A stretch of 64,000 nucleotides of DNA from a virus. The stretch is from positions 8,865 to 72,864 of the IMG/VR virus record IMGVR_UViG_3300025620_000004. One strand, written 5' to 3'. The notes beneath the pieces were generated by a model that was given only the letters and a program-made list of their open reading frames with translations, had not been told where the DNA came from and ran no database searches. How positions within the stretch are numbered: the first letter of the stretch is position 1; each line of letters begins with the position of its first letter. Below, piece after piece: positions 1 through 64,000 of this stretch. The translations under genes and the position numbers were made by a program.

Positions 1-5
1 TGCTT

Positions 6-233
6 ATGGGTGGCCTAGTGCACGACTATGGGTACAAGTATGCAACTCTTATGAAGAAAGATGGAAGCGATATCGGTTATCATGATCAGAAGTTTATGGA
101 TGGAATCTTCCGAGACATCTGCATCGAAGTTAATGGTTTTCGAGTTCTTAACTACCTCGCATACTGGTCTTTACGTTTAGCAGGATTTGTAGCTTGGAAC
201 GGACATAAAAAGAGAGGCACTCATGTTGCATAA
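6..233 (+). CDS. DUF1353-like phage protein (5' truncated by window edge)
   Basis: LVHDYGY...D.IF..I......AYW.LRL.G..AW pattern typical of DUF1353. Confidence 0.6.
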   Translation: MGGLVHDYGYKYATLMKKDGSDIGYHDQKFMDGIFRDICIEVNGFRVLNYLAYWSLRLAGFVAWNGHKKRGTHVA

Positions 234-357
234 ATTACTAAAGAAAAAAGATGCATTAATACTTATAGGTGTTTCCACAGCAGTTCTACTGTTTGGAAAT
301 CTATTAGCCTGGGCTGGTTTAGCTTGGGGACTCTGGTCAATCATAAAAGAAGATTAA
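223..357 (+). CDS. Small membrane protein (44 aa, not in ORF track)
   Basis: Hand translation MLHKLLKKKDALILIGVSTAVLLFGNLLAWAGLAWGLWSIIKED; fills the gap exactly up to the terminase ATG. Confidence 0.6.
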   Translation: MLHKLLKKKDALILIGVSTAVLLFGNLLAWAGLAWGLWSIIKED

Positions 358-358
358 T

Positions 359-1663
359 ATGGCAGTAGAAGTAAGCCGCAGAGATATTATCTCTGACGAA
401 ATAGTTGAATTAAGATCTGAGACAAAGTTTCTAAAACTTCCAATAGCTCCGTACTTGGAGCTATTGAATGTCACTCCCTTACCGTCGCAGATAGCAATTA
501 TCAATGCGATTAACGATCCTAAATATCGTTTTGTCTCTGCCGCAGTCTCGCGCAGACAGGGTAAAACCTACATAGCCAATATCATTGGACAGCTCGTGTC
601 TTTGGTACCTGGCTCCAACATTCTAATAATGTCCCCCAACTACTCTTTGTCTCAGATCTCTTTCGATCTACAGAGAAATCTAATTAAACATTTTGATTTA
701 GAGGTTACAAAAGATAACGCCAAGGATAAAGTTATCGAAATCTCTAATGGATCTACTGTAAGAATGGGTTCTGTTAATCAGGTCGATTCTTGTGTAGGTA
801 GATCTTATGACCTTATCATCTTTGATGAGGCCGCACTCGCTGACGGCAAGGACGCCTTCAACGTTGCACTTCGTCCTACTCTGGACAAGCCAAACTCCAA
901 AGCAATCTTTATTTCCACACCACGGGGTCGTAACAACTGGTTCTCTGAGTTCTTCTACAGAGGCTTTTCTGACGACTTCCCAGAATGGGCATCAATAAGA
1001 GCAACTTATCGAGACAACCCTCGTATGTCTGAGTCTGATATTTCAGAAGCGCGTAAGTCTATGTCAGAGGCTGAGTTTAAGCAAGAGTACGAAGCTGACT
1101 TTAATACTTATGAAGGACAGATCTGGAAGTTTAACTTTGAGACACAGGTGAAAGACCTGTCTCAGTTTGATACTAGTAAGATGGACGTCTTTGCGGGGTT
1201 GGACGTAGGTTTCAAAGATCCAACAGCAATGTGTGTAATTGCCTATGACTGGGATGATGACAAATACTATCTAGTGGATGAGTATATGAATAATGAGCGC
1301 ACTACAGAACAGCACGCAGAAGAGATACAAAAACTCATTAACAAATGGGATATAGACTATATCTATATTGATTCCGCAGCACAGCAAACTCGTTTTGACT
1401 TAGCGCAGAACTATGATATTAGTACTATTAACGCGAAGAAGTCTGTACTGGATGGCATTGGTCATGTGTCTGCAATTATTGATAATGATAAACTTTATGT
1501 GGACCAGGAGTGTAAACAATCGCTCATATGTCTAGACTCTTATCAATGGGATCCTAACCCAAATCTAATAAGAGAAAAACCGAAGCACAACATGGCTTCG
1601 CACATGGCAGACGGTCTTCGCTACGCACTTTATTCATTCCAAACCTCACAAGTGTCCTTCTAG
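359..1663 (+). CDS. terL: Terminase large subunit (T5-like)
   Basis: Walker A-like SRRQGKT, Walker B IIFDEAA, ISTPRG coupling motif, C-terminal nuclease GLDVGFKDPTA...HMADGLRY. Confidence 0.95.
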   Translation: MAVEVSRRDIISDEIVELRSETKFLKLPIAPYLELLNVTPLPSQIAIINAINDPKYRFVSAAVSRRQGKTYIANIIGQLVSLVPGSNILIMSPNYSLSQISFDLQRNLIKHFDLEVTKDNAKDKVIEISNGSTVRMGSVNQVDSCVGRSYDLIIFDEAALADGKDAFNVALRPTLDKPNSKAIFISTPRGRNNWFSEFFYRGFSDDFPEWASIRATYRDNPRMSESDISEARKSMSEAEFKQEYEADFNTYEGQIWKFNFETQVKDLSQFDTSKMDVFAGLDVGFKDPTAMCVIAYDWDDDKYYLVDEYMNNERTTEQHAEEIQKLINKWDIDYIYIDSAAQQTRFDLAQNYDISTINAKKSVLDGIGHVSAIIDNDKLYVDQECKQSLICLDSYQWDPNPNLIREKPKHNMASHMADGLRYALYSFQTSQVSF

Positions 1664-1686
1664 CGATACCTACTCAAAAATAGTTA

Positions 1687-1715
1687 TTGACAAGTCACCC
1701 CAAAGCCGATATAAT
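1687..1715 (+). promoter_or_regulatory. Sigma70-type promoter
   Basis: TTGACA-17bp-TATAAT with A-rich upstream element. Confidence 0.85.
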
Positions 1716-1748
1716 TCTTTAAATGAAAAATCGAGGAACCAAAGGAAA

Positions 1749-2114
1749 ATGCCTAAGCTAAAACGCGATGTAGTAAAATATGTACGAGATAAGGCAAAGT
1801 CCAAGTATGCAAAGGGTTCCTCTTGTGAGATTTGTGGCGAAACAGAGCAGTTAGACTTTCACCACTTTTACAGTTTAACTCCTTTGTTGAATCAATGGTT
1901 AACAAAGAACAAACACAATCCTGAGTACATTCAGTCACTTCGGGATGACTTTATAGAAGAGCATCATGCTGAGCTATATGACGACACAGTTACTCTGTGC
2001 CATACTCATCATTTAAAATTGCACTCAATTTACGGCAAAGACCCTGGGCTTGGAACAGCTAAAAAGCAGATGCGCTGGGTGGAGATTCAAAGAGAAAAAC
2101 ATGGCTTGGTATAA
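1749..2114 (+). CDS. HNH endonuclease (position of T5 nicking endonuclease)
   Basis: CEIC...LDFHH...TLCHTHH..LH; lies between terminase and portal as in T5. Confidence 0.8.
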   Translation: MPKLKRDVVKYVRDKAKSKYAKGSSCEICGETEQLDFHHFYSLTPLLNQWLTKNKHNPEYIQSLRDDFIEEHHAELYDDTVTLCHTHHLKLHSIYGKDPGLGTAKKQMRWVEIQREKHGLV

Positions 2115-3300
2115 TCCTTTTGAGAAAAAACCTGTAGAAGTTGAAGAGAAGCTGAATCCTGCACAGCAGTTTTACGGCAACGATATTCAAACTTCTCGTG
2201 AGCCTACCTTTTCTTATGAGAGAGCTTACGAAGAGCTAGAAGTCGTAAATCGTGCAGTAAACATTATTGTAGATGATGCAGCCGAAATCCCTACACAAGT
2301 AGGCGGACAACATAAAGGCAATAGCATCATTAAAGGCATCAAACGTGCTAAAGTAGACTTACTTTTAAACCAAGAGCCTAATCCTTTCCAAGACATTAAT
2401 ACTTTCAAGCGTAACTTAATTATTGACTTTATACTTGATGGTAACATCTTTATCTACTATGATGGAGCACATCTCTATCACTTACCAGCAGACAAGATGA
2501 CTATTCACGCTAGCTCGGATACTTACATTGAAAAGTTCACTTACAATGAGAAAGTAAATTATAAGCCTAGTGAGATTATACATATTAAAGAGAACTCCTT
2601 TTACTCAATTTATAGAGGTGTTCCACGTTTAAGCCCTGCTTTACGTACTATGCAACTTATGATGAAGATGCGTAAGTTCCAAGATAACTTCTTTAAGAAT
2701 GGTGCTGTTCCAGGCTTGGTACTCAAGTCACCAAACACACTCTCTGAGAAGATTAAAGAACGTATGATGGTGTCGTGGCAGTCACGATATCAACCAGAAG
2801 CAGGCGGTCGTAGACCCCTTATTTTGGACGGTGGAATTGAAGTAGATTCTATCTCAAATGTAAATTTTAAAGATCTTGATTTTCAAAATAGTATCGCAGA
2901 CAATGAAAAGATAATTTTGAAGGCGCTCGGAGTACCTCCAATTATGATGGACTCTGGCAACAACGCCAACATTCGCCCAAATATGCGGATGTATTATCTT
3001 GAGACTATACTTCCTATAGTTCGAAAAATTAATTTTGCGTGCGAAAGATATTTCGGTTTCGAGTTAAAAGAAGACATCAGTGATATACCCGCTCTACAGC
3101 CTGAGCTGAGAGATGCATCCGCTTACTACACATCACTAGTAAACGGTGGTATTATTACTGCCGCAGAAGCAAGAGAACGATTGGGTTTCGAAGCTATCGA
3201 AGGCACAGAAGAAATAAGAGTTCCTGCAAATATCGCAGGTTCTGCAACTAATCCCGATGAGGGCGGAAGACCAGAGGAAACAAACGAAGATGGCGAATAG
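2101..3300 (+). CDS. Portal protein (HK97/T5 type)
   Basis: LLNQEPNPFQ, GNIFIY, EIIHIK, FFKNGAVPG, LGVPP motifs; probable start ATG 2101. Confidence 0.93.
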   Translation: MAWYNPFEKKPVEVEEKLNPAQQFYGNDIQTSREPTFSYERAYEELEVVNRAVNIIVDDAAEIPTQVGGQHKGNSIIKGIKRAKVDLLLNQEPNPFQDINTFKRNLIIDFILDGNIFIYYDGAHLYHLPADKMTIHASSDTYIEKFTYNEKVNYKPSEIIHIKENSFYSIYRGVPRLSPALRTMQLMMKMRKFQDNFFKNGAVPGLVLKSPNTLSEKIKERMMVSWQSRYQPEAGGRRPLILDGGIEVDSISNVNFKDLDFQNSIADNEKIILKALGVPPIMMDSGNNANIRPNMRMYYLETILPIVRKINFACERYFGFELKEDISDIPALQPELRDASAYYTSLVNGGIITAAEARERLGFEAIEGTEEIRVPANIAGSATNPDEGGRPEETNEDGE

Positions 3301-3601
3301 ACCACAAAGAATTAAACTATGTCGTGACTTAGCAATGTATTTTGCTGAAAAAGGTAAGATTATGACCCAAGACGAGTATGTTAAGCAAACCGACAAACCC
3401 GTTATGTTAACAGGGATTCGCAACGTAGGAAGAAGTTATTCACGAGCAATTATTATGATGCAAAAAGCACATCCAGAACTTATGGAATTGATCGAGAAGA
3501 AAAAAGCAGAAGCAGCTAAACCTGTTCCTGCTCCAGCACCAAAGCCAGCACCAAAGGCCGCGGTCAAGCCTGCCCCTAAACCGGCAGTAAAAAAGGATTA
3601 A
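3290..3601 (+). CDS. Hypothetical head-module protein with Pro/Ala/Lys-rich tail
   Basis: Between portal and protease; C-terminal PAPKPA repeats. Confidence 0.6.
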   Translation: MANRPQRIKLCRDLAMYFAEKGKIMTQDEYVKQTDKPVMLTGIRNVGRSYSRAIIMMQKAHPELMELIEKKKAEAAKPVPAPAPKPAPKAAVKPAPKPAVKKD

Positions 3602-3604
3602 GAT

Positions 3605-5584
3605 ATGAATAAAATCTTTAATCTGACGTCTACTTTCAAGACTCATGCAGAAGATGACGGCTCTGTAATGATTCGTGGAATGGCAAGCACGGCTGACTTT
3701 GATCGCGCGGGTGACTCCATTTCAGCAGAAGCATGGCAGAAGGGTGGACTAAAGAACTTTGAAAAGAATCCAATTATCCTGTTTAATCATGACTATGATA
3801 AACCAATTGGTCGAGCTACAGGTCTGAAGTCCGGACCAGATGGCTTGGAGCTGGAATGTAAGATTAGTAAGGCCGCGCCTGCTAATGTTGCTCAACTAGT
3901 TAAAGACGGTGTTCTTGGGGCCTTTTCCGTAGGTTTCCGAGTCAAGGATGCTGATTATATTAAGGAAACCGACGGACTAATGATTAAGGACGCTGAATTA
4001 TTCGAGGTATCAGTTGTATCTGTACCCTGCAATCAGTCAGCTACTTTTTCGCTCGCGAAGTCTTTCGACTCAGATGCTGAGTACGAAGAATTCAAAAAAA
4101 CTTTCACAAATCGTGTAGATCTAGCAGGTCAGTCTCTGGCTAAGGATGAAGTTATTACTTCGGGAATAGCTAGTGACACACCTCAAAGCGCGGAGAAATC
4201 CGTAGATCAGGAGATCAAGATGGATAATCAAAACATCGACTTGGAAGCTTTTGCAAAGAAGGTAGCTGAAGACACAGCTGCTAAGATTGCTATGAAGCAA
4301 GCCGAGCAAAAAGCAGCTGAGCAAGCAGAAGTAGAAAAAGCAGCTGAACAGGCTTCATTTATTGAAGCACAAGAAATCAAAGTTAAGACTGGTATTCAGT
4401 CTGGCGTTGAATCACTAATGAGCAACTTCGAAGCTAAGCTGACTGAAAAGGACGCTAAGATGGACGAAGTACTCGCATCATTCAAAACAGAACTAGAAGA
4501 GAAGTCTTCTGAAATCGAAGCTATGCGTAACAGCAAGCGTACTTTCGGTGACCGTTCTGAAAAAGGCGACGTTACTAAGTGGGGCAAAGACTTCATGCAC
4601 GCTTCATTGCTTGGTACTATGACTGGCAAGGGCATGGACACTGATTTTGCTCGTGGCGTTATGGAAAAAGCTGGTATCGACTATGCTAGCAACGCTGGCG
4701 ACATCGATCAAGAAGTTGCTCGTCAAATCGAAAAAGAAGTTACTCTAAACTTGCGTACAGCTGGTCTGTTCCGTGAGATTCAGGTGAATGGTGCTGCTAC
4801 TGTAATGCCAATCCAGCCTGACGTAGAGGCCGCTACTTTCCAAACTGGTGCAGCTGCAGCAGGTAACTTGGAAAACCGTGGTGCTTCAGACAACACTTTC
4901 AAGCCTTCACAGGTAATCTTGAACGCTTATCGTTTGATTAGCCAGACTTTCATGGACAACAACGTAGATGAGCAAGTTCTTATCAACCTAATGCCTATGC
5001 TTGTTGACTCAGTAGCACGTGCTCACGCTCGCGCTGTTGATAACGCTATCATCAACGGTTCAGGTTCTATCACTGGTCTTGACGGCTATGCCGCAGCTAG
5101 TGGTTCAAGCATCGACCTCGATGGCGGTTCAATCGCCGCAGGTAACTCAGCTACATTGACTGCAGCTGGCCTCCTTACTGCTCGTAAAGCTATGGGTAAG
5201 TATGGTGTTAACCCTGCTGATGTTGCATACATCGTGTCACAAGCTCGTTACTTCGAACTTATCGAAGATGCAGGCTTCCAGGACGTTACTGATGTAGGTT
5301 CTGATCTGGCAACTAAGATCACTGGTCAAATCGGATCTGTATTCGGTTCACCTGTAATCGTATCTGACAGCTTCGCTACTGAAGGTGCTGGTGTACCTGT
5401 AGCCTTCGCTGTTAACTCACGTAACTATGTTATCCCACGTCTACGTGGCGTAACTGTTGAGACTGACTATGAAGTTGGTAATCAGCGCAACGTAGTAGTT
5501 GCTTCACAAGCCCTAGGCTTTGAAGAGCTAGTAGCCGGTGCGACTGGTAACGAACCTGTAGTTAAGATTGACTGCGTAGCTTAA
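3605..5584 (+). CDS. Prohead protease fused to major capsid protein (HK97 fold, with coiled-coil scaffold segment)
   Basis: N-term ILFNHD..PIG, FSVGF, ELFEVSVVSVPCN (HK97 protease); central coiled coil; C-term capsid motifs (AVDNAIING, GSVFGSPVIVSD); no stop between them. Confidence 0.92.
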   Translation: MNKIFNLTSTFKTHAEDDGSVMIRGMASTADFDRAGDSISAEAWQKGGLKNFEKNPIILFNHDYDKPIGRATGLKSGPDGLELECKISKAAPANVAQLVKDGVLGAFSVGFRVKDADYIKETDGLMIKDAELFEVSVVSVPCNQSATFSLAKSFDSDAEYEEFKKTFTNRVDLAGQSLAKDEVITSGIASDTPQSAEKSVDQEIKMDNQNIDLEAFAKKVAEDTAAKIAMKQAEQKAAEQAEVEKAAEQASFIEAQEIKVKTGIQSGVESLMSNFEAKLTEKDAKMDEVLASFKTELEEKSSEIEAMRNSKRTFGDRSEKGDVTKWGKDFMHASLLGTMTGKGMDTDFARGVMEKAGIDYASNAGDIDQEVARQIEKEVTLNLRTAGLFREIQVNGAATVMPIQPDVEAATFQTGAAAAGNLENRGASDNTFKPSQVILNAYRLISQTFMDNNVDEQVLINLMPMLVDSVARAHARAVDNAIINGSGSITGLDGYAAASGSSIDLDGGSIAAGNSATLTAAGLLTARKAMGKYGVNPADVAYIVSQARYFELIEDAGFQDVTDVGSDLATKITGQIGSVFGSPVIVSDSFATEGAGVPVAFAVNSRNYVIPRLRGVTVETDYEVGNQRNVVVASQALGFEELVAGATGNEPVVKIDCVA

Positions 5585-5600
5585 TTTAAAAGCAAAACGA

Positions 5601-5628
5601 GAGGGGAGTTCGCTCCCCTTAAGTTTTT
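5601..5628 (+). terminator. Rho-independent terminator after capsid gene
   Basis: GAGGGGAG-TTCG-CTCCCCTT then aagttttt. Confidence 0.75.
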
Positions 5629-5640
5629 AGTAATGGACTT

Positions 5641-6225
5641 ATGGCAAATTTAATCACATTAGATGAATATAAAACCTCTGAAAACATTCAGAGCACAAAG
5701 GAAGATGCTCGCATCAATTCTTTAATTACTGCCGTAAGTCAATTAGTAAAAACTTACTGCGGAACAACGATTGTAGATCACTACTCTAGCGACAAAGCAG
5801 AAGAGTTTAGTATAAACTGGTCTACAAACTTCGTTCAACTTACAGAGAGTCCTTTTGTAAGTATTACTTCCGTACAAGAAAGAGAAGACTTCAGTAAAGC
5901 ATATGCTACTGTACCTTCCACAGAATACTATGTAGATGGTGGAACTGATAGTGTATATCGAGTTACCACAGACGGTACTAGAAAAAACTGGCCTACAGGC
6001 CCTGGTGCTGTAAAGATTACCTATAAAGCAGGATACGCAGAGTGTCCTAAAGATTTACAACTTGCTGTTATTGATTTGATTACTTACTATGTAAAAGACG
6101 AGCATAAAGCGCGTCAGACACTTCAAGGCGCTAGCATTCAAAACAACTCTTCTTCAAGTCAGAGAAACAATGTAGCGTTTCCTGATCATATTAAAAGAGT
6201 CTTGGATCTGTATAAGAACTTTTAA
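5641..6225 (+). CDS. Head completion/head-tail connector protein
   Basis: LITLDEYK...LI.AVS..VKTYCG...VKITYKAGY..P.DL..AV; position after capsid. Confidence 0.8.
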   Translation: MANLITLDEYKTSENIQSTKEDARINSLITAVSQLVKTYCGTTIVDHYSSDKAEEFSINWSTNFVQLTESPFVSITSVQEREDFSKAYATVPSTEYYVDGGTDSVYRVTTDGTRKNWPTGPGAVKITYKAGYAECPKDLQLAVIDLITYYVKDEHKARQTLQGASIQNNSSSSQRNNVAFPDHIKRVLDLYKNF

Positions 6226-7529
6226 TGAGTAGACAGGCTTTTGACAGAAAATTCACAAAGCCTCTGCTTAGAAAATTGGATGCAGAAGCCCGTAAAGCTG
6301 TAACTCGTCAAAGAGGACAGCTTTTAATTTTAACAGATACAAAAGAATTACAGCAGGTAATAGAAGCTTCCACAGGACATAAACCGAAAGCTGCTCACTT
6401 AGCACAAGCTTTAAAAGAAGCGCAGAAACACGCTAAAAAGCTACAAAGTAATTTTAAGACAAGAAATAAGAGAAGGTACAATGCAATAGTTGCTAAGTTA
6501 CCAGAGATAAGATTACCTTATACTCTAAATACTGATATGTTCATAGTAAGTAGTTTTTCTAGATCCATTACTACTATTAAGAATACTATGTTAAAAACTT
6601 TAGTAGCAAGCGGAGCCATCTCAGATGCAGACTCAAAAACAGTATCTAAGAATCTTCACAAAGGTCACGGAGCAAGAGGTAATGCAGTTTCTCAGGTTCA
6701 GATAGCTTCCTCTGTTTCGGGATTAGACCCTGCAACTAAGAAGCTCCTTCTGTATAACTTAGAAGGGCAATTTAGATCAGGCAACATAGATAGCATATCT
6801 CATAGAGAGATAAAAAGACTTATTACTGATGGGGAACAGATAGTAACAAAGAAAGGTAAGCTTACAGCAAATTATGTTTCTGTTATTGCATTTCAATCAG
6901 GCACTGACAATATAAAAGACTCTGTAGAAGAGAAAGCAGTAAAAGCAGTATTTAGAAAATTTATAGGAGAACTCACTCCTGACCTTTTAGATATGAAAGG
7001 GTCTTCCACCTTAAAAGAGAAAACAGCGGCAGTACTTGTTGATAATTTTAAAGGTAAGAAAGGTATCAAAGTTAAAAGCAAGCCAGTAAAGCTTAAAACT
7101 AAAACTAAGAGTAAAGGCAAAGGTGCAAAAGTATCTGCCTCAGTAGCTTTAAGTTCAAAAAGACTAAAAAGTAAAAAGAAGAAGTCAAAAGCAAAAAGCT
7201 CGGCAGCTTCTCAACCTTTGGCAATGGTAGCAATGCTAAATAAGAAACTACCAGATACAGTTAGAAAAAATATGTCAACCCCTAGACTTGTTAATAGGAC
7301 AGGAAGATTCGCAGATAGTGTAAAAGTAGTAGATGTGATGCCCACGCCCCAAGGGTTTCCTAGTTTTGGATATACATACCAAAAGAACCCTTATCAAGTA
7401 TTTGAAGAAGGAGAAGGCACACCCCCTTGGGCAGACGGAAACAGAGATCCAAGAGATCTGATTGACAAATCTATAAGAGAGATTGCGGCAGAGTTTGCAA
7501 TCGGAAGATTTTACACTAGGAGAGTATAA
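6225..7529 (+). CDS. Tail completion/neck protein (T5 p143-like C-terminus)
   Basis: C-terminal LVNRTGRFA...YTYQKNPYQVFE...RDPRDLI..SIREIA; synteny. Confidence 0.65.
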   Translation: MSRQAFDRKFTKPLLRKLDAEARKAVTRQRGQLLILTDTKELQQVIEASTGHKPKAAHLAQALKEAQKHAKKLQSNFKTRNKRRYNAIVAKLPEIRLPYTLNTDMFIVSSFSRSITTIKNTMLKTLVASGAISDADSKTVSKNLHKGHGARGNAVSQVQIASSVSGLDPATKKLLLYNLEGQFRSGNIDSISHREIKRLITDGEQIVTKKGKLTANYVSVIAFQSGTDNIKDSVEEKAVKAVFRKFIGELTPDLLDMKGSSTLKEKTAAVLVDNFKGKKGIKVKSKPVKLKTKTKSKGKGAKVSASVALSSKRLKSKKKKSKAKSSAASQPLAMVAMLNKKLPDTVRKNMSTPRLVNRTGRFADSVKVVDVMPTPQGFPSFGYTYQKNPYQVFEEGEGTPPWADGNRDPRDLIDKSIREIAAEFAIGRFYTRRV

Positions 7530-7981
7530 TGGGAACAAGAGAATATACAACACGAAGACTTGGTATTATTGCTGCTCTTGTTGAGAGGTTAAAAGATATC
7601 GACGGGTCTGGTTCCTTTCTATCAGATGTGAATGAGAACGTTTCTCCTCGTTTAAAATTCTGGGATGAAGTAGAAGAATTTCCAGCAATACACTTAAATG
7701 CTGGATCAGAATCAAGAGAGTATCAAGGGGGCGGTTATAAAGATAGATTTCTTTCGGTAACTCTTCGTTGTTATGTACAGGCAGAAGATGCAGTAGAAGC
7801 ACTAGATGAACTACTAGAAGATGTAGAAACTGTATTAGAAGATAACTCTCGTTTAACGTATATTGATCGCACAGGTGCGGTTCAGTATACACAACAAATC
7901 ACAATAATCAGTATAGATACTGACGAAGGTGTACTAGAACCTCTAGGAGTAGGAGAAATACTTATAGAAGTTCGTTACTAG
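7529..7981 (+). CDS. Tail terminator (T5 p142-like)
   Basis: Acidic 150 aa, TDEGVLEPLGVGE motif, immediately before tail tube. Confidence 0.75.
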   Translation: MGTREYTTRRLGIIAALVERLKDIDGSGSFLSDVNENVSPRLKFWDEVEEFPAIHLNAGSESREYQGGGYKDRFLSVTLRCYVQAEDAVEALDELLEDVETVLEDNSRLTYIDRTGAVQYTQQITIISIDTDEGVLEPLGVGEILIEVRY

Positions 7982-8045
7982 AAAATGCAGGCACGAGCAA
8001 ACGTTCACGTCCTAGCCTTTTCAAGATAATCATAGGAGATTAACT

Positions 8046-9158
8046 ATGGCAAATTCTTTACATTTAAGTCGCGAGGTAAAGGTCTATGTAAAATTTGGAA
8101 CCAAATATTGGGAAATTCCAGTTTTAGATGGCTTCAGCTTCTCGCAAGCTACAAACACAGCAGAGGTAACCCTCAAAGAAATGGCAGGTGCTTCCAATGC
8201 TAATAGGCGAGCACGTAAGTTATTTACAGACTCGTTGGCTCCGGCAGAGTGGAGCTTCTCTACTTATGCGCGTCCGTTTACTCGTGACGTATCAAGTGCA
8301 GACGAGCATCACGCAGTAGAAGAAGTTCTTTGGGCAATGATGGCAGGTGCAGAGCACGCTGAGTACGATGCTACTTCAGACAAGTGGACTGATGTTATCA
8401 ATAATGCAGCTACTAAGGCAACTATTGACTTTGAAAGCTCTAACCTTTTGACCTTCCCAACAGCTACTATTTACTTTAAGTTCCCAGCAAATGGCGGCAG
8501 TGATCTTTGGTACGAATTAGAAGATGCTACAATTAATGAGTGTCAGGCTGATTTTGATATTGACGGGATTGCTACTTTGAACTGGTCAGGAATGGCTAAG
8601 CAAATCAAAGAGCCTTCTAGCGCACCTACTGTTAGTACTTTGGAAGTAACTGCTGGAGAGCTTACTAACACTGCTAACTTTATTCGTAACCGTTTAAGTA
8701 CTCTTGCTCTTACTACTTCAGCAGCAGGTAACCTACTTGCTACTTATAACTTAGTATTAACAGGCGGTAGTGTTACTATTACGAACAACGTTGAGTATGT
8801 AACTCCTTCTAGCTTAGGTATTGTAAATATTCCTCTAGGCCACGTAATGGGTACTCGTTCTGTTTCAGGTAGCGTAACTTGTTATCTAGACCATAATGCC
8901 GCAGCTTCTGCTGATCTTATGGAAGACTTACGTCTTGAAAGCGATAAAGAAACTAACTCGTTCTCTCTCAAGCTACAAGTAGGCGGAGCAGATGCTGCAC
9001 CTGGTATTGAGTTCGAGTGTCCTAAAGCGCACTTGGAAATTCCAAGCCACACAGTTGAAGATGTTATTGGTATGGAGTTAAACTTCCACGCACTGCCAAC
9101 AAGTATCTCTACTGCGGATGAAGTGAAAGTTCACTATAAGGGCATTACTTCTCAGTAA
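8046..9158 (+). CDS. Major tail tube protein (T5 pb6-like)
   Basis: IPVLDGFSFSQ, LAPAEWSFSTY, DFDIDGIAT..WSG, P.AHLEIP motifs. Confidence 0.88.
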   Translation: MANSLHLSREVKVYVKFGTKYWEIPVLDGFSFSQATNTAEVTLKEMAGASNANRRARKLFTDSLAPAEWSFSTYARPFTRDVSSADEHHAVEEVLWAMMAGAEHAEYDATSDKWTDVINNAATKATIDFESSNLLTFPTATIYFKFPANGGSDLWYELEDATINECQADFDIDGIATLNWSGMAKQIKEPSSAPTVSTLEVTAGELTNTANFIRNRLSTLALTTSAAGNLLATYNLVLTGGSVTITNNVEYVTPSSLGIVNIPLGHVMGTRSVSGSVTCYLDHNAAASADLMEDLRLESDKETNSFSLKLQVGGADAAPGIEFECPKAHLEIPSHTVEDVIGMELNFHALPTSISTADEVKVHYKGITSQ

Positions 9159-9181
9159 TAGAGGCATCAAAAAAATAATTC

Positions 9182-9210
9182 TTGACATAGGAGGTCATTT
9201 CGACTATACT
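9182..9210 (+). promoter_or_regulatory. Sigma70-type promoter
   Basis: aaaaataattcTTGACA-17bp-TATACT. Confidence 0.75.
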
Positions 9211-9229
9211 ATGAAATAGAAAATCGAAG

Positions 9230-9258
9230 CAGGGGTGATTTTTCACCCCTGTTTTATT
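9230..9258 (+). terminator. Rho-independent terminator
   Basis: CAGGGGTGA-tttt-TCACCCCTG then ttttatt. Confidence 0.75.
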
Positions 9259-9286
9259 TAGACAACTTTACAATAAAGGATATAAA

Positions 9287-9712
9287 ATGAACGAAACCCA
9301 ACCAATTTCACTAGCGAGTCTTATGACCCCTAGTAAAACCGTAGCAATTGACTTCCCCGGCTTTAAAGGTATGTCAGTAGAATTGTGTTATTTAGCACGA
9401 GAAGAACTAGTAAAACTACGAAAGAAGTGTATAACTAACAAGTTCAATAAAAAGACTCATCAACCTGAAGAAATTCTAGATGAGGATAAATTCTTAGTAG
9501 AGTATTGCAAGGCAGTAATCAAAGGATGGTCAGGCCTGAAGTATCGTTACCTAGAAGAGCTTCTATTGGTAGATGTCTCGGCACTTGACGCAGATGATGT
9601 ATTGCCTCACACACAAGAAAATTCCGAATTACTTATGAAGAACTCTGGCGTATTTGATACATGGGTTACAGAGACTGTGAGTGAACTGGAAAATTTTACT
9701 GGAAACAAGTAA
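9287..9712 (+). CDS. Tail assembly chaperone (gpG-like)
   Basis: Between tail tube and tape measure; IKGWSGL motif; ends in a slippery site. Confidence 0.8.
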   Translation: MNETQPISLASLMTPSKTVAIDFPGFKGMSVELCYLAREELVKLRKKCITNKFNKKTHQPEEILDEDKFLVEYCKAVIKGWSGLKYRYLEELLLVDVSALDADDVLPHTQENSELLMKNSGVFDTWVTETVSELENFTGNK

Positions 9713-10125
9713 GCCAGATACGGGGTTTACTTGAAAGATTCGTAAAAGAAGACGATCAATCCATTGACATAGATAAATACTTATCTATATGTGAGCAACT
9801 TGGACAAGAGCCAGACCCCAATAAGATGCCGCTCGAGATCTCAGACTTTCCCTCTGAGGTCCAAGTGGCATTTTTTATATTCAGCTACCTTGAAGATAGA
9901 TTCGAAGGAATGTCGGGACAGTACATGGGCAAATCCTGGAATAATTTACAGTACTTATTTGAGTTGTTCGATGTAGAAGATAAAGCAGAAGTTTTATACA
10001 TAATGAAAATGTATGAAGGAATAATAGTCAAGCACTACTCAGATAAAGCAGAAAGAAAAAGAAAGGCAGAGGAAAGAAAGTCTGCGAGCGGTGGAAAACA
10101 GTACACCCATAATGTGAAAGGCTAA
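9691..10125 (+). CDS. Tail assembly chaperone frameshift extension (gpT-like)
   Basis: -1 frame is open from heptamer A AAT TTT (9691-9697) through WKQVSQIRGLLERF...PNKMPLEIS... to 10125. Confidence 0.75.
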   Translation, partial: KFYWKQVSQIRGLLERFVKEDDQSIDIDKYLSICEQLGQEPDPNKMPLEISDFPSEVQVAFFIFSYLEDRFEGMSGQYMGKSWNNLQYLFELFDVEDKAEVLYIMKMYEGIIVKHYSDKAERKRKAEERKSASGGKQYTHNVKG

Positions 10126-13100
10126 TGGCAGATACAATAACAGTAAAGTTTAAAGTCATGGAAGACGGTAGCTTAAAAGCTATTGGGAAAGATGCAACTA
10201 AAGCCGCAGCCGCACTCGATCAAACTTCAAAAAGTGCCAGAACTGCAGACCGTAATCTCAAAGGTGCTGCTCAGGCTTCTGCAAACGGTACAAAAAACTT
10301 TTCAAAAATGGCTCAAGGTATGGGTGGCTTAGTAGGCGCTTATGCAACTTTTGCAGCCAGTGTATTCGCTTTATCTGCCGCATTTAACTTTCTAAAGAAT
10401 GCCGCAGACGTAGCCCTTCTCGAACAAAGTCAGGTTCAATTCGCTCAAAATAGTGGTATCGCTATGGAGAGTCTCACCAATAAACTAAGAGCAGCTTCCA
10501 AAGGAATGCTAGACTTTCAATCTGCCGCAGCAGCTTCCGCAATGGGACTGGCTAAAGGTTTTTCCTCTGAGCAGATGGATGAAATGGCAGAAGGAGCTCT
10601 TAAAGTTTCCAATGTTCTAGGACGAAACTTTACAGATTCTTTTGATCGACTAACAAGAGGTGTGTCAAAAGCAGAGCCTGAACTTCTTGATGAATTGGGT
10701 ATTACTCTCAAACTAGAAACCGCAAAAAGAAAATATGCAGAATCTTTAGGTATTTCAGCAGACGCTCTTTCGTCTGCGGATGCTTCACAAGCAGTATACT
10801 TAGAGACTATGGAACAACTAAATAAGGTTGTGGGAGACGCGGAAGGTCAAGCAAATCCCTTTATGCAGCTAGCCGCTACCTTCAATGATTTAGCCAAAAC
10901 GCTTTCAGGTTTTATACTTCCTCCTTTCGAAGCTTTAGCAGGCTTTCTTAACGAAAATGCCGCAGTAGCTGCTCTATTCTTTGGAGCAATTGGTATGGGC
11001 ATCATAAAGAATATGCCTTTTGTTGCAGAAGCAAAAGAAGCTATTTCATCTTTCTTCGATTCCCAGGAACAAAAAGCCGAAGAAGCTAAGTCCGCAATGG
11101 CAGCTTATGCAGAAGAAATCAAAAAGACTAAACAAGCAGCCGCCAGCTTACGAGAAGAAGGCGGAGCCGAAGTAAAATCAGGTGCTAGCAAAGCCGTAGA
11201 AGCTGGTTCCACTTCAAAAGTACTAGCAAGAGCAGCGTCTGGCGAAATGAAAGGAGCAGATAAATCTAATCTAAAGAAAGCTCTTAAGTCCGCGGAAGAT
11301 CAGTATAAGAAACACGGAAAAATTACGAAAGGCATCTTTAAAGAAGTTGGTATAGATATTGCAAGAGAAATTGGAAATGGTTTAAAGAAAACAGAGACCC
11401 AAACACGAAGCACCGGTCAAAAGATAAAGGGGTTCTTTAAACGCATACAACTACGTTCAAAGGTTGTAGGTACAGCACTCAAAAGAGGTTTAGCAAATGG
11501 ATTTAAAGCAGTAGGCAGAGCAGCCACTATGGCAGGCAAAGCTATGAACATGGCTATGAAAGGTACTGTTATTCTAGGAATTATTCAGATGATCTATGAT
11601 ATGATCATGGCAGTAGTAAACGCCCCTAGAACTATGCTTGATGGAATTATCAAAGGTATTAAATTTGCTCTAAAAATGATACAAGGTATGGCAAATATGG
11701 CTATTGGTCTTGTAAACTACTTAAAAGAGCAGCTCAACAAAATACCTGGAGTTAAGCTGGAAATGTCTGAAGATTTTACTTTCGGAGATGACTTAGGAAA
11801 GAAAATAGAAGACGGCATTAAAAACTCAAGTATCTATAAAATTGCAGATGAGCATCAAAAAGGTAGAGAAGAGGCCCTGGGTTATAAGGACGCTTTAGAG
11901 CAAATACGAGATAGTGCGAAAGACTTAGGAAAAGAGCTAAATACTATCGTTGCGGGTAAAGTATTTAATGTCGAAGATAAAGACTATGATCCTATGAAAG
12001 CAGATAGGGCTAAAGCTAATACTATGCAAAGCCTTCCTGTTCTGGATATGATGAGAGAGCTAGACGAGCTCAAACCTAGACTAGAGCAAAACGAGCTTGG
12101 TGAGATGATTCCTAAAGGAGATGCTGAGCTCTACTCACAAGGTCTAAAGAAAATAGGACTTGAAATGAAGGGTTTGGAGAAAATATCTCCTGCATTTCAT
12201 AAAGCTGTAATCTCTGGTAATAGTGCAGCGGTTCAGGAAATGACCGAGAATGCCGGGAAGTTTAACCGCAATATTGAAGAAGCCCATAATCAACTAGGTA
12301 ATATGAGTTCTGCTCTTAAAGGAGCAAGCTCCGAGGCCGTACTAAGTTATGTAGAAAATATAGAAAAACTAGGAACCTCTGCAGAAGACGCAGGAAAGGC
12401 ACTAGGACTAACCTCCGATGTTCAGGCAAAGATAGATAAGAGATTCGAAGCAGCAGGTGGGGTCGATCAGTATATTGCAAATTTAAGAGCAGTAGAAGCA
12501 GAAGAAAAGCGTATTGCAAACGAAAAAAGTGTCAATGCAATTGCCAAAGTCGATGCGGGTGCAAATTTAAACTCTGCTTTCGGGCAAAGAGAACAACTTG
12601 AAATAGGACATAAAGAAGCTATTCTTGCTTTAGATGAAAAGAGGGCCGCCCTAGCCAAACTACGGAATGAAGATGTTCTGATTATGGACAAGGTACAACA
12701 AGAAATACATCAAAAAGCAATGGAGCAAGGACAGAGAGAGATAGATCTTGCAGAAGCAAAACGAGACGCAGCTGAGAAGGCCGCAGACGAAATGGCTCAA
12801 ATGGGTTTAAAGATTGGCGACTCTTTACAAAGTAATATGGAAAGTGCATTTAACTCCCTTATAGACGGAACTAAGTCCGCAAAACAAGCCTTTGCAGATA
12901 TGGCCAAAGCAATTCTTGCAGATATTGCAAAAATGATTACTAAAATGTTAGTAATGAAAATGCTAGAAAGTACTTTAGGAGGTACTAGTTTCGGTAGTTT
13001 CCTAGGAATAGACGGAGGCAGAAACGGTGGAGTATTTGAGGGAGGTAAAAAACAAAACAGCTATAGAAGTGGAGGTGTTGCAAAAGGGTCTCAAGGAGGA

Positions 13101-13370
13101 TATCCCGCAATGCTACACGGTACAGAAGCAGTAGTACCTCTACCTAACGGCAGATCTATACCTGTTGAAATGAAGAATTCTGGAGGAAACGTTTCAAACG
13201 TAACTGTAAATGTTTCAACCGAAGCGGGTAATACAAGTTCTCAAACAGGGCAAAACGATGGTGGAATGGATCAAGAGCGTCTAGGAAAAGCCATCGCAGT
13301 TGCCGTACAAAATGAATTACAGAATCAAAAACGATCGGGCGGTATACTTAACCCATATGGAGTAGCATAA
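10125..13370 (+). CDS. Tape measure protein
   Basis: 1081 aa Ala/Lys-rich helical; ELLDELGI motif; C-terminal GG...HGTEAVVPLP...AV..EL..QKRSGGIL. Confidence 0.92.
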   Translation: MADTITVKFKVMEDGSLKAIGKDATKAAAALDQTSKSARTADRNLKGAAQASANGTKNFSKMAQGMGGLVGAYATFAASVFALSAAFNFLKNAADVALLEQSQVQFAQNSGIAMESLTNKLRAASKGMLDFQSAAAASAMGLAKGFSSEQMDEMAEGALKVSNVLGRNFTDSFDRLTRGVSKAEPELLDELGITLKLETAKRKYAESLGISADALSSADASQAVYLETMEQLNKVVGDAEGQANPFMQLAATFNDLAKTLSGFILPPFEALAGFLNENAAVAALFFGAIGMGIIKNMPFVAEAKEAISSFFDSQEQKAEEAKSAMAAYAEEIKKTKQAAASLREEGGAEVKSGASKAVEAGSTSKVLARAASGEMKGADKSNLKKALKSAEDQYKKHGKITKGIFKEVGIDIAREIGNGLKKTETQTRSTGQKIKGFFKRIQLRSKVVGTALKRGLANGFKAVGRAATMAGKAMNMAMKGTVILGIIQMIYDMIMAVVNAPRTMLDGIIKGIKFALKMIQGMANMAIGLVNYLKEQLNKIPGVKLEMSEDFTFGDDLGKKIEDGIKNSSIYKIADEHQKGREEALGYKDALEQIRDSAKDLGKELNTIVAGKVFNVEDKDYDPMKADRAKANTMQSLPVLDMMRELDELKPRLEQNELGEMIPKGDAELYSQGLKKIGLEMKGLEKISPAFHKAVISGNSAAVQEMTENAGKFNRNIEEAHNQLGNMSSALKGASSEAVLSYVENIEKLGTSAEDAGKALGLTSDVQAKIDKRFEAAGGVDQYIANLRAVEAEEKRIANEKSVNAIAKVDAGANLNSAFGQREQLEIGHKEAILALDEKRAALAKLRNEDVLIMDKVQQEIHQKAMEQGQREIDLAEAKRDAAEKAADEMAQMGLKIGDSLQSNMESAFNSLIDGTKSAKQAFADMAKAILADIAKMITKMLVMKMLESTLGGTSFGSFLGIDGGRNGGVFEGGKKQNSYRSGGVAKGSQGGYPAMLHGTEAVVPLPNGRSIPVEMKNSGGNVSNVTVNVSTEAGNTSSQTGQNDGGMDQERLGKAIAVAVQNELQNQKRSGGILNPYGVA

Positions 13371-13768
13371 TGACTGTAGGTTTTAAATACTTAGGAGCAA
13401 ACTACGCAATTCCTGATAAAGGATTAAACAGGCAGAGTAAGCACAATGTTAATGTTGCAAAGTTTGGAGACGGTTATGAGCAACGAATAGTTAGAGGCTT
13501 AAACTCTATAGGAGAAACATATAACCTACAATTTCAACACAGAGAGAAAGAGTTCATTGACGATGTTGTTAATTTTTTAGACGGCAAAAAAGGTGTAACA
13601 CCTTTTTCTCTAATTATTCCAGATTCAAATGTAACTTCTGACCCTGCAGGTGATGCAGGTGTAGGAGAAAAAGAAATTAAAGTAGTTTCTGATACGTATA
13701 CAACTACATATTTGTACGGAAACTTTTATTCATTAACCGTTAGCGTAAGGCGAGTATACGAAGCATGA
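13370..13768 (+). CDS. Distal tail protein (lambda gpM-like)
   Basis: AKFGDGYEQR...GLN...FLD...G..PF motif. Confidence 0.85.
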   Translation: MTVGFKYLGANYAIPDKGLNRQSKHNVNVAKFGDGYEQRIVRGLNSIGETYNLQFQHREKEFIDDVVNFLDGKKGVTPFSLIIPDSNVTSDPAGDAGVGEKEIKVVSDTYTTTYLYGNFYSLTVSVRRVYEA

Positions 13769-14919
13769 CCAATTTAATAGCAACAGACGTACAAGGCACT
13801 ACAGTCGATAGTGGCGTTGTTAGTCTCTTCGAAATAACACTACTTCATAGTGGTAATACTTTTTACTTTTGTGAAGGTATTGGAGACGACCTTGAAGATA
13901 TACAGATGAGGGACAAAGAAGTTCCTTCAAATATACGTACCTATAAAGCTATTCCTATGCAGATTGAAGGCGTAGAAGTTAGCGCGACGGGTGCTTCTGC
14001 ACGACCAACAATAACAATAGCCAATGTCAGCTCCCTTCTGAAAGATACTGTAGGTGTCACAGATTATGATGAAGTAGTGGGCGCAACAGTTGTTCGTAGA
14101 CAAACGATGCAAAAATATCTTTACGGAGAGTCTGGAGACGCCAACCCTCCGATAGAGATGCCTACTTTAAAATACAGAGTTGATAGAGTTGCTAGCGAAA
14201 ATCAATTAGCAGTACAGTTTGAGCTAGCCGCTGTATACGACCTGGAAGGTGTAACTATACCTCGACGTGTAGTCGTAGGTAAGTTCTGCAGTTGGATGTA
14301 TCAAGGACAAGCTTTGGAACAGAATGGGGGTTGTGTCTGGAGAGCAGATAGTGTTGTACGAGCAAGATCCTCCACAATACCTTCTTCCTCTCCGTATAAC
14401 TATAATATATTCTATAACGCAAAAGATCAGCCTTTACTAACTCAGACTCTTTTAAATGGAGTATCGAACTGGGCTTCCGGGGCCGCCATAACACAAGGAT
14501 CTTATAGAAAGTACAATAATAAATGGTATAGAGCACAAATAGGGCATACTAGCAGCGGCAGTAATGACCCCGAAGAAAATGATGGAACTTGGGTAGAAGC
14601 ACTAGGATATTCCACCTATAGCTCCTCTACTACTTATGCAGAGGGGGCTTTAGTCAAGGCCGATGTCACTACTGTTAATAGTGTAGTTATAACCACGGTA
14701 TGGAAGTCTTTACACTCGGGCAATATAAATAATGCTCCTGCTCTTAACTCTCCGCATTGGATTAGAGAAGAAATGTGTGGAAAAACTTTACATTCTTGTA
14801 AGTGTAGGTACGGGGCGACTTTAATAGGAGATAACTCAAGCGGTGTAAAAATAGATGCAAGAACAGACAGCTCTGCTGTTTTACCTTTTGGCGGTTTCCC
14901 TGGCACATTGAAGTTTTGA
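13765..14919 (+). CDS. Minor tail protein (lambda gpL-like) with inserted carbohydrate-binding-like repeats
   Basis: RPTITIANV, GATVVRRQT..KYL, IPRR....C.W.Y....C, CGK....CK.R...FGGFPG. Confidence 0.85.
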   Translation: MTNLIATDVQGTTVDSGVVSLFEITLLHSGNTFYFCEGIGDDLEDIQMRDKEVPSNIRTYKAIPMQIEGVEVSATGASARPTITIANVSSLLKDTVGVTDYDEVVGATVVRRQTMQKYLYGESGDANPPIEMPTLKYRVDRVASENQLAVQFELAAVYDLEGVTIPRRVVVGKFCSWMYQGQALEQNGGCVWRADSVVRARSSTIPSSSPYNYNIFYNAKDQPLLTQTLLNGVSNWASGAAITQGSYRKYNNKWYRAQIGHTSSGSNDPEENDGTWVEALGYSTYSSSTTYAEGALVKADVTTVNSVVITTVWKSLHSGNINNAPALNSPHWIREEMCGKTLHSCKCRYGATLIGDNSSGVKIDARTDSSAVLPFGGFPGTLKF

Positions 14920-15620
14920 TTATGTTACAGTTTTTAGATGAAATAGAAGAACATTTTAAGGAGAATTATCCGCGAGAAGGGTGTGGTTTGCTAGCTGTCG
15001 TTAAGGGTGAATTACAGTGGTTTCCTTGTACTAATGTTGCGGAACATGAAGACGATTTCATACTGGATTCCACAGAGTATTTAAACATATCACGAAAAAG
15101 TGATATAGTAGGAATAGTCCACAGTCACCCTGATGCAAGTTGTGACCCTAGCGAGTCAGACATAAAGCACTGTAATGCTATAGGAGTTCCTTACTACATA
15201 TTTAGTTATCCTAGTATGGATGTTCACATACAACAGCCTGAGAAAGAATCTAAACCTCTTTACGGTAGAGACTATGAGTTTGGTGTCTCTGATTGTTTTG
15301 AAGCAATGAGAGACTATCTAGCTTCACAAAATATAGAAATACCTTCTCGTGCCGCTTTCGAAGACGATTGGTGGGAGAAGAAATTAGACTACTTTACAGA
15401 CGAAATAATTCAAGATTATGGGTATAAGCCCGTAGAAGGAAATATGGAAAAGAACGATGTTATTATATTCACAGTAAATGCCTCTGTAGGTAATCACTGT
15501 GGAGTTTATTTAGGGGAAGATATTTTTTATCACCACGCAGACAAAAGATTATCATGCAGAGAAAATCTGTATCCATTTTGGAAAAAGTACATAACAGGAG
15601 TGTATCGCCATGATGCGTAA
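14916..15620 (+). CDS. Tail assembly protein (lambda gpK-like; JAB + NlpC/P60)
   Basis: YPREGCG, HSHPD...PS..D (JAB); GVSDC...HCGVY...HH (NlpC/P60). Confidence 0.9.
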   Translation: MIMLQFLDEIEEHFKENYPREGCGLLAVVKGELQWFPCTNVAEHEDDFILDSTEYLNISRKSDIVGIVHSHPDASCDPSESDIKHCNAIGVPYYIFSYPSMDVHIQQPEKESKPLYGRDYEFGVSDCFEAMRDYLASQNIEIPSRAAFEDDWWEKKLDYFTDEIIQDYGYKPVEGNMEKNDVIIFTVNASVGNHCGVYLGEDIFYHHADKRLSCRENLYPFWKKYITGVYRHDA

Positions 15621-16341
15621 CGTATATTTACAAGGAGAACTAGGCGAACAGTTTGGTTCTGTTTTTAGAATAAATGCGACTAATTATACTGAAGTATTCA
15701 AATGCATTAATGCGAATAGACCCGATTTTTTGGCTTATGTCAGAGAATGCCATGAAAATGATGTAAGCTTTGCTGTAGATACTGCGGGCGAGCAAGCAGG
15801 TGAAGAGGATCTTTTAGTGCCTTTGAAAGAGGGGGACGTAACTATAGCAATTGTTCCTGCAGGATCTAAATCTGCATTCGGAAAGATACTTGCAGCTATT
15901 GCTATAGTAGCTGTTATGTTTATGTTTCCAGCAGTTTTTGGTACGACAACTTTTGGAGCAGGAGGCATGGGACCAGGATTTGCATCTTTAGCAAACGGTC
16001 TCAGTGCAGTTGGTATGGCAACAGCGGCAGTTGCACTAAATCTAGCAATGGCAGGCATTAGTCAAATGATGGCTCCAGACCCTTCTGTAGACGGAGAAGG
16101 TCCGGAAAACTATGCTTTCAATGGAAATGCTCAAAACATGCAGGAAGGCGATCCTATTCCCATACTCTACGGGAGACTAAGAGTACCAGGCAGACCTATA
16201 AGTATAAATATTCAGAACGCATCAGGGTATAGAAGAAATACAGGGGCTATTTTTGGAGGAGACGGATCAATAACAACCACCTCTAGTAATACAATATCAC
16301 ATCATAAAAAGACAGGCTCTAAAAAAGCCCACGAACGGTAG
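15610..16341 (+). CDS. Tail assembly protein (lambda gpI-like)
   Basis: L.GELG..FG N-terminus, hydrophobic Gly/Ala stretch, YAFNG..N...G.PIPILYG. Confidence 0.85.
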   Translation: MMRNVYLQGELGEQFGSVFRINATNYTEVFKCINANRPDFLAYVRECHENDVSFAVDTAGEQAGEEDLLVPLKEGDVTIAIVPAGSKSAFGKILAAIAIVAVMFMFPAVFGTTTFGAGGMGPGFASLANGLSAVGMATAAVALNLAMAGISQMMAPDPSVDGEGPENYAFNGNAQNMQEGDPIPILYGRLRVPGRPISINIQNASGYRRNTGAIFGGDGSITTTSSNTISHHKKTGSKKAHER

Positions 16342-16350
16342 GAGATAAAA

Positions 16351-19300
16351 ATGAGACATGGCGGAAATGGCGGTGGTGGTGCCGGCACAGGTAACAGTGG
16401 TAATTCCAATCCAGGAGGTACAGGCACATCTAGCAATAATGCTGCTACAATTAGTACAAGCGCTAGCGATGCGCAGCTTGTTTCTATTACAGATGTTATT
16501 TCAGAAGGCCCCATACTAGGTTTAGTAGACGGTTCGGCTTCTGTATTCCTGAATAATGACAGAATTCACGAAGTATCTGCGGCAGGGCAACGTGTATCTC
16601 ATGGCCCTATGACTATCACTCTTACTAATGGGTCTACTTCAGCAACAATTAATAATGCAACTTCTACCACTCCCTTGACTGCAAATGCCTCGCTAGGAGC
16701 ACAACTATTAATACGAGGAGGAAATTTAACAGAAACAAGTGTAACAAGTAGTTATGATACTAGACATAAAGTAAGTTTATCTACTTCTTCAAGTACTTTT
16801 ACTCAAACTATGGTTACCGCAGTTGGTCAACGAGCAAGACCAGATAGTTTAGTTCCTGGGCGTATTAAACCGACGGGTAGCAGTACTACTCCTGACGGCC
16901 TTCCTATAGAAGGTTTTATATGGCGTAGAGTTAGCGGTACCGAGGCTCTTTGGAGATCAGGTGCTTTCGGTGATTATAACGATTTCAGGCTCGATGACGC
17001 AACGTACAAGCTAGAACTAGATAAAATAGTAAATATAAATGCAGGAGGTATTAATGGCTCCTCTATAACACTTGCAAGTGCTTGGGACGGAATATCGGGG
17101 ACATATAGCTGGGATAAAATAAGTGTAGTTAATATGGATATTTCTGAGGTAGGCAGTAGAGCTTCTCAGCGAGTACAAGGTGGTACTGTTAATTTCAGAC
17201 CAGGCACATTAAACCAAACTCCCATGCGCAGCGGTGGCGAAACTGCAATTAGTAGAACTATTGGCGAACAAATGGAGGTGGGAACTGCTCGATTTTTAGT
17301 GGGCAGTGGTAACTGCGGTCTCACAGAAGCTCAGCTTCTAGAAGTGGACAAACTAAGATGGCGTATTACTTATCCTGCAGGATTTAAAGCAATCAGCGGT
17401 AAAGGCAATGATAAAACTACTTACATAAGGTATAGAATAAGTATAGCAATAAAAGAGGAAGGAGACTCTGATTTCGGAGGTTTTACTATTATTAGAAATC
17501 CTCTAACTCATAGTGGTAACTATACTAACTCTAAAACTTTTGAAAGCGACTTAAATCTTGAAAGATTTCGCCCTTTCACAGACTTCAAACTAAAATTAGA
17601 AAGACTAGATACAGATGACGACCCCGGTTTTAAATCTGTAGGACAAACTTACAAAGACTGGACAAATGTTACTGCAGGTAGTCTTACAGGCGTGACTTCT
17701 ATTCTAAATGAAAAACTTAACCATCCTTATACTGCTATGGCTGATGTTTCTTTTAGCACGAAGCAGTATCAAGGTATACCTCAAAGAACTTATGATCTAT
17801 ACGGTAAAATGGTTAGAGTGCCTTCAAACTATGTTACAAGAGAAGAAGCAACCAATGGAGTAGCTTCTTATAATAGAAATACAAGTACTGGAGTCATTAC
17901 TAGCAATTACCAAGACTGGGACGGGGATTTTCGAGATGAATTAGTTTATAGTAACAACCCTGCTTGGATTTACTATGACATTCTTACTAATAATAGATAC
18001 GGTTTGGGTTCCTTCATTAAAGAAGTGGATATAGATAAGTATGCTCTTTACCGCGTTGCAAGATATTGTGACGGCTTAGTTCCCGATGGAAAAGGAGGAC
18101 TAGAGCCTAGGTTTACATTAAATACCTACTTGACAAAAGGGGCAAATAGTTATAAAGTTCTCAAAGACTTAGCAACTAACTTTTTAGGTTTGCTTTACTA
18201 CTTAGATGGACAGCTTTATACCTCTCTTGATGCTCCAGCAGCTCCGGTCTATACATTCAATAAAACTAATGTAATAGATGGTACATTTAGCTACGAGAGT
18301 TCTTCGGAGAAAACTAGAAGCAATCAAATTATTGTAAACTGGAATGACCCAACAAAAGACTATAAGATGGAGCCTTTAATCGTTGAAGATGAGCGAAATA
18401 TAGTCAATACAGGCAGAATTATATCTGAAACTGCAGTTGCTTTCGGCTGTACTTCAGAAGGGCAAGCTACACGATACGGTAAATGGAAACTATGGACAGC
18501 AGCAAATCAGAAAGAGATAGCTACTTTTTCAGCAAGCCTAGAAGGTGCATTTGTAGCTCCTGGCGATATAATCAATATCCAAGATGCGGATAGATATGCT
18601 GTAAGACTGGGCGGACGAGTTTCAAATACAGGAACTCTTAGCACTACTACTATACCTTTAGACTCTACTGTTCTTTTGAATTCAGGATCTACATATACTT
18701 TAAGCTTGGTTTATCCTAAGCCTGCTGCATTCACTAGAGAAGCTGTTACTATAAGCGGAGTTAGTTATGAAGCAGGAGATTTAATACATCAAGCGTATGT
18801 TGATGGCTCTTTAACAGTAATTGATACTAAAGAAAAGTCTGTAAACGCTAAAGTATCTGCATCTTCCGGAGCCGAACCTTTAACACTTGACTTCAATGCC
18901 AATCTACGAACAGAAACAAAAGATATAACTTCTAGTCAAATTGGAAGTTCTGTAACTTCTATCACTGTGACCTCTGCATTTACAGAGGCTCCTACTAGAG
19001 AATCCTTGTGGGTTCTTCAAGAGACAAAAACTGGATTACAGGTAAAAGGGTCTAAAAAAGAATACAAAGTTTTATCTATCTCTGAAAACTCTGGCAATGT
19101 CTACGATATAACGTGTATTGAACATTATGACAGCAAGTGGACTTCTGTAGAAGAAGATTTTACTACATACATACAAGGAGATTTAGAGCCCTCTCTACTA
19201 AGCACAGATGTTGTTCCGCCTGTCGAAAACTTGATAGCAAGAAGTCACGGCAGAGATAATGGTACAGCCCATGAAACCTTACTTGTTTCTTGGGATCCAC

Positions 19301-22300
19301 CAGGGGCAGGACAAGCTTACGTTAGAAACAGTACCGGAGGTAGACATAATCAAACGGTTAGTCAAGAATACGAATACTTACTTGGATATATCGTAGAACA
19401 CAATTTACCCGAATATGAAAATCCTATGAGGGTAGGCAGGGACACAACTGAACTTTTATTTTCGGATTTAGTCCCAGACGACTATACAATAACGGTAAGA
19501 ACAGTTAATGCGATAGATAATGTATCAGAAGCAATTAGTGTTCAAACAACTATAACTGATCGTTTCCAGGATGCTATACCCAGATTCCCCTTAGGTCTTC
19601 CCTATGGTGGTACGTCTAATGTTGCTATAAAAACCATAAACAGTACTTCTGGCGATTCAGACTACGGATTATTTGAGTTGGCAAAAAGTGTTTACATCTT
19701 TAGTCCTGAACAAACAAACGGGTTCGGTATAAACCAGACTTCAACAGCAGCTTCTACATATCAACAAGATGTATCAGGAATTGCGGAAACAGCTGCAGTA
19801 GCTTCTTCAGAGTCTGGTACTTTTATTGACAGGCATTATTATGTATCTTTAAACTCAGCTGTAGCCACTGATAACCTCACACTACTTAAATATAATAAAA
19901 CACCAAATCACCGTGTTCCATATTGGTATGATGCGGGGAACGGTAGTAATACAACTGGTTTAACGAATCTTACAGGTACTATAAGTGTATCGGGTTCTAC
20001 TGTTACAGGTTCTGGTACAAGTTTTACTTCTGAACTAGTAGTAGGAGCACTTCTACAAACAACATCTACTGCAGCAGCTATAGTTACCTCGGTAGTTAGT
20101 GACACAGCCGTTTATATTGATAGAATTTTACCAGACGGATCGGGTATAACCGCTCAGACTAACAATCATAGATTTGATTTTGATAATGAAACTATTATAG
20201 CCAAAGTTTACGCTACAGATAATGGAGCAGCCAATAAAGTATTTTCGATGGAGCCTTATATGTCGTTGGACGCAAATGTCCAAGCACAACAAGGTGTTAC
20301 CAGAACTCTATACTACAGAGCTACTAATAATGGAGCAGCCGGCACTATTAATACTACTACAGGTACTTTTGACGACCCTGCAACTGGAGCAGCCACAGGG
20401 TGGCAGTTAGCAAATCCTGGACTACAAGCCAATGGCGATATTATTTATGCTATAACTCGTATCTTTACCAACGATGGTCTAGCCCCTCAAGAGGCTAGTT
20501 GGTCAACCGCTTCTATTGTTGCAAGACGACAAGATGGTGCGGCAGGTAATGCTGCAAAAGTAGTATCTTTGCGCGCTAGTAAATCAGTTATAGAGTATGC
20601 TGCAGATGGTACTACTGGCTCAGGTCAAACTATTACTTTAACTGCGGAATCAAAAAACTTCGATGATGGATACTTCAGGTTCACAGCAGATGATGGCTCT
20701 TTTACTACAATAGACTGGGTTGATGGTACTACCGCAAATACCAAAACAGCCACGTATAGTATACCTACAAGCTACAATGCAGACCCTATTACTTTTACTG
20801 TACAGGTTAAAGAGGGTAGCTCTGGCTCCGAAGAAGCTAGAGATGTTCTTACTATTCCTTCAATTAAGCCAGGTGTTGACGCAATAGATGCACTAACTGT
20901 AGTTATGACAAACGAAGCTCATGCAATTCCTAGAGCTTCGGCAACGGCTACACCTGACTTCACAGGCTCAGGAAATACTATTAGAGTCTTCGAGGGGACA
21001 ACAGAACTAGACCACGATAATACAGGCACCGCTGCCAGTCATTATAAAGTTGTTACTACAGGCTCTACTAACTGTACTCCAGGTAATTTAACTGGTGAAG
21101 GTTCTAATGTTCTTTCGGCAACCTTTGACCAGATCACGGGAATAACAGGAAATACGGCACTCGTAAAATATACTATAACAGGTAAGCGAGCAGACGGAAC
21201 AGCTTTCTCCCTTGTTAGATTCCAGTCTTTAACTAGAACAACGGACGGAGCTCCTGGTAATCCCGCTGTAGATGAAAAAACAGTCATTGTATACAAGAAG
21301 TTTGCCGCAGGAGTATCAGCGCCTACAGCAATTACATTTACTTCTGGCAATAATGCAACAGATCAAACCCACTCGAATCCTACAAATGAGCTAGACGGTT
21401 GGACTATTGCTTATCCTTCTATAAGTGTTGAAGGCGATCGAGTTTATTCAGGACAAAGAACCTTCACATTAACTGGAGGCGATAGCTCTTGGACTTTCAA
21501 CGGACTAGTTGCAGAAATAAAGACAGGGCCTAGAACAGCTACAATACAGTTGCATTATTCTGCTGCTGTGACTGATGGAAGTACTCCTGCAAAGCCAACT
21601 ACTTCCAATACTCACACATTTAATTTTGCAGCTAGTACTTTTGGGACTATAAAAACAGGATGGCAGCATGGAGCACCAACGTATGCTTCGGGTAACTCTA
21701 ATAAATACTACTACTCTTTTGCGACTATTACCGAGTCTTCTTTTGGAGGTTCTCAGACTATAACTTTCGGTAATACAACTCAAGCTATAGGATTCTCCGG
21801 CTTAGTTACCTTTACTTCAGCAGGTGTGTTAGAGGACGACCAATATTCGATTACGCCTCTTACTACTCACCAAGATGTAAGTAGTTTTATGGAGGCAGCA
21901 GATGTCGCAGACCATATTGGTGGAGCCAACACCTCAACTATTGATGGAGGTAAGATCAACGCAGGCAGCTCTGTTACAGTAGGAACTAGCGGAACTAACC
22001 GAGCAGGCTTATCAGGAGTAGGAACTGCAGAAACCGATATTAGAGTTTTTTCGGGAGCAGCTTTTGCCAACAGAGCAACAGCACCTTTTAGAGTAACACA
22101 GGCAGGTGAATTTAGGTCTTCTACTGGTATTATAGGCGGATTTACGTTCGGTGATGATGCCATGACCACTAGCCAAGACACTATATTAAGACTTGGTTCT
22201 GATCTCGGAAATAACATAGATCAAAGTGTGACTTTATCTTCCAGGTCTGAAGATGATTATGTTATTTATGCAGGTCATGCTCCTACAGATGATGATCCAG

Positions 22301-23871
22301 TGACTACAGACGCTCCTCCTCCTTTTGGTGTAGAAAAGAACGGTAATGTAACTATGCGGTCTTATCAGCTTACTGATACTGCAGGCGCTATTGTATTTGA
22401 CTCAGAAAACTTATTAGGTGGACCCGTACTAGCTCAGATTCAGAACTTGGTAGGGAATTTTACAGATAGTGTTACTACCTCTATTCACGCTTCCGGTCAT
22501 ATCAAAGTAGAACTAGGGGCTGCTCAAAACGTACAAATTGGTTATGAAGTACCTCTAGGAAATCCCTATGTGAGTGACGTATCTACAAGTGTAGCTGACG
22601 TTATGAATGCGTTACCTTCAGCCATTAAAGTAAATGTTGAGTACTCTACTAATAATGGAGCATCTTGGAGTTTATTTGGTGCTCAAACTTTTAGTAGACT
22701 ATCTAGTACAGACGCCAATGCTACTACAAGCGCCTCTCAGTATCTTGTTCATGGAGATTCTTATGATGCTCGCTCGGGCGGTACCAGATACGTAGCACAT
22801 ATTGTTAGTAATAAAGGAGCAGTATCTGCAACAGGCGGCTTAAAAGGCACTATAACAGGTTCAGGAAATTTATCAGCAGGTACTTACTTATTTAGAATAG
22901 ATGATACTTCAGGTACTTCCGGTAATTCAGGAATTGTATGGACTGCCGGGTCTTATACTGGCTATGGCTATACCTTCCATAAGTATGGTAGCGGCTCCTC
23001 GAACGACCCTGCTCAGGCTTTTGCAAAAAATGCAGATAGAGTGTACATTGTAGGTTCTAGTTCTTCGACAGGAGGTACAGCAGGTGCTGGTTATACTATT
23101 AATACAAATACTAGTCCACCTCACGTTAAAGATTCTACTTTTAATATAGAGTATATGCCTATTACAGGAGGTACTTTTACAGGTGCGCTTAACTGGGGAA
23201 CAGACACTGCCAGCATAAACTATGGTAACTACGGTACGGGTACTGATGTTTTTAGCGTGAATCTAGGTAGCAACTCTAACGGGATAGTATTTGGACTGAA
23301 TGGTAATGCCTTGCAATTGCAGGACAATCTTAGTGCACATCATTCATTTGATAATAATGGAGACATTAGGTTCACAGGAGACTTAAAACAGCTCGACGAT
23401 GGAGATACTAAGATATCTTTCACCAACGACAAAATAAGTTTTCTAGCCGGTAATGCTACAATGATGGAGTTAGTTGAAGTAAGCACAGGATATGATTACG
23501 TTAGACTAGGAAATACTGGTGATGGCAATGATACCATTACGTTTAATCTATCAGCAGGCTCAGGTGTCTTTACAGGAAATGTAACAGCTTACTCAGATAT
23601 AAGTCTTAAAGAAAATATAGAAGTTATTGATAATGCCGTAGATAAAGTCAGTAAACTAAGAGGTGTTACTTTTGACCGAATCGATAAAGAAGCCATTCCC
23701 AGACAAACGGGACTTATCGCTCAAGAACTAGAAAAAGTGTTGCCTGAAGCTGTGGAAACTAATGAGCTATCAGGTATAAAGTCGGTAGCTTATGGCAATG
23801 TCGTAGGTCTTTTAGTAGAAGCAATTAAAGAACTCAAAGAAGAAATCGAAGAGTTAAAAAGGAGTAAATAA
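16351..23871 (+). CDS. Central tail tip/fibre (lambda gpJ-like) with C-terminal S74 intramolecular chaperone
   Basis: DVISEGPI.G, NNPAWIYYD.LTN.RYGLG, FGCTSEGQA.R.GKW; C-term YSDISLKENI...LRGVTF...GLIAQEL..V.PEAV...V.Y..VVGLLVEAIKEL. Confidence 0.92.
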   Translation: MRHGGNGGGGAGTGNSGNSNPGGTGTSSNNAATISTSASDAQLVSITDVISEGPILGLVDGSASVFLNNDRIHEVSAAGQRVSHGPMTITLTNGSTSATINNATSTTPLTANASLGAQLLIRGGNLTETSVTSSYDTRHKVSLSTSSSTFTQTMVTAVGQRARPDSLVPGRIKPTGSSTTPDGLPIEGFIWRRVSGTEALWRSGAFGDYNDFRLDDATYKLELDKIVNINAGGINGSSITLASAWDGISGTYSWDKISVVNMDISEVGSRASQRVQGGTVNFRPGTLNQTPMRSGGETAISRTIGEQMEVGTARFLVGSGNCGLTEAQLLEVDKLRWRITYPAGFKAISGKGNDKTTYIRYRISIAIKEEGDSDFGGFTIIRNPLTHSGNYTNSKTFESDLNLERFRPFTDFKLKLERLDTDDDPGFKSVGQTYKDWTNVTAGSLTGVTSILNEKLNHPYTAMADVSFSTKQYQGIPQRTYDLYGKMVRVPSNYVTREEATNGVASYNRNTSTGVITSNYQDWDGDFRDELVYSNNPAWIYYDILTNNRYGLGSFIKEVDIDKYALYRVARYCDGLVPDGKGGLEPRFTLNTYLTKGANSYKVLKDLATNFLGLLYYLDGQLYTSLDAPAAPVYTFNKTNVIDGTFSYESSSEKTRSNQIIVNWNDPTKDYKMEPLIVEDERNIVNTGRIISETAVAFGCTSEGQATRYGKWKLWTAANQKEIATFSASLEGAFVAPGDIINIQDADRYAVRLGGRVSNTGTLSTTTIPLDSTVLLNSGSTYTLSLVYPKPAAFTREAVTISGVSYEAGDLIHQAYVDGSLTVIDTKEKSVNAKVSASSGAEPLTLDFNANLRTETKDITSSQIGSSVTSITVTSAFTEAPTRESLWVLQETKTGLQVKGSKKEYKVLSISENSGNVYDITCIEHYDSKWTSVEEDFTTYIQGDLEPSLLSTDVVPPVENLIARSHGRDNGTAHETLLVSWDPPGAGQAYVRNSTGGRHNQTVSQEYEYLLGYIVEHNLPEYENPMRVGRDTTELLFSDLVPDDYTITVRTVNAIDNVSEAISVQTTITDRFQDAIPRFPLGLPYGGTSNVAIKTINSTSGDSDYGLFELAKSVYIFSPEQTNGFGINQTSTAASTYQQDVSGIAETAAVASSESGTFIDRHYYVSLNSAVATDNLTLLKYNKTPNHRVPYWYDAGNGSNTTGLTNLTGTISVSGSTVTGSGTSFTSELVVGALLQTTSTAAAIVTSVVSDTAVYIDRILPDGSGITAQTNNHRFDFDNETIIAKVYATDNGAANKVFSMEPYMSLDANVQAQQGVTRTLYYRATNNGAAGTINTTTGTFDDPATGAATGWQLANPGLQANGDIIYAITRIFTNDGLAPQEASWSTASIVARRQDGAAGNAAKVVSLRASKSVIEYAADGTTGSGQTITLTAESKNFDDGYFRFTADDGSFTTIDWVDGTTANTKTATYSIPTSYNADPITFTVQVKEGSSGSEEARDVLTIPSIKPGVDAIDALTVVMTNEAHAIPRASATATPDFTGSGNTIRVFEGTTELDHDNTGTAASHYKVVTTGSTNCTPGNLTGEGSNVLSATFDQITGITGNTALVKYTITGKRADGTAFSLVRFQSLTRTTDGAPGNPAVDEKTVIVYKKFAAGVSAPTAITFTSGNNATDQTHSNPTNELDGWTIAYPSISVEGDRVYSGQRTFTLTGGDSSWTFNGLVAEIKTGPRTATIQLHYSAAVTDGSTPAKPTTSNTHTFNFAASTFGTIKTGWQHGAPTYASGNSNKYYYSFATITESSFGGSQTITFGNTTQAIGFSGLVTFTSAGVLEDDQYSITPLTTHQDVSSFMEAADVADHIGGANTSTIDGGKINAGSSVTVGTSGTNRAGLSGVGTAETDIRVFSGAAFANRATAPFRVTQAGEFRSSTGIIGGFTFGDDAMTTSQDTILRLGSDLGNNIDQSVTLSSRSEDDYVIYAGHAPTDDDPVTTDAPPPFGVEKNGNVTMRSYQLTDTAGAIVFDSENLLGGPVLAQIQNLVGNFTDSVTTSIHASGHIKVELGAAQNVQIGYEVPLGNPYVSDVSTSVADVMNALPSAIKVNVEYSTNNGASWSLFGAQTFSRLSSTDANATTSASQYLVHGDSYDARSGGTRYVAHIVSNKGAVSATGGLKGTITGSGNLSAGTYLFRIDDTSGTSGNSGIVWTAGSYTGYGYTFHKYGSGSSNDPAQAFAKNADRVYIVGSSSSTGGTAGAGYTINTNTSPPHVKDSTFNIEYMPITGGTFTGALNWGTDTASINYGNYGTGTDVFSVNLGSNSNGIVFGLNGNALQLQDNLSAHHSFDNNGDIRFTGDLKQLDDGDTKISFTNDKISFLAGNATMMELVEVSTGYDYVRLGNTGDGNDTITFNLSAGSGVFTGNVTAYSDISLKENIEVIDNAVDKVSKLRGVTFDRIDKEAIPRQTGLIAQELEKVLPEAVETNELSGIKSVAYGNVVGLLVEAIKELKEEIEELKRSK

Positions 23872-24485
23872 TGGCACTACCAGCGGCAGGGAATAGTCTA
23901 TCTTTAAATCAAATTCATATAGAGGCAGGAGGTACTTCTGGTACCACTTGCTCTTTAAATGATAGCGACATTAGAGGGCTAACACCCGGGTCAGGTTATA
24001 CTATCCCTACAGGAGATCAAACTGCTATTGATATTGGTGATTTTTTCGAGGCATCTTCAACTAATCCTAATATACATACTTTAACAGCAGGTTTCCAACA
24101 AACTACATTTAGCTCCAGGTCGGGAGGCTCTTCTACATATACAAACTACTACGGATATATGCCTTTTTATGGCAGCCCGACTTCGCAGAACGGTACTTTA
24201 AGTCCTACTACTTTTGCTCTGAAAAGCGGAGCGACTATTTTAGGAATCTACAAAAACACTAGCACCGCCAGCACGAGCCTTAATAATAAGTTATTTTTAA
24301 GAGTAAATGGTGCACAAGCAAATAGTGGATGGACTTCTATGAATATTGTTCAGGGTTCTTTAAATCTGACTTTTTATAGGACTTCTGCCACCCATGTGTC
24401 TGGTGCTAGTTACTCATATTGGCAGTGGTCTACTACCGCCTCCCTATTCCCCAACGGAACAAGTTCGACAATTACTTTTGCATAG
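23871..24485 (+). CDS. Putative fibre-tip adhesin/receptor-binding protein
   Basis: MALP..G..LSL..I..E.G...SLND..IR.L...I.I.DF N-terminus typical of proteins following S74-chaperone fibres; aromatic-rich beta C-terminus. Confidence 0.6.
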   Translation: MALPAAGNSLSLNQIHIEAGGTSGTTCSLNDSDIRGLTPGSGYTIPTGDQTAIDIGDFFEASSTNPNIHTLTAGFQQTTFSSRSGGSSTYTNYYGYMPFYGSPTSQNGTLSPTTFALKSGATILGIYKNTSTASTSLNNKLFLRVNGAQANSGWTSMNIVQGSLNLTFYRTSATHVSGASYSYWQWSTTASLFPNGTSSTITFA

Positions 24486-24494
24486 GAAAATATA

Positions 24495-24734
24495 ATGATT
24501 GAATATACAACAAGAACAGAAGATTCTGTAGTCTTTGCTTGCTTCACACATGAAGGGTTAAACTTAGAAGTACCTATAACCGATATAGAAGAGGAGCAGG
24601 TACAAGCTTTTTTAGCTTTTACATTAGATGATATAAAGAATACTCTAGCACAAGACGAGTTTTTAGAAGATGAAGAAAATCAAGAAAAAGGATTTTGGTG
24701 GAATGACTACGAAAATAGAGTAGACTGGGAATAA
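24495..24734 (+). CDS. Hypothetical acidic protein (possible fibre chaperone)
   Basis: 79 aa, RBS AGGA, directly after adhesin. Confidence 0.5.
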   Translation: MIEYTTRTEDSVVFACFTHEGLNLEVPITDIEEEQVQAFLAFTLDDIKNTLAQDEFLEDEENQEKGFWWNDYENRVDWE

Positions 24735-24752
24735 CCATGAAAAAAATAATTC

Positions 24753-24781
24753 TTGACATAACACCCCAAGTTAGCTATAAT
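24753..24781 (+). promoter_or_regulatory. Sigma70-type promoter of the fibre/glycosyltransferase operon
   Basis: aaaaataattcTTGACA-17bp-TATAAT. Confidence 0.85.
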
Positions 24782-24801
24782 TCTGTAATGGAGGAAATCA
24801 A

Positions 24802-25140
24802 ATGAGTGCAGCCCGCTACAACCTAGTTATTGACCAAGGTTCCGACTTTGCCATTAACTTTACTGTTAAAGACAACGGATCAGTTAAAAACCTGACAGGC
24901 TATTCTGCGCGTGCTCAAATGAGAACTTCAAAGACAGCTTCCTCAGTTGCGGCTACTTTTAATTGCGCTATTAATACTCCAGCAAACGGAACAATTACAA
25001 TGTCTTTAGCAAATTCAGTGAGCAGCCCGTTAACCGCAGGTACTTACGTTTATGATTTAGAAATCTTCACCGCTAACAATGCCAGTGTAACTAGATTAAT
25101 TCAAGGGTCTGTAGACCTCACTCAAGAGGTTACCCGATAA
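24802..25140 (+). CDS. Virion collar/baseplate adaptor (BppU/p132-like)
   Basis: YNL.IDQG.DF...NLTGYSARAQMR...G.YVYDLE.....TRLIQG motif. Confidence 0.7.
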   Translation: MSAARYNLVIDQGSDFAINFTVKDNGSVKNLTGYSARAQMRTSKTASSVAATFNCAINTPANGTITMSLANSVSSPLTAGTYVYDLEIFTANNASVTRLIQGSVDLTQEVTR

Positions 25141-25505
25141 TGGCAATTACAATTACCGCAACGCCTATACAGAACGGCATCGAAGTTACGGGTGGAAGTA
25201 CAACTATTACCGCAGCAGGAGTAGCTATTGCAAATACTAATGCAACAGCAATGGGTATTTCCAGTGTATCAGGTTTAAGTGCTACAAACGTGCAGACTGC
25301 TATTGAAGAACTTGCAGGTTCTACGTTCCAACAAGACAACACACCAACGGGGTCTCAAGTCAATGAAGGGGACACATGGTACGATACAGATGATAATCAA
25401 TATAAAATATATCGCGAGACAAGCACCGGAGTATATCAGTGGGTACCTATAATGGTAGGTTCAGCCTCTGGAGATTCTGATACACTTGACGCAGGAGCCT
25501 TTTAA
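25140..25505 (+). CDS. Small fibre adaptor protein
   Basis: ATNVQ.AIEEL trimer motif, P....EGDTWYDT, C-terminal LDAGAF. Confidence 0.6.
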   Translation: MAITITATPIQNGIEVTGGSTTITAAGVAIANTNATAMGISSVSGLSATNVQTAIEELAGSTFQQDNTPTGSQVNEGDTWYDTDDNQYKIYRETSTGVYQWVPIMVGSASGDSDTLDAGAF

Positions 25506-25526
25506 GGCTAATCCCGGAGATCCTAA

Positions 25527-26555
25527 ATGGCTCAAACAATTCAAATCAAGCGTAGTACTAGTACTACAACCCCCTCAAGCCTTACTGCAGGTGAATTAGC
25601 ATATTCAGGTAAGTCAGACAGTAATAAACTATTTATCGGACACCCCGACGGCACTACAGGTGTTGTTGCTATTGGTGGTCAATATTACACAGGCATTATT
25701 GATGGTGCCGCAAGTGCGAACACTGCAAGTAAATTAGTACTGCGAGACGGTTCAGGAAACTTCAGTGCTGGTACAATTACAGCTACTTTAACAGGTGATG
25801 TTACTGGTAACGCAGATACTGCCACAGCTCTTGCTTCAGGCAGAACGATTGCAATCACAGGGGACTTAGCGTATACTTCTCCTAGCTTTACAGGTGCTGG
25901 CAATGTTACCGCAGCAGGTACTCTTGCAACAGTAAACTCAGACGTAGGATCTTATGGTACTGCAACGGCAATTCCTGCAATCACTGTAAATGCAAAAGGT
26001 CTTGTTACAGCGGTTAGTACTAATAGTATTTCTTCTAGTTTTACTCTAGCGGCAGACAGCGGCACCAACGATACTTTCAATAATGGTGAAACTTTAACAC
26101 TTACAGGCGGAACAGGTGTTGCCACAACTGTTAGTAACAATGCGGTTTCTTTTGCAATCGGACAGGCAGTTGCTACCACCTCTAATGTAACATTCAATAA
26201 TGTTCAGGTAGACGGTACTCTAACTTCTGATGACATTACTTCTACAAATATCTCGGTTGCTGGTAATGCTACAATTACGGGTAATCTTACAGTTGAAGGT
26301 ACTACAACTACTGTTGATTCTACTACTGTTGCCATTGGTGATAACATCATGGTTCTTAACAAAGACGAAACAGGTACTCCTTCTGCAAATGCTGGTATCG
26401 AAGTTGAACGAGGAACTGCGACAAATGTATCGCTTCTTTGGAACGAAGGCAACGATAACTGGACTGTGAGCAATGGAAGTGCAACTTCCGTAATATTAAC
26501 TGCCGCAAACTTTGGAAGCACTTATACAGGTGCAATTGACGGCGGTACATTCTAA
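25527..26555 (+). CDS. Tail/side fibre protein
   Basis: MAQTIQIKRS...P..L..GELAY N-terminus (Mtd_N-like), G/T/N-rich shaft repeats, C-terminal IDGGTF. Confidence 0.75.
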   Translation: MAQTIQIKRSTSTTTPSSLTAGELAYSGKSDSNKLFIGHPDGTTGVVAIGGQYYTGIIDGAASANTASKLVLRDGSGNFSAGTITATLTGDVTGNADTATALASGRTIAITGDLAYTSPSFTGAGNVTAAGTLATVNSDVGSYGTATAIPAITVNAKGLVTAVSTNSISSSFTLAADSGTNDTFNNGETLTLTGGTGVATTVSNNAVSFAIGQAVATTSNVTFNNVQVDGTLTSDDITSTNISVAGNATITGNLTVEGTTTTVDSTTVAIGDNIMVLNKDETGTPSANAGIEVERGTATNVSLLWNEGNDNWTVSNGSATSVILTAANFGSTYTGAIDGGTF

Positions 26556-26603
26556 AATAAATTTTAATCTCTAGCGTATATACGCAAGTTATAGGAGAGC
26601 CAC

Positions 26604-26834
26604 ATGGCACAAACGATCAAATTAAAGCGCTCGTCTACGGCGGGCTCTATTCCTACTCATTCACAACTAGAGTTAGGCGAAGTTGCTATCAATACTGCGG
26701 ACGGTCGTATGTATATGAAAGACGGAGCTAACGCCATTGTCTGGGTAAATAAAACTTCTGAAATTACAGGAACCACTCCGCAAGCATCGGACGGAACAAA
26801 TAAGCCCGTAGGGTATGTTTGGTATGTAGTCTAA
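26604..26834 (+). CDS. Short fibre adaptor paralogous to N-terminus of 25527 protein
   Basis: MAQTIKLKRS...P....LELGEVAINT.DG; C-terminal GYVWYVV. Confidence 0.65.
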   Translation: MAQTIKLKRSSTAGSIPTHSQLELGEVAINTADGRMYMKDGANAIVWVNKTSEITGTTPQASDGTNKPVGYVWYVV

Positions 26835-26835
26835 G

Positions 26836-29800
26836 ATGACTATTAAGGTTTGGAATGGTTCCGCAGTACAAGAACCAGAGCAAATAGTAGTTAAAGCTGC
26901 AGCGGGAACGTTGCGGTTTGTAAACTATGTCGTACAGAAAGTTACAGATGGAAGTCTGAATACTGTATGGAATGCTATTTACAATACAAGCCGATCTACC
27001 GATACCTCTAGAAGCTCTACAACTACTTTTACGACTACCTTTGACACTAGTGCAAGTACCAATATTAATACTACTACGGGATTTGATACAATCAGAGGTA
27101 CTACCAGAAGCACAAGTAGCACGTTTACTACTGCGTATGATACTTCTGCTGTTACTTCCAAGTCTACTACTACCGCTTACAGTACCACATTCGGTACAAC
27201 TGCAAGTACAACCACTACTTATGTGAGTAACTTCGATACAACTCGTGGTACTACAGTAAATACCACTACCTCTTTCAATACTACTTTTGCTACATCGAAA
27301 GATACTACTACTGCGTTTACCACTACTTTTGACACTGCTACTAGTGTGGCTACTACTACTGCGTTTACAACAACGTTTGAGACTACTCGCGCCACTGCGG
27401 TAGATACCACCACTACATTTACTACGACTTTCGCAACTAGTAAAACAACTAATACAGTATTTACTACTACGTTTAATACTACTACTACTCGTACTACCAC
27501 TACTGCGTATACGACTACTTTCAACACGAGTAAAACTACTCTACGAAATACCACGACCACGTACACTACTAGCTTTAATACTACAAAAAGCACTGTTACT
27601 ACGTTCAATACTGAATTTGCTACAGGTACGAGCAGAGCTACCACAACCACGTATACTACTACGTTTAACACTACTAGATCTACCACGATAGATACTACTA
27701 CTGCTTATACTACGACTTTTAATACTACTCGATCTACAACGATAGATACGACTACTACGTTTAATACTACGACTACTCGTAGTACTACGACTACGTATAC
27801 AACTAATTTTAATACTTCAAGAGGTACTTCTAAGTCTACTACTGTAAACACTACTACGACTTTTGATACTTCTCGAAGCACTTCTAAATCTACAACTACT
27901 GTATTCAATACTCAGACTTCAAGAGGTACAGATAGAGCAACCACTACGACCTTTAATACTTCTCGAAGCACAAGCAGGGGCACCAGTAAGTCTACCACTA
28001 CTACATTCCTAACAGGAACCTCACGTAGTACAACAACAGCTTTTGTTACTCAAACAAGTAAGTCAACCTCCAGAGCAACAACGTCTGTATACGATACTAG
28101 TAGAGGTACTTCCCGAGTTACTAGTAAAGCCACTACTACTGCTTTTGCTACGGGTACAAGCCGAAGCACTACTACAGCATATGCTACGTCGAGAGGCACA
28201 AGTCGTGCTACCAGTAGAGGTACTACTACAGTATTCGGAACAACTACAAGCCGAGGAACAACGACAGCCTTTAACACGACGACTACTTTTACTACAACTC
28301 GTGCCTCCAACACTGTATATGCCACAAGCAGAACTACCGGTACTTCGAGAAGCACAACAACAGCTTTTGCTACCGCTACAAGTCGAAGCACTGGAGAAAG
28401 TAGAAGCACAACTACTACGTTTAATACAAGTAGAGGTACAACTTTTGGTACCACTACTGTATTTGTTACAGCTACTTCAAGAGGTACTGGCGAAAGTAGG
28501 GGTACTACTACGAGTCGAGGAACGGCTACGAGTCGTACAACATCTTTCAATACCACTACTTCTTTTGGTACTACGACTGCGTATACTACTACAAGTTCAT
28601 TTACTACAACTTTTGCTACCACGACTGCATACACAACTACAACTGCATTTACCACAACTTTTAGTACCACGACTGCGTATACAACTACAACCTCGTTTAC
28701 GACTGCATTCGGCACTACTACAGCGTACACAACTACTACTTCGTATACAACTACTACTACATTTGGTACTACTACTGCATATACTACATACTATACAGCT
28801 AGTACGAGCAGAGGTACTACTACGTCTCGTGGTACGTCTCGTGGTACGTCTCGTGGTACAAGCCGAAGCACTACTACTGCCTTTGTGGGGCAGACTGCCT
28901 ATGCTAGTTTAGTAGTACGAACTACTACGTTTACTACGTATTATAATACCGCGTATACTACATACTACTATTCTCGTAGCCATACAAGCAGGGGTACTTT
29001 AAGAGCAACCAGTAGAAGCACAAGTAGAACTACCACATTCTATCAAGATGTAAGACATGATACGGCAAAAAGTCGAGGAACAACCACTGCTTTCACTACT
29101 AGTTATACTACCTACTGGAGTACAACTTTTGGTACTACCACTACTTTCGGTACTGCGAAAAGTCGCGCAACAAGCCGTAGTACTGCTACAAGTAGAGGTA
29201 CAGGAGAATCTCGAGGAACAGGGGAGTCCAGGAGCACTACTACTTCTCGCGGTACAAATAGAGCAACAGCAGAATCTAGAGGCACTGCTACAAGCAGAGG
29301 CACTTCTAGAGCAACAGCAGAATCCAGAAGTACTGCTACAAGCAGAGGCACTTCTAGAGGTACAGGAGAGTCCAGAAGCACTACTACAAGCAGGGCAACA
29401 GGAACTAGTCGTACAACTACATTTACTACAACTACTTCTTTCGGTACAACCACAGCGTATACAACAACTACTACGTTTGGCACTGCCACAAGTAGAGGTA
29501 CTACTACGAGTCGTACTACTACGTTCGGAACCAATAGAAGTACAACTACAGCGTATACAACAACTACTACGTTTAATACAATTACCAGTAAAGCTACTAC
29601 TACTGCTTTTGGTACGACTACTACTTTTGACACAAGTAAGAGTACTACCACAACCTATAACACAAATAGGGCAACAGGAACGAGTCGAGGTACTACTACT
29701 GCTTTTGTTACAGCAACGAGTAAAAGTACAACCACAGCGTATACTACATCTTTTACTACTACTTTCGGTACTAGTAAAAGCACTACTACTTCGTTTAATA

Positions 29801-31062
29801 CTACAACTACTCGTAGTACAACGACTACGTATACCACTGCGTTTTCTACAACTTTTAATACGTCGTTAAGTACAACTACTACATTTACTACTACATTTGG
29901 CACTACGACTACTAGGGCTACAACGACTGCGTTTAATACTAATACTACGCTTGCTACTACAACTGCTTATACTACTACGTTTACTACTACTTTTGCAACA
30001 AGTAAAAGTACTACTACCGCGTTTACTACTACTTTTGCGACAGCTACAAGTAAAAGTACAACTACTACTTTCAATACTACGTTCGCTACAAGCAAAAGTA
30101 CTGGCTGTGTGTATACTACTGCATATACTACTACATTTGGTACCAGTAATATAACATCAAAGGCAACTACGACAGCATTCCTAACCGCTACTAGTAAAAC
30201 AACTACTAGTACGTATACTACTACTTTTGCCACAAGTAAAGGTACTTCGAAAACGACCACTAGTACATATACTACTATATTTAATACTAGTAATGTAACC
30301 GATAAATCAACTACTACGGCGTTTAATACTACTACATCTCGTTCTACTACGAAAGACACTACTACTACGTTTATAACTAGTAGAACTACTACGAATGAAA
30401 CTGGTTGCACCTATACTACTACTTTCGCAACGAGCCGAGGTACAACTAAAGACACAACTACTGCATTCTCTACTGCCACATCCAGAACTACTAATTTTGA
30501 TACTACAACTGTATTTGATAGTTCCAGAAGTACAACAAAGAGCACTAGTAGCCAGTATACCACTGTCTTTAATACTAACCGAGGCACTAGCAAGTCCACT
30601 ACCTCTGTATTTAATACTGCAACCAGTAGAGGCACTGATCATCAGACAAGCACCGTATATGATACAACAGGAGGAACTTCTAGAGTTACTTCGAGTGCAT
30701 TTGTTACTGTATTTAATACGACTGTAACTACGGATAAAAGTACCACTACAGCATTCGATACCTCCAGAGCCACTACTAAAAGCACTACCAGTAATTATAC
30801 TACTACGTTTGCTACTTCTAAGAGCACGCAAGTTACTACAACTACTGCATTCTCTACAGTTTATAATACTACTCGTAGTACTACTACTACGCGTACAACT
30901 ACTTTTGAAACGAGCAAATCGACTTCAAGAGCTACCACTACTACGTTCGGAACAAACACAGTTGTTTATGAGCGTATCACAAGTACAGGAGTTGAGACCG
31001 AGGTTTCATCTTCTTCTGCACACAACTCACGATATTGGGATGGATCACAATGGACGGAATAA
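26836..31062 (+). CDS. Thr-rich self-complementary fibre protein (predicted giant antiparallel beta-hairpin)
   Basis: 1408 aa; 50-aa N-cap (KVWNGS) and ~30-aa C-cap (YWDGSQW) flank T-x-(T-x)-Z-x units whose order and lengths mirror about residue ~715. Confidence 0.85.
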   Translation: MTIKVWNGSAVQEPEQIVVKAAAGTLRFVNYVVQKVTDGSLNTVWNAIYNTSRSTDTSRSSTTTFTTTFDTSASTNINTTTGFDTIRGTTRSTSSTFTTAYDTSAVTSKSTTTAYSTTFGTTASTTTTYVSNFDTTRGTTVNTTTSFNTTFATSKDTTTAFTTTFDTATSVATTTAFTTTFETTRATAVDTTTTFTTTFATSKTTNTVFTTTFNTTTTRTTTTAYTTTFNTSKTTLRNTTTTYTTSFNTTKSTVTTFNTEFATGTSRATTTTYTTTFNTTRSTTIDTTTAYTTTFNTTRSTTIDTTTTFNTTTTRSTTTTYTTNFNTSRGTSKSTTVNTTTTFDTSRSTSKSTTTVFNTQTSRGTDRATTTTFNTSRSTSRGTSKSTTTTFLTGTSRSTTTAFVTQTSKSTSRATTSVYDTSRGTSRVTSKATTTAFATGTSRSTTTAYATSRGTSRATSRGTTTVFGTTTSRGTTTAFNTTTTFTTTRASNTVYATSRTTGTSRSTTTAFATATSRSTGESRSTTTTFNTSRGTTFGTTTVFVTATSRGTGESRGTTTSRGTATSRTTSFNTTTSFGTTTAYTTTSSFTTTFATTTAYTTTTAFTTTFSTTTAYTTTTSFTTAFGTTTAYTTTTSYTTTTTFGTTTAYTTYYTASTSRGTTTSRGTSRGTSRGTSRSTTTAFVGQTAYASLVVRTTTFTTYYNTAYTTYYYSRSHTSRGTLRATSRSTSRTTTFYQDVRHDTAKSRGTTTAFTTSYTTYWSTTFGTTTTFGTAKSRATSRSTATSRGTGESRGTGESRSTTTSRGTNRATAESRGTATSRGTSRATAESRSTATSRGTSRGTGESRSTTTSRATGTSRTTTFTTTTSFGTTTAYTTTTTFGTATSRGTTTSRTTTFGTNRSTTTAYTTTTTFNTITSKATTTAFGTTTTFDTSKSTTTTYNTNRATGTSRGTTTAFVTATSKSTTTAYTTSFTTTFGTSKSTTTSFNTTTTRSTTTTYTTAFSTTFNTSLSTTTTFTTTFGTTTTRATTTAFNTNTTLATTTAYTTTFTTTFATSKSTTTAFTTTFATATSKSTTTTFNTTFATSKSTGCVYTTAYTTTFGTSNITSKATTTAFLTATSKTTTSTYTTTFATSKGTSKTTTSTYTTIFNTSNVTDKSTTTAFNTTTSRSTTKDTTTTFITSRTTTNETGCTYTTTFATSRGTTKDTTTAFSTATSRTTNFDTTTVFDSSRSTTKSTSSQYTTVFNTNRGTSKSTTSVFNTATSRGTDHQTSTVYDTTGGTSRVTSSAFVTVFNTTVTTDKSTTTAFDTSRATTKSTTSNYTTTFATSKSTQVTTTTAFSTVYNTTRSTTTTRTTTFETSKSTSRATTTTFGTNTVVYERITSTGVETEVSSSSAHNSRYWDGSQWTE
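26986..30969 (+). repeat. Degenerate 12/18-nt codon-level repeat array (ACN-rich)
   Basis: About 265 units of 4 or 6 codons; includes 48-nt tandem duplications at 28600-28695 and 29260-29355 and a 54-nt one at 27640-27747. Confidence 0.85.
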
Positions 31063-31187
31063 CCCTCAAAGAATTAAACCACAAAATAGAAACAACTTTA
31101 GAAATAGTCATGGAGCACTTCGTAGAAATGGAAGAGCGAATGGAAGATTTAGAGACTCAGCTTGAGGAATTACAGGATGGGGCTTAA
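31050..31187 (+). CDS. Small acidic coiled-coil protein (45 aa, not in ORF track)
   Basis: Hand translation MDGITLKELNHKIETTLEIVMEHFVEMEERMEDLETQLEELQDGA; overlaps both neighbours. Confidence 0.65.
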   Translation: MDGITLKELNHKIETTLEIVMEHFVEMEERMEDLETQLEELQDGA

Positions 31188-32049
31188 AAGACTAGCAGAT
31201 AAAGATGAGCTAGGAAATAAGGCAGCACACTTCTTTAAGTCTGGTAATATAATGCGTACAGACGAAAACGATGAAGTTACAAAACTGAAAGAGCTGCTTC
31301 CTGCCCGAGGAAACTGGGGAACACCTTTAGAATACGATGTCTGGTACGATATTGCGGAAGAAGAAATTGCTGGGTATACGTACACCGATTGTTTTTCTAA
31401 ATGTATAATGATACGTGTCGCGTCTTACGAGAAAGCAAATCGTACAATGAGACTAGCAGCCAAAGAGCCTATAAGCGAAGAAGGTTTAGCTATTTTTAAC
31501 GAACTCCGTGATAATAGTCACGATAAGTATAAACTTAGCAAAAGAAAACAAAAGCAGCATAAGTTTGTAATCTTTCTCCCAGGTACTAATATCATAGACA
31601 AAGTTTTAAATTACGATAAAGCTAAAAGGGCAGTGGCACAAGGTGCTGTACTAAAATGCCATCCTTTAACAGCTCCCGGAATGGTAGCATATCTCAAATC
31701 AGAGTTTGGTAGAGAGAATGTTATAGACAAGAAACTGTCTGGCCATAAACTTCTGGATGAGGCTGATATTGTAGGTTGTTGTAGCAACTCTGAAATGGGC
31801 TTGCTTGCAATTGCGAAAGGGAAAACAGTATACACTTTTGACTCAAAACCTGATTTACAGACTACTTACGGAGCAATCTACAGAGCAATCTGGGGTAAGG
31901 ATGATATGCCTAGCGTGAATAGATTTAAGAGATTACTTTCCTCAAAGTATTCCGGTATCATTCCTTACTTTATAGACAACCCGCAAGAAAGAATAAACTA
32001 TTATTTTAATTTTTGGAAAGCAAACCCCCATGCAATACCTCGTAATTGA
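31177..32049 (+). CDS. KpsS/KpsC (Capsule_synth)-like glycosyltransferase
   Basis: K.HP motif (LKCHP) and ADIV...NSEMGLLAIAKGKTV resembling the NS..G.EA...GK.V motif; start ATG 31177 with GAGGA RBS. Confidence 0.6.
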   Translation: MGLKRLADKDELGNKAAHFFKSGNIMRTDENDEVTKLKELLPARGNWGTPLEYDVWYDIAEEEIAGYTYTDCFSKCIMIRVASYEKANRTMRLAAKEPISEEGLAIFNELRDNSHDKYKLSKRKQKQHKFVIFLPGTNIIDKVLNYDKAKRAVAQGAVLKCHPLTAPGMVAYLKSEFGRENVIDKKLSGHKLLDEADIVGCCSNSEMGLLAIAKGKTVYTFDSKPDLQTTYGAIYRAIWGKDDMPSVNRFKRLLSSKYSGIIPYFIDNPQERINYYFNFWKANPHAIPRN

Positions 32050-32737
32050 AAATGAGTTTACAGCCCTTACTGTAAACTCTATAAAACAAAACATGCCTGA
32101 TGCAAAATACGTGACTGCCCCTATGGGAGAGGGCAGGATTCAGACAGCTTTAAAACTGTGCACAGAGCCTACTATGGTAGTTACAGGCGGTATTATACTC
32201 AATATAAAAGAAGGAGATTTACCAGACCCTAAAGTGCTGGAAACTAAACACTTGGCAATGAGTAGAGAAGCAGTTTTTGCAGATCACCCTAGATGGAACC
32301 GGAACTATGAACTCATAAAAAGTCGTTTGCATGACGGAGTTGTGGATATGTCTATTTTTATTATTAACCCTGTAAAATGGAAAAAGATACCTAAAAAAGA
32401 TATTAATTTTTTACTTGGAAAAAAGATATTGTATATGCCAAGATATATGAATCATAGAGATGATCCAACACTAGGAACTTGTATGGGTGGAAAAGATATA
32501 CTGGCATATGCGTCTTTGGGAGAGGACGCCTCTGTGCATAACTATCTTACTCACCTATACTCAGGAAAAGCTAGTGTAAGAGAGACGTTTGGATGTTGTT
32601 TTGATAAGCTACTACCCTATACGGAAGGTTTAGACGAAAGAGAAAAAGAGATAGTAGAAAAACTAGGTAATCTTACAAAGGTAAGGGTAGGAAAGTTAAG
32701 GCAGATGATGATAGACAGAAAAAAAGCCCCTGATTAA
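32030..32737 (+). CDS. Degenerate GT-A/GT8-like protein
   Basis: LTVNSI..N.P, DMSIFIINP..W, MPRYMN resemble GT8; canonical DxD absent. Confidence 0.45.
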   Translation: MQYLVIENEFTALTVNSIKQNMPDAKYVTAPMGEGRIQTALKLCTEPTMVVTGGIILNIKEGDLPDPKVLETKHLAMSREAVFADHPRWNRNYELIKSRLHDGVVDMSIFIINPVKWKKIPKKDINFLLGKKILYMPRYMNHRDDPTLGTCMGGKDILAYASLGEDASVHNYLTHLYSGKASVRETFGCCFDKLLPYTEGLDEREKEIVEKLGNLTKVRVGKLRQMMIDRKKAPD

Positions 32738-32750
32738 AGGGGCTTTCTTC
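32717..32750. terminator. Bidirectional terminator at convergence of structural and replication arms
   Basis: gaaaaAAAGCCCC-tgattaaa-GGGGCTTTcttc. Confidence 0.8.
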
Positions 32751-32751
32751 G

Positions 32752-33228
32752 TTATGGATGTACTGGAAAAGTAATCTGTGCTTGTAGCATTTCTGCTATG
32801 CTTTCCACCTGCTCTTCCGTTGCCCAGACAATACCTAAATTGAACTGAATAACTCCAGGTTTGATACCTGCTTTAGTACACATATTCTCAAAAGCTAAGG
32901 CATACTTGCACACTGCCTCTGGAAACTCGTCAACTAGATTAATTTCTTCTATATTGACTCTTATGTCCATTAGACCTTCTCTTTTGAAAGTCTGTATTTC
33001 TGGACAATCTTCGTTAATATACAGTGCATCTTTCTTTGCATCTGCTCTATTAAACTCAGAGTTACCAAAGTTAGGGAAAGATAGTGAAATGTCTGGAAAC
33101 CAGATATTACTACCAAAACTCTCTACTCTATCATTTTGCTCCACGTTATTTCTGGCAAGATCATCAAGCATACCTAAGTAGCTTAACTCACTACCAAAAC
33201 GAGGGTCTTGTTCTTGTTGTTCACTCAT
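32752..33228 (-). CDS. Hypothetical protein
   Basis: 158-aa ORF downstream of nrdJ with AGGA RBS. Confidence 0.6.
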   Translation of the reverse strand: MSEQQEQDPRFGSELSYLGMLDDLARNNVEQNDRVESFGSNIWFPDISLSFPNFGNSEFNRADAKKDALYINEDCPEIQTFKREGLMDIRVNIEEINLVDEFPEAVCKYALAFENMCTKAGIKPGVIQFNLGIVWATEEQVESIAEMLQAQITFPVHP

Positions 33229-33239
33229 TTTTATATTCC

Positions 33240-35120
33240 TTATACGATCTCACAAGCACCGCCAACACAGGCGAGTTCTTGAGATCCAGTTGTGTTATCT
33301 TCTTTCTCAAACTGAGCTAAATCTTCCCAGTTTACATTTTGTGGCATAGCCGCCACAAGCTTTTGGTACTCTTCTTCATTTATATCTTCGTATGGAGCTT
33401 GCTGATAAGTGTGATCACTTGTCGGAAGCAAACTAATACCAGAACATAGATCAAAATTATCCCAAATCCACTGTGATACTTGCAAGTATTCACTATCAGT
33501 ATAGTATACAGTCACACTCGGTTTGTGCTCACACCAGTGATTCTGATAAGCTTTCCATAACCTTAGCTGATGCATTGCACCTACGTCTCGTACACAAGTA
33601 CTTGCTTCTGGAGACTTAACAGGAAAGCTAAAGACTACAGAAGTAGGAGACATTACATCTTGTTCCATGGGAAACCCTGCTTGTTCCATATAGAGAGCAA
33701 GTGGGTCTTTTTTGTCTGAACGTACTCTCCGAATGTAATGCTTAGAGAAGCGAGGATGTATACCGGAAGCACTATCAACAAGCTGAGACACAGTACCAGA
33801 TGGCTTAACACACGTAATAGCGACAGACTGATTAACACCAAGCCTTTCAGCCCATTCTTTATTTGTTTCAATACTAACATCTCTCATCTCCTCTAGCCAT
33901 TCTGGCAGTATGTCTGAGTCAGGGTTTCCTAGGACTGCATGATCCATGATACCTGTTAGACTTACTCCCAACAATGCTTCTTCTTCAGTGTTACGCTTCC
34001 AACGCACTCGCAGATATCTAAAGTCTGTTAAAGTAGACTGTAGTGTACCAATGATTGTTGCTTTGCGTACTTTTTCTTTTAATGTTTCTAACGTGTCGTC
34101 TGCTCGTACAACTACTTCTGACAAGTTACAAAACTCGTTGCTTCGTAGAATAATCTCGGAACAAGGGTTAGTACCAAAATCATGCTCAGGGTCACGACGA
34201 CCATTACGACCTGCAATTTTCTGTGCCGCTACGCGACTGAACAACCCACGCTCACCAGATTTAGACTCATATAGATTCTTCATCTCGGTCAAGAACGCTT
34301 CGAAGTCAGGCTTTTCTGTATATGCTACAGAATTGTTTGCAAGCCTACGCTGGCCTTGGTCAATCCACCACTGACCTGATTTAGCTTTTGACATACGCTG
34401 ATCTGAAAGATTAGAAAGACTAATCAAAGCTGACCTACGAACGCCACCAACTACTACAATATCAGCAATCTTACAGCAGACATCATGACACTCAATACTT
34501 GTAAGTTTACGTCCCTTTGCTTTCTGGAATATTTCTACACAGAAACGGAACAAGTCTTGCAAAGGCTCTGGGCCACTTGCTCTACCACCAAAAGTTTTAA
34601 GTCTAGCACCTGCTGGACGTACTCGGCTCATATCCCACTGAGGTAATTTACCTGCATAAAGCATGGCAATCAACTCACGAAAGGCACTCGCCCATCCTAG
34701 CTTACTATCGCTTACTACGATTGTAGAACTTGTTTTGTGGAATGTTTCTGCTACTTCTGGTAGCTTATTGATGAAGTTACGTTCTACACTAAAGCCTACG
34801 CCTGTGCCACACATCAATACATACATCAGCTCGTCAAAAGCTCGTGGATGGTCGATATGCAAATAGCTACAGTTAAAGCCTGCTACGTTATCACGTTTCA
34901 ACGCTTCACCTGCTGTCATCATACAACGCATAGAAGGCATAACTTCTAAAGCATTAATGGCATTCCAGATTTCTTGACCACTTTCGTCGTCTAACTGTTC
35001 TCTTTCTTTAAAGAAATCAACATAGCGACTACAGGTTTCATCCCATGTTTCTCTGCGGCCTTCGTCCTCTAGCCATCGTGCGTATCTGCTTTTATGAATA
35101 AAACTTTGATACTGATCCAT
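33240..35120 (-). CDS. nrdJ: Class II (adenosylcobalamin-dependent) ribonucleotide reductase
   Basis: FNCSY, GTNPCSEI, CNLSEV, TCVKPSGT, C-terminal CVGGACEI; no NrdB partner. Confidence 0.92.
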   Translation of the reverse strand: MDQYQSFIHKSRYARWLEDEGRRETWDETCSRYVDFFKEREQLDDESGQEIWNAINALEVMPSMRCMMTAGEALKRDNVAGFNCSYLHIDHPRAFDELMYVLMCGTGVGFSVERNFINKLPEVAETFHKTSSTIVVSDSKLGWASAFRELIAMLYAGKLPQWDMSRVRPAGARLKTFGGRASGPEPLQDLFRFCVEIFQKAKGRKLTSIECHDVCCKIADIVVVGGVRRSALISLSNLSDQRMSKAKSGQWWIDQGQRRLANNSVAYTEKPDFEAFLTEMKNLYESKSGERGLFSRVAAQKIAGRNGRRDPEHDFGTNPCSEIILRSNEFCNLSEVVVRADDTLETLKEKVRKATIIGTLQSTLTDFRYLRVRWKRNTEEEALLGVSLTGIMDHAVLGNPDSDILPEWLEEMRDVSIETNKEWAERLGVNQSVAITCVKPSGTVSQLVDSASGIHPRFSKHYIRRVRSDKKDPLALYMEQAGFPMEQDVMSPTSVVFSFPVKSPEASTCVRDVGAMHQLRLWKAYQNHWCEHKPSVTVYYTDSEYLQVSQWIWDNFDLCSGISLLPTSDHTYQQAPYEDINEEEYQKLVAAMPQNVNWEDLAQFEKEDNTTGSQELACVGGACEIV

Positions 35121-35941
35121 TATACCATTCTCTCCTCAATATTGGACACATTGTCCTTGCCTATTGCGTCATCGCAATATGTTACTAAATCCATCAACTC
35201 ATAGTTCTTTAGCAGTACTTCTGCGTTTTCATTCAATTCTTGTATGTACTTGTATTTGCCCTCGATGGGTATACAATCATAAATTGACATGGCATCGCCA
35301 TACTGTTCTATAAGTTGTTGTGCTCTTTTCGGCCCTATGCCGTTGATTCCTGGGACATTATCACCTTTATCTCCTGTTAAACACTTGAAAGAGATATACT
35401 CTTCTGGTTTAACTTCGTAGTGCTCATGCCAGTTATCTATTGTTACCTCTTTTCGAGTAACGTAAGAAAATCTACTTACACCGTCCTGAATCAATAAGTC
35501 CCAGTCTCGGTCACTAGATACCAGCCAGATATTTTCTAATCCGTACTGTTTTCTTTGCTTTACAAGGTGGGCAGCAAGATCATCTGCCTCTACACCTTTG
35601 TAGCGAAGAACGTCATAGCTTTCTGACAGTAATTCTAGTGTTTCTTCGTACTCTTCAAAGAAGTCAATAAATGCTTGCTTCTCTGCTTCAGTTTGTTCAG
35701 CATACTTATCTTTTCGATTCTGCTTGTACTCTGGTAATATCTCTTTTCTATAACTAGATGATCCCCAATCTGCGGTAATAATAACCTTACCACAATTGTA
35801 AGATGTTGCTAGAGATCTTACTGTTTCTACATACTGATGTCTAAAATCTGTTCTGCCTTGATGCTTCCACCGAAAAGCTAAGTTTAGTGCATCTACTATG
35901 AGTACACCATCTTGGTTGCGTTCGTTAAAATTAAAAGCCAC
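35120..35941 (-). CDS. D15: Flap endonuclease / 5'-3' exonuclease (T5 D15-like)
   Basis: IVDALNLAFR, YKQNR, GVEADD, SSDRDW, GDKGDNVPGINGIGPK. Confidence 0.92.
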   Translation of the reverse strand: MAFNFNERNQDGVLIVDALNLAFRWKHQGRTDFRHQYVETVRSLATSYNCGKVIITADWGSSSYRKEILPEYKQNRKDKYAEQTEAEKQAFIDFFEEYEETLELLSESYDVLRYKGVEADDLAAHLVKQRKQYGLENIWLVSSDRDWDLLIQDGVSRFSYVTRKEVTIDNWHEHYEVKPEEYISFKCLTGDKGDNVPGINGIGPKRAQQLIEQYGDAMSIYDCIPIEGKYKYIQELNENAEVLLKNYELMDLVTYCDDAIGKDNVSNIEERMV

Positions 35942-36377
35942 CTATCCACTCCGTCTTTTCTGTTTTTAACCAATCATCTGCTAGTAGTACATAACAATTC
36001 AAAAAACGAATATACAGATACTCATCTGTGCCTTCTGGTTTGTTTTCTGTTACTACAAATACTTTAGATCGGTCATATTTAAAGAATAACAAGGGCTTTT
36101 GATCGCCACCTGCTGCTTGTATTACAATCTTCTTCCACCATCTGATAATGTTATTTGTTTTCGGTTGTGTGAATATCTTATCAGTCAGCGGTGAGTCTTT
36201 ATAATTTTTTACCTCTATACAATAATGATTTCTCTGATTAGGGACATATAAGTCCCCTTTCAGATATTCAAGAGCACCCGAGGCAGGCACTCTCTCAAAT
36301 TTCAGTCCGGTCGCTTCCCTCAGCATGTCCCTCACCAGGTACTCGCCTCTCGCTCCCTTCGCTCTCGAATCTACCAT
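35931..36377 (-). CDS. D14: Holliday-junction-resolvase-like endonuclease (T5 D14-like)
   Basis: SRAKGARGE...RVPASGA...KGD...IEVK PD-(D/E)xK motif. Confidence 0.85.
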   Translation of the reverse strand: MVDSRAKGARGEYLVRDMLREATGLKFERVPASGALEYLKGDLYVPNQRNHYCIEVKNYKDSPLTDKIFTQPKTNNIIRWWKKIVIQAAGGDQKPLLFFKYDRSKVFVVTENKPEGTDEYLYIRFLNCYVLLADDWLKTEKTEWIGGF

Positions 36378-36470
36378 CTTCGTCCTCTTCGTTCTTCTTG
36401 GGATCTGATCTTACTTGTTCCCAGTGATTTTGTTGTGCCCACCACATTCTTCGTCTACCTGCGCTCATCC

Positions 36471-38261
36471 TTACTCCAATACGCTAGTGTTTCCATCCTT
36501 GACTACTTCGATCTTCTCTAACAGTGGGTGAGACCAACCATGAGAAACTAGATAAGTATTCATATCTTCTCGTAGTAGAACTTCTACTATGCGCTCCTTT
36601 CCGGCATCATCAAGAACACTAATAACTTCATCTAAAAACAATACATTGATTTTAGACTTCGATATACTACTCATTAATCTACGAATAGCTATCAAAGTAG
36701 CAGTATTTACTCTCGCCAACTCGCCAGATGAAAGTGCTAGAATATCTACTACATTACCATTATCAGTAATTTCTACATTTAATTTATCGTTTGATACGAC
36801 AAACTCTAGTGTAAACCTGCCGTCAGAGAGTTCAGCCAAGTACTCATTTGCTAACTCTTCGAGTTCTCCGACTAAGTTTTCAATCTTGTATGCAAGTAAA
36901 CCATTTGTACTAAAAGACTTTTTCAGAATGTCAAGTTCTGTTTCTAGTTTTTGGTTGCCTGCTAGTTTGCCATCGTATTCTTCTTGCTGTTCAACGAACT
37001 CTGCTGTCTGCTCTTGTATTACTTGAATACGAGTATTGAGTCTTGTTCGTCTTTCATTCTCTGCTGCATTTTCTGCCAATTGGGTTCTGGCTTCGGATAA
37101 TACGCTCTTTAGTTCCGCGATTTTTGAATCTACTTCAGACTCCTCCAGTATAGCACTTGGCAGAGATTTGTCGTACGAGCGATATAAGTCTTCCCAATTC
37201 TTTCGGTCTTTCTCATTCTGCTCAAAGATTGCATTGTTTGCTTTAATCTCATGAATTTGAGGACGAATCTTCATAGCTCTGCCATGAGCTTCATCACGCT
37301 TCACACGCTCCACTCCAATCATTGCTTTCTCGGAAGAAACATCAATAGGTTGCTTACAAGTGGGACACTCATCAGAAATTTTCTCTAATCTGTCCAGAGT
37401 CCGTTGAGCACCCGTAGCGACTGCTTGTAAAGACCCTAACTCTTCTTGTAAATCATCGTAAGATTGCCAAGAAATTGTACTAGAAGAAATAGCACCGATG
37501 TCTATCTTGTCCAGCATTGTTTTATATTCATTATTCTCTCGAATTTTTTTATTTTTTTCAGAGATATTTTCCTTCTCTGTCATCCAATAACGTAAAGACT
37601 CTTCATCTTTGGATGTATTAATTTCTAAATCGAGCATGGGTAGTATGTTGGTATCACTCAATTTATTTGTTTCTAACCATTTTTCTACTGTTGCAAGTTT
37701 CCCCGCTATTGTAGATGACGTATTCGATACCTCTCTAGAAGCAGATTTGAATATTTCAAATAACTCAACATACTTTTCTAGGTGCAGAAGATCAATAAGA
37801 AACTTCTTACGATTCGCATCTGTAGCAGTTAGAAACTGTAAACTCGCATTAGTATTTTGATATACTAACTGCGAAAAGGTTTTAAAGTCAACTCCGAGAA
37901 TCTCTTGTAGAGTCTTGTACGTATTCGTAGCTGTGTGGCTAGATATATCTGTACCATTCTTTTCAAGTTTAACTTTTATATTTGTTTTGCGATTAACGGT
38001 GATCTGATAACTATCTTCATCTTTCGTAAAAGACAAAGAGATGTTATAACCATCATTCACATAACGATTAGGAATGTCTGCTTTTTTGATACCCTTAGAG
38101 TTCTTGTTATACAGTGCTTCCTCAATGATTAACGGGATGGAGGACTTCCCCATCCCGTTAGTACCAAGGATTTGTGTAACAGTGTTATCGTCTAATTGTA
38201 ACTCATTACCAGAACCATAACTAAAGCAGTTATCCCATCTCAATGTTTGTAGTGTAATCAT
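36471..38261 (-). CDS. D13: SbcC/Rad50-like ATPase (T5 D13-like)
   Basis: GTNGMGKSS, CPTC zinc hook, LSSGE, LFLDE. Confidence 0.92.
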   Translation of the reverse strand: MITLQTLRWDNCFSYGSGNELQLDDNTVTQILGTNGMGKSSIPLIIEEALYNKNSKGIKKADIPNRYVNDGYNISLSFTKDEDSYQITVNRKTNIKVKLEKNGTDISSHTATNTYKTLQEILGVDFKTFSQLVYQNTNASLQFLTATDANRKKFLIDLLHLEKYVELFEIFKSASREVSNTSSTIAGKLATVEKWLETNKLSDTNILPMLDLEINTSKDEESLRYWMTEKENISEKNKKIRENNEYKTMLDKIDIGAISSSTISWQSYDDLQEELGSLQAVATGAQRTLDRLEKISDECPTCKQPIDVSSEKAMIGVERVKRDEAHGRAMKIRPQIHEIKANNAIFEQNEKDRKNWEDLYRSYDKSLPSAILEESEVDSKIAELKSVLSEARTQLAENAAENERRTRLNTRIQVIQEQTAEFVEQQEEYDGKLAGNQKLETELDILKKSFSTNGLLAYKIENLVGELEELANEYLAELSDGRFTLEFVVSNDKLNVEITDNGNVVDILALSSGELARVNTATLIAIRRLMSSISKSKINVLFLDEVISVLDDAGKERIVEVLLREDMNTYLVSHGWSHPLLEKIEVVKDGNTSVLE

Positions 38262-39189
38262 TGTATGTTCCTATGATGTCTGGTATTTTATCAGGGTTAA
38301 TTTCTAGTATGTACGTTAGATACTCTACTAGCTCTTCTTGCACGGACATATCTTTATCCATGATAAGAGATGCCTCTGACTTACGTTTTACTACTTTTTT
38401 ATCTAGCAATTCCGAGTTCTTTACTCCAGCTAGATCTTGCATATCTCCTTCTACTTCATAGATCGTGTGATCAAAATCAGTAGGAGTCATATCTTCACTA
38501 CTTGTAACTGTTTTACGAATTAACTGTGGAAGTCTAAACTCTTCCCACATCCAACTCCAGTCCTGTTCGTTAATAAGCAAGTAACCTGTTTTTACTTTAC
38601 TTCTATGAAAGGAAGTAGTCATAGGACTACCAGGATATACAATATTGCGTTGACAGTTGCTATGGGCGTGTAGGTCGCCTGCAAATACAACAGGGAAGTC
38701 TTCAAACAGGTCTAAGTCGACTTCGGGTTTAACGTGTGGCGGTATTTCTCCTCTAACGTGAGTGAATAAAGGCCGGCTCGTATCAAAATGATCTATGGCA
38801 CCTTTCTTATGCAAATCTGCGTAAGGTAGGATACTGAAACCTAGGTCATGGTCTACATAAGACACATCTACAATATGAATAAGAGGATTAATATCTCTAC
38901 TTACTTGCTTTAGCTGAGTAAAGAAAGTCTTATTCTTTTTAGTAGCTTCATGGTTTCCATCATAAATAATAGTTGGAACCTTTACTCCACGAATAAACCT
39001 GAAGTAGAGTTCCAACTCTTCCATATTCGGAAGACGATCAAAGAGATCGCCTCCGATTATGTGCATATTACATTCTTTTTCTAGTTCGTAAACTTGGTCA
39101 AAGAACATTTGATAACGGTTTGTAGCCCACTTTACTGGGACGTTCTTTTGTCCCAGCTTGATGTGCCAGTCTGCCGTAAAGAGAATCAT
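38230..39189 (-). CDS. D12: SbcD/Mre11-like nuclease (T5 D12-like)
   Basis: ADWH, GGDLFD, GNHE, GDLH, YPGS. Confidence 0.92.
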   Translation of the reverse strand: MILFTADWHIKLGQKNVPVKWATNRYQMFFDQVYELEKECNMHIIGGDLFDRLPNMEELELYFRFIRGVKVPTIIYDGNHEATKKNKTFFTQLKQVSRDINPLIHIVDVSYVDHDLGFSILPYADLHKKGAIDHFDTSRPLFTHVRGEIPPHVKPEVDLDLFEDFPVVFAGDLHAHSNCQRNIVYPGSPMTTSFHRSKVKTGYLLINEQDWSWMWEEFRLPQLIRKTVTSSEDMTPTDFDHTIYEVEGDMQDLAGVKNSELLDKKVVKRKSEASLIMDKDMSVQEELVEYLTYILEINPDKIPDIIGTYNDYTTNIEMG

Positions 39190-39812
39190 CCTACATTGAA
39201 CTCCGCGTCAAGAGCTTCATCATCAGTCTCGTCACCATGGTTACGAACTCGATCAAGCAACTCTTTCTGTGCGTCAGGAGTAGGACGTGTCATTACGTCA
39301 TCCATAGACTTTAGGTCAGCAATAGCTTCACGCTCTTCGTCTGTAAGAGCACGAGGCTTGCACTTTAGTGCTTGCAACTGATACTCTACGTTGTATGGCA
39401 GAGGGCCAGTCTTAACTCGCTTGAAACAAATGTCCCAGCCAGTATCAGGGTCAGTAGGATCGCCTAGATCTTCTGCGGCAGTAATGATTTGCTCCCACAG
39501 CTTCTTCTTGAGGTTTACTACTTTTACTTCACCGTTGTCGATGCACTGAGTAGCGTAGCTCCAGCCACACTTCAGATCAGGGTAGTATTCACGAACCCAG
39601 TCTTTCTCGACATTGTTGAATCGCTCAGAGTTTCTATCAAAAGATAGGCACTCCATAGGAATGTTTTTACCGTTCTCGCCATTGATCCAGTAAACATAGC
39701 GTGCAAGAATGTCGCCAACTACGCGCATCTTGTTGTCGCCATCTTTATACTGAAAAGTTGAGATTGAGGATTTTTGGGCTCCGCCCGTTTGCTTATTGAA
39801 TGATAATGCCAT
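39186..39812 (-). CDS. D11: T5 D11-like putative ssDNA-binding protein
   Basis: Synteny; RYVYW...ECL.F; acidic C-terminal tail. Confidence 0.75.
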   Translation of the reverse strand: MALSFNKQTGGAQKSSISTFQYKDGDNKMRVVGDILARYVYWINGENGKNIPMECLSFDRNSERFNNVEKDWVREYYPDLKCGWSYATQCIDNGEVKVVNLKKKLWEQIITAAEDLGDPTDPDTGWDICFKRVKTGPLPYNVEYQLQALKCKPRALTDEEREAIADLKSMDDVMTRPTPDAQKELLDRVRNHGDETDDEALDAEFNVG

Positions 39813-40213
39813 TAGTGTATAGTCTCCAGTTGGACTTCTTCATAGATGAACGTTATTTCGTCCGGTAATACTATGAGTAGCCTATTGTCGTTGATTTCAT
39901 CTAGATGCACAGGACAATGTAGTGAATCTAGCGTAGTTTTTTGTGTTGCAAAATATTCCGCTGTACTTCTAAGAGAAGCCAGTGCGTAATATATGCAAAG
40001 TTCTTTTTGTGTGTACTTATAAGAATTGTAAAGAAGCATTTCTCCATGAAGAAGAAAACTATCGCCTGTAAAGTCTTTATAAGAATATTTATAGATAGGG
40101 TCGTACTTGTTACGTGGGATCTGACTGTTTACCAGCATTTCCATTATCATGTTACAAGTAGCAATATTTCCTTGCGCCGTATCAAAAACCTTCTTCCAAT
40201 CAAATAAGAGCAC
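39812..40213 (-). CDS. Conserved T5-like hypothetical protein
   Basis: Between D10 and D11 homologues; Y..LAS.R motif. Confidence 0.6.
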   Translation of the reverse strand: MLLFDWKKVFDTAQGNIATCNMIMEMLVNSQIPRNKYDPIYKYSYKDFTGDSFLLHGEMLLYNSYKYTQKELCIYYALASLRSTAEYFATQKTTLDSLHCPVHLDEINDNRLLIVLPDEITFIYEEVQLETIH

Positions 40214-40214
40214 T

Positions 40215-40243
40215 ATTATACTTCCTTTTTACCATTTTGTCAA
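40215..40243 (-). promoter_or_regulatory. Sigma70-type promoter
   Basis: aaaaataattcTTGACA-17bp-TATAAT on minus strand. Confidence 0.85.
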
Positions 40244-40254
40244 GAATTATTTTT

Positions 40255-41538
40255 CTAAAGGTACTTCATGTCCCAACCCTGCTTCATATAGAACCCAACA
40301 CGATTGGAGGCTTGTTTTCGAGCCGTATTTCCTTTCAGATGTATATCTATAATAACAGGGTCGATTTTACCTTCTTTTTTCCGAATCACTCGTCCACAAA
40401 GCTGTGTCAGTAGTGGTTCATTATTTACAGGGGTTGCCAGTATAAGACAGCTAAGTGTGTCTACTGATATACCTTCTGAGAAGATAGCCTGTGTTCCATA
40501 AAGAACGTTTTTATCTCCGTAGAGTATTTCCTCTACGAGTGTTTCTCTATCTTCATGCGATACGTCACCAGTAACGCATATTGATTTGTCTCCTGTAAGT
40601 TCGGAACAAGCCTTCAAAAAGCTCACTCTATCACTTACTACTAAGACTTTGTGTCCTTTAGCGGCATAAGCTGCGGCTAAAAGTGCTATTGTATGTCTAT
40701 ACTCTTCATCATTTGCTAGCTTTGTAACTCTGTTAGCCCAGGGGATTCTAGCTCCATCCATGAATCGTATCTCTGACGGTACAATATGTACTGTAGGGGT
40801 CATATAGTTTTCTTTCGGTGGCTTGAAAAGAGTATTACCAAAGTAATCTCTGAACACAACGTGTTTTCCATCCTTTCTTTCTATAGTACCCGACAGACCT
40901 ATCTTATATCTACAGTAATTTGTATCTAAAATTTTACTAAAGGTCGGACTGCTAACATGATGCATCTCATCTAGTATAACTGTGCCAAACTCTTTACGAA
41001 TCTTGTCTACGTTTCGGTATAAAGTCTGTGTATTCCCAATGACGATAGGAGCATCAAGATCAAACTGACCACTACCTATGATGCCTGGTTTAATTCCATA
41101 GACTTTCTCTACTTCTTTTGCCCACTGATTACGCAGAGGGACAGTATGGGTAACAACAAGCGTCTTCTGACCAAGTTTACCAGCAATAGCTAAACCTGTA
41201 AATGTCTTACCCCAACTCACCCATGCGTTAATTATGGCGTTGTCTTCGATTTCGTCATAGACCTTCTTTTGACTAGCTCGAAGATCGAACTTAAACTCGG
41301 GGAATTCTACAGGCTTGTTTACTCGCCTATCGACTATTTCGTAATTTGATGGTATTAAATCCGTACGTCCGATAGGTAATGAGACTAACCCATTACGAAT
41401 AATGCCCATATTCTTAATCACCTCAGGTGGATCAAGAGGATTGTGCGTAGGAATAGTATAGGTGAGCTCTTTGTCGATTCTCTCCTGTACTTCTTCGGTA
41501 CAATCCATGTATATTCTGTGACTTATAACTGCCTTCAC
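40255..41538 (-). CDS. D10: SF2 helicase (T5 D10/UvsW-like)
   Basis: SWGKT, DEMHH, GLSGT, QLCGRVIR. Confidence 0.9.
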   Translation of the reverse strand: MKAVISHRIYMDCTEEVQERIDKELTYTIPTHNPLDPPEVIKNMGIIRNGLVSLPIGRTDLIPSNYEIVDRRVNKPVEFPEFKFDLRASQKKVYDEIEDNAIINAWVSWGKTFTGLAIAGKLGQKTLVVTHTVPLRNQWAKEVEKVYGIKPGIIGSGQFDLDAPIVIGNTQTLYRNVDKIRKEFGTVILDEMHHVSSPTFSKILDTNYCRYKIGLSGTIERKDGKHVVFRDYFGNTLFKPPKENYMTPTVHIVPSEIRFMDGARIPWANRVTKLANDEEYRHTIALLAAAYAAKGHKVLVVSDRVSFLKACSELTGDKSICVTGDVSHEDRETLVEEILYGDKNVLYGTQAIFSEGISVDTLSCLILATPVNNEPLLTQLCGRVIRKKEGKIDPVIIDIHLKGNTARKQASNRVGFYMKQGWDMKYL

Positions 41539-42062
41539 GAAGTCGCCTCTTTCAAGGCAGCTTTAACGGCCTGCACTGACATATAGTTTTCAGGTACTTG
41601 CATACATATGTGTGGAATCTCTAAGTCTTGTATCATAATACTAAGAAGAGTATCCGCCACAGTAGTCCAACGCATACTAGGAACACCGCGCAATGCTACG
41701 CCTCCGAGATCCATTGTGGTAATCTTACATTGTTTCTCGGGACAATTCCAGTGTAAGTTGTTAGCATAGTGATTCAAAGCTGCTTTCTGCGCGGCATACA
41801 TATACCCTTTGGATATATTCGGTTGGGCGGCACGAGAAGATATGTTAAAAATTATCCTCTTAGGATCAAATCTCCACTCATTGAATACATACTCTAGCAG
41901 CTCTACTTGCTTGAAGCCAACGTGTGCATAGTTTATGAAACACCCATACTCATTAATATCTACTCTACCTTCGAGTATATCTTCAATGCGACAAGTGTCA
42001 ATGGGTATAAGGTGGTTAAGGGCAGAGTAAAGTGTACTAGTCCCGGTTATTAATGTTTTCAT
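41535..42062 (-). CDS. Compact short-chain dehydrogenase/reductase-like protein
   Basis: LITGTS, FINYA, IFNISS, YAAQK (YxxxK). Confidence 0.7.
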   Translation of the reverse strand: MKTLITGTSTLYSALNHLIPIDTCRIEDILEGRVDINEYGCFINYAHVGFKQVELLEYVFNEWRFDPKRIIFNISSRAAQPNISKGYMYAAQKAALNHYANNLHWNCPEKQCKITTMDLGGVALRGVPSMRWTTVADTLLSIMIQDLEIPHICMQVPENYMSVQAVKAALKEATS

Positions 42063-42954
42063 AGTGCTCCTTTACTAGATTAAACGATGGTTTTCCAAAT
42101 AAAGAACCATCTACGCTACATTTATTGCAGGGAGACATAGATCTGTCACCCTTCATTAGTTTTTTACGAATCTTGGTCATAGGCTTACTGAACCATACAT
42201 CGTATAGAGAATCTTGTAATAGATTGCCTACTACGTGCTCTCTGCCCCAATCATTACTACAGAACAGTACATCACCATTCCAATCGACAAACATTTTATA
42301 GAACGGGTAGTGACAAGGCTTACCTTGTAGTGCAGTAACACTACTCTCCTCTACTCCTACCCAATCCATAACTCCGCTTCGATTGTTCAGAATTAAACCA
42401 TGCTTTTCAAAATCACCCCAATGCATACGGTACTTATAGTTTGCTTTAGGAATATCTTTCATAATTACATCAAAGTGTTCCATCTGCTCAATACCATCAT
42501 ACAAGTTGATATACAATATGTCGAGACCCCGTTGCGAGATCAAATCTTCAGCGTACTCTTTAGTCAGCCTATCTCCATTAGTATTGCACTCTATAGTAGC
42601 ATCGGGTAGATACTCTCTAAAGGCTGATACTATTTCTGGAAACTGAGGGTTAAGTAGATTCTCTCCGAACCCGCTGAGAGATATTTTGCCTCTAAAATCA
42701 TTGTTAGCAAGTTCTTTCGCAATAGTAGCAGCACCTTTTACAGTCATATGAAGGTTTCGGTTAGGAAACACTTCTGGATCGTGTCGAGGGCAGAATACAC
42801 ACGTTCTATTACACAATTCTGTAGTATTAATCTCTACAGTAAGTATAGAACGTAGGGGTGAGTCTTTTGTATTCCTTGACCAGTGTGCGGCTTCTTGGTT
42901 TCTTCTGTGTTCCAAGAAGTCGTACTGGTCTACTGCTACTGTGGGTATTTTCAT
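42037..42954 (-). CDS. Radical SAM protein with SPASM/Twitch domain
   Basis: CNRTCVFC; C..PF...VDWNGDV..C.ND...GN...PC..C. Confidence 0.9.
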   Translation of the reverse strand: MKIPTVAVDQYDFLEHRRNQEAAHWSRNTKDSPLRSILTVEINTTELCNRTCVFCPRHDPEVFPNRNLHMTVKGAATIAKELANNDFRGKISLSGFGENLLNPQFPEIVSAFREYLPDATIECNTNGDRLTKEYAEDLISQRGLDILYINLYDGIEQMEHFDVIMKDIPKANYKYRMHWGDFEKHGLILNNRSGVMDWVGVEESSVTALQGKPCHYPFYKMFVDWNGDVLFCSNDWGREHVVGNLLQDSLYDVWFSKPMTKIRKKLMKGDRSMSPCNKCSVDGSLFGKPSFNLVKEHYENINNRD

Positions 42955-43610
42955 AGTTCTAGTTCATTCTTAGCAATAATATAAGTTTTGACAAAATCAG
43001 ACCGCACAATGTCCTCTACTTCAAACTCAATGAAGGTAAAGAGACCCATACGCTTTAGAACTTGGAAGAAGTCTTTTATACCGTTTCCTCTCAAATCTGC
43101 CTGCCGAAAGTCTCCACAAAACATAATTCTACAGTTCTCACCCATACGAGTAATAATAGAATCTAGTTCATGAAAAGACATATTTTGACACTCATCAATA
43201 AGAATAACTGCATCTCTGAGTGTAATTCCTCGTATAAATGAAGTGGTCATAAACTCTACTAAATTTTTCTGTTTCAGTATTTCATAGGCATCGCCTCTAC
43301 CGAACAGATCATTAGCAATATCTTTATAAGGCTCTTCATAAACAGAGGCTTTTTCCTTTTCTGTACCGGGCAAGAATCCAATATCTCTTGTAGGTACAGC
43401 ACTTCGTATAATTACTAGCTTTTGAAAGGCTCCTTTTGCCATATCATCGTATGCTAGGTACGAGGATATAAACGTTTTACCTGTGCCTGCAAGTCCATGC
43501 AGAACAAGGTGTTTATTAGATTCAAATGCTTTTAGCTGGTTACGTGTTAAAGGTTCTATTTCTTGCAGCTCAAAGTTGACTCCTGCAAGAGTTTTTCTTC
43601 GTTTTCCCAT
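42951..43610 (-). CDS. phoH: PhoH-like ATPase
   Basis: GLAGTGKT, IGFLPG, FIRG.T, DECQN, GDFRQAD; probable start 43610. Confidence 0.92.
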   Translation of the reverse strand: MGKRRKTLAGVNFELQEIEPLTRNQLKAFESNKHLVLHGLAGTGKTFISSYLAYDDMAKGAFQKLVIIRSAVPTRDIGFLPGTEKEKASVYEEPYKDIANDLFGRGDAYEILKQKNLVEFMTTSFIRGITLRDAVILIDECQNMSFHELDSIITRMGENCRIMFCGDFRQADLRGNGIKDFFQVLKRMGLFTFIEFEVEDIVRSDFVKTYIIAKNELEL

Positions 43611-43611
43611 A

Positions 43612-44109
43612 TTATACTTTCTTTCTGGTATCTTTGAGTTTCGTTTCCGAATACTCATACAGCACCCACGGAAGTCCATGTAAGTGCAAAATCCCCGCCC
43701 AAAGCATTCCATCTTCGGGAGGGCGTGGAACGGTAAAAGGAGTTTTATGTCCTTGTACCCATACAAGTGAAGCTACATCTTTCTTCTCCACTCTTTTAAT
43801 TCTCAAGTATTTTAGTTGTGCAAAGCGTGTTTTTTCGTACACAAAAGGCTTTCCTGTATTGTCTATGAAGTACTTCTTACTTTGTTTGAGTATACCGTTG
43901 TATGAAGTCAACATCCTCTTGAGTTGCAGAAGATTCTTATGTGCTGTTTGCATACGCCTAGCCCCAAGAGTTCGTCCCTCTTTATTTCTATCATCTACTA
44001 TCTTATCTTCAAGAAAAAGGAGTCCATCATGCAACTCCCAATTTCCTGAAGGTAATAAAAATACAGGATACTCTACACTGGTACGTATGTTACGATATGT
44101 AATCACCAT
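43612..44109 (-). CDS. Conserved T5-like hypothetical protein downstream of DNA polymerase
   Basis: Synteny; FID..GK.F.Y.K motif; probable start 44109. Confidence 0.6.
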   Translation of the reverse strand: MVITYRNIRTSVEYPVFLLPSGNWELHDGLLFLEDKIVDDRNKEGRTLGARRMQTAHKNLLQLKRMLTSYNGILKQSKKYFIDNTGKPFVYEKTRFAQLKYLRIKRVEKKDVASLVWVQGHKTPFTVPRPPEDGMLWAGILHLHGLPWVLYEYSETKLKDTRKKV

Positions 44110-46369
44110 ATTTCTTCTCGAACTTTCCGCCTGAGTAATCTTCATGAACAATCTCAAAGTCACAGCCTACTGGAGCACCAGGTATAGAGATACCTCTGTC
44201 CATCTGTATCAAGTTTGCTAGTTTTTCCATGTACTCTTCAACTTCTTGATCTGGTACTTCTGCTAGAATGGAATCGTGTACGAGCGCGAAAATACGAGCC
44301 TTCTTGCCGTTTGCTTTGATCCATTCATTCATGTCTATTGCGCCTAGAAGGTTAATATCAGAAGCAGCAGACTGCACCAGAAAATTAAGACCAGACCTAA
44401 CGCTATGACTCTGGATGCCTTTGTCTGTCGATGCGACATTTGGTAATCTCCTCTTTCTTCCGAAGAAGCTGTAAATGAAACCATTCTGTTGAATGAACTT
44501 CTGGTTCTCTTCAATCCATGATTTTAACTTATGAAACTCTTTGAAGTAATCATCAATTACTTCCTGAGCCTCGTTTCTAGTGAAAGGTTTACCACTGTCT
44601 TTTGTGACTTGCTCACTAATCTTATTTGCTCCGGCACCATACATGATACCAAAGGTTACGGCTTTAGCCGCCTGACGTTGCATACTGTATAGTTCTGCTA
44701 CTTCGCTTACTTCACAAGGTAGCTTAAATACTTTGTGTGCAATCGCACTGTGGAAGTTGCCTCCAGACTTGAAGACATCCATAAGTGCTTTGTCTTTTGC
44801 GAGCACAGCAGCTACATATACCTCTGCTGTGGTCAAATCCATTGCTACAATTTTATGTCCAGGAGCGGCTTTAATGCATCCCTTAACAATGGGATTATCT
44901 CTGGGTAGTTGTTGCATATTAAGCTTGCCACTAGAGCTAAGCCGCCCACTAGTTGTGCCGTGAAGGTTAAAACCTGTCCGTAAGCGACTATCTCTGTCCA
45001 ACTGCGGAAAGATTTTGTCCAGATAAGTATTTTTAATTTTAGACTTTTGTCGGATAGCAAGGATAAGTCCGGGGACTTCGGATTGCTCCGCCAACTCTTG
45101 AAGAACTTCCGCATCTGTTGAATTCGCGCCCGTTCCAGTCTTTTTTCCAGTAGGAGTAAGGCCGATGAAGTCAAATAGTAAACTACGAAGCTGAACAGTA
45201 CTGTTAGGATTAAAATCTTTTCCATTAATTTGCTCAAATTTACTGATGGCAGGATGTTTGTATAGCTCCGCTACTGCTTCGTCAATCTCGTCTTGCATGA
45301 GAGATTGAGACTTGAGCAAACGCTGCTTATCAAACGGTACGCCATTGTCTTGGATGTCCGTTAGAAAACGGCAACCAGGAATTAGTATGTTATCATACAC
45401 TTTTGCTAGACGTTTGTTCTGCTTAATCTTTACAAACTTCTCGTAGAGAAGGAAAGTACAAGCAGCATCCATACCAGCGTACAGTTTCATAACGTCAAAA
45501 GGAATATCACCCCAGTTGAAGTCATTTTTGAGAATACCATGCTGTTTACGATAGTTATCAATCCACTCGTACATTGGCTTCTCATAGTCCCCATACTTAG
45601 TGTACTTCATAGACAACTGCTTTAGACCGTGAGTACCAGGGTTCTCATCAATCAAGTAGTGTAGAAGCATTGTATCTTCAAAGCTAGGGAATTTAAAGTT
45701 AAAGTGGTACTCGAAGAACGCCATATCGAACTTGGCATTATGGAATACTACTGTTTTCTTGTCAAATAACTCTTGCAATAAACGCTCTGTCTCTTCGTCA
45801 AAGCATTCTGTATCTATGTATGCACCCCTATCAGCTTCATAACTAAGACTAATGCCAAGCATGTGGCCGTCACGTGGATAAAGTCCGGTTGTCTCCGAGT
45901 CAAGAGCAACGTAAGGAAGAGGGGCGTCAATAGCAGCACGTATAAAAGCATTGGCTTCCTCTGTATCTTGTATACCCCACGCATTGTATTCAGTAATTAC
46001 TACGTCTTGTTTATCGCCAGTGATGTACTCTATAATACTTTGCTTGGAGTCGTCCCATGTGCGTTGTGCTTCGGGCTTAAACGCAAGCATGGCAGGGTTA
46101 ATGACAGGCAGGAACTTCTCTTCGACTTTCTTGCCAGAATATTCTGTGACCGAATTCACAGAGGTAAAGTACTTGAGTGCATCACTACCGACTAGAATAA
46201 GCCAGTCGTACGCGTCTACATCAATCTCGATGTCGCAGTCTCGTTTAAGTACTTTTTTGATGCCTGGGTCTGAACAGAGTTGATACTGATCAAACTCAAA
46301 CTCATCATCGAATTCTTTCTTAAAATTTGTTCTACTTGGTTTAGTTTCTACTAATGCAACTTTAGGCAT
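44090..46369 (-). CDS. Family A DNA polymerase (T5-like; Phe at 762-equivalent)
   Basis: DSETTGL and HNAKFD exonuclease motifs, SGRLSS, RQAAKAVTFGIMYG, LVHDSI. Confidence 0.95.
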   Translation of the reverse strand: MPKVALVETKPSRTNFKKEFDDEFEFDQYQLCSDPGIKKVLKRDCDIEIDVDAYDWLILVGSDALKYFTSVNSVTEYSGKKVEEKFLPVINPAMLAFKPEAQRTWDDSKQSIIEYITGDKQDVVITEYNAWGIQDTEEANAFIRAAIDAPLPYVALDSETTGLYPRDGHMLGISLSYEADRGAYIDTECFDEETERLLQELFDKKTVVFHNAKFDMAFFEYHFNFKFPSFEDTMLLHYLIDENPGTHGLKQLSMKYTKYGDYEKPMYEWIDNYRKQHGILKNDFNWGDIPFDVMKLYAGMDAACTFLLYEKFVKIKQNKRLAKVYDNILIPGCRFLTDIQDNGVPFDKQRLLKSQSLMQDEIDEAVAELYKHPAISKFEQINGKDFNPNSTVQLRSLLFDFIGLTPTGKKTGTGANSTDAEVLQELAEQSEVPGLILAIRQKSKIKNTYLDKIFPQLDRDSRLRTGFNLHGTTSGRLSSSGKLNMQQLPRDNPIVKGCIKAAPGHKIVAMDLTTAEVYVAAVLAKDKALMDVFKSGGNFHSAIAHKVFKLPCEVSEVAELYSMQRQAAKAVTFGIMYGAGANKISEQVTKDSGKPFTRNEAQEVIDDYFKEFHKLKSWIEENQKFIQQNGFIYSFFGRKRRLPNVASTDKGIQSHSVRSGLNFLVQSAASDINLLGAIDMNEWIKANGKKARIFALVHDSILAEVPDQEVEEYMEKLANLIQMDRGISIPGAPVGCDFEIVHEDYSGGKFEKKYGDYIS

Positions 46370-47189
46370 ATAATTTACTCTTTAGTGTTTGTACTGATTT
46401 CATGGGTAGTGCTCCTGGATCAGTGTCCTTGAGCGCCACGTTTCTACTAGCTAAGCCTACTCGCTCTGCCATCTCTTTTACTTCTCTTGCGGCATTCTGT
46501 CCTGCGTCATCTCCATCAAAGAATATAATTACTTCTTCTACACCTTGTATAGAAAGCATACGTAACTTATCTTCATTGATGTTCTTTGTTCCAAAGCAAC
46601 ACACTGCATTGTCTAATCCTTTGTCATGCAGATTGATCATATCATAGATACCTTCTACTAGAATAACAGAGCCTTGTATCGGCTCTACTACAGGGTAGAG
46701 AGGCATCTTCGCACCCGCAGGCGAGATCATGTACTTGGGTGTACCACCAGTGGTGTGACGACCATTAAATGCTACAATTCGACCTGATATATCTCGCACT
46801 GGAAATACAATGCGACCAATATGGTCAGGATCATGATGTTGAAAAGCTTCAAACCTTTTGTATGTTTCAGGTTTGATTTCTCTCCAACTACCCGTATAGG
46901 GTATAATATTTTTGGGAAAAGACAAACCAACCGACTCAGACCTCTTCTCTCTAATTTTCTTTTTTAGTAATTCTCGTCTTAGTTGTAGTTGGTTTGCCTT
47001 TTCCCCAAAATGGGTAAAAATGTTTCCTTTATATCCACAGGAAAAACACTGAAATACTCCAGTGATCTTATCAATCCGCATACTAGGATTTCTATCCGCG
47101 TGCTCAGGATTGAGACAGCTAACAATAGCGTCTGCGCCTTTGGGTATAAAATAAACATCTCTTGATGTTAATAGTTCTTCTACTGTCAC
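46362..47189 (-). CDS. DNA primase (Zn finger + TOPRIM)
   Basis: CLNPEH...CFSC; VEGIYD, FDGDDAG. Confidence 0.9.
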   Translation of the reverse strand: MTVEELLTSRDVYFIPKGADAIVSCLNPEHADRNPSMRIDKITGVFQCFSCGYKGNIFTHFGEKANQLQLRRELLKKKIREKRSESVGLSFPKNIIPYTGSWREIKPETYKRFEAFQHHDPDHIGRIVFPVRDISGRIVAFNGRHTTGGTPKYMISPAGAKMPLYPVVEPIQGSVILVEGIYDMINLHDKGLDNAVCCFGTKNINEDKLRMLSIQGVEEVIIFFDGDDAGQNAAREVKEMAERVGLASRNVALKDTDPGALPMKSVQTLKSKLYA

Positions 47190-47464
47190 CTACCGATGTC
47201 CTTGATGTTTTCTTTACTGATTACTTGGTACGCACCTTTGTTATAGGCAGGTGCAATCGTATACTTACTATCTAGCTTTGGCTTTTCTACTAACTCTGTA
47301 TTATGGCCGCCCTGATCGTAAGACTTGTACTCAGGAGTCTCTCTACGATACGTAGTAGTCTCTTGTAAAGGCTGAAATTTGGGTGTATAACGCTTAGACT
47401 TAGGCAAAGGCTTTCGCTTTCTACCTGAGCTAGTGTGTCGTAAACTACCGAATGTAAGTGCCAT
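47186..47464 (-). CDS. Hypothetical basic phage protein
   Basis: IAPAYNKGAYQVI motif; own promoter and AAGGGG RBS. Confidence 0.65.
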   Translation of the reverse strand: MALTFGSLRHTSSGRKRKPLPKSKRYTPKFQPLQETTTYRRETPEYKSYDQGGHNTELVEKPKLDSKYTIAPAYNKGAYQVISKENIKDIGR

Positions 47465-47492
47465 ATGCTTTATCCCCTTTAAGTATCCGTAT

Positions 47493-47521
47493 ATTATACG
47501 CAAAAGAAGATAAAAAGTCAA
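47493..47521 (-). promoter_or_regulatory. Sigma70-type promoter
   Basis: TTGACT-17bp-TATAAT. Confidence 0.8.
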
Positions 47522-47530
47522 GAAATATTT

Positions 47531-48880
47531 TTATAGATCATCAATATCTTCGCCAGTCTTGTGCGAGGAATCATCTTTCTCTTTAGGAGTCATTGCAGTT
47601 TCTGGGCCAATCTTTAGGCTATCCCAGTCTACTTTAGAACTAAAAGAGTTCATAGAAGCAGATCGCATTTTTACACAGTTGAAAGTGATACACTCATCTT
47701 CATGATCCCAAGTTTCTAGGGCATAGGCGGCATCTGCCGCATCAAGAATACCTTTAGCGAATCGAGCTTCACCAGTTGCGTCTGTTTGATAGGGAGATAT
47801 TACAGTACAGTCATACTCTTGTGCCATTGATTTCAATGCTTTACTTACTTCAATCTGTTCAGTCCAATCGTACTGACCTCCACGAGAAGGTAGACTCGAC
47901 CGCTTTACCTGATTAATATAGTCAACAATAATAACACCAACATTCAGAGGTTTAACTTTTTTGTCAAGCTCTGCACGAATCTTGGAGAGAGTGAGAGATG
48001 CATCATACACTACGTCCAACTGCTGAGTCGGGAGAAGCTCGCAGGTGTTTTTTAGGGATGTATGCAACTTCTCAAAGTTACGATGTTGTCTATACTCCTT
48101 CAAGCGGTCTTGTCCATCAACATAACGACCTGCCCACCACGTAGCAACTTTCTCCCACTCGGTAACACTCAGATTCTGAGTACGGAGGCGAGAAAAAGGA
48201 ACTTCTGTAGCGATAGCACAGCATCGTTGAAGGATCGACCGACTATCCATCTCAATAGTGAAATACATAGCCGATCTACCTGAAGCGTAAACACTGGTTG
48301 CAATGTTTGCACAAATGACAGATTTACCAGCACCCCGTTTACCACCGAACATAACAAGATCTCTAGGAGAAAACTTTATGTCGTGGTCGTACTCTTCATT
48401 GAGTCCGAGGGCCATATACCTGGCTAAATCTTCTTCTGGCTCAAACAAGTCAATACGTTGCATACTTTCTTGTGGGTCTTCGAGATCAACCTTATCTTCA
48501 ACGTCTAGGACGATCTGATGTAGGTGGTTTACTGATTCCTGAGCATTTTCAAATGCAACAGAATTCTCAATATAATCTTCGAGTGAGTCCAGAATTTCTT
48601 TTTGAGTGTATTCGTTCTTCAGATACTCAAGAAGCATCTGAGGGTCTGCATCGACCTCGACTGCTTCTACTGCGTAGAGTTTCTCTCGAGTAGCTGAATC
48701 ACGAATCTCAAACTTTAGATCTTCAATCGTAGGCATTCTATGGAACTCTTCGCAATGCTTATCAATAATCTTATACAGACTATGATACTCAGTTGCAAAG
48801 TACTGCTTGTGCGCTACACTCCAGGTCTGAAAGTCCTGTAGCGTAAGCACTTGCTTAATAAGCGCACTAGCGATGTTCAA
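47531..48880 (-). CDS. DnaB-like replicative helicase (T5 D6-like)
   Basis: GKRGAGKS, FTIEM, IVDYINQV, FAKGILDAAD; probable TTG start 48880 with GGGAG RBS. Confidence 0.88.
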   Translation of the reverse strand: MNIASALIKQVLTLQDFQTWSVAHKQYFATEYHSLYKIIDKHCEEFHRMPTIEDLKFEIRDSATREKLYAVEAVEVDADPQMLLEYLKNEYTQKEILDSLEDYIENSVAFENAQESVNHLHQIVLDVEDKVDLEDPQESMQRIDLFEPEEDLARYMALGLNEEYDHDIKFSPRDLVMFGGKRGAGKSVICANIATSVYASGRSAMYFTIEMDSRSILQRCCAIATEVPFSRLRTQNLSVTEWEKVATWWAGRYVDGQDRLKEYRQHRNFEKLHTSLKNTCELLPTQQLDVVYDASLTLSKIRAELDKKVKPLNVGVIIVDYINQVKRSSLPSRGGQYDWTEQIEVSKALKSMAQEYDCTVISPYQTDATGEARFAKGILDAADAAYALETWDHEDECITFNCVKMRSASMNSFSSKVDWDSLKIGPETAMTPKEKDDSSHKTGEDIDDL

Positions 48881-48906
48881 TTGAAAGTCTCCCGATTTCA
48901 AATCTA

Positions 48907-48938
48907 AAATGTAGGGTAGACCCCGAAGAGCCTACCCT
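48907..48938 (-). terminator. Terminator after D5
   Basis: AGGGTAGGCTC-TTCG-GGGTCTACCCT then acatttt. Confidence 0.7.
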
Positions 48939-48957
48939 TAGTGTGTACTAAGAAGGA

Positions 48958-49683
48958 TTAAGCTGAAGCTTTTTCTTTCTTAGAAGCGCCATCATAGTCA
49001 GCGGCTGAAAGGCCACGACGAGTGAGCATAGTCTTAACGCCACGGGCGGTCTTACCAATTTGCTCTGCGATAGCTTCGACAGTCTGGCTACCAATGTCAG
49101 CGATGTCAGCCAAAGGATCTTCTTTAGAGGAACCTTTAGTAACTTCCTGCTTAGGGATAGCGTCAATGTCGCCTGAACGAAGCAAGCTAAGAGCTTTACC
49201 ACGAACAGAGTTTACTGAACGATCAAGAGCGTCAGCGATAGCTTCTACGAAAGCGCCATCGTTAACCATCTGAACGAAAGTAGCTTCTTCAGCTTCAGAG
49301 TACGTGCGTACAGCTTCAACTTTAGGAGCAGGCTTAACGTGTCCAGTTAATTCCATAGACAAAATCTTGCCTTGGATTGACTTAGCTGAGAAAGCGCCAT
49401 CTTCAAAGTGAGAAGCGATTTCAGCATAAGTGTAAGTGCCGCTGTTGTCAGAAACAAAAGCTGCAAGGGTAGCTTCTTGTGCATCAGTAAATGCGCGTGA
49501 AGCATTGGCAGAAGCCAACTCTACGTCGTAGCCCATCTTGCGCAATTTGCTAGAGATAGAACGTGTAGAGGTTTCAAGCTGGTCTGCTGCTTCTGCAACA
49601 GTAGCTTGGGATACGGGGCTTTCGCCACCGACAAAATCAGTGAGAGCAGTAGTACGCTCGTCAGTCCACTTAGGTAGTGCCAT
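48958..49683 (-). CDS. D5: T5 D5-like DNA-binding protein
   Basis: RSISSKLRK.G, YTYAEIA, QGKILSME, RGKALSLLR, RGVKTML.RRGL...DYDG. Confidence 0.88.
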   Translation of the reverse strand: MALPKWTDERTTALTDFVGGESPVSQATVAEAADQLETSTRSISSKLRKMGYDVELASANASRAFTDAQEATLAAFVSDNSGTYTYAEIASHFEDGAFSAKSIQGKILSMELTGHVKPAPKVEAVRTYSEAEEATFVQMVNDGAFVEAIADALDRSVNSVRGKALSLLRSGDIDAIPKQEVTKGSSKEDPLADIADIGSQTVEAIAEQIGKTARGVKTMLTRRGLSAADYDGASKKEKASA

Positions 49684-49687
49684 GATA

Positions 49688-50437
49688 TTATTCTCCAATA
49701 AAATCTAAAAGGTTAGTTATGATTTGAACGCCAGCATCTCTGGCCTTCTTAGTTTTAGCAGATTCAATTCCGCTTTCGTTTACCAGGATAGTGACATCCC
49801 TAGTCAAGCTTGTCTTGACTGCATAACCAAGCTCTTGTAGTTTGTTATGAGCCTCGGCTTTCGTTTTGTAACTATTCAGTTTACCACTGATACAAATCGT
49901 GCCGTGGGTTATGTTTGTTGTTTGATTCTTTTCAAACTTAAAGCTAAAAGGTAGTAATGATACTTGGTAATACTCATTCTCAAGCCATTCGCACAAATTA
50001 GCAGTTGACTTCTCACCCAGTCCAGCCTGTCGGCACATATCGTAGTCTATATCTTCGATGTCTTCGCAGACTTTGGATAGCTTTTCCGATGCTGATTTAC
50101 CAATGAGAGGTATACTAAATGCAGGTAGCAACACGTTAAGTGGAGCACCGCGAGAGCGTTGCAACTCATCTACTAACTTTACAGCAAGTCTCTCTGAGCC
50201 TAGTGACTCGGCAATATCTTCTACGCTTCTATCATAAAGTTCCTCTAGGGAGACAATATCTAGTTTAGCAATAGTAGCAGGGCCGAGACCTTTGATCTTC
50301 AGAGTCTTTGCAAAGTGTTCGATGAGTTTTGCAACTTTCTCACCACATTGTGGATTTCTACAATACAGAAGATGATTCACACTTTCTAACACCGAACTAC
50401 AACTAGGGCAGTTTGTTGGGGCTTCGATAATGGTCAT
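49688..50437 (-). CDS. NAD-dependent DNA ligase subunit B (Zn finger, HhH, BRCT)
   Basis: CPSC...C.NP.C, IKGLG, IPLIG, C-terminal BRCT with K..KA...GV. Confidence 0.9.
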   Translation of the reverse strand: MTIIEAPTNCPSCSSVLESVNHLLYCRNPQCGEKVAKLIEHFAKTLKIKGLGPATIAKLDIVSLEELYDRSVEDIAESLGSERLAVKLVDELQRSRGAPLNVLLPAFSIPLIGKSASEKLSKVCEDIEDIDYDMCRQAGLGEKSTANLCEWLENEYYQVSLLPFSFKFEKNQTTNITHGTICISGKLNSYKTKAEAHNKLQELGYAVKTSLTRDVTILVNESGIESAKTKKARDAGVQIITNLLDFIGE

Positions 50438-50463
50438 CGTGATTCCTCTGAAATTGAAATAGT

Positions 50464-50492
50464 ATTATACGGACTTTTAAGGTTTCTGTCAA
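50464..50492 (-). promoter_or_regulatory. Sigma70-type promoter
   Basis: aaaaataattcTTGACA-17bp-TATAAT. Confidence 0.85.
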
Positions 50493-50516
50493 GAATTATT
50501 TTTTTGCAGGTAGCAA

Positions 50517-51437
50517 TCAATCTAATCTCCTGACAATCCGAGGTATGATCTCGCCAGAGCGGATAACCTCTACCTTACAACCTATCTCAAGATCAAGGTC
50601 GCGTATGTACTCAATATTGTGCAGAGTTGCTCTCGATACCGTAGCATCTCCCACGACCACAGGGTCGAGAATAGCCACTGGACTTACAACTCCGCTCTTA
50701 CCCAACTGCCATACTACATCCAACAGCGTGGTCTCCACTCCAGACACCTGCTCTTTCAGAGCAAAAGCACCTCGTGGGTGTTTAGCGGTGTAACCTAACG
50801 CATCGAACTTTGCATTTGACTTGAGACGATATACTTTGCCATCCTGAGGATAGGCATCTGCTTTAAAGCGAGTAACCACATTTAGACCCATCTTATGCAA
50901 TAGCTCAAGAGCACAAGCATAATTAGAAGTCCAACTTGGTGTAACATCGTATGCTACAAATACTAAGGGACGAGTTTTAAACTCTTCTAAATCATTAAGA
51001 CCTAGCGACCCCGAAGCAAAATTACGAGAATTAGGTACACTACTTGGAGCAACAACTTCGCCAGTAATCTGCATGAGTCCAGTATCATTGCACTCATTAG
51101 GAACTAACTGACGCATCTTATCTGTAATATCACGACCCTGAATGCCGTCTCCACGAGTGAGAGCGAGTTCAAGGTTGCCGTCAACATATAGAAGAGATAC
51201 TGCCGCACCATCTAACTTAGGGGTAACAATACATTCATCAATAGGCAGAGGAGCATCGTTGATGTCAAAGCACTTCTGAAGAGAGTACATCTGGTACGCG
51301 TGCTTTACGGCATCTGTAACAGTGTAACCCACTTTAGTATAGTTGTGCTTAGCTGCTAGAAGATCGAACTCCGCATCAGAGATAGCGGGAGTACCTTCAT
51401 AGTACAACTGACTCATTCTGTCTAAAAAGCTCTGCAT
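50517..51437 (-). CDS. NAD-dependent DNA ligase subunit A (adenylation + OB)
   Basis: ISDAEFD, PKLDG, TRGDG..G, RATLHN, RSGEIIP. Confidence 0.92.
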   Translation of the reverse strand: MQSFLDRMSQLYYEGTPAISDAEFDLLAAKHNYTKVGYTVTDAVKHAYQMYSLQKCFDINDAPLPIDECIVTPKLDGAAVSLLYVDGNLELALTRGDGIQGRDITDKMRQLVPNECNDTGLMQITGEVVAPSSVPNSRNFASGSLGLNDLEEFKTRPLVFVAYDVTPSWTSNYACALELLHKMGLNVVTRFKADAYPQDGKVYRLKSNAKFDALGYTAKHPRGAFALKEQVSGVETTLLDVVWQLGKSGVVSPVAILDPVVVGDATVSRATLHNIEYIRDLDLEIGCKVEVIRSGEIIPRIVRRLD

Positions 51438-51462
51438 GGTATTCTCCTAAATAAGAAAGTAT

Positions 51463-51491
51463 ATTATACGGAACTTCAGCAAGATTGTCAA
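51463..51491 (-). promoter_or_regulatory. Sigma70-type promoter
   Basis: TTGACA-17bp-TATAAT. Confidence 0.85.
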
Positions 51492-51494
51492 GAA

Positions 51495-51794
51495 CTATTT
51501 ATACATATCCTGAATTAGATCTGAAAAGTGTTCTTCGATCAAACTTTTTGATTCTGCAAGAGATAGTATCTCTACTAACCCTGCGAACATCTCTCTTGAG
51601 TTGGAGAGATCTAAAGGCATTGCAACTCCTTCTGGGGTAGGTTTCCACTCCTCGTCAAAGTCCATATAGTATTTACGCAAGTGCATATACTCTACGTCTC
51701 TGAACGTATTTATGGTAAGTCTTATCTGTACTTCTTTTACTTTATCATAGTGTATAACACGAGAGTATGCTTCAGGAGCTTGGTGTAAGTCCAT
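51495..51794 (-). CDS. PC4-like ssDNA-binding protein
   Basis: FR..EY..LRKYY....EEWKPT.EGV. Confidence 0.75.
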   Translation of the reverse strand: MDLHQAPEAYSRVIHYDKVKEVQIRLTINTFRDVEYMHLRKYYMDFDEEWKPTPEGVAMPLDLSNSREMFAGLVEILSLAESKSLIEEHFSDLIQDMYK

Positions 51795-52066
51795 TATCGC
51801 CTACCTTCATTCTTGAGAATGGAGGACAGCGGGACTACACTAGACACATTCGCAGGTCTGAGTAATCGGTATGAGTCAGTATCCCAACAGAAGAAAAGAA
51901 GAGTGTCGTCAGTTTCCTTGGCTCTATTCTTCTTTTTCTGGATATAGGGAGTTGTGAAGTCTAATGTACAAACATTGTACTTTAGCTTTTTGGAGTGTTC
52001 GCTACGATAAGTAATAACGGCATCCCCATAGTCGTGCACTAATCGTGCCAGTTCTTGCTTTTTCAC
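51794..52066 (-). CDS. Conserved T5-like hypothetical protein
   Basis: FCWDTDSYRL motif; GTG start with AAGGAG RBS. Confidence 0.65.
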   Translation of the reverse strand: MKKQELARLVHDYGDAVITYRSEHSKKLKYNVCTLDFTTPYIQKKKNRAKETDDTLLFFCWDTDSYRLLRPANVSSVVPLSSILKNEGRR

Positions 52067-52138
52067 TTTAGCTCCTTGGTAGTAATTCAGCAATCTTTAT
52101 TGTGAATCTACTTACTGCGAGGTGCTTTTGTTAGGTAC

Positions 52139-52169
52139 AAGAAAACCCCGCTAGACGAATCTAGCAGGG
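52139..52169 (-). terminator. Terminator after D3
   Basis: CCCTGCTAGA-TTCG-TCTAGCGGGG then TTTTCTT. Confidence 0.8.
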
Positions 52170-52177
52170 TATCGGAC

Positions 52178-52621
52178 TTATGCTTCGTTAATAGCTACTA
52201 AAATCGAAGTAAAGTACTGAGATGCTTTACCAGTAAGTTTGGCAATAATCTCTTCATCTACAGGCTGTCCGGCATCGCTAAGAGCTGCAATGAGCGCCTC
52301 AGCTGCTGCTGCTTTAGATACTCGCGTACCTCCACCTGTAGCTCCACCGCTAGCTTTAGCGGCAGGGGTTTTCTTAACATAAACGCCAGCTTTTGTTAAG
52401 ATCATACGAACACCATTAGGTGACTCGTCTAATTCTTCTGCAATGTCTTTTACGATCTCCATGCTGGTTTCTGGAGTTGGTTCTGCTTCTTCATACAGGC
52501 TTACTGCCTGTGCTTTTTTGTCGTCGTCCCAAGCCACTTTTCGTGTCCTCTTGTTAGGGTTTTTGTTTCCTGGGCAATCGCCCAGAGCTTGTAGTTGTTG
52601 AGTATAGAATCGGTCGCCCAA
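52178..52621 (-). CDS. D3: T5 D3-like protein
   Basis: SMEIV..IA.E....PNG.RM.LTKAG.Y.KK...R.SKA.A...II.KLTGKA; alternative GTG start at 52537. Confidence 0.85.
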   Translation of the reverse strand: MGDRFYTQQLQALGDCPGNKNPNKRTRKVAWDDDKKAQAVSLYEEAEPTPETSMEIVKDIAEELDESPNGVRMILTKAGVYVKKTPAAKASGGATGGGTRVSKAAAAEALIAALSDAGQPVDEEIIAKLTGKASQYFTSILVAINEA

Positions 52622-52647
52622 TGGTATTCTCCTAAATTTGAAATGAT

Positions 52648-52677
52648 ATTATACGCGGATTTTAACCATCTTGTCAA
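52648..52677 (-). promoter_or_regulatory. Sigma70-type promoter
   Basis: aaaaataattcTTGACA-18bp-TATAAT. Confidence 0.8.
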
Positions 52678-52680
52678 GAA

Positions 52681-53061
52681 TTATTTTTTCTTATCTCTTA
52701 CATTTTGTACGGCACTTTTTATTGCGTCTTCTGCTAATACTGAGCAGTGTATCTTTACGGGTGGCAAGGCTAACTCTTCTGCTATCTGAGTATTCTTGAG
52801 CAACTCTGCCTCGCCTAAAGTCTTTCCTTTTACCCATTCGGTGAGTAGAGACGAAGAAGCTATAGCCGACCCACATCCATAAGTTTTAAACTTTGCATTT
52901 ACTATAACATCATTCTCGTCTACCTGTATCTGTAGACGCATAACATCTCCACAGGCAGGAGCTCCTACCATTCCTGTACCTACTAAAGGATTACTATCAT
53001 CTAGTATTCCTACGTTTCTAGGGTTTTCGTAGTGGTCTATTACTTTTTCACTATATGCCAT
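52681..53061 (-). CDS. iscU: Fe-S cluster scaffold IscU
   Basis: YSEKVIDHYENPRNVG, GAPACGDVM, FKTYGCGSAIASSS, LPPVKIHCS. Confidence 0.95.
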   Translation of the reverse strand: MAYSEKVIDHYENPRNVGILDDSNPLVGTGMVGAPACGDVMRLQIQVDENDVIVNAKFKTYGCGSAIASSSLLTEWVKGKTLGEAELLKNTQIAEELALPPVKIHCSVLAEDAIKSAVQNVRDKKK

Positions 53062-53062
53062 A

Positions 53063-53779
53063 TTATAATCTCTCTAGGTTTACTCCGTACTTTTGTAGAT
53101 GCTCTAGCTTACACAACTCGTAAGCAGGTGCATACGCAGAGAAACCGCCTTGTGTCACATTCGAAAAGAAGTTATCATCGTCTTGTACTTTTTGTCGAAC
53201 ATACACTGAGTATGCAGGACAGCCATATTTCTTTTCATAATCAACCATAGCCATACCTTTTTTAGTAGCAAGGTACTCAGCTGTTAGTCTATGTTTTACT
53301 TCTACTGCCGCATGATAAGTGGCAGACCATGCAATCTCACCCTCTGCAAAGTCGTCAGACATACACTCGTCAGGGTAGTAGTGTGCAGTTAGTCTTTCGT
53401 CTTTTCCTGCGGGTCTTTGCGGGACTCCAACTCTTTCAAGAAGAGATCGTACAAAGGAAGCACTTCTGAAGAGGAGCTTTGAGATATCTGTGATAGTATC
53501 TCCTCCGAGGTAGTTTTCGCACGCAAGAGCGATCTCTGCATCACTCGCAGGACGGCCTCGCAGACCTTGTTTACGCTTTTTAACATACGCTTTCGTCTCC
53601 TCATAATCCTCGATAATCTTAGTTAGCCTAGTTGTATTATAGGCTATGTTAAGAATATCACACGCTTCCTTCTTTGTTATAGGTTTTTCCGAAGAACTGG
53701 GGTTTAGCAGCATAATAACTTTCTGGATGTTTGCTGCTGACAGGTTCTCGTAACTTTTCTTCTTTACTCTCTTCGCCAT
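53063..53779 (-). CDS. D2: T5 D2-like protein
   Basis: TKKEAC..L, K...RG, YL.GD...I....RS...V...LER.G, YEL....HL.K.GV. Confidence 0.8.
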   Translation of the reverse strand: MAKRVKKKSYENLSAANIQKVIMLLNPSSSEKPITKKEACDILNIAYNTTRLTKIIEDYEETKAYVKKRKQGLRGRPASDAEIALACENYLGGDTITDISKLLFRSASFVRSLLERVGVPQRPAGKDERLTAHYYPDECMSDDFAEGEIAWSATYHAAVEVKHRLTAEYLATKKGMAMVDYEKKYGCPAYSVYVRQKVQDDDNFFSNVTQGGFSAYAPAYELCKLEHLQKYGVNLERL

Positions 53780-54083
53780 TCTCTAACTCCAATTCTAGTT
53801 TAAACATCAAGCAGCAAATAGCGTGTGCTAGATGTGATAAATTTGTTTCTGGATCTTGTAGTTCTCCGTCCAGATGGGAGAATATGTGCCGTAGTGCACC
53901 GCCGCTGTATCTATTCTGTGCATCTTCTAGTTTACGCCAGTTTTCTTCATCGTACTTGGCCGCACCAAAAGTCAGTACTTTTGCTACTTCTACTGTAGCT
54001 TTGGGAGGCAGGAGATACATCTTCGGCTTTTCACTATCAAACTTTCTGCCTACCATACCTTTCAAGTCCTTGATATCAGTCAT
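53658..54083 (-). CDS. dATP/dGTP diphosphohydrolase-like (DUF5664) protein
   Basis: GRKFD..KP...LLP...V..VLTFGA.KY...NW....RY..ALRH....GE..DPET.L.HLAHA. Confidence 0.8.
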   Translation of the reverse strand: MTDIKDLKGMVGRKFDSEKPKMYLLPPKATVEVAKVLTFGAAKYDEENWRKLEDAQNRYSGGALRHIFSHLDGELQDPETNLSHLAHAICCLMFKLELELENGEESKEEKLREPVSSKHPESYYAAKPQFFGKTYNKEGSV

Positions 54084-54723
54084 GTACAAAGTCCTTAATC
54101 AGAGGAAACATTGGATTAATCTCATAAGCACAGGCTCGTGCAATATCCATATGCTCTTTCTGAGTACCAGGAGTTGTACGCACATCAATGAAGTGAATCC
54201 ACGATCGTACTGTTCCGTGCATATACAAACGAGTCTTTGTCAGACCTTCGGGAAGTACAGTTCTTGCCTGCTCTTTTGCAATACCATGTTCGATTGCCCA
54301 CTTATAAACATTAGACGCAGTATCAATAACTCGTTTCTGTTGAGCAATCCAATGCTGCTGTAGTAATGCATCATCAGTTTCAATACTGTTCTGACGATTC
54401 TTTGTATCCTGTAGACGAGTTTCTCGTAGTTCATATGGCCACCCTTCTAATGCCGCAGGGTCGGCATAGCGTTGGCTAAACTCCTGAAAAGCAAAACTAC
54501 GATGGCGTACTATCTGGTGAGCGATGTCACGAGTAGTGTTGATCTCCATAGTAATACCACACATCTCAAAAGGAGACCAGTGTTTATGCTTGATTAGATA
54601 CTCTACTAGCTTACGAGAAGTAAGTTCATTACTCTGATTAGCTGGGTTAGACACTCTAGCCATGTATGCAATATCTGCAATTAAATCAGGCGAAGATGTC
54701 GATATAAGTTTTACGTTGCTCAT
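54076..54723 (-). CDS. thyX: Flavin-dependent thymidylate synthase
   Basis: HWSPFE, RHRSFAFQEFSQRY, EQAR.VLP, TQKEH. Confidence 0.95.
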   Translation of the reverse strand: MSNVKLISTSSPDLIADIAYMARVSNPANQSNELTSRKLVEYLIKHKHWSPFEMCGITMEINTTRDIAHQIVRHRSFAFQEFSQRYADPAALEGWPYELRETRLQDTKNRQNSIETDDALLQQHWIAQQKRVIDTASNVYKWAIEHGIAKEQARTVLPEGLTKTRLYMHGTVRSWIHFIDVRTTPGTQKEHMDIARACAYEINPMFPLIKDFVHD

Positions 54724-55319
54724 TTGGCGGTGATCCTTTTGTCGTAGTCTGCATAGTCCTCATTCCACCAGTCAGGTTTCGCTCTATGCGACCAGGTGGC
54801 GAAGGTGGCTTTATCCAGATGGTAGTAGTCCCTGTAAGATTGTATAGGGTTGTCATAGTCTTTAAGTTCATCAGGCATTGCTAGTCCGAATTGTGTGAAT
54901 CCTCGTCGTGGTAGATTCCGTGGCTCTGGTAGCTTGTTAACCACTTCCACAATCGACTTGTGTTGTTTCGCATAGCGGTAGTGATATTCATCATTAAGAG
55001 CGTTACCATAACAGTGTGTCCATTCAAAATTGTCTAGAGATGAGCGTACCCAAATAGTGCAAGGGTGGTTGTACATCATCGGTAGATACGGGGTTAGGGG
55101 TCGTTCTTCCATTGGAAGATGTTTAATGTCTTTCTTGAGAGCATTGAGATGATCACGCTCTTCTTTGTTGAGAGCACGAGGTACAAAACCTAGATGCTCG
55201 TCAACCCAGATGGCAGTACACATTAGCTGTGCTACTTCTAGGGGCATCTTTACAATATGTTTGTCTACGTGATACTCTGCACACTTGTCGAGGTCATCGT
55301 CAAGATAAAATAAATTCAT
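54720..55319 (-). CDS. Pyrimidine-dimer glycosylase (DenV)-like protein
   Basis: MNLFYLD...A.YH.DKH.VKM.LE.AQL, NHPC..W, EY..RY.K.H. Confidence 0.7.
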   Translation of the reverse strand: MNLFYLDDDLDKCAEYHVDKHIVKMPLEVAQLMCTAIWVDEHLGFVPRALNKEERDHLNALKKDIKHLPMEERPLTPYLPMMYNHPCTIWVRSSLDNFEWTHCYGNALNDEYHYRYAKQHKSIVEVVNKLPEPRNLPRRGFTQFGLAMPDELKDYDNPIQSYRDYYHLDKATFATWSHRAKPDWWNEDYADYDKRITAK

Positions 55320-55345
55320 GGTACTCTCCGTAAAATAGAAATGAT

Positions 55346-55374
55346 ATTATACTAGATTTGGGAAAGGCTGTCAA
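55346..55374 (-). promoter_or_regulatory. Sigma70-type promoter
   Basis: aataattcTTGACA-17bp-TATAAT. Confidence 0.85.
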
Positions 55375-55377
55375 GAA

Positions 55378-56115
55378 TTATTCTTCAGGTACTTTAGCTC
55401 TACCAGGTGTAAACTTAACTAGAGCGTTTGTTCGAAGAGTGTACTCAGGGTTTGGGTTGAGAGCGGGGCCTTTCCAATATGTACCTTGTTTTTTCAGTAT
55501 GTCTCTATAGAGTGCTACCTCTGCTCTGGAATCATGGGCTAGGCTGCCTTGTTGTACGCTGTAGTCTTCGGGGATAACCTCTGGACGTAGCATTGGTAAG
55601 TGCCAGCTTCCTGTAAACTGTTCAGAATCAGAGATAGAAGCGTGGAAGTTTGTAACTGTTGTGAAGGCATCAAAGTTTATGAAGGTCATACTATTCCAAG
55701 TATCACAAACATTTGCAAACCAATGGGCTGTTATCGCACCCGCAGAGAGTCTTTTACCTTCGTCAATGTTGTATTGATTTGCAATCTCTGTTATTGTTTC
55801 CTCGGAATACATACTACAATGCTCTACAGGAGGTCTTCCAAATGCTGGGTTATAAAGGCTCTCATTAAAAAGTATCTTTGTTACTTTCAATACGTCTTTA
55901 AATGTTTTCATTCGCAACTGCCCTGTTACCCAGATATGAGTGTTTGTACCTATACGATCAAATATTACTGGCTCCGGCAATCCTTTACCGAAACGAACTG
56001 TAATGTCAAACCCATCAATATAGTCACCATACGCATACTCTAAAGCATCTAAGCTATTTCCTACGAGAATAATATCTTTTCCTCGTACATAATCCTTCAT
56101 ATCATCTAAGGTCAT
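55378..56115 (-). CDS. GT29 (sialyltransferase)-like glycosyltransferase
   Basis: Sialylmotif-L-like ILVGNS......G..ID.FD..VRF.......G..T; S-like LSAG..; VS-like HD...E. Confidence 0.65.
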   Translation of the reverse strand: MTLDDMKDYVRGKDIILVGNSLDALEYAYGDYIDGFDITVRFGKGLPEPVIFDRIGTNTHIWVTGQLRMKTFKDVLKVTKILFNESLYNPAFGRPPVEHCSMYSEETITEIANQYNIDEGKRLSAGAITAHWFANVCDTWNSMTFINFDAFTTVTNFHASISDSEQFTGSWHLPMLRPEVIPEDYSVQQGSLAHDSRAEVALYRDILKKQGTYWKGPALNPNPEYTLRTNALVKFTPGRAKVPEE

Positions 56116-56737
56116 TGTAGTCCTCCGCGAACTCGTCGTGGGCATAATCTGTGTAGATTGGTGTCCCATCTGTAAAATGTACTGCTACAGGGTCTTTCAT
56201 GAAGTTGTAGTAGCCTACTAAATAATTGTAAGACTCGTCGAGCCTACCTATCTCACTAGCCCACTCGAATCTGTGTAGCCACTGAGGTGTTTGTTTGTTT
56301 ACTGCTTCTAAAGTCAACTCTGAGCAGTCTTTGTGGTCGCAGTTGAATACCATCATAGAACTCCACCACTTTCGAGGATACCACTCATTCTTATGTGAAA
56401 GAAACTTATGATCCTCGCGTACTTGTTTTATTAGGTGTTTAACTACTGTTACAGGAGCATCTCCTATCAGTGTATTTAGTACGGCAGGATCTTTACGCCA
56501 TACGAAATCACTATCACAGAACATGGCTTTGCCCTTATAACCACATAGGTAAGGTACTAGAAAACGAGTATAGGTAAATTCAGTAGACCCATCTTCCTTC
56601 TTTCTCTTGTATCCGTGATCTCTTTGAAGATCCCTCTTATCGAGTAACGTGACTTTGTGTCCGAATCTCTCAATAGACCGGACACAAACGGCTGTGTTCT
56701 CTGGCTGGGTAGAATCATGTCCTACAAATATTCTCAC
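56102..56737 (-). CDS. GT-A glycosyltransferase (GT8/CDI-like)
   Basis: IFVG.D, STEFTYTRFLVPYL, FCDSDF (DxD), YPRK.WSSMM.FN, HFT.G.P. Confidence 0.85.
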   Translation of the reverse strand: MRIFVGHDSTQPENTAVCVRSIERFGHKVTLLDKRDLQRDHGYKRKKEDGSTEFTYTRFLVPYLCGYKGKAMFCDSDFVWRKDPAVLNTLIGDAPVTVVKHLIKQVREDHKFLSHKNEWYPRKWWSSMMVFNCDHKDCSELTLEAVNKQTPQWLHRFEWASEIGRLDESYNYLVGYYNFMKDPVAVHFTDGTPIYTDYAHDEFAEDYNDLR

Positions 56738-56856
56738 TCTTCATCCTTGTATGTATGTAGCTCGCCCTTCTTCTTTGCTTCTCGTTTTCTATCTTTGAAT
56801 ACTTTAGCTTTATTGTACTTTCGCTGGAACTTCGCTACTGGATTTTTCTTTTTCAT
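56734..56856 (-). CDS. Small basic protein (40 aa, not in ORF track)
   Basis: Hand translation MKKKNPVAKFQRKYNKAKVFKDRKREAKKKGELHTYKDEE; stop overlaps next GTG. Confidence 0.6.
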   Translation of the reverse strand: MKKKNPVAKFQRKYNKAKVFKDRKREAKKKGELHTYKDEE

Positions 56857-57232
56857 TAGTAGTAACCTCTCTGTAATATACAATTACTTCGCCCAATTGG
56901 CTGATGTATCTTTTAATTTCTTGTGTATTATAAGCCATTAACTCATAATCTGCAACTGTCATTGCGACAAACACGAGATCTCCCCCATGTTTCTTTTTAA
57001 TATCTTCTTCGAACTTATCCATGTAGGTACGCTCTTCTTTCGGTATCTTTCGATCCGAAACTACATACCACTTGGGTTCTTTAAGGTTTAAAGGTCGAGG
57101 CATAGTAGGCTGTACAATATCTATCTGTACTGGCTTACTTATAACTTCCACCTGTCTTGGAGGTTGCTGTAGTAAACTACAACCACTAAGGGTTAGGATT
57201 GCTAATGCGATTACTGACTTCTTCAATTGCAT
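56810..57232 (-). CDS. o-spanin (lipoprotein)
   Basis: Lipobox LSGC after a hydrophobic signal; GGAGG RBS before ATG 57232; overlaps i-spanin. Confidence 0.75.
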   Translation of the reverse strand: MQLKKSVIALAILTLSGCSLLQQPPRQVEVISKPVQIDIVQPTMPRPLNLKEPKWYVVSDRKIPKEERTYMDKFEEDIKKKHGGDLVFVAMTVADYELMAYNTQEIKRYISQLGEVIVYYREVTTNEKEKSSSEVPAKVQ

Positions 57233-57578
57233 CGAATACCTCCTTTGTTCTCTGGTTTGCTTGAGTTTGTATCTGTCCTGGTCTTGCACTGGCTATCTTC
57301 GCAAGGTTGTGTCTACGAAAAATATCTAGGTATTCAGACATCTCAGATTCGTACTGCTGATTCTGTTGTTGCATTACAGCGTTTGCTGCTGCTGTCTTCT
57401 CTGCATTCAGTGTGATTGCGGCTATTGTAGCCTTCTGCTCTTGATCCCGCAGGTCTTGGGCAATGATCACTGCTGTCTGTTCTTCTAATTTATTTTTCAT
57501 AGGCACAACAGCGAATTGGTAGTACAGAAACCCTGCACTACCCATCGCTGCTATGATTCCCATCAATAGTTTAGACAT
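57186..57578 (-). CDS. i-spanin
   Basis: N-terminal TM helix then coiled coil; between endolysin and lipoprotein. Confidence 0.75.
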   Translation of the reverse strand: MSKLLMGIIAAMGSAGFLYYQFAVVPMKNKLEEQTAVIIAQDLRDQEQKATIAAITLNAEKTAAANAVMQQQNQQYESEMSEYLDIFRRHNLAKIASARPGQIQTQANQRTKEVFDAIEEVSNRISNPNP

Positions 57579-58011
57579 TTTCCATTCTAACCATAAGTCT
57601 TTCTGCTCGATTCCCTACTTGTCTGTGCCATAGCGAATCTCTGCCTTCAACCCCTGCTGTCTTCCAGTCTCCTGCATCAACAGCTTTCTTGAAGTTTTTG
57701 AACTTACTTAGTCGGGGACGTCCAAGATTAAACATCATATTGACGAGTATCTCTTGAACTTCCCCTGGATAAGTTTCCCACATATCAAAGAGAACTTTGC
57801 ACTCTCCAATAGCAATGTCAAGGTCGGCTTGGAAGGCTTCTGTGACCCTCTCTTCGCTAACAGGTGTTCCAACGTCACATCCTTGCTCTGGATCTTTATC
57901 CGTGATTAAGTGCCCGATACCAAAGGTAGCGTAGCCTAAATGATCAAGATATATTTCGTTTACTATTCCTTCATCTACTGCTAATTGTTTCTGTACTTGT
58001 TCTCTATTCAT
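57571..58011 (-). CDS. Endolysin (T4-type lysozyme, GH24)
   Basis: DEG....Y.D.LG..T.GIGHL catalytic E-D-T pattern; M.FNLG...L..F; S.W..QV..RA. Confidence 0.9.
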   Translation of the reverse strand: MNREQVQKQLAVDEGIVNEIYLDHLGYATFGIGHLITDKDPEQGCDVGTPVSEERVTEAFQADLDIAIGECKVLFDMWETYPGEVQEILVNMMFNLGRPRLSKFKNFKKAVDAGDWKTAGVEGRDSLWHRQVGNRAERLMVRMENV

Positions 58012-58027
58012 GTTCTACTCCTTAGTA

Positions 58028-58132
58028 TTACATTCCTGCACTGGCGTATATTGTTATAAACGGCAAGGCTAAACAACCAATTGTCGTAACCACTGCGCAG
58101 AATACACAAGCGGCCTCGTCTCTTTTTCTCAC
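58028..58132 (-). CDS. Small single-TM protein, holin candidate (34 aa, not in ORF track)
   Basis: GTG start with GGAG RBS; MRKRDEAACVFCAVVTTIGCLALPFITIYASAGM; directly upstream of endolysin. Confidence 0.45.
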   Translation of the reverse strand: MRKRDEAACVFCAVVTTIGCLALPFITIYASAGM

Positions 58133-58198
58133 TTTCGTTCTCCATAGAACTTGGGCAATAGCCCGTATCTAGGCTACTCCAAGGTGAGCCTAATTTAC

Positions 58199-58420
58199 CT
58201 ATACCAAGTCTTTAAGGTCTTGGTACCCACCTATATGCTCCCCATTCAGTATAATCTGAGGAACAGTTTTGGCAAAAGGAAATCTAGCAGTAAAGTCTTC
58301 TACTTCGTAGTCTCTATCTAACTTGAGTACTACCATTTCCATGTTTTTACTTTTCGCAAGCGAGACAGCCATGTCACAATAGACACAACCATCTCTACTA
58401 TAAATTACTATTTTTTGCAT
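58199..58420 (-). CDS. Glutaredoxin
   Basis: CVYC, TVPQI, HIGGY. Confidence 0.9.
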   Translation of the reverse strand: MQKIVIYSRDGCVYCDMAVSLAKSKNMEMVVLKLDRDYEVEDFTARFPFAKTVPQIILNGEHIGGYQDLKDLV

Positions 58421-58944
58421 ACTGTTGCCCTAACTTCATTTCTTGTCCACTGCATATTTTCTAAACTGAAGTAGACTCCTAGAGTTGCTTTCCACCATTC
58501 TTTATCTTCTACTATAAGATGTGCATTGCGTCCGTCACTCAATATTGACCTTGCTTCAATGGTACTTATAACAAAATAGCCGCACTTCAACATACAATCT
58601 CTTATATGTTGAAGTACGTTGTCTAGTAACTCTGGTTCGATATGCTCTAACACATCTGTGCAAACTACCATATCGGCAGGCTGTGGTAGCCCCGACTTAC
58701 TTTCTACGGCAGGATCATATTCATAGAACAACAACTCACCTGGGTACTTTTTGTGAAAGTGTCTCTTCAGACAGTCCCTATGATTACTACTTCCGTAGTC
58801 AAGGGCAGTAGAACATTTGTATGTCTTTGCCCTTTTTAGTATATCTTCTGCGTGCTTACGACCTGTCCCGCCCCAATATCTATCATCATGAAGCTCTATC
58901 AGTTGTCGCTTGTAATTATCAGTTATTAATAAGTCCAAGGTCAA
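58408..58944 (-). CDS. Class I SAM-dependent methyltransferase-like protein
   Basis: LDYGS, YDPA, D.V.CTDVLEHI, AHL.V....WW. Confidence 0.8.
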   Translation of the reverse strand: MTLDLLITDNYKRQLIELHDDRYWGGTGRKHAEDILKRAKTYKCSTALDYGSSNHRDCLKRHFHKKYPGELLFYEYDPAVESKSGLPQPADMVVCTDVLEHIEPELLDNVLQHIRDCMLKCGYFVISTIEARSILSDGRNAHLIVEDKEWWKATLGVYFSLENMQWTRNEVRATVCKK

Positions 58945-59125
58945 AACCTCTCTTTACAAGCTCGTTACGATACTTCTGCTTGTGTTTTGGTTTAGTGTTG
59001 CTATTTAAAATAGCGGCTACCAACTCTTCTTCTGAAGTGTTGCGTAGGTAATAATGAACCGTCTTGTAGGTTTTCGCCTGACGGCTAATCAAAATTTTGG
59101 CTGATTCTTTAAACTTTGCTGGCAT
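58919..59125 (-). CDS. Hypothetical basic protein
   Basis: 68 aa, GGGAG RBS. Confidence 0.6.
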   Translation of the reverse strand: MPAKFKESAKILISRQAKTYKTVHYYLRNTSEEELVAAILNSNTKPKHKQKYRNELVKRGFDLGLINN

Positions 59126-59277
59126 TTTCTTTCTCCCGTTGGTATTCTAATTTAAGATCGTTGTAACAGGTTTCTGCAACCTTTCTACTTCTGGTACGCA
59201 TATACAGTGTGTGAGCGTCTTCAACCCTGTAAATAGGGTCTGATATAATCTCATCGTATTCTGTGTTTATTTCTAGT

Positions 59278-59412
59278 TTATTCTTCATCTAACTCCAGCA
59301 TCCCGTGGTCTACTAAGTGTTCTATGGTTGTCTCTATGCCTTCCTGTTTACCTAGGTGGTAGCTTGTCAAGCCACATCCAAGGGTACAAAACATAAATAC
59401 GGCTAGTTCTAA
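59278..59412 (-). CDS. Small membrane protein
   Basis: MLELAVFMFCTLGCGLTSYHLGKQEGIE...; downstream of promoter pair; start approximate. Confidence 0.5.
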   Translation of the reverse strand, partial: LELAVFMFCTLGCGLTSYHLGKQEGIETTIEHLVDHGMLELDEE

Positions 59413-59461
59413 CATACATTTTCTCCGTCTTTTGGATTTGTTTCTCCATTTCAGAATAACT

Positions 59462-59566
59462 ATTATACGCACAGTTAAGGATACAGTCAAGAAATATCTT
59501 TAGGATGCCCAATAAATTTCTATTTTCTTTTAGGGGAATTATACTCAAATTTATGTAGAATGTCAA
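59462..59566 (-). promoter_or_regulatory. Two tandem leftward sigma70 promoters
   Basis: TTGACT-17-TATAAT (59490-59462) and TTGACA-17-TATAAT (59566-59538). Confidence 0.8.
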
Positions 59567-59598
59567 GAAGAATTTTTGAGCGACCCCAAAAAAATTTC

Positions 59599-59627
59599 TT
59601 GACAAGATACCCGCTTTCCGATATAAT
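59599..59627 (+). promoter_or_regulatory. Rightward sigma70 promoter (divergent)
   Basis: TTGACA-17bp-TATAAT. Confidence 0.85.
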
Positions 59628-59633
59628 ACTCCC

Positions 59634-59807
59634 ATGAAAAAATATAAAAGAAAGCCTTGGACTGATGAGGAACGCAAGATACTTGCTACTCATTATTTTT
59701 ACCAAGACATTGAATCAATAATGTATATGCTCCCTGGGCGAACTGAGCAATCTATTCGTAATCAGGTATCATATCTAAGAAAAAGAGGATATAGGTTTAA
59801 GAAATGA
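59634..59807 (+). CDS. Myb/SANT-like HTH protein (57 aa, not in ORF track)
   Basis: Hand translation MKKYKRKPWTDEERKILATHYFYQDIESIMYMLPGRTEQSIRNQVSYLRKRGYRFKK; WT.EE...LPGRT...IRN. Confidence 0.7.
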   Translation: MKKYKRKPWTDEERKILATHYFYQDIESIMYMLPGRTEQSIRNQVSYLRKRGYRFKK

Positions 59808-59876
59808 TGTTAGATACTACACAAGCCGCTGTTCTTATAGCACTATTAGTTTTCTGGATCATCATCAAAGATAAGG

Positions 59877-60077
59877 ATGATTATGACGATTAAAGTGAGA
59901 AACGGCAATGTCGAGCAAGCACTCCGTATATTTCGCAGAAAGGTAAACGATAGTAATAAGCTGTTCGATTACAAAGAAAAGCAATATCACGAGAAGAAAA
60001 CTACTAAACGTCAGCGCAAAAAAGCTGCTGCTAAACAAAGAGAGCGTAAACGACAATGCAAGGATATAAAGTATTAA
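59877..60077 (+). CDS. rpsU: Ribosomal protein bS21
   Basis: IKVR..NVEQALR.F.RK........K..Y.EK.T.KR.RKKAAA..R. Confidence 0.85.
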   Translation: MIMTIKVRNGNVEQALRIFRRKVNDSNKLFDYKEKQYHEKKTTKRQRKKAAAKQRERKRQCKDIKY

Positions 60078-60643
60078 AGAACGTAATCCCCTCTACCTAT
60101 TTGAAGATAGCGCAGAAAGAAACTCTGCGCCTGAAGACTTGGTTACTCAAGGAAAATTTGCTCGGAACCCGTAGCGAGTTAGGCACGGGAGAGTACTGGA
60201 GAGGCATAGAAACAGCAGGTAGACTTAGTAGAGCTTTGAAACAAATGTATGAAAGCCCTTTCATGCTAGAACTAGTGAGAGAAGAGCTAGGCGATACATT
60301 CTATATGTACAACGACCAAGTTGTAGTAAAGATGCCAAAAGAACCTTTTGCTTTCGAGCCTCACAGAGACAATCAGTATGGACAAGATCCTACCGGCCAC
60401 TTTAAAACTCTTAACTTTACTTGGATACTAGACGACCAGAAAGACATAAGAGTAATGGACGGCATGGTTTGGTTACAGCCAGAGCTAGAGGCAGGAGATA
60501 TTCTTATTCTAGATGGTAATCAAATACACTGCTCTGGATATAACAATTCCGATAAACCTAGGCGTAACTGGTGTTGCGTTTATTCTAAAGAAAAGCCCGA
60601 TTATATGGACTTTTACTCAGAGAAAGTGTCTTTTATTTCTTGA
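60056..60643 (+). CDS. 2OG-Fe(II) dioxygenase (PhyH-like)
   Basis: K.P.....PHRD...WI.LDD...AGD......H.S..N.SD.PRR. Confidence 0.8.
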   Translation: MQGYKVLKNVIPSTYLKIAQKETLRLKTWLLKENLLGTRSELGTGEYWRGIETAGRLSRALKQMYESPFMLELVREELGDTFYMYNDQVVVKMPKEPFAFEPHRDNQYGQDPTGHFKTLNFTWILDDQKDIRVMDGMVWLQPELEAGDILILDGNQIHCSGYNNSDKPRRNWCCVYSKEKPDYMDFYSEKVSFIS

Positions 60644-60668
60644 CAACGTACTCAAATGTGCGTATAAT
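60640..60668 (+). promoter_or_regulatory. Sigma70-type promoter
   Basis: TTGACA-17bp-TATAAT. Confidence 0.8.
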
Positions 60669-60692
60669 ATCTATATTAACTGGGAGAAAGAC

Positions 60693-61142
60693 ATGATTAA
60701 CGTATACACTGAAGGCAAAAACTCAGACAAGTTCCACTCTTTTATTGATGAGTGCATTGTAGCACTGTTTCCCGAGGACGCAGAGTACACTATTTATGTA
60801 GAACTAAAGAAGTTTGTTGATGAAGGCAAAGAGTTAGGAACCCATGCAGGTTTATGCATCGGTGATGACGTTGAGTCAGTCGTTAGTGTAGCAACTCACT
60901 GGATGATGGAAGGTGACGAAGCAATTCCTTATGAAGATCACGAGATTGCAAGCAACATTGCACACGAACTTACTCATGCAAAACAATTTTGTAAAGGTCA
61001 GATCAACATGATCGACCACGTTTGGAAACACAATGAAGTATCTGTTGATTGTGTAGAACTTGACTACATGGAAACCCCGTGGGAAGTTGAAGCATACGCT
61101 TACGAAGAGATACTCACAGATATGTTATGGGAGAATGTATAA
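60693..61142 (+). CDS. Zincin-like metallopeptidase
   Basis: AHELTHAKQ (HExxH) and PWEVEAY; start ATG 60693 after GGGAG. Confidence 0.75.
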   Translation: MINVYTEGKNSDKFHSFIDECIVALFPEDAEYTIYVELKKFVDEGKELGTHAGLCIGDDVESVVSVATHWMMEGDEAIPYEDHEIASNIAHELTHAKQFCKGQINMIDHVWKHNEVSVDCVELDYMETPWEVEAYAYEEILTDMLWENV

Positions 61143-61306
61143 TGTTAGATTTTATTATTGGACTGGTATGTATTGTTATCTTTGTAGCCCTTTCTTGGGG
61201 CATGATACTACATACTCGGGATGAACAGGCACTGTGGGAAGACCGCAGAGATTACAACAAAATGAAGAAAGAGGTAGAGAAAAATGACTCCTCAAGAAAT
61301 ATCTGA
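61142..61306 (+). CDS. Small membrane protein (not in ORF track)
   Basis: MLDFIIGLVCIVIFVALSWGMILH...; TAATG coupling to previous gene. Confidence 0.5.
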   Translation: MLDFIIGLVCIVIFVALSWGMILHTRDEQALWEDRRDYNKMKKEVEKNDSSRNI

Positions 61307-61520
61307 TCATAAAAACAAGTGGAGAATGGCAAGTTACTTTGTGAGCCATACCCACACTGACCTTCGCAGTGAAGCAACGCAGTGGTGTAAAGATCACTGC
61401 TTCAAGTGGAGGTATGACATTAAACACTTTACAGATATCTATGGTGATACTGTAAGGTTTGAATTAGAAGAAGATTTTAACGCATTTAACGAATGGTATC
61501 AGGAGAGAATGTATGGCTAA
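61284..61520 (+). CDS. Hypothetical protein
   Basis: 78 aa, GAGG RBS. Confidence 0.6.
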   Translation: MTPQEISDHKNKWRMASYFVSHTHTDLRSEATQWCKDHCFKWRYDIKHFTDIYGDTVRFELEEDFNAFNEWYQERMYG

Positions 61521-61680
61521 GTTTTGGATATTATGGAAGCACGCATTGGGTTCGTTTGATGAAGAAGATGGATACGATGCTAGTAATGAGAACTTTATTT
61601 CTTACATTCGTACTTTCATTGTCCTCTCAAACTTAGCCTGTGCCTACATTATTATGTGGAATATTATTAGGAGCTGGTAA
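61513..61680 (+). CDS. Small membrane protein, paralogue of 61680..61883 (not in ORF track)
   Basis: MAKFWILWKHALGSFDEEDGYDASNENFISYIRTFIVLSNLACAYIIMWNIIRSW; AGGAG RBS. Confidence 0.6.
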   Translation: MAKFWILWKHALGSFDEEDGYDASNENFISYIRTFIVLSNLACAYIIMWNIIRSW

Positions 61681-61883
61681 TGAAACTAAGAACTTATGGG
61701 AGAATGAGACGAATGTGGAGAATTTGGGCTAAATCATTAGGAGAGAAAGTTGGAGAAACTGATAAGCAAGCAGACACTATTGCCGTTATTCGCAGCATCT
61801 GGTGGTTTACACATATGGTTACTTGTTTGGCAATCATACTTAACGCAATAGCCAATCATGGCTGGGGACTAATAGGATTATGA
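61680..61883 (+). CDS. Small membrane protein of a WRIWAK.LG family
   Basis: WRIWAKSLG...AD.IA.IRS...TC..I..N.I..HGW. Confidence 0.6.
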   Translation: MKLRTYGRMRRMWRIWAKSLGEKVGETDKQADTIAVIRSIWWFTHMVTCLAIILNAIANHGWGLIGL

Positions 61884-62257
61884 ACTTAATTAGAAACGCA
61901 ATTCAGACACCTGATGGAACTATACTCGAGTCGAAGCACCGACATGACTACCGATCTTATACTGATGCAAACGGCAAAACTTATGTCATTGATGGTGGAT
62001 TAGAGTATGTCAGAACCACAGTACACGCTGATCAGGTCTCTTTAGCACTCTACGACACAGAGCCGCACGAAGTACAAGCACAGCATCTTACCTGGGGTAG
62101 TTATGGTATACGAGGCGACCAACCCCGTAGAGATGTACGTATCGCTGACATGGAGACTGCACACCTTGAAGCTGTATTAAGAGAGTGCTACCCTACTGAA
62201 GTACTCAAGAACTGTATGACAAAAGAATTGGAGACAAGAAATGACACTACCGTATGA
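61880..62257 (+). CDS. Hypothetical phage protein
   Basis: NAI.TPDG..LES.HRHDY...DGG..Y.R, WG.YG..G. Confidence 0.65.
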   Translation: MNLIRNAIQTPDGTILESKHRHDYRSYTDANGKTYVIDGGLEYVRTTVHADQVSLALYDTEPHEVQAQHLTWGSYGIRGDQPRRDVRIADMETAHLEAVLRECYPTEVLKNCMTKELETRNDTTV

Positions 62258-62447
62258 GCGCCGATGGGCTATAAACAACACTAAACAGTTTTTGCTAGAC
62301 ATCGGCATGAACGAGAGCTTACCCGAAGAGGTACGCAAAGAAGCATGGAGAAATCTTAAACACTATCCAGGTGAGTACCACATGGAAGAAGCAAGAAAAG
62401 CGGCTCCTGAAGTATTTGGCGACTGGGAGGATATGAAACATGATTGA
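62241..62447 (+). CDS. Hypothetical phage protein
   Basis: MTLPYER..A...T..FL...P..VR.EA...L.HYP. Confidence 0.65.
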   Translation: MTLPYERRWAINNTKQFLLDIGMNESLPEEVRKEAWRNLKHYPGEYHMEEARKAAPEVFGDWEDMKHD

Positions 62448-62946
62448 TGAACAAAGGTCAGACTATATGTTTGCAGACCGTCCCGATAACTGGGTAGTAT
62501 TAGAAATAATGACATCAGTAGACGATACTAACCCTGCCTACAAAGTATTGGCAGGCTGGAGCGGTGGATACTTAGACGGCGATAACTGGAAACTCAACAG
62601 CGGTATTGTCAAAGTTCGTGAGCTGGCCGATTCTTGGGTCTTTATTGGCAATAGTGGTAGCGAGTATGTGTGTGATAAAGAGCAGTACAAGCTCAGAATG
62701 AATAACGCAGGAATCTATGAAGAGCTGATTACAGCCTATCCGAACCTTATTCGTATGATGCCTGAAGATACCGACTGGTCTACACTGTTAGATGATAGAG
62801 TAGATGATGGTATGACTGACTATGATGAAGTTACTCGTATTGAAGTAATTGACCAGATTGGAAGAGCTTGGATTACTAACACCGCTGAAGGTGTTACAGT
62901 ATCTCTACAGGATGATAACCGTACTCTCAAGTTGTTTGTGAAATGA
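62440..62946 (+). CDS. Hypothetical phage protein
   Basis: PD.WVV...YKVLAGWSGGYL.GD.W.LNSGI...GSEY.C; short C-terminal VTR.EVID...SLQDD.RTLK.F module. Confidence 0.65.
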   Translation: MIDEQRSDYMFADRPDNWVVLEIMTSVDDTNPAYKVLAGWSGGYLDGDNWKLNSGIVKVRELADSWVFIGNSGSEYVCDKEQYKLRMNNAGIYEELITAYPNLIRMMPEDTDWSTLLDDRVDDGMTDYDEVTRIEVIDQIGRAWITNTAEGVTVSLQDDNRTLKLFVK

Positions 62947-63290
62947 TTACATACAGCACTAACTGGATGGGGCCTGTATCTACTCGTTGGTACGAAGAAC
63001 GAGACATACCCTTTGTAATGAAGAAAACATCAGGTAAATTACTCCCTGCAGTAGAGTATAAAGATTACTTAGAAAGCTACTCTGCTGGTCGCATAGACAT
63101 CTATGGATTGGACGAGGGTGAGCATTGGGGTGGTAAATCTGAGTATGGTGTTGCTCCAATGCTTACCGAAGATTGGAATGCGTTTAGTTATTGGTTAGAC
63201 GAAATGCAGACTGAAGAACTGTGGAGCTACGAGAAGTTGATAGAACACTTTCAGTACTACAACAAAGCAGAGATAAGGTGGGCAGATTGA
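62943..63290 (+). CDS. Hypothetical protein
   Basis: 115 aa, overlapping start/stop with neighbour. Confidence 0.6.
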   Translation: MITYSTNWMGPVSTRWYEERDIPFVMKKTSGKLLPAVEYKDYLESYSAGRIDIYGLDEGEHWGGKSEYGVAPMLTEDWNAFSYWLDEMQTEELWSYEKLIEHFQYYNKAEIRWAD

Positions 63291-63404
63291 TCTATCTTCG
63301 AATTTTATTATTAATTTGGTTAGCCTTCTCTGTAAAGTTAGATGATGACTTGTACGGAGTTCGCTACAGTATGTTAGCACTGTTAGAGTGCAAAAAGGTA
63401 AAAC

Positions 63405-63653
63405 ATGAGACCTAGACGGAGAGTAATGATGGGAAAGAAAACAGTATTAATGATTGATCCACCTAAAGGATCAGAGTACGGCTTTCCACAGCCTGCACCG
63501 CAAAACTGGGGCTTTTGGGAAACTGAAGAAAAGAAACGATGGCTAGTGAAAGCAGGCTATCCTAGCGAGGAGCTTACAGGTAAGTTCTCTATTGCACTTA
63601 TACACGTAGAAGTAGAAGATAATTATTTAGAAGGCAGGGCGAATTTATTATGA
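63405..63653 (+). CDS. Hypothetical protein
   Basis: IDPP.G..YGFP motif. Confidence 0.55.
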   Translation: MRPRRRVMMGKKTVLMIDPPKGSEYGFPQPAPQNWGFWETEEKKRWLVKAGYPSEELTGKFSIALIHVEVEDNYLEGRANLL

Positions 63654-64000
63654 AAGTAAAAATTGGTGAGTATAAGGATGAAGGTGAAAGGGATATTTCT
63701 GTAAAAATTGATAAGTGGGACACTTGGTCAATGGATCATACTCTCGCACTCATAGCGCACCCGATGCTAGTTCAGCTTCGTGACACTACGAATGGTTCTC
63801 CTTTTATAGAGTTTGAAGATCGACCCGAGCACTTGATCGGAACTGTACCTGTACGTGAGCGTGGGGATATTGATGAGTTTCATCATGACGCATGGCAGTG
63901 GGTACTTACTGAGATGATTCATGCATTCGAGTCAAAGCTTCAGGACGACTGGCAAGACCAGTTCTGGTCTGGAGAGTCTGACTGGGAGATGGAAGAAATG
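63650..64000 (+). CDS. Hypothetical phage protein (3' truncated)
   Basis: MKVKIG...V.ID.WDTWSMDHTLA.I..PML.QL...; runs off window. Confidence 0.6.
   Translation, partial: MKVKIGEYKDEGERDISVKIDKWDTWSMDHTLALIAHPMLVQLRDTTNGSPFIEFEDRPEHLIGTVPVRERGDIDEFHHDAWQWVLTEMIHAFESKLQDDWQDQFWSGESDWEMEEM

What the first reader, a model, noticed from the sequence alone, without database searches (positions are those of the whole stretch)
26836..31062. A self-complementary protein: 1408-aa Thr-rich fibre whose two halves pair like a reverse-complement hairpin
Seen: residues 51 to ~1378 parse into units of 4 or 6 aa (T-x-Z-x or T-x-T-x-Z-x). Z is either aromatic (A = F/Y/W) or basic/polar (B, mostly R/K). Reading outward from the centre (TYYY-SRSH-TSRG, nt ~28960-28995), the left arm gives AAAA B AA BBBBB A16 BBBB AA B A BB A BB A B AA B A BBB and so on. 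The right arm gives the exact complement BBBB A BB AAAAA B16 AAAA BB A B AA B AA B A BB A B AAA. The 4/6 spacing also mirrors (4,6,6,6,6,4,6,6,4,6,6,4,6,6,6,4 across the 16-unit run on both sides). Register i+j=1430 holds with no indel from Y711:R719 through I303:Y1127 to R59:F1371. My hand parse gives ~133 pairs with only three departures from aromatic:non-aromatic (F:F, I:R, terminal R:V). Inference: one continuous two-stranded antiparallel beta-ribbon of ~665 residues per arm (~200 nm if extended), zipped by Thr:Thr and cation-pi cross-strand pairs. The aperiodic A/B and 4/6 pattern would act as a barcode allowing only one register. N- and C-caps (KVWNGS / YWDGSQW) would meet at the base. 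An antiparallel dimer is the alternative. I know of no described phage fibre with this architecture, and standard annotation would call it low-complexity.
Basis: partly seen in the sequence, partly recalled or inferred. Interest (0 to 1): 0.97.

Follow-up and report, generated by a model that had tools for sequence, protein, structure and literature searches.

The report
Self-pairing fold-back phage fibre protein
A 1408-residue threonine-rich phage tail-fibre protein has two halves that match residue for residue when one is read backwards, and relatives keep the match through paired changes, so the chain very probably folds back on itself into an extremely long thin beta ribbon of a kind not described in the papers and libraries searched.

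Summary
In the 1408-aa ORF (26836-31062, +), 249 of 259 aromatic or basic residues sit on odd positions. At register i+j=1430, the 332 in-phase pairs are 171 Thr:Thr, 113 aromatic:basic and 1 aromatic:aromatic. None is basic:basic, and no large residue faces Thr. Unit shuffles give 34±2 pairs (max 48 of 2000) against 113. The next-best register has 118 violations of 320, against 1 of 332.

The cause is not DNA: there are 0 inverted repeats, and dN/dS is 0.12-0.20.

Relatives of 1430 and 1521 aa keep one register (S minus length = 22), so indels were matched on both arms. Twenty-six short relatives (298-352 aa) have equal arms around a globular tip domain. T4-like baseplate proteins, including Stenotrophomonas phage DLP_6, carry the same module.

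Best reading: one chain folds back at residue ~715. This is inferred from comparison, not seen. AlphaFold2 left the arms unmodelled, and the oligomeric state is unknown.

I found no Pfam, PHROG or PDB match and no paper. This scan has already found the same design on other DNA.

The parts
26604..26834 (+). 76-aa adaptor gene. Its N-terminal ~47 residues resemble the N-termini of large tail-fibre proteins. It stops 1 nt before the fibre gene's ATG.
   Evidence: PHROG hits to N-termini of tail-fibre and baseplate proteins, E 2.2e-10 to 2.3e-4. Sequence read. The same 76-aa gene sits immediately upstream in L002, L003 and L004.
26836..31062 (+). Fold-back fibre gene, 1408 aa plus stop.
   Evidence: dN/dS is 0.12-0.20 against L002-L004.
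26836..26985 (+). N-terminal cap, residues 1-50 (MTIKVWNGS...VNYVV...).
   Evidence: Conserved in L002-L004 and in short relatives. Modelled as short strands at pLDDT 62-69 in relative P0027.
26986..28968 (+). Left arm, residues 51-711. Units are T-x-Z-x or T-x-T-x-Z-x, with all Z on odd positions.
28969..28989 (+). Apex, residues 712-718 (between Y711 and R719), centred on S715. It is Tyr-rich and the repeat pattern breaks here.
   Evidence: Relatives carry 25-94-aa inserts at this point.
28990..30972 (+). Right arm, residues 719-1379. It is the mirror complement of the left arm at i+j=1430.
30973..31062 (+). C-terminal cap, residues 1380-1408 (...TEVSS..HNSRYWDGSQWTE), plus stop.
   Evidence: Conserved in 26 of 26 short relatives and in ORFs of 26 of the 30 loci L012-L041. 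The match to DUF2510 is below threshold (E 0.0013, 18.9 bits against a cut-off of 24).
28555..28742 (+). Left-arm tandem array, period 48 nt, 3.9 copies (residues 574-636).
29259..29397 (+). Right-arm tandem array, period 48 nt, 2.9 copies (residues 809-854). It lies inside the mirror image (794-856) of the left-arm array.
24802..25140 (+). 112-aa LtfC-like protein, a candidate collar or assembly protein for lateral fibres.
   Evidence: phrog_3304 'L-shaped tail fiber protein assembly', E 2.9e-20. PF23926 LtfC, E 2.8e-4, below cut-off.

Best explanation
The gene encodes a lateral (side) tail fibre of an uncultured siphovirus. One polypeptide runs out for about 660 residues, turns at residues 712-718 and runs back. 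Residue i lies beside residue 1430-i in an antiparallel beta ribbon.

One face of the ribbon carries all the odd-position residues. These form a ladder of Thr:Thr pairs interrupted every 4 or 6 residues by an aromatic residue facing Arg/Lys, or less often a small or aliphatic residue. The other face carries only small residues (T, S, A, G, N).

The irregular order of aromatic-left and aromatic-right pairs, together with the 4/6 spacings, fixes one global register. It also disfavours like-with-like association of identical arms. The N- and C-terminal caps lie together at the base. They probably dock on the 76-aa adaptor encoded just upstream, and through it on the tail tip. The Tyr-rich turn is then the distal end.

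The stalk lengthens in evolution by matched duplications on both arms.

Shown here: the pairing rule, its significance, its conservation through matched indels and paired swaps, and its independence of DNA structure.

Inferred: the fold-back (rather than pairing between chains), the beta-ribbon geometry, the length (about 660 x 0.33 nm, roughly 200-220 nm), the attachment, the binding function, and whether hairpins bundle into trimers.
For: 1. The pairing rule is far beyond chance.
2. The two-residue phase is strict over 1328 residues, 249 of 259. This is expected for an uninterrupted beta strand with two different faces.
3. Three syntenic relatives were compared: L002 (1408 aa, 97% identical), L003 (1430 aa, 66%) and L004 (1521 aa, 71%). 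Each has a single dominant register (112, 108 and 115 pairs against 46-57 for the next), and S minus length is 22 in all. All indels fall in residues ~513-1030. For L004 against the window they sum to 59 residues on the left and 59 on the right, less 3 and 2 window-only residues.
4. In the indel-free outer arms, 33 of 231 pair columns vary. Two swap R:Y to Y:R or R:F to F:R (columns 489, 499). In one case the large pair moves on both arms together (columns 483/485). No variable column produced aromatic:aromatic or basic:basic.
5. Twenty-six short relatives (298-352 aa) share the same caps. Their left and right arms (73-95 aa) are equal within 1 residue in 25 of 26 (r = 0.94). The apex length (68-90 aa) varies independently. 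The exception, P0057, has extra arm units that were aligned into the apex.
6. I scanned 30 further IMG/VR loci and found cap-bearing Thr-rich ORFs of 305-1074 aa in 26. Of these, 21 have S minus length of 22-23, and apex inserts are 25-94 aa. L020 showed no clear register.
7. Of 14 hits to the whole protein, 12 are T4-like 'baseplate wedge' proteins. Their C-terminal Thr-rich domain has its own single register. In P0003 the in-phase pairs are 71 T:T, 40 aromatic:basic and 1 Thr:aromatic of 129. There the chain must return towards its baseplate domain.
8. The centre is always special: a Pro-containing turn in L003, a Pro/Gly loop in P0003, or a globular domain. In P0027 that domain was modelled at pLDDT 80-92.
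9. There is no DNA palindrome. I found 0 inverted repeats of 30 nt or more. Watson-Crick complementarity at the implied register is 0.198, against a mean of 0.253.
10. dN/dS is 0.12-0.13 at dS 1.4-1.8.
11. Gene context is a lambda/T5-like tail module: tape measure, J-like protein and an LtfC-like protein.
Against: No structure supports it. AlphaFold2 on residues 600-830 alone gave pLDDT 35 and a wrong local hairpin. AlphaFold2 with a 26-row alignment left both arms of P0027 at pLDDT ~30 with no secondary structure.

Sequence complementarity alone cannot distinguish pairing within a chain from pairing between two antiparallel chains. A 660-pair ribbon without a hydrophobic core has no solved precedent.

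The pairing code is not unique locally.

In the short P0020 clade the arms are so regular (10-aa period) that the register is ambiguous by ±10.

Host, virion morphology and expression are all unknown.
Confidence: 0.72

Rival explanations
1. The same complementarity is used between chains. Two or more extended chains lie antiparallel, head to tail, with residue i of one chain beside residue 1430-i of another. This would give a rod about twice as long, or a sheet or network, rather than a fold-back hairpin.
For: The sequence rule i+j=1430 is satisfied equally by such a dimer. No structural model decides the matter.
Against: The centre is always a turn, a Pro/Gly loop or an inserted globular domain. 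A continuous dimer would have no need for that. In the T4-like proteins a 700-aa baseplate domain precedes the arms, so a dimer would place baseplate domains at both ends of the rod. Zipping within a chain from a turn should also be kinetically favoured; this last point is inference.
Confidence: 0.13
2. Three fold-back chains assemble into a six-stranded trimeric needle, as in the T4 gp37 tip. The small-residue face is packed inside and the Thr/aromatic/Arg face lies outside. This refines the best explanation rather than contradicting it.
For: Phage fibres are usually trimers. The T4 gp37 needle is a trimer in which domain D10 is built from residues 811-881 and 1010-1026 flanking D11 (882-1009), so each chain goes out and returns (PMC6957217, passages read). 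The even-position face here is T/S/A/G/N only, small enough for a narrow core.
Against: Only one register stands out. A second, inter-chain strand pairing left no complementarity signal: the next registers give 45-46 pairs, within the shuffle maximum of 48. There are no HxH iron-binding repeats, with only 4 His in 1408 aa. There are no aliphatic core residues.
Confidence: 0.3
3. The region is a disordered, mucin-like and perhaps O-glycosylated Thr-rich spacer. On this view the mirror pattern is a by-product of repeat history or of a nucleic-acid palindrome.
For: The protein is 43% Thr and 13% Ser. Predictors treat the arms as disordered. NCBIfam gives only a composition-level 'serine-rich protein' hit, 34 bits against a cut-off of 650. 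The downstream 295-aa protein has a sub-threshold Capsule_synth match (E 0.023).
Against: A disordered spacer does not need a strict 2-residue phase, zero Thr:large mismatches in 332 pairs, matched indels or paired swaps. There is no DNA inverted repeat. Direct duplications cannot create a mirror-complement order. The downstream gene pair occurs beside terminase genes, with no Thr-rich fibre in the fetched stretch, in 7 of 10 related loci. Glycosylation of a folded ribbon is not excluded.
Confidence: 0.04

Closest known systems
Needle (domains D10-D11) of the phage T4 long-tail-fibre tip protein gp37
   Same: It is a phage fibre in which each chain runs to the distal tip and returns, so N- and C-proximal segments lie side by side (D10 = residues 811-881 plus 1010-1026 around D11; PMC6957217, passages read). 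The receptor-binding end is at the turn.
   Different: In gp37 the out-and-back part is about 200 residues. It is an obligate trimer, held by seven His-coordinated iron ions and a Phe core. Here each arm has about 660 residues, there are only 4 His and no aliphatic core, and a residue-by-residue aromatic:basic / Thr:Thr rule applies. No sequence match to any PDB chain was found.
C-terminal domain of the 'baseplate wedge subunit' of Stenotrophomonas phage vB_SmaS-DLP_6 (P0008) and 11 metagenomic T4-like relatives
   Same: It has the same Thr-x-Thr-x-aromatic/basic units, the same strict phase and the same antiparallel self-complementarity in one register (37 pairs at S=1949 against 20 for the next). 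It was hit by phmmer with the window protein (E 1.8e-8).
   Different: It is fused behind a ~700-aa baseplate domain (phrog_17744, E 2.3e-236) and lacks the KVWNGS/RYWDGSQW caps. The arms are ~250-290 residues and the apex is a non-repetitive stretch of ~30 aa. It is annotated only by its N-terminal domain, and I found no description of the C-terminal design.
Short cap-bearing relatives (P0020, P0027 and others, 298-352 aa; unnamed family)
   Same: They share the N-cap and C-cap, the base register (S minus length = 22 in the P0027 clade) and the Thr-rich arms.
   Different: The arms are only 73-95 aa and flank a ~70-90-aa globular apex domain (pLDDT 80-92). That domain's best structural match is a Gp38-domain protein of Rhizobium phage RL2RES (Foldseek E 2.5e-5, 116 columns, TM 0.20). 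The window protein has no such domain, only a 7-residue turn.
Designed or natural beta hairpins stabilised by cross-strand Thr:Thr and aromatic:Lys/Arg pairs, and coreless single-layer beta-sheet rods such as SasG or OspA (recalled from memory, not from a call)
   Same: They use cross-strand side-chain pairing rather than a hydrophobic core to hold an extended beta structure.
   Different: Those run for tens of residues, or are built from modular domains. None is a single 660-pair hairpin with an aperiodic pairing order.

Membership tests
T4 gp37 needle-type fold-back tip | Sequence or profile similarity to gp37 or solved needle structures | tested here: not met
   phmmer of P0001 against PDB sequences gave 0 hits at E<=1. 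There is no Pfam family above cut-off.
T4 gp37 needle-type fold-back tip | Repeated His motifs coordinating iron along the axis | tested here: not met
   There are only 4 His in 1408 residues. The iron and His description is from PMC6957217.
T4 gp37 needle-type fold-back tip | The chain goes out to a distal tip and returns beside itself | tested here: inconclusive
   This is inferred from mirror complementarity, matched indels and apex inserts. No structure was obtained.
T4 gp37 needle-type fold-back tip | Homotrimer | not testable with these tools
   No method available here measures the oligomeric state. It needs mass measurement or EM of the protein.
Unnamed cap-bearing Thr-zipper fibre family (defined here) | N-cap (..KVxxGS..VNYVV..) and C-cap (..TEV.S..RYWDGxxW..) | tested here: met
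   Present in the window protein, in L002-L004 and in 26 of 26 short relatives.
Unnamed cap-bearing Thr-zipper fibre family (defined here) | Single antiparallel register with S minus length of about 22 | tested here: met
   It is 22 in the window protein, L002, L003 and L004, and 22-23 in 21 of 26 cap-bearing ORFs.
Unnamed cap-bearing Thr-zipper fibre family (defined here) | Left and right arms of equal length | tested here: met
   Equal within 1 residue in 25 of 26 short relatives. The window protein has 0 Thr:large mismatches in 332 pairs.
Beta-solenoid antifreeze or ice-nucleation type TxT repeat proteins | Constant coil period, giving parallel in-register stacking | tested here: not met
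   Unit spacing is an irregular mix of 4 (69 times) and 6 (63 times). Only local tandem arrays were found. The signal is at i+j = constant, not at i-j = constant.
DUF2510 (PF10708) | Score above the Pfam gathering cut-off | tested here: not met
   18.9 bits against 24, covering residues 1395-1408 only.
Serine-rich protein NF033849 | Score above the NCBIfam cut-off | tested here: not met
   34 bits against 650. This is a composition-level match.

The most novel reading that the evidence does not exclude
Proteins can carry a nucleic-acid-like pairing code. Here an aperiodic order of aromatic:basic and Thr:Thr cross-strand pairs specifies the register of a single ~660-pair, coreless, two-stranded beta hairpin more than 200 nm long. 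The stem evolves like an RNA stem, through compensatory swaps and matched insertions. Several unrelated phage groups (siphoviruses, T4-like myoviruses) use it as a length-adjustable fibre stalk. If true, it is a new fibrous protein architecture and a ready-made rule set for designing register-specific beta ribbons.
Probability: 0.5. Interest if true: 0.95.

Novelty: categorically new. Interest (0 to 1): 0.88.

Why it matters
Known phage fibres are trimeric beta helices, beta spirals, coiled coils or collagen-like rods. A fibre built from one chain zipped to itself by a readable residue-pairing rule would be a new structural principle. It also comes with built-in evolutionary evidence, in the form of matched indels and paired swaps, of the kind normally seen only in RNA stems.

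It would explain a class of 'low-complexity' Thr-rich phage ORFs that annotation pipelines leave as hypothetical. It offers a stalk whose length can be tuned from about 25 nm to over 200 nm. It also gives protein designers a natural rule set for keeping long beta ribbons in register and out of amyloid-like aggregation.

A cultured phage (Stenotrophomonas phage DLP_6) carries the module, so the idea is directly testable.

Tried and rejected
**Structure prediction and fold searches**
- AlphaFold2 on window residues 600-830 without an alignment gave mean pLDDT 35.4 and was uninformative.
- AlphaFold2 on relative P0027 with 26 aligned sequences gave a confident apex domain only. Both arms stayed at pLDDT ~30.
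- Complex prediction with three copies of P0020 (302 aa, 26-row alignment) returned 'no answer' with score 0.00. It is not used as evidence either way.
- Fold searches with the P0027 model found little. VIA-align against 48,161 PDB representatives gave a best Z of 3.8. Foldseek against PDB gave no match at E<=0.001. Foldseek against BFVD gave one match at E<=0.001, the Gp38-domain protein.

**Sequence and database searches**
- The search for longer relatives of P0027 scored 8000 candidates and found none at E<=0.001. This is weak evidence, as the tool itself states.
- The HMMER search of 1.84 billion representatives with residues 1-1200 gave only 19 hits, mostly N-terminal fragments.
- tblastn of P0001 and of P0027 against 50,697 phage records gave no match. 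The low-complexity filter was on, so the arms were probably masked.
- megablast of 20 kb of the window gave no match.
- The ESM Atlas holds the sequence but has no model of it. The nearest clusters are viral 'hypothetical protein' clusters scoring 0.80-0.87, which are leads only.

**Alternative explanations rejected**
- A DNA or RNA palindrome as the cause is rejected.
- A 'glycosyltransferase operon' dedicated to the fibre is not supported. Pfam gives nothing at E<=0.01 and only Capsule_synth at E 0.023. The gene pair lies beside terminase genes, without a Thr-rich fibre in the fetched stretch, in L005-L011.
- The pair-column covariation count on alignment A1 was abandoned. The periodic arms made column partners ambiguous, with 97 of 129 left columns having more than one partner column. 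I used arm-length matching instead.

**Literature**
- Six full-text searches found no description of this design.
- For PMC6957217, PMC12143355 and PMC10713586 I read only the passages returned by 'find'.
- The tail-fibre atlas paper (PMC12143355) contains none of the words threonine, hairpin, antiparallel or fold back in its main text.
- Supplements were not opened and may list fibre classes I could not see.

Full report
**What is there.** The window is part of a 72.9-kb IMG/VR virus record. Its plus-strand genes from about 10 kb to 32.7 kb form a siphovirus tail module:
- a tape-measure protein (10125-13370);
- minor tail proteins;
- a 2506-aa J-like central fibre with a C-terminal S74 chaperone domain (16351-23871);
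- an LtfC-like 112-aa protein (24802-25140);
- several small fibre-like genes.

The ORF in question (26836-31062) follows a 76-aa gene. The N-terminus of that gene's product matches the N-termini of large tail-fibre proteins (E down to 2.2e-10). Its stop codon lies one base before the ATG of the ORF. The ORF encodes 1408 residues, of which 600 are Thr.

**Check of the observation.** I coded residues as aromatic (FYW) or basic (RKH) and convolved the two indicators. This gives 114 aromatic:basic pairs at i+j=1430, and 46 in the next register.

Between residues 51 and 1378, 249 of 259 such residues lie on odd positions. Even positions hold only T, S, A, G, N, V and D, apart from a few exceptions.

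Printed antiparallel, the two arms match from residue ~51 to 711. The 332 in-phase pairs break down as follows:

| Pair type | Count |
|---|---|
| Thr:Thr | 171 |
| aromatic:basic | 113 |
| aromatic:other (A, V, I, N, G, L) | 17 |
| basic:other | 4 |
| Thr:other (S, E, C) | 24 |
| other:other | 2 |
| aromatic:aromatic | 1 |
| basic:basic | 0 |
| Thr opposite an aromatic or basic residue | 0 |

Shuffling the 4/6-residue units 2000 times gives a best register of 34.0±2.0 pairs (max 48), against 113. Shuffling only the aromatic/basic labels gives 58.4±5.5 (max 78), against 114.

I then counted clashes, defined as Thr:large, aromatic:aromatic or basic:basic. The true register has 1 of 332. The best alternatives have 118 of 320 and 122 of 331.

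The pairing order is not unique locally. Only 133 of 316 windows of 32 aa have the true partner as the sole clash-free placement.

**Not a nucleic-acid effect.** The gene has no inverted repeat of 30 nt or more. At the nucleotide register implied by the protein pairing (4289), Watson-Crick complementarity is 0.198. That is below the mean over all registers (0.253±0.061). The highest values (0.38) occur at many unrelated registers and reflect codon periodicity.

Against L003 and L004, synonymous sites are near saturation (dS 1.4-1.8) while dN/dS is 0.12-0.13. The pattern is therefore maintained at the protein level.

**Relatives keep the rule through matched changes.** I used the downstream gene as a handle to fetch ten IMG/VR loci. 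Three of them carry the fibre gene in the same position, behind the same 76-aa gene.

| Locus | Length (aa) | Identity to window | Pairs in best register | S minus length |
|---|---|---|---|---|
| L002 | 1408 | 97% | 112 | 22 |
| L003 | 1430 | 66% | 108 | 22 |
| L004 | 1521 | 71% | 115 | 22 |

The next register in these relatives gives 46-57 pairs. A one-sided indel would split the register in two, and none does.

All alignment gaps lie between residues ~513 and ~1030. For L004 against the window they sum to 59 residues on each arm, less 3 and 2 window-only residues. The odd total difference of 113 residues is taken up at the apex, since S is odd in L004.

In the indel-free outer arms, 198 of 231 pair columns keep their class. 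Among the 33 that vary:
- two swap R:Y to Y:R or R:F to F:R;
- in one case the large pair moves two residues on both arms together;
- most of the others replace the basic partner by N, V, A, G, Q or L while the aromatic stays.

No variable column generates aromatic:aromatic or basic:basic.

Inside the window gene there are matched tandem arrays. A 48-nt array lies on the left arm (residues 574-636). A 48-nt array lies on the right arm (809-854), inside the mirror image of the left one (794-856). A 54-nt duplication on the left (46 of 54 identical, residues ~272-308) faces a more diverged one on the right (40 of 54, residues ~1118-1153). The background for that comparison is 25.0±5.5.

**A family with variable stalk length.** The HMMER search of 1.84 billion representatives gave only 19 hits. 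Two of them, P0020 (302 aa) and P0027 (340 aa), are complete short versions. They have the same N-cap, a Thr-rich arm, a globular middle, a second Thr-rich arm and the same C-cap.

A word-based search with P0027 gave 43 hits, and I aligned 26 full-length ones. Measured between conserved anchors, the left and right arms (73-95 aa) are equal within one residue in 25 of 26, while the apex (68-90 aa) varies independently. The outlier, P0057, has extra arm units that were aligned into the apex.

A pattern scan of IMG/VR with this alignment gave 30 loci. Cap-bearing Thr-rich ORFs of 305-1074 aa were found in 26 of them:
- 21 of the 26 have S minus length of 22-23;
- four have other offsets (20, 20, 32, 43), and the starts of these stop-to-stop ORFs are uncertain;
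- one (L020) shows no clear register.

Apex inserts are 25-94 aa and often contain GG[FWY]TY[QY]R. The window protein is the long extreme of the family and has the smallest apex, 7 residues between Y711 and R719.

**The same module elsewhere.** Of the 14 hits to the whole protein, 12 are ~1250-1416-aa T4-like 'baseplate wedge' proteins. One of them is from the cultured Stenotrophomonas phage vB_SmaS-DLP_6. Their C-terminal ~570 residues follow the same rule, each in its own register. For P0003, S=1972 gives 41 pairs against 19 for the next register, and the in-phase pairs are 71 T:T, 40 aromatic:basic and 1 Thr:aromatic of 129. P0002 and P0012 show no such peak.

The N-terminal domain of these proteins occurs in 65 phage records, but only DLP_6 matched over 80% or more of the query.

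**Fold-back or dimer?** Sequence complementarity alone fits both. I favour the fold-back for three reasons:
- The symmetry centre is always a turn, a Pro/Gly loop or an inserted globular domain.
- In the T4-like proteins the arms follow a large baseplate domain, so a head-to-tail dimer would put baseplate domains at both ends.
- The apex domain of P0027 was modelled confidently (pLDDT 80-92), with strands at both of its borders.

That apex domain's only notable structural match is a Gp38-domain (receptor-recognising) protein of Rhizobium phage RL2RES. The Foldseek E-value is 2.5e-5 over 116 columns, with a TM-score of only 0.20 on full length. This fits a distal binding tip.

Whether hairpins bundle into trimers is open. 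Only one register carries signal, and I obtained no positive evidence on copy number.

**How it probably works (inference).** The caps sit together at the base. In register, Y31 faces R1399, and YWDGSQW faces residues 24-30.

The 76-aa adaptor probably links the caps to the tail tip. The link may run through an LtfC-like collar, as in T5-like phages, where LtfA N-termini add strands to LtfC sheets (PMC10713586, passages read). The LtfC-like call here rests on a PHROG hit (E 2.9e-20) and a sub-threshold Pfam hit.

The ribbon would extend about 200-220 nm (660 x ~0.33 nm). That is longer than the tail expected from a 1081-aa tape measure, taking the usual ~0.15 nm per residue (a recalled figure).

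The protein carries 123 Arg+Lys against 44 Asp+Glu. It is therefore strongly basic, with aromatic rings spaced every 1.4-2 nm along one face. It could act as a long capture line ending in a Tyr-rich tip, or it could bind anionic glycans along its length.

The alternating orientation of the pairs should also discourage like-with-like stacking of identical arms.

**Comparison with what is known.** I found no Pfam family above cut-off, no PHROG, no NCBIfam family above cut-off and no PDB sequence match. Six literature searches found no paper.

The closest solved analogue is the out-and-back needle of T4 gp37. It differs in size, in its iron/His chemistry, in its trimeric core and in lacking any pairing code.

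Earlier notes of this scan report the same design on at least seven other genomes. I did not test those, and I do not count them as support.

**Verdict.** The fold-back reading is well supported by comparative evidence but has no structural proof. The ribbon geometry, oligomeric state, length and function remain inferences.

Noticed in passing
window 26604-26834 and 25527-26555: The 76-aa and 342-aa proteins begin with nearly the same motif (MAQTI[KQ][LI]KRS...). Their N-termini match the N-termini of many large tail-fibre proteins in PHROGs. The 121-aa and 342-aa proteins end in similar tails (..LDAGAF, ..IDGGTF). This looks like a chain of short fibre segments that plug into one another.
   Followed up: partly
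window 31162-32049 and 32030-32737: This downstream gene pair (295 and 235 aa; phrog_26179; sub-threshold Capsule_synth, E 0.023) recurs in seven other viral contigs (L005-L011). There it lies next to terminase-like genes, with no Thr-rich fibre in the fetched stretch. It is probably not dedicated to the fibre.
   Followed up: partly
window 16351-23871: The 2506-aa J-like central tail fibre combines a Phage-tail_3 domain with a C-terminal distal long-tail-fibre-like region and a Peptidase_S74 intramolecular chaperone domain.
   Followed up: no
window 24802-25140: A 112-aa protein resembles the T5/DT57C LtfC collar or assembly protein (phrog_3304, E 2.9e-20; PF23926 below cut-off). This hints that lateral fibres attach in the T5 manner.
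   Followed up: partly
P0012 (1098 aa, metagenomic): A Thr/Ser-rich Trp/Tyr-Lys repeat tract is followed by a long Leu/Val-rich tail. The tail looks like the same repeat DNA read in another frame, possibly from a frameshift or assembly error. No mirror register was detected.
   Followed up: no
P0030 (315 aa, metagenomic): This is another short member. Its Thr-rich arms flank a different, non-homologous ~110-aa middle domain, which suggests that apex domains are exchangeable cassettes.
   Followed up: no
window residues 797-909 of the ORF (nt ~29224-29562): In the all-basic run, Glu replaces the middle Thr of many 6-residue units (T-G-E-S-R) and always faces Thr on the other arm. It may offset the charge of consecutive Arg residues.
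   Followed up: no

Follow-up and report, generated by a model that had tools for sequence, protein, structure and literature searches.

Do two tandem duplications that lie at mirror positions in a threonine-rich phage gene record matched changes of length in a protein that appears to fold back on itself, much as the two sides of an RNA stem gain and lose length together? The question arose from a gene at 26836-31062 (+; stop at 31060-31062) in the window, which here means the whole 64,000-nucleotide stretch analysed (positions 8,865 to 72,864 of IMG/VR virus record IMGVR_UViG_3300025620_000004, an uncultured marine siphovirus contig). The gene encodes a protein of 1408 aa, of which 600 residues (43%) are Thr. 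The initial annotation had proposed, from the sequence alone, that a 48-nt and a 54-nt tandem duplication on one arm of a hairpin each face a repeat on the other, that each length change needed two separate equal-sized events, and that this compensatory indel evolution supports pairing and suggests selection on fibre length, and that more homogeneous repeats near the center hint at growth from the tip.

To determine if the duplications are real, the repeat units were compared directly. On the right arm, 29260-29307 and 29308-29355 differ at 3 of 48 positions, while on the left arm 28600-28647 and 28648-28695 differ at 8 of 48, and 27640-27693 and 27694-27747 differ at 10 of 54. The 18-aa repeat facing this last pair, at 30202-30309, exists but is weak, with 17 mismatches of 54 nt and 12 of 18 identical residues, and is not reported by TRF at score 30. 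Among in-frame, in-phase window pairs of the repeat body, 45 or more of 48 identical positions were reached by only 3 of 852,164 pairs, 40 or more of 48 by 68 of 852,164, 44 or more of 54 by 81 of 849,555, and 37 or more of 54 by 1,621 of 849,555, placing the fourth repeat only in the top 0.2%. The 48-nt duplications are therefore far above the ACN-rich background. The arms are not inverted DNA repeats, as the best reverse-complement 48-mer match is 34 of 48.

Adjacent units could also look alike without any recent DNA duplication, if the structure demanded the same 16- or 18-residue pattern. Codon choice argues against this convergent periodicity for the 48-nt pairs, which share synonymous codons beyond expectation (left, 10 of 14 identical-residue codons against 5.9 expected, z 2.3; right, 14 of 15 against 5.1, z 4.9). 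For the 54-nt pair, in contrast, identical codons do not exceed codon usage (9 of 17 against 7.4, z 0.8), and the facing 18-aa repeat gives z 1.8. Convergence is thus considered an unlikely account overall.

The protein obeys one rule: residue i faces residue 1430-i, so that the register sum S equals the protein length L plus 22. Of 693 mirror pairs, 112 are aromatic opposite Arg/Lys, with 1 aromatic:aromatic and 0 basic:basic, and the next best anti-diagonal has 45. Shuffling the 127 units of the right arm gave 27.9±3.4, with a maximum of 38 in 200 shuffles, and the best parallel register gave 81 of 1370. Residues 55-1375 alternate strictly in steps of two without a phase slip, with odd/even counts of 132/6 for aromatic, 114/2 for basic, 16/157 for Ser, 4/91 for Ala, 2/63 for Gly, 3/44 for Asn, and 0/25 for Asp. 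Under this independently found register, left residues 589-620 face 810-841 (809-840 in the initial annotation), and left residues 269-304 face 1126-1161 (1123-1158 in the initial annotation).

In this reading, the base is formed by an N-terminal part (26836-26997, residues 1-54), conserved across relatives and with no mirror partner for residues 1-21, and by a C-terminal part (30961-31059, residues 1376-1408) ending in RYWDGSQWTE and conserved across the family. The left arm of the paired stalk occupies 26998-28875 (residues 55-680) and the right arm 29083-30960 (residues 750-1375). Between them lies a pattern-breaking, Tyr-rich tip (28876-29082, residues 681-749) with the turn around YYYSRSH (residues 710-716) and the axis at Ser715; in 6 close relatives the tip motif starts 5-5.5 residues before S/2. 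One face of the ribbon carries Thr:Thr rungs interrupted every 4 or 6 residues by an aromatic residue opposite Arg/Lys, and the other carries small residues.

The two 48-nt arrays are the two sides of one block of 15 consecutive Phe/Tyr(left):Arg(right) rungs with the same 6-6-4 spacing, a period of 16 residues. The left side spans 28546-28782 (residues 571-649) and holds the array delimited by TRF at 28555-28742 (3.9 copies), while the right side spans 29176-29412 (residues 781-859) and holds the array at 29259-29397 (2.9 copies). The outer ends of the arrays, residues 574 and 856, sum to 1430. The identity matrices of the five left units and the five facing right units correlate at r 0.93, reached by 1 of 120 permutations, and the period-16 tandem profile of the left arm against the mirrored right arm gave a Spearman coefficient of 0.63, reached by 0 of 76 circular shifts. 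Part of both correlations follows from the shared spacing that the pairing rule already imposes, and with the out-of-phase fifth unit left out the matrix test rests mainly on one pair. In addition, given the two arrays, the most similar adjacent pair on each arm would be inferred to face each other by chance about 1 time in 4. Nonetheless, a chance or low-complexity artefact of a gene that is 43% Thr and full of short repeats is contradicted by the background, shuffling and shift controls and by the recurrence of the register in relatives, and is regarded as extremely unlikely.

Matched fresh duplications are shown for this block only. The left 54-nt duplication (27640-27747, residues 269-304; TRF 27652-27774, period 54) faces only the weak repeat described above, and a right-arm 42-nt (14-aa) array at 29970-30102, with a period-14 peak of 0.81 at residues 1045-1073, faces no DNA-level array, there being no left-arm peak of 0.75 or more. 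The two 48-nt duplications also differ in divergence, so simultaneity is not shown.

The same register rule was next sought in the family, for which 78 related viral loci were found. In 38 of 46 distinct ORFs of 351-1781 aa, one dominant anti-diagonal was present with S-L of 15-26 and z of 7.5-15.6, so the arms stay equal over a five-fold length range. Two relatives, L029 and L057, gave S-L of -7 and have a different C-terminus, and a third, L073, showed no clear register (z 3.8). Five relatives (L038, L058, L060, L075, and L078) show distal register shifts of 2-6 residues, indicating that small imbalances are tolerated, but no relative has arms unbalanced beyond this; apparent jumps of 22, 44 and so on in the local register scan are ambiguities inside period-22 arrays. 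A motif-based test that does not use the pairing count gave distances from the left anchor to the tip motif and from the tip motif to the right anchor of 230/232, 262/264, 282/284, 286/289, and 416/418 residues in L001 (the window's own gene) and relatives L008, L013, L009, and L004, respectively. In an independent subfamily, a 22-aa left-arm array spans about 100 to 326 residues (L078 to L068) while S-L stays at 15-16, and the partial right-arm arrays fall inside the mirrored range, except one extra array in L068.

Matched indels could be mapped between L001 and L008 as +76/+76, -54/-52, and +10/+8, with left-arm offsets running 0, 76, 22, 32 and right-arm offsets running 32, 40, -12, 64. The focal block has 15 rungs in L001 and in L002, a relative 97% identical to L001 (139 nt but only 42 aa differences), and 5 rungs in L008, which is shorter there by 54 and 52 residues on the two arms. 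The signal resembling RNA stems lies in indels and block swaps and not in point covariation: in 377 colinear stem column pairs of 7 close relatives no class-level compensatory substitution was found, and the 26 pairs that vary all do so on one side only. In contigs of 4 sequencing runs (X15, X17, X18, and X20) compared with 28300-29700, no inserted or deleted letters were listed, although contigs drop rare variants and X17 covers only 17 of 30 bins, so this is no evidence that intermediates are absent.

While these results support the compensatory-indel interpretation, parts of the initial annotation require qualification. Selection on fibre length is not supported, as length varies from 351 to 1781 aa and what is kept is the balance of the arms. 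The need for two separate events holds for local unit gains, but differences between homologues can also arise by a single recombination event that replaces the whole distal hairpin, both arm ends plus the tip, with that of another phage. Consistent with such cassette exchange, close relatives are colinear without indels in the proximal stalk and differ only distally with near-mirror breakpoints: L001 and L009 over 1-494 and 936-1408 (494+936=1430), L001 and L013 over 3-486 and 941-1408, and L001 and L008 over 1-518 and 942-1408. L001 and L002 differ in patches, mainly around the tip (74 of 139 nt differences lie in residues 641-832), and a contig of run X18 carries a same-length, diverged replacement at 28877-28945. 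However, exchange explains neither how any cassette became balanced in the first place, nor the excess of shared synonymous codons between adjacent units on both arms of the same block, nor the mirrored unit-similarity matrices. It is more a contributor than an alternative, and is unlikely to be the explanation by itself. Growth from the tip is only partly supported: all length variation among the close relatives lies distal of about residue 490 and its mirror, about residue 940, but the expansions sit 60-140 residues from the turn, not at it. Likewise, repeats are only partly more homogeneous near the center, as the strongest pair lies about 100-130 residues from the turn but other tandem pairs lie about 340-550 residues away.

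Taken together, the gene is concluded, with good confidence, to encode a threonine-rich phage fibre protein whose two halves pair residue by residue in antiparallel register, most likely as one very long two-stranded beta-hairpin of about 660 rungs, with the N- and C-termini at the base and a fast-evolving turn region at the far tip. Units were duplicated at the DNA level on both arms, and only lineages in which both arms gained the same number of residues keep the register of everything distal to the change. Because the block is periodic, a unit gained on one arm can be balanced by a unit gained anywhere in the facing array, from which it is inferred that such blocks are the places where length can change. 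The physical hairpin, the order and independence of the two events, and the selective reason are likewise inferences. No structure supports the model: AF2 on L052, a 367-aa relative, with a 12-sequence alignment gave a mean pLDDT of 33.5 and pTM of 0.20. The register also cannot tell pairing within one chain from pairing between chains, either in an extended antiparallel dimer or in an interwoven trimer as in the T4 gp37 needle, where each chain twists around a neighbor before turning back (PMC9603124). A distinct, pattern-breaking, fast-evolving segment exactly at S/2 in all close relatives, and conserved ends that would meet at one end, better fit a turn and a one-ended fibre than a two-fold symmetric rod. 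Although no oligomer prediction gave an answer, inter-chain pairing is considered unlikely.

Sequence searches did not place the protein in any known family. Nothing was found by megablast of window positions 20000-40000 against phages, by tblastn (with the low-complexity filter on) of the whole protein, of its first 55 residues (only chance hits at E 0.8 in Arthrobacter phages) or of relative L064 against phages, by a homolog search with residues 1-56 and 1330-1408 among proteins of 774-2464 aa, or in PHROGs. Pfam gave only a sub-threshold DUF2510 (PF10708) match to residues 1395-1408 (18.9 bits against a cutoff of 24), NCBIfam only a far sub-threshold "serine-rich protein" match (34 bits against 650), and a protein atlas only unnamed viral clusters at 0.80-0.87, below its 0.9 line. 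No PDB chain was matched at E up to 1. Full-text literature searches, which did not extend to supplementary files, found no paper on a Thr-rich mirror-coded or giant beta-hairpin phage fibre. Instead, the relatives define an unnamed family with a single anti-diagonal of aromatic:basic pairs, a conserved N-terminal base, a C-terminal ...TEV...YWDGSQW end, and a downstream Kdo-transferase-like gene.

Among the closest known systems is the needle (domains D10-D11) of the phage T4 long-tail-fibre tip protein gp37, in which each chain runs out to the tip and turns back, so that both termini lie at the same end and the receptor-binding tip is at the turn (PMC9603124). The needle is about 20 nm long, covers about 215 residues, and is an interwoven trimer, whereas here there would be about 660 rungs per arm with a strict alternation and an aromatic:Arg/Lys code. 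No sequence or Pfam relation was found, and the needle core probably holds His-bound iron ions, while this protein has only 4 His. The arms of SMC proteins also fold back at a central hinge, with the N- and C-terminal parts forming a head and constrained arm lengths (PMC5344682), but they are alpha-helical coiled coils with a heptad code and lengths conserved in discrete modes, while here the signature is beta and total length is free. The Trp-Arg ladder of thrombospondin type-1 repeats (PMC6954052) is apparently likewise an elongated antiparallel strand structure stabilized by stacked aromatic and Arg side chains, but in a domain of about 60 residues with three strands and disulfides, without homology or repeat growth. 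Thr-ladder antifreeze proteins have Thr-rich flat beta surfaces (10.1101/2025.03.18.644030), but a solenoid pairs i with i+period in parallel, and the irregular 4/6 spacing found here fits only one antiparallel register.

The fibre gene is followed in 65 of 78 loci by a conserved gene (31177-32049, +) whose 290-aa product has a predicted KpsC/WbbB-like (beta-Kdo transferase) fold. The AF2 model has a pLDDT of 91.5, and the top Foldseek hits are KpsC, KrkA and WbbB (E 7e-7 to 1.2e-3, TM 0.34-0.46). Sequence-family membership was not supported, as the window protein scores 14.7 bits against the Pfam Capsule_synth cutoff of 20, only 4 of 24 members match at E up to 1 (best 7.9e-4), and a profile search against PDB sequences found nothing. 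A second conserved gene (32030-32737, +; 235 aa), with no Pfam or NCBIfam hit, is present in 42 of 78 loci.

A more far-reaching reading, about as likely as not, is of a protein that evolves like an RNA stem. A single chain of 350 to 1800 residues would zip onto itself as one giant two-stranded beta-ribbon, about 0.2 micrometre long in this phage, by a complementarity code of Phe/Tyr opposite Arg/Lys, Thr opposite Thr, and Asn opposite Ser. Its length would be tuned by paired gain and loss of units in periodic, slip-tolerant zones, its tip would be swapped between phages as a host-recognition cassette, and its Thr/Ser surface would be decorated by the Kdo-transferase-like enzyme encoded next to it.

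The family is widespread in marine viral contigs and reaches at least one bacterial genome scaffold and possibly cultured Caulobacter phages, yet it is invisible to Pfam, PHROGs, PDB sequence search, and two structure predictors, making it a concrete test case for what current annotation and folding tools miss. If the pairing is physical, this is a fibre design for which the full-text searches found no description in any virus, a single-chain beta-hairpin hundreds of rungs long held in register by a simple aromatic:cationic code that could be used for designing nanofibres of programmable length. The matched duplications are evidence for the pairing that does not depend on counting residue types, and they point to the periodic blocks as the places where length can be engineered. 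They also show how a long repetitive protein can change length without losing its fold, a protein counterpart of compensatory change in RNA stems.

The duplications lie inside a single gene on the + strand (26836-31062) that encodes 1408 residues, of which 600 are Thr, 184 Ser, 147 aromatic and 123 Arg/Lys. The window is part of a 72.9-kb IMG/VR viral contig, and the gene sits at the end of a siphovirus tail module that also holds a tape-measure protein, a 2506-aa central fibre with Phage-tail_3 and a Peptidase_S74 chaperone domain, and several small fibre or adaptor genes. The reading frame is real, as a 97%-identical copy (L002) differs by 139 nucleotides but only 42 residues, and 78 related viral loci keep the same N- and C-terminal ends. 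All of the mismatch counts in the initial annotation, which had proposed matched tandem duplications at mirror positions in the two arms of a hairpin protein, were confirmed: 3 of 48 for the right-arm pair (29260-29307 versus 29308-29355) and 8 of 48 for the left-arm pair (28600-28647 versus 28648-28695). A second left-arm pair (27640-27747) has 10 of 54 mismatches. The fourth element, a right-arm 18-aa repeat at 30202-30309, has 17 of 54 mismatches. When compared to in-frame, in-phase window pairs of the same repeat body, 45 of 48 identical positions is reached by 3 of 852,164 pairs, 40 of 48 by 68 of 852,164, 44 of 54 by 81 of 849,555, and 37 of 54 by 1,621 of 849,555. Three of the four elements are therefore far above the ACN-rich background, and the fourth only moderately so. 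No inverted DNA repeat is present, the best reverse-complement match being 34 of 48. Tandem Repeats Finder reports a left array at 28555-28742 (period 48, 3.9 copies) and a right array at 29259-29397 (period 48, 2.9 copies).

To determine how the two arms relate to one another, all anti-diagonals i+j=S were scanned for aromatic residues opposite Arg/Lys. One value stands out, S=1430, or L+22 where L is the protein length, with 112 of 693 pairs being aromatic:basic, 1 aromatic:aromatic and 0 basic:basic, while the runner-up has 45. Shuffling the 127 units of the right arm gives 27.9±3.4 pairs, with a maximum of 38 in 200 shuffles, and the best parallel register gives 81 of 1370. When the sequence is folded in this register, the pairing runs without a single gap from about residue 55 to the turn at Ser715. 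The chain also keeps a strict two-residue alternation over residues 55-1375, with aromatic residues found 132 times at odd and 6 times at even positions, basic residues 114 and 2, Ser 16 and 157, Ala 4 and 91, Gly 2 and 63, Asn 3 and 44, and Asp 0 and 25. One face is thus Thr:Thr (171 pairs) interrupted every 4 or 6 residues by Phe:Arg (63), Tyr:Arg (17), Phe:Lys (16) or Tyr:Lys (14), and the other face is made of small residues. Pooled over ten diverse relatives, the small-residue face has its own preferences, with Asn:Ser occurring 254 times against 156 expected, Ser:Ser 54 against 144, and Gly:Thr 172 against 129, much of which comes from aromatic-Asn facing Ser-Arg. Although no structure was obtained, this pattern is consistent with what would be expected of cross-strand neighbors in a two-stranded antiparallel beta-ribbon. 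The i+j rule cannot by itself distinguish an intra-chain hairpin from antiparallel pairing between chains, but the presence of a distinct, fast-evolving segment exactly at S/2, together with the conserved ends, favors a turn.

In this register, left residues 589-620 face 810-841 (809-840 in the initial annotation), and left residues 269-304 face 1126-1161 (1123-1158 in the initial annotation). The outer ends of the two arrays reported by Tandem Repeats Finder, residues 574 and 856, sum to exactly 1430. The two arrays are the two sides of one block of 15 consecutive aromatic(left):Arg(right) rungs, residues 571-649 opposite 781-859, and both sides have the same 6-6-4 spacing, a period of 16 residues.

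Arm lengths covary in relatives. Of 46 distinct ORFs taken from the loci, 38 (351-1781 aa) show one dominant anti-diagonal with S-L between 15 and 26. Of the remaining eight, three are fused forms (L019 4072-10167, L046 5662-12033 and L059 5737-11856) in which the mirror-coded hairpin (S=1062, 1239 and 1221) fills only the first 1000-1200 residues of proteins of 2000 aa or more and is followed by a long further part ending ...YETV(I/Y)INN. Two are pieces of one broken gene, L026 5995-7668 and 7406-10378, split into two overlapping frames by a frameshift or an assembly error, while the close relative L049 (527-4939) has it intact (1469 aa). Two (L029 and L057) have another C-terminus and an S-L of -7, and one (L073) shows no clear signal. 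In a test that does not use the pairing count, the distances from a left anchor motif to the tip motif YYYSR, and from the tip motif to a right anchor motif, are 230/232 residues in the window's own gene (L001) and 262/264, 282/284, 286/289 and 416/418 in relatives L008, L013, L009 and L004, respectively. Balance is not absolute, however, as five relatives show distal register shifts of 2-6 residues.

Matched indels could be mapped directly. Unique 7-mer anchors between L001 and L008 give left-arm offsets of 0, 76, 22 and 32 and right-arm offsets of 32, 40, -12 and 64, corresponding to +76/+76, -54/-52 and +10/+8 residues on the two arms. The order of rung types along the stalk shows what these are: L001 and L002 lack a segment of mixed rungs that L008, L013, L009 and L004 share on both arms, and in exchange their aromatic:Arg block has 15 rungs where L008 has 5. 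The 48-nt arrays are therefore an expansion specific to this lineage, and it is present on both arms. In an independent subfamily, a 22-aa array on the left arm spans about 100 residues in L078, 154 in L064, about 196 in L038 and 326 in L068, while S-L stays at 15-16 throughout. The more degenerate period-22 arrays of the right arm fall inside the mirrored range, except for one extra array in L068.

Length differences between homologues can also come from a single exchange of the distal hairpin. L001 and L009 are colinear over 1-494 and 936-1408, whose ends sum to exactly 1430, and L001 and L013 are colinear over 3-486 and 941-1408. L001 and L002 differ mainly around the tip, with 74 of 139 nt differences and 25 of 42 aa differences in residues 641-832 (28756-29331), while a further, one-armed patch at residues 321-384 (27796-27987) has 29 nt differences and its mirror segment about 2. 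A contig from sequencing run X18 shows a same-length, diverged replacement at 28877-28945. The tip behaves like an exchangeable, fast-evolving module. While such exchange explains how balance is inherited, it does not explain how it arose.

To determine if the repeats arose by DNA duplication on both arms, synonymous codons were compared between adjacent units. Among identical residues, identical codons are 14 of 15 on the right (5.1 expected, z 4.9) and 10 of 14 on the left (5.9 expected, z 2.3). The 5x5 DNA identity matrix of the left units correlates with that of the facing right units at r 0.93, a value reached by 1 of 120 permutations, and the period-16 tandem profile of the left arm correlates with the mirrored right arm at Spearman 0.63, reached by 0 of 76 circular shifts. 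Part of these two correlations must follow from the shared spacing that the pairing rule already imposes, a weakness that the codon test does not have. Only the 48-nt block has equally fresh duplications on both arms, as the left 54-nt pair faces a weak repeat and shows no codon excess (z 0.8), and a right-arm 42-nt array (29970-30102) has no DNA-level partner. In addition, a direct long-range repeat between the two arms (27751-27798 and 29785-29832) has 45 of 48 identical bases and 13 of 15 shared codons. The same 16-aa unit is used on both arms, each time facing a complementary unit, which implies unit copying or gene conversion between the arms. In contrast to the indels, point substitutions gave no compensatory signal: among 7 close relatives, 377 colinear column pairs show no compensatory class change, and the 26 that vary do so on one side only.

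A 290-aa gene (31177-32049) directly follows the fibre gene in 65 of 78 loci, and a 235-aa gene (32030-32737), which remains unassigned, is conserved in 42. Although the first has no sequence family above threshold, its predicted structure (pLDDT 91.5) resembles the retaining beta-Kdo transferases KpsC, KrkA and WbbB, with E from 7e-7 to 1e-3. The presence of a dedicated, putative glycosyltransferase next to a Thr/Ser-rich fibre suggests the hypothesis that the fibre is glycosylated. The protein is strongly basic, with 123 Arg/Lys against 44 Asp/Glu, and it can be speculated that an acidic sugar such as Kdo would offset this. Distant homologues of the Kdo-transferase-like gene occur in cultured phages. 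In the Autographiviridae phage Lullwater of Caulobacter, the homologue (gp42, L080 5968-6843) directly follows a 215-aa Thr/Tyr-rich hypothetical protein (gp41, L080 5321-5965), whose best anti-diagonal, S=L+14, pairs 10 of its 18 basic residues with aromatics (z about 5), making it a possible short cultured relative and a candidate experimental system. In Caulobacter phage Cr30, a 116-aa Thr/Tyr-rich protein (L082 4650-4997) precedes the homologue. A 520-kb genome scaffold of a SAR92-clade bacterium (L083 3761-6889 and 6998-7870) carries a family member (Thr 33%; best anti-diagonal z 10.1, counting Gln with the basic residues) followed by the same two downstream genes. This scaffold could represent a prophage or co-assembled phage DNA, and it hints at marine Gammaproteobacteria as hosts for one subfamily.

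The nearest known architecture is the needle of the T4 long-tail-fibre tip protein gp37, in which each chain runs to the tip and turns back, with both termini in the knob, over about 20 nm (PMC9603124). However, the defining features that could be tested, His motifs and a sequence relation, were not found here. The nearest evolutionary analogue is the fold-back coiled-coil arm of SMC proteins, where arm length is constrained (PMC5344682), although that structure is alpha-helical and conserved in length. The Trp-Arg ladders of thrombospondin repeats and the Thr ladders of antifreeze solenoids appear to share single features with the present protein. No description of a fibre design with such a residue-level pairing code was found in the literature searched.

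Taken together, the mirror-placed duplications are confirmed and their interpretation as compensatory indels is supported, although the order of the two duplication events, like the physical hairpin and its oligomeric state, has not been shown. The initial annotation had also suggested selection on fibre length, but fibre length itself is not conserved, so the selection is on balance. The inferred mechanism is that a unit gained on one arm throws everything distal to it out of register, unless the facing arm gains the same number of residues. Inside a block of period 16, a shift by 16 keeps aromatic opposite Arg, and a compensating gain can therefore fall anywhere in the facing array, while a one-unit bulge may be tolerated for a time. 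This would make periodic blocks the zones where length changes, as observed.
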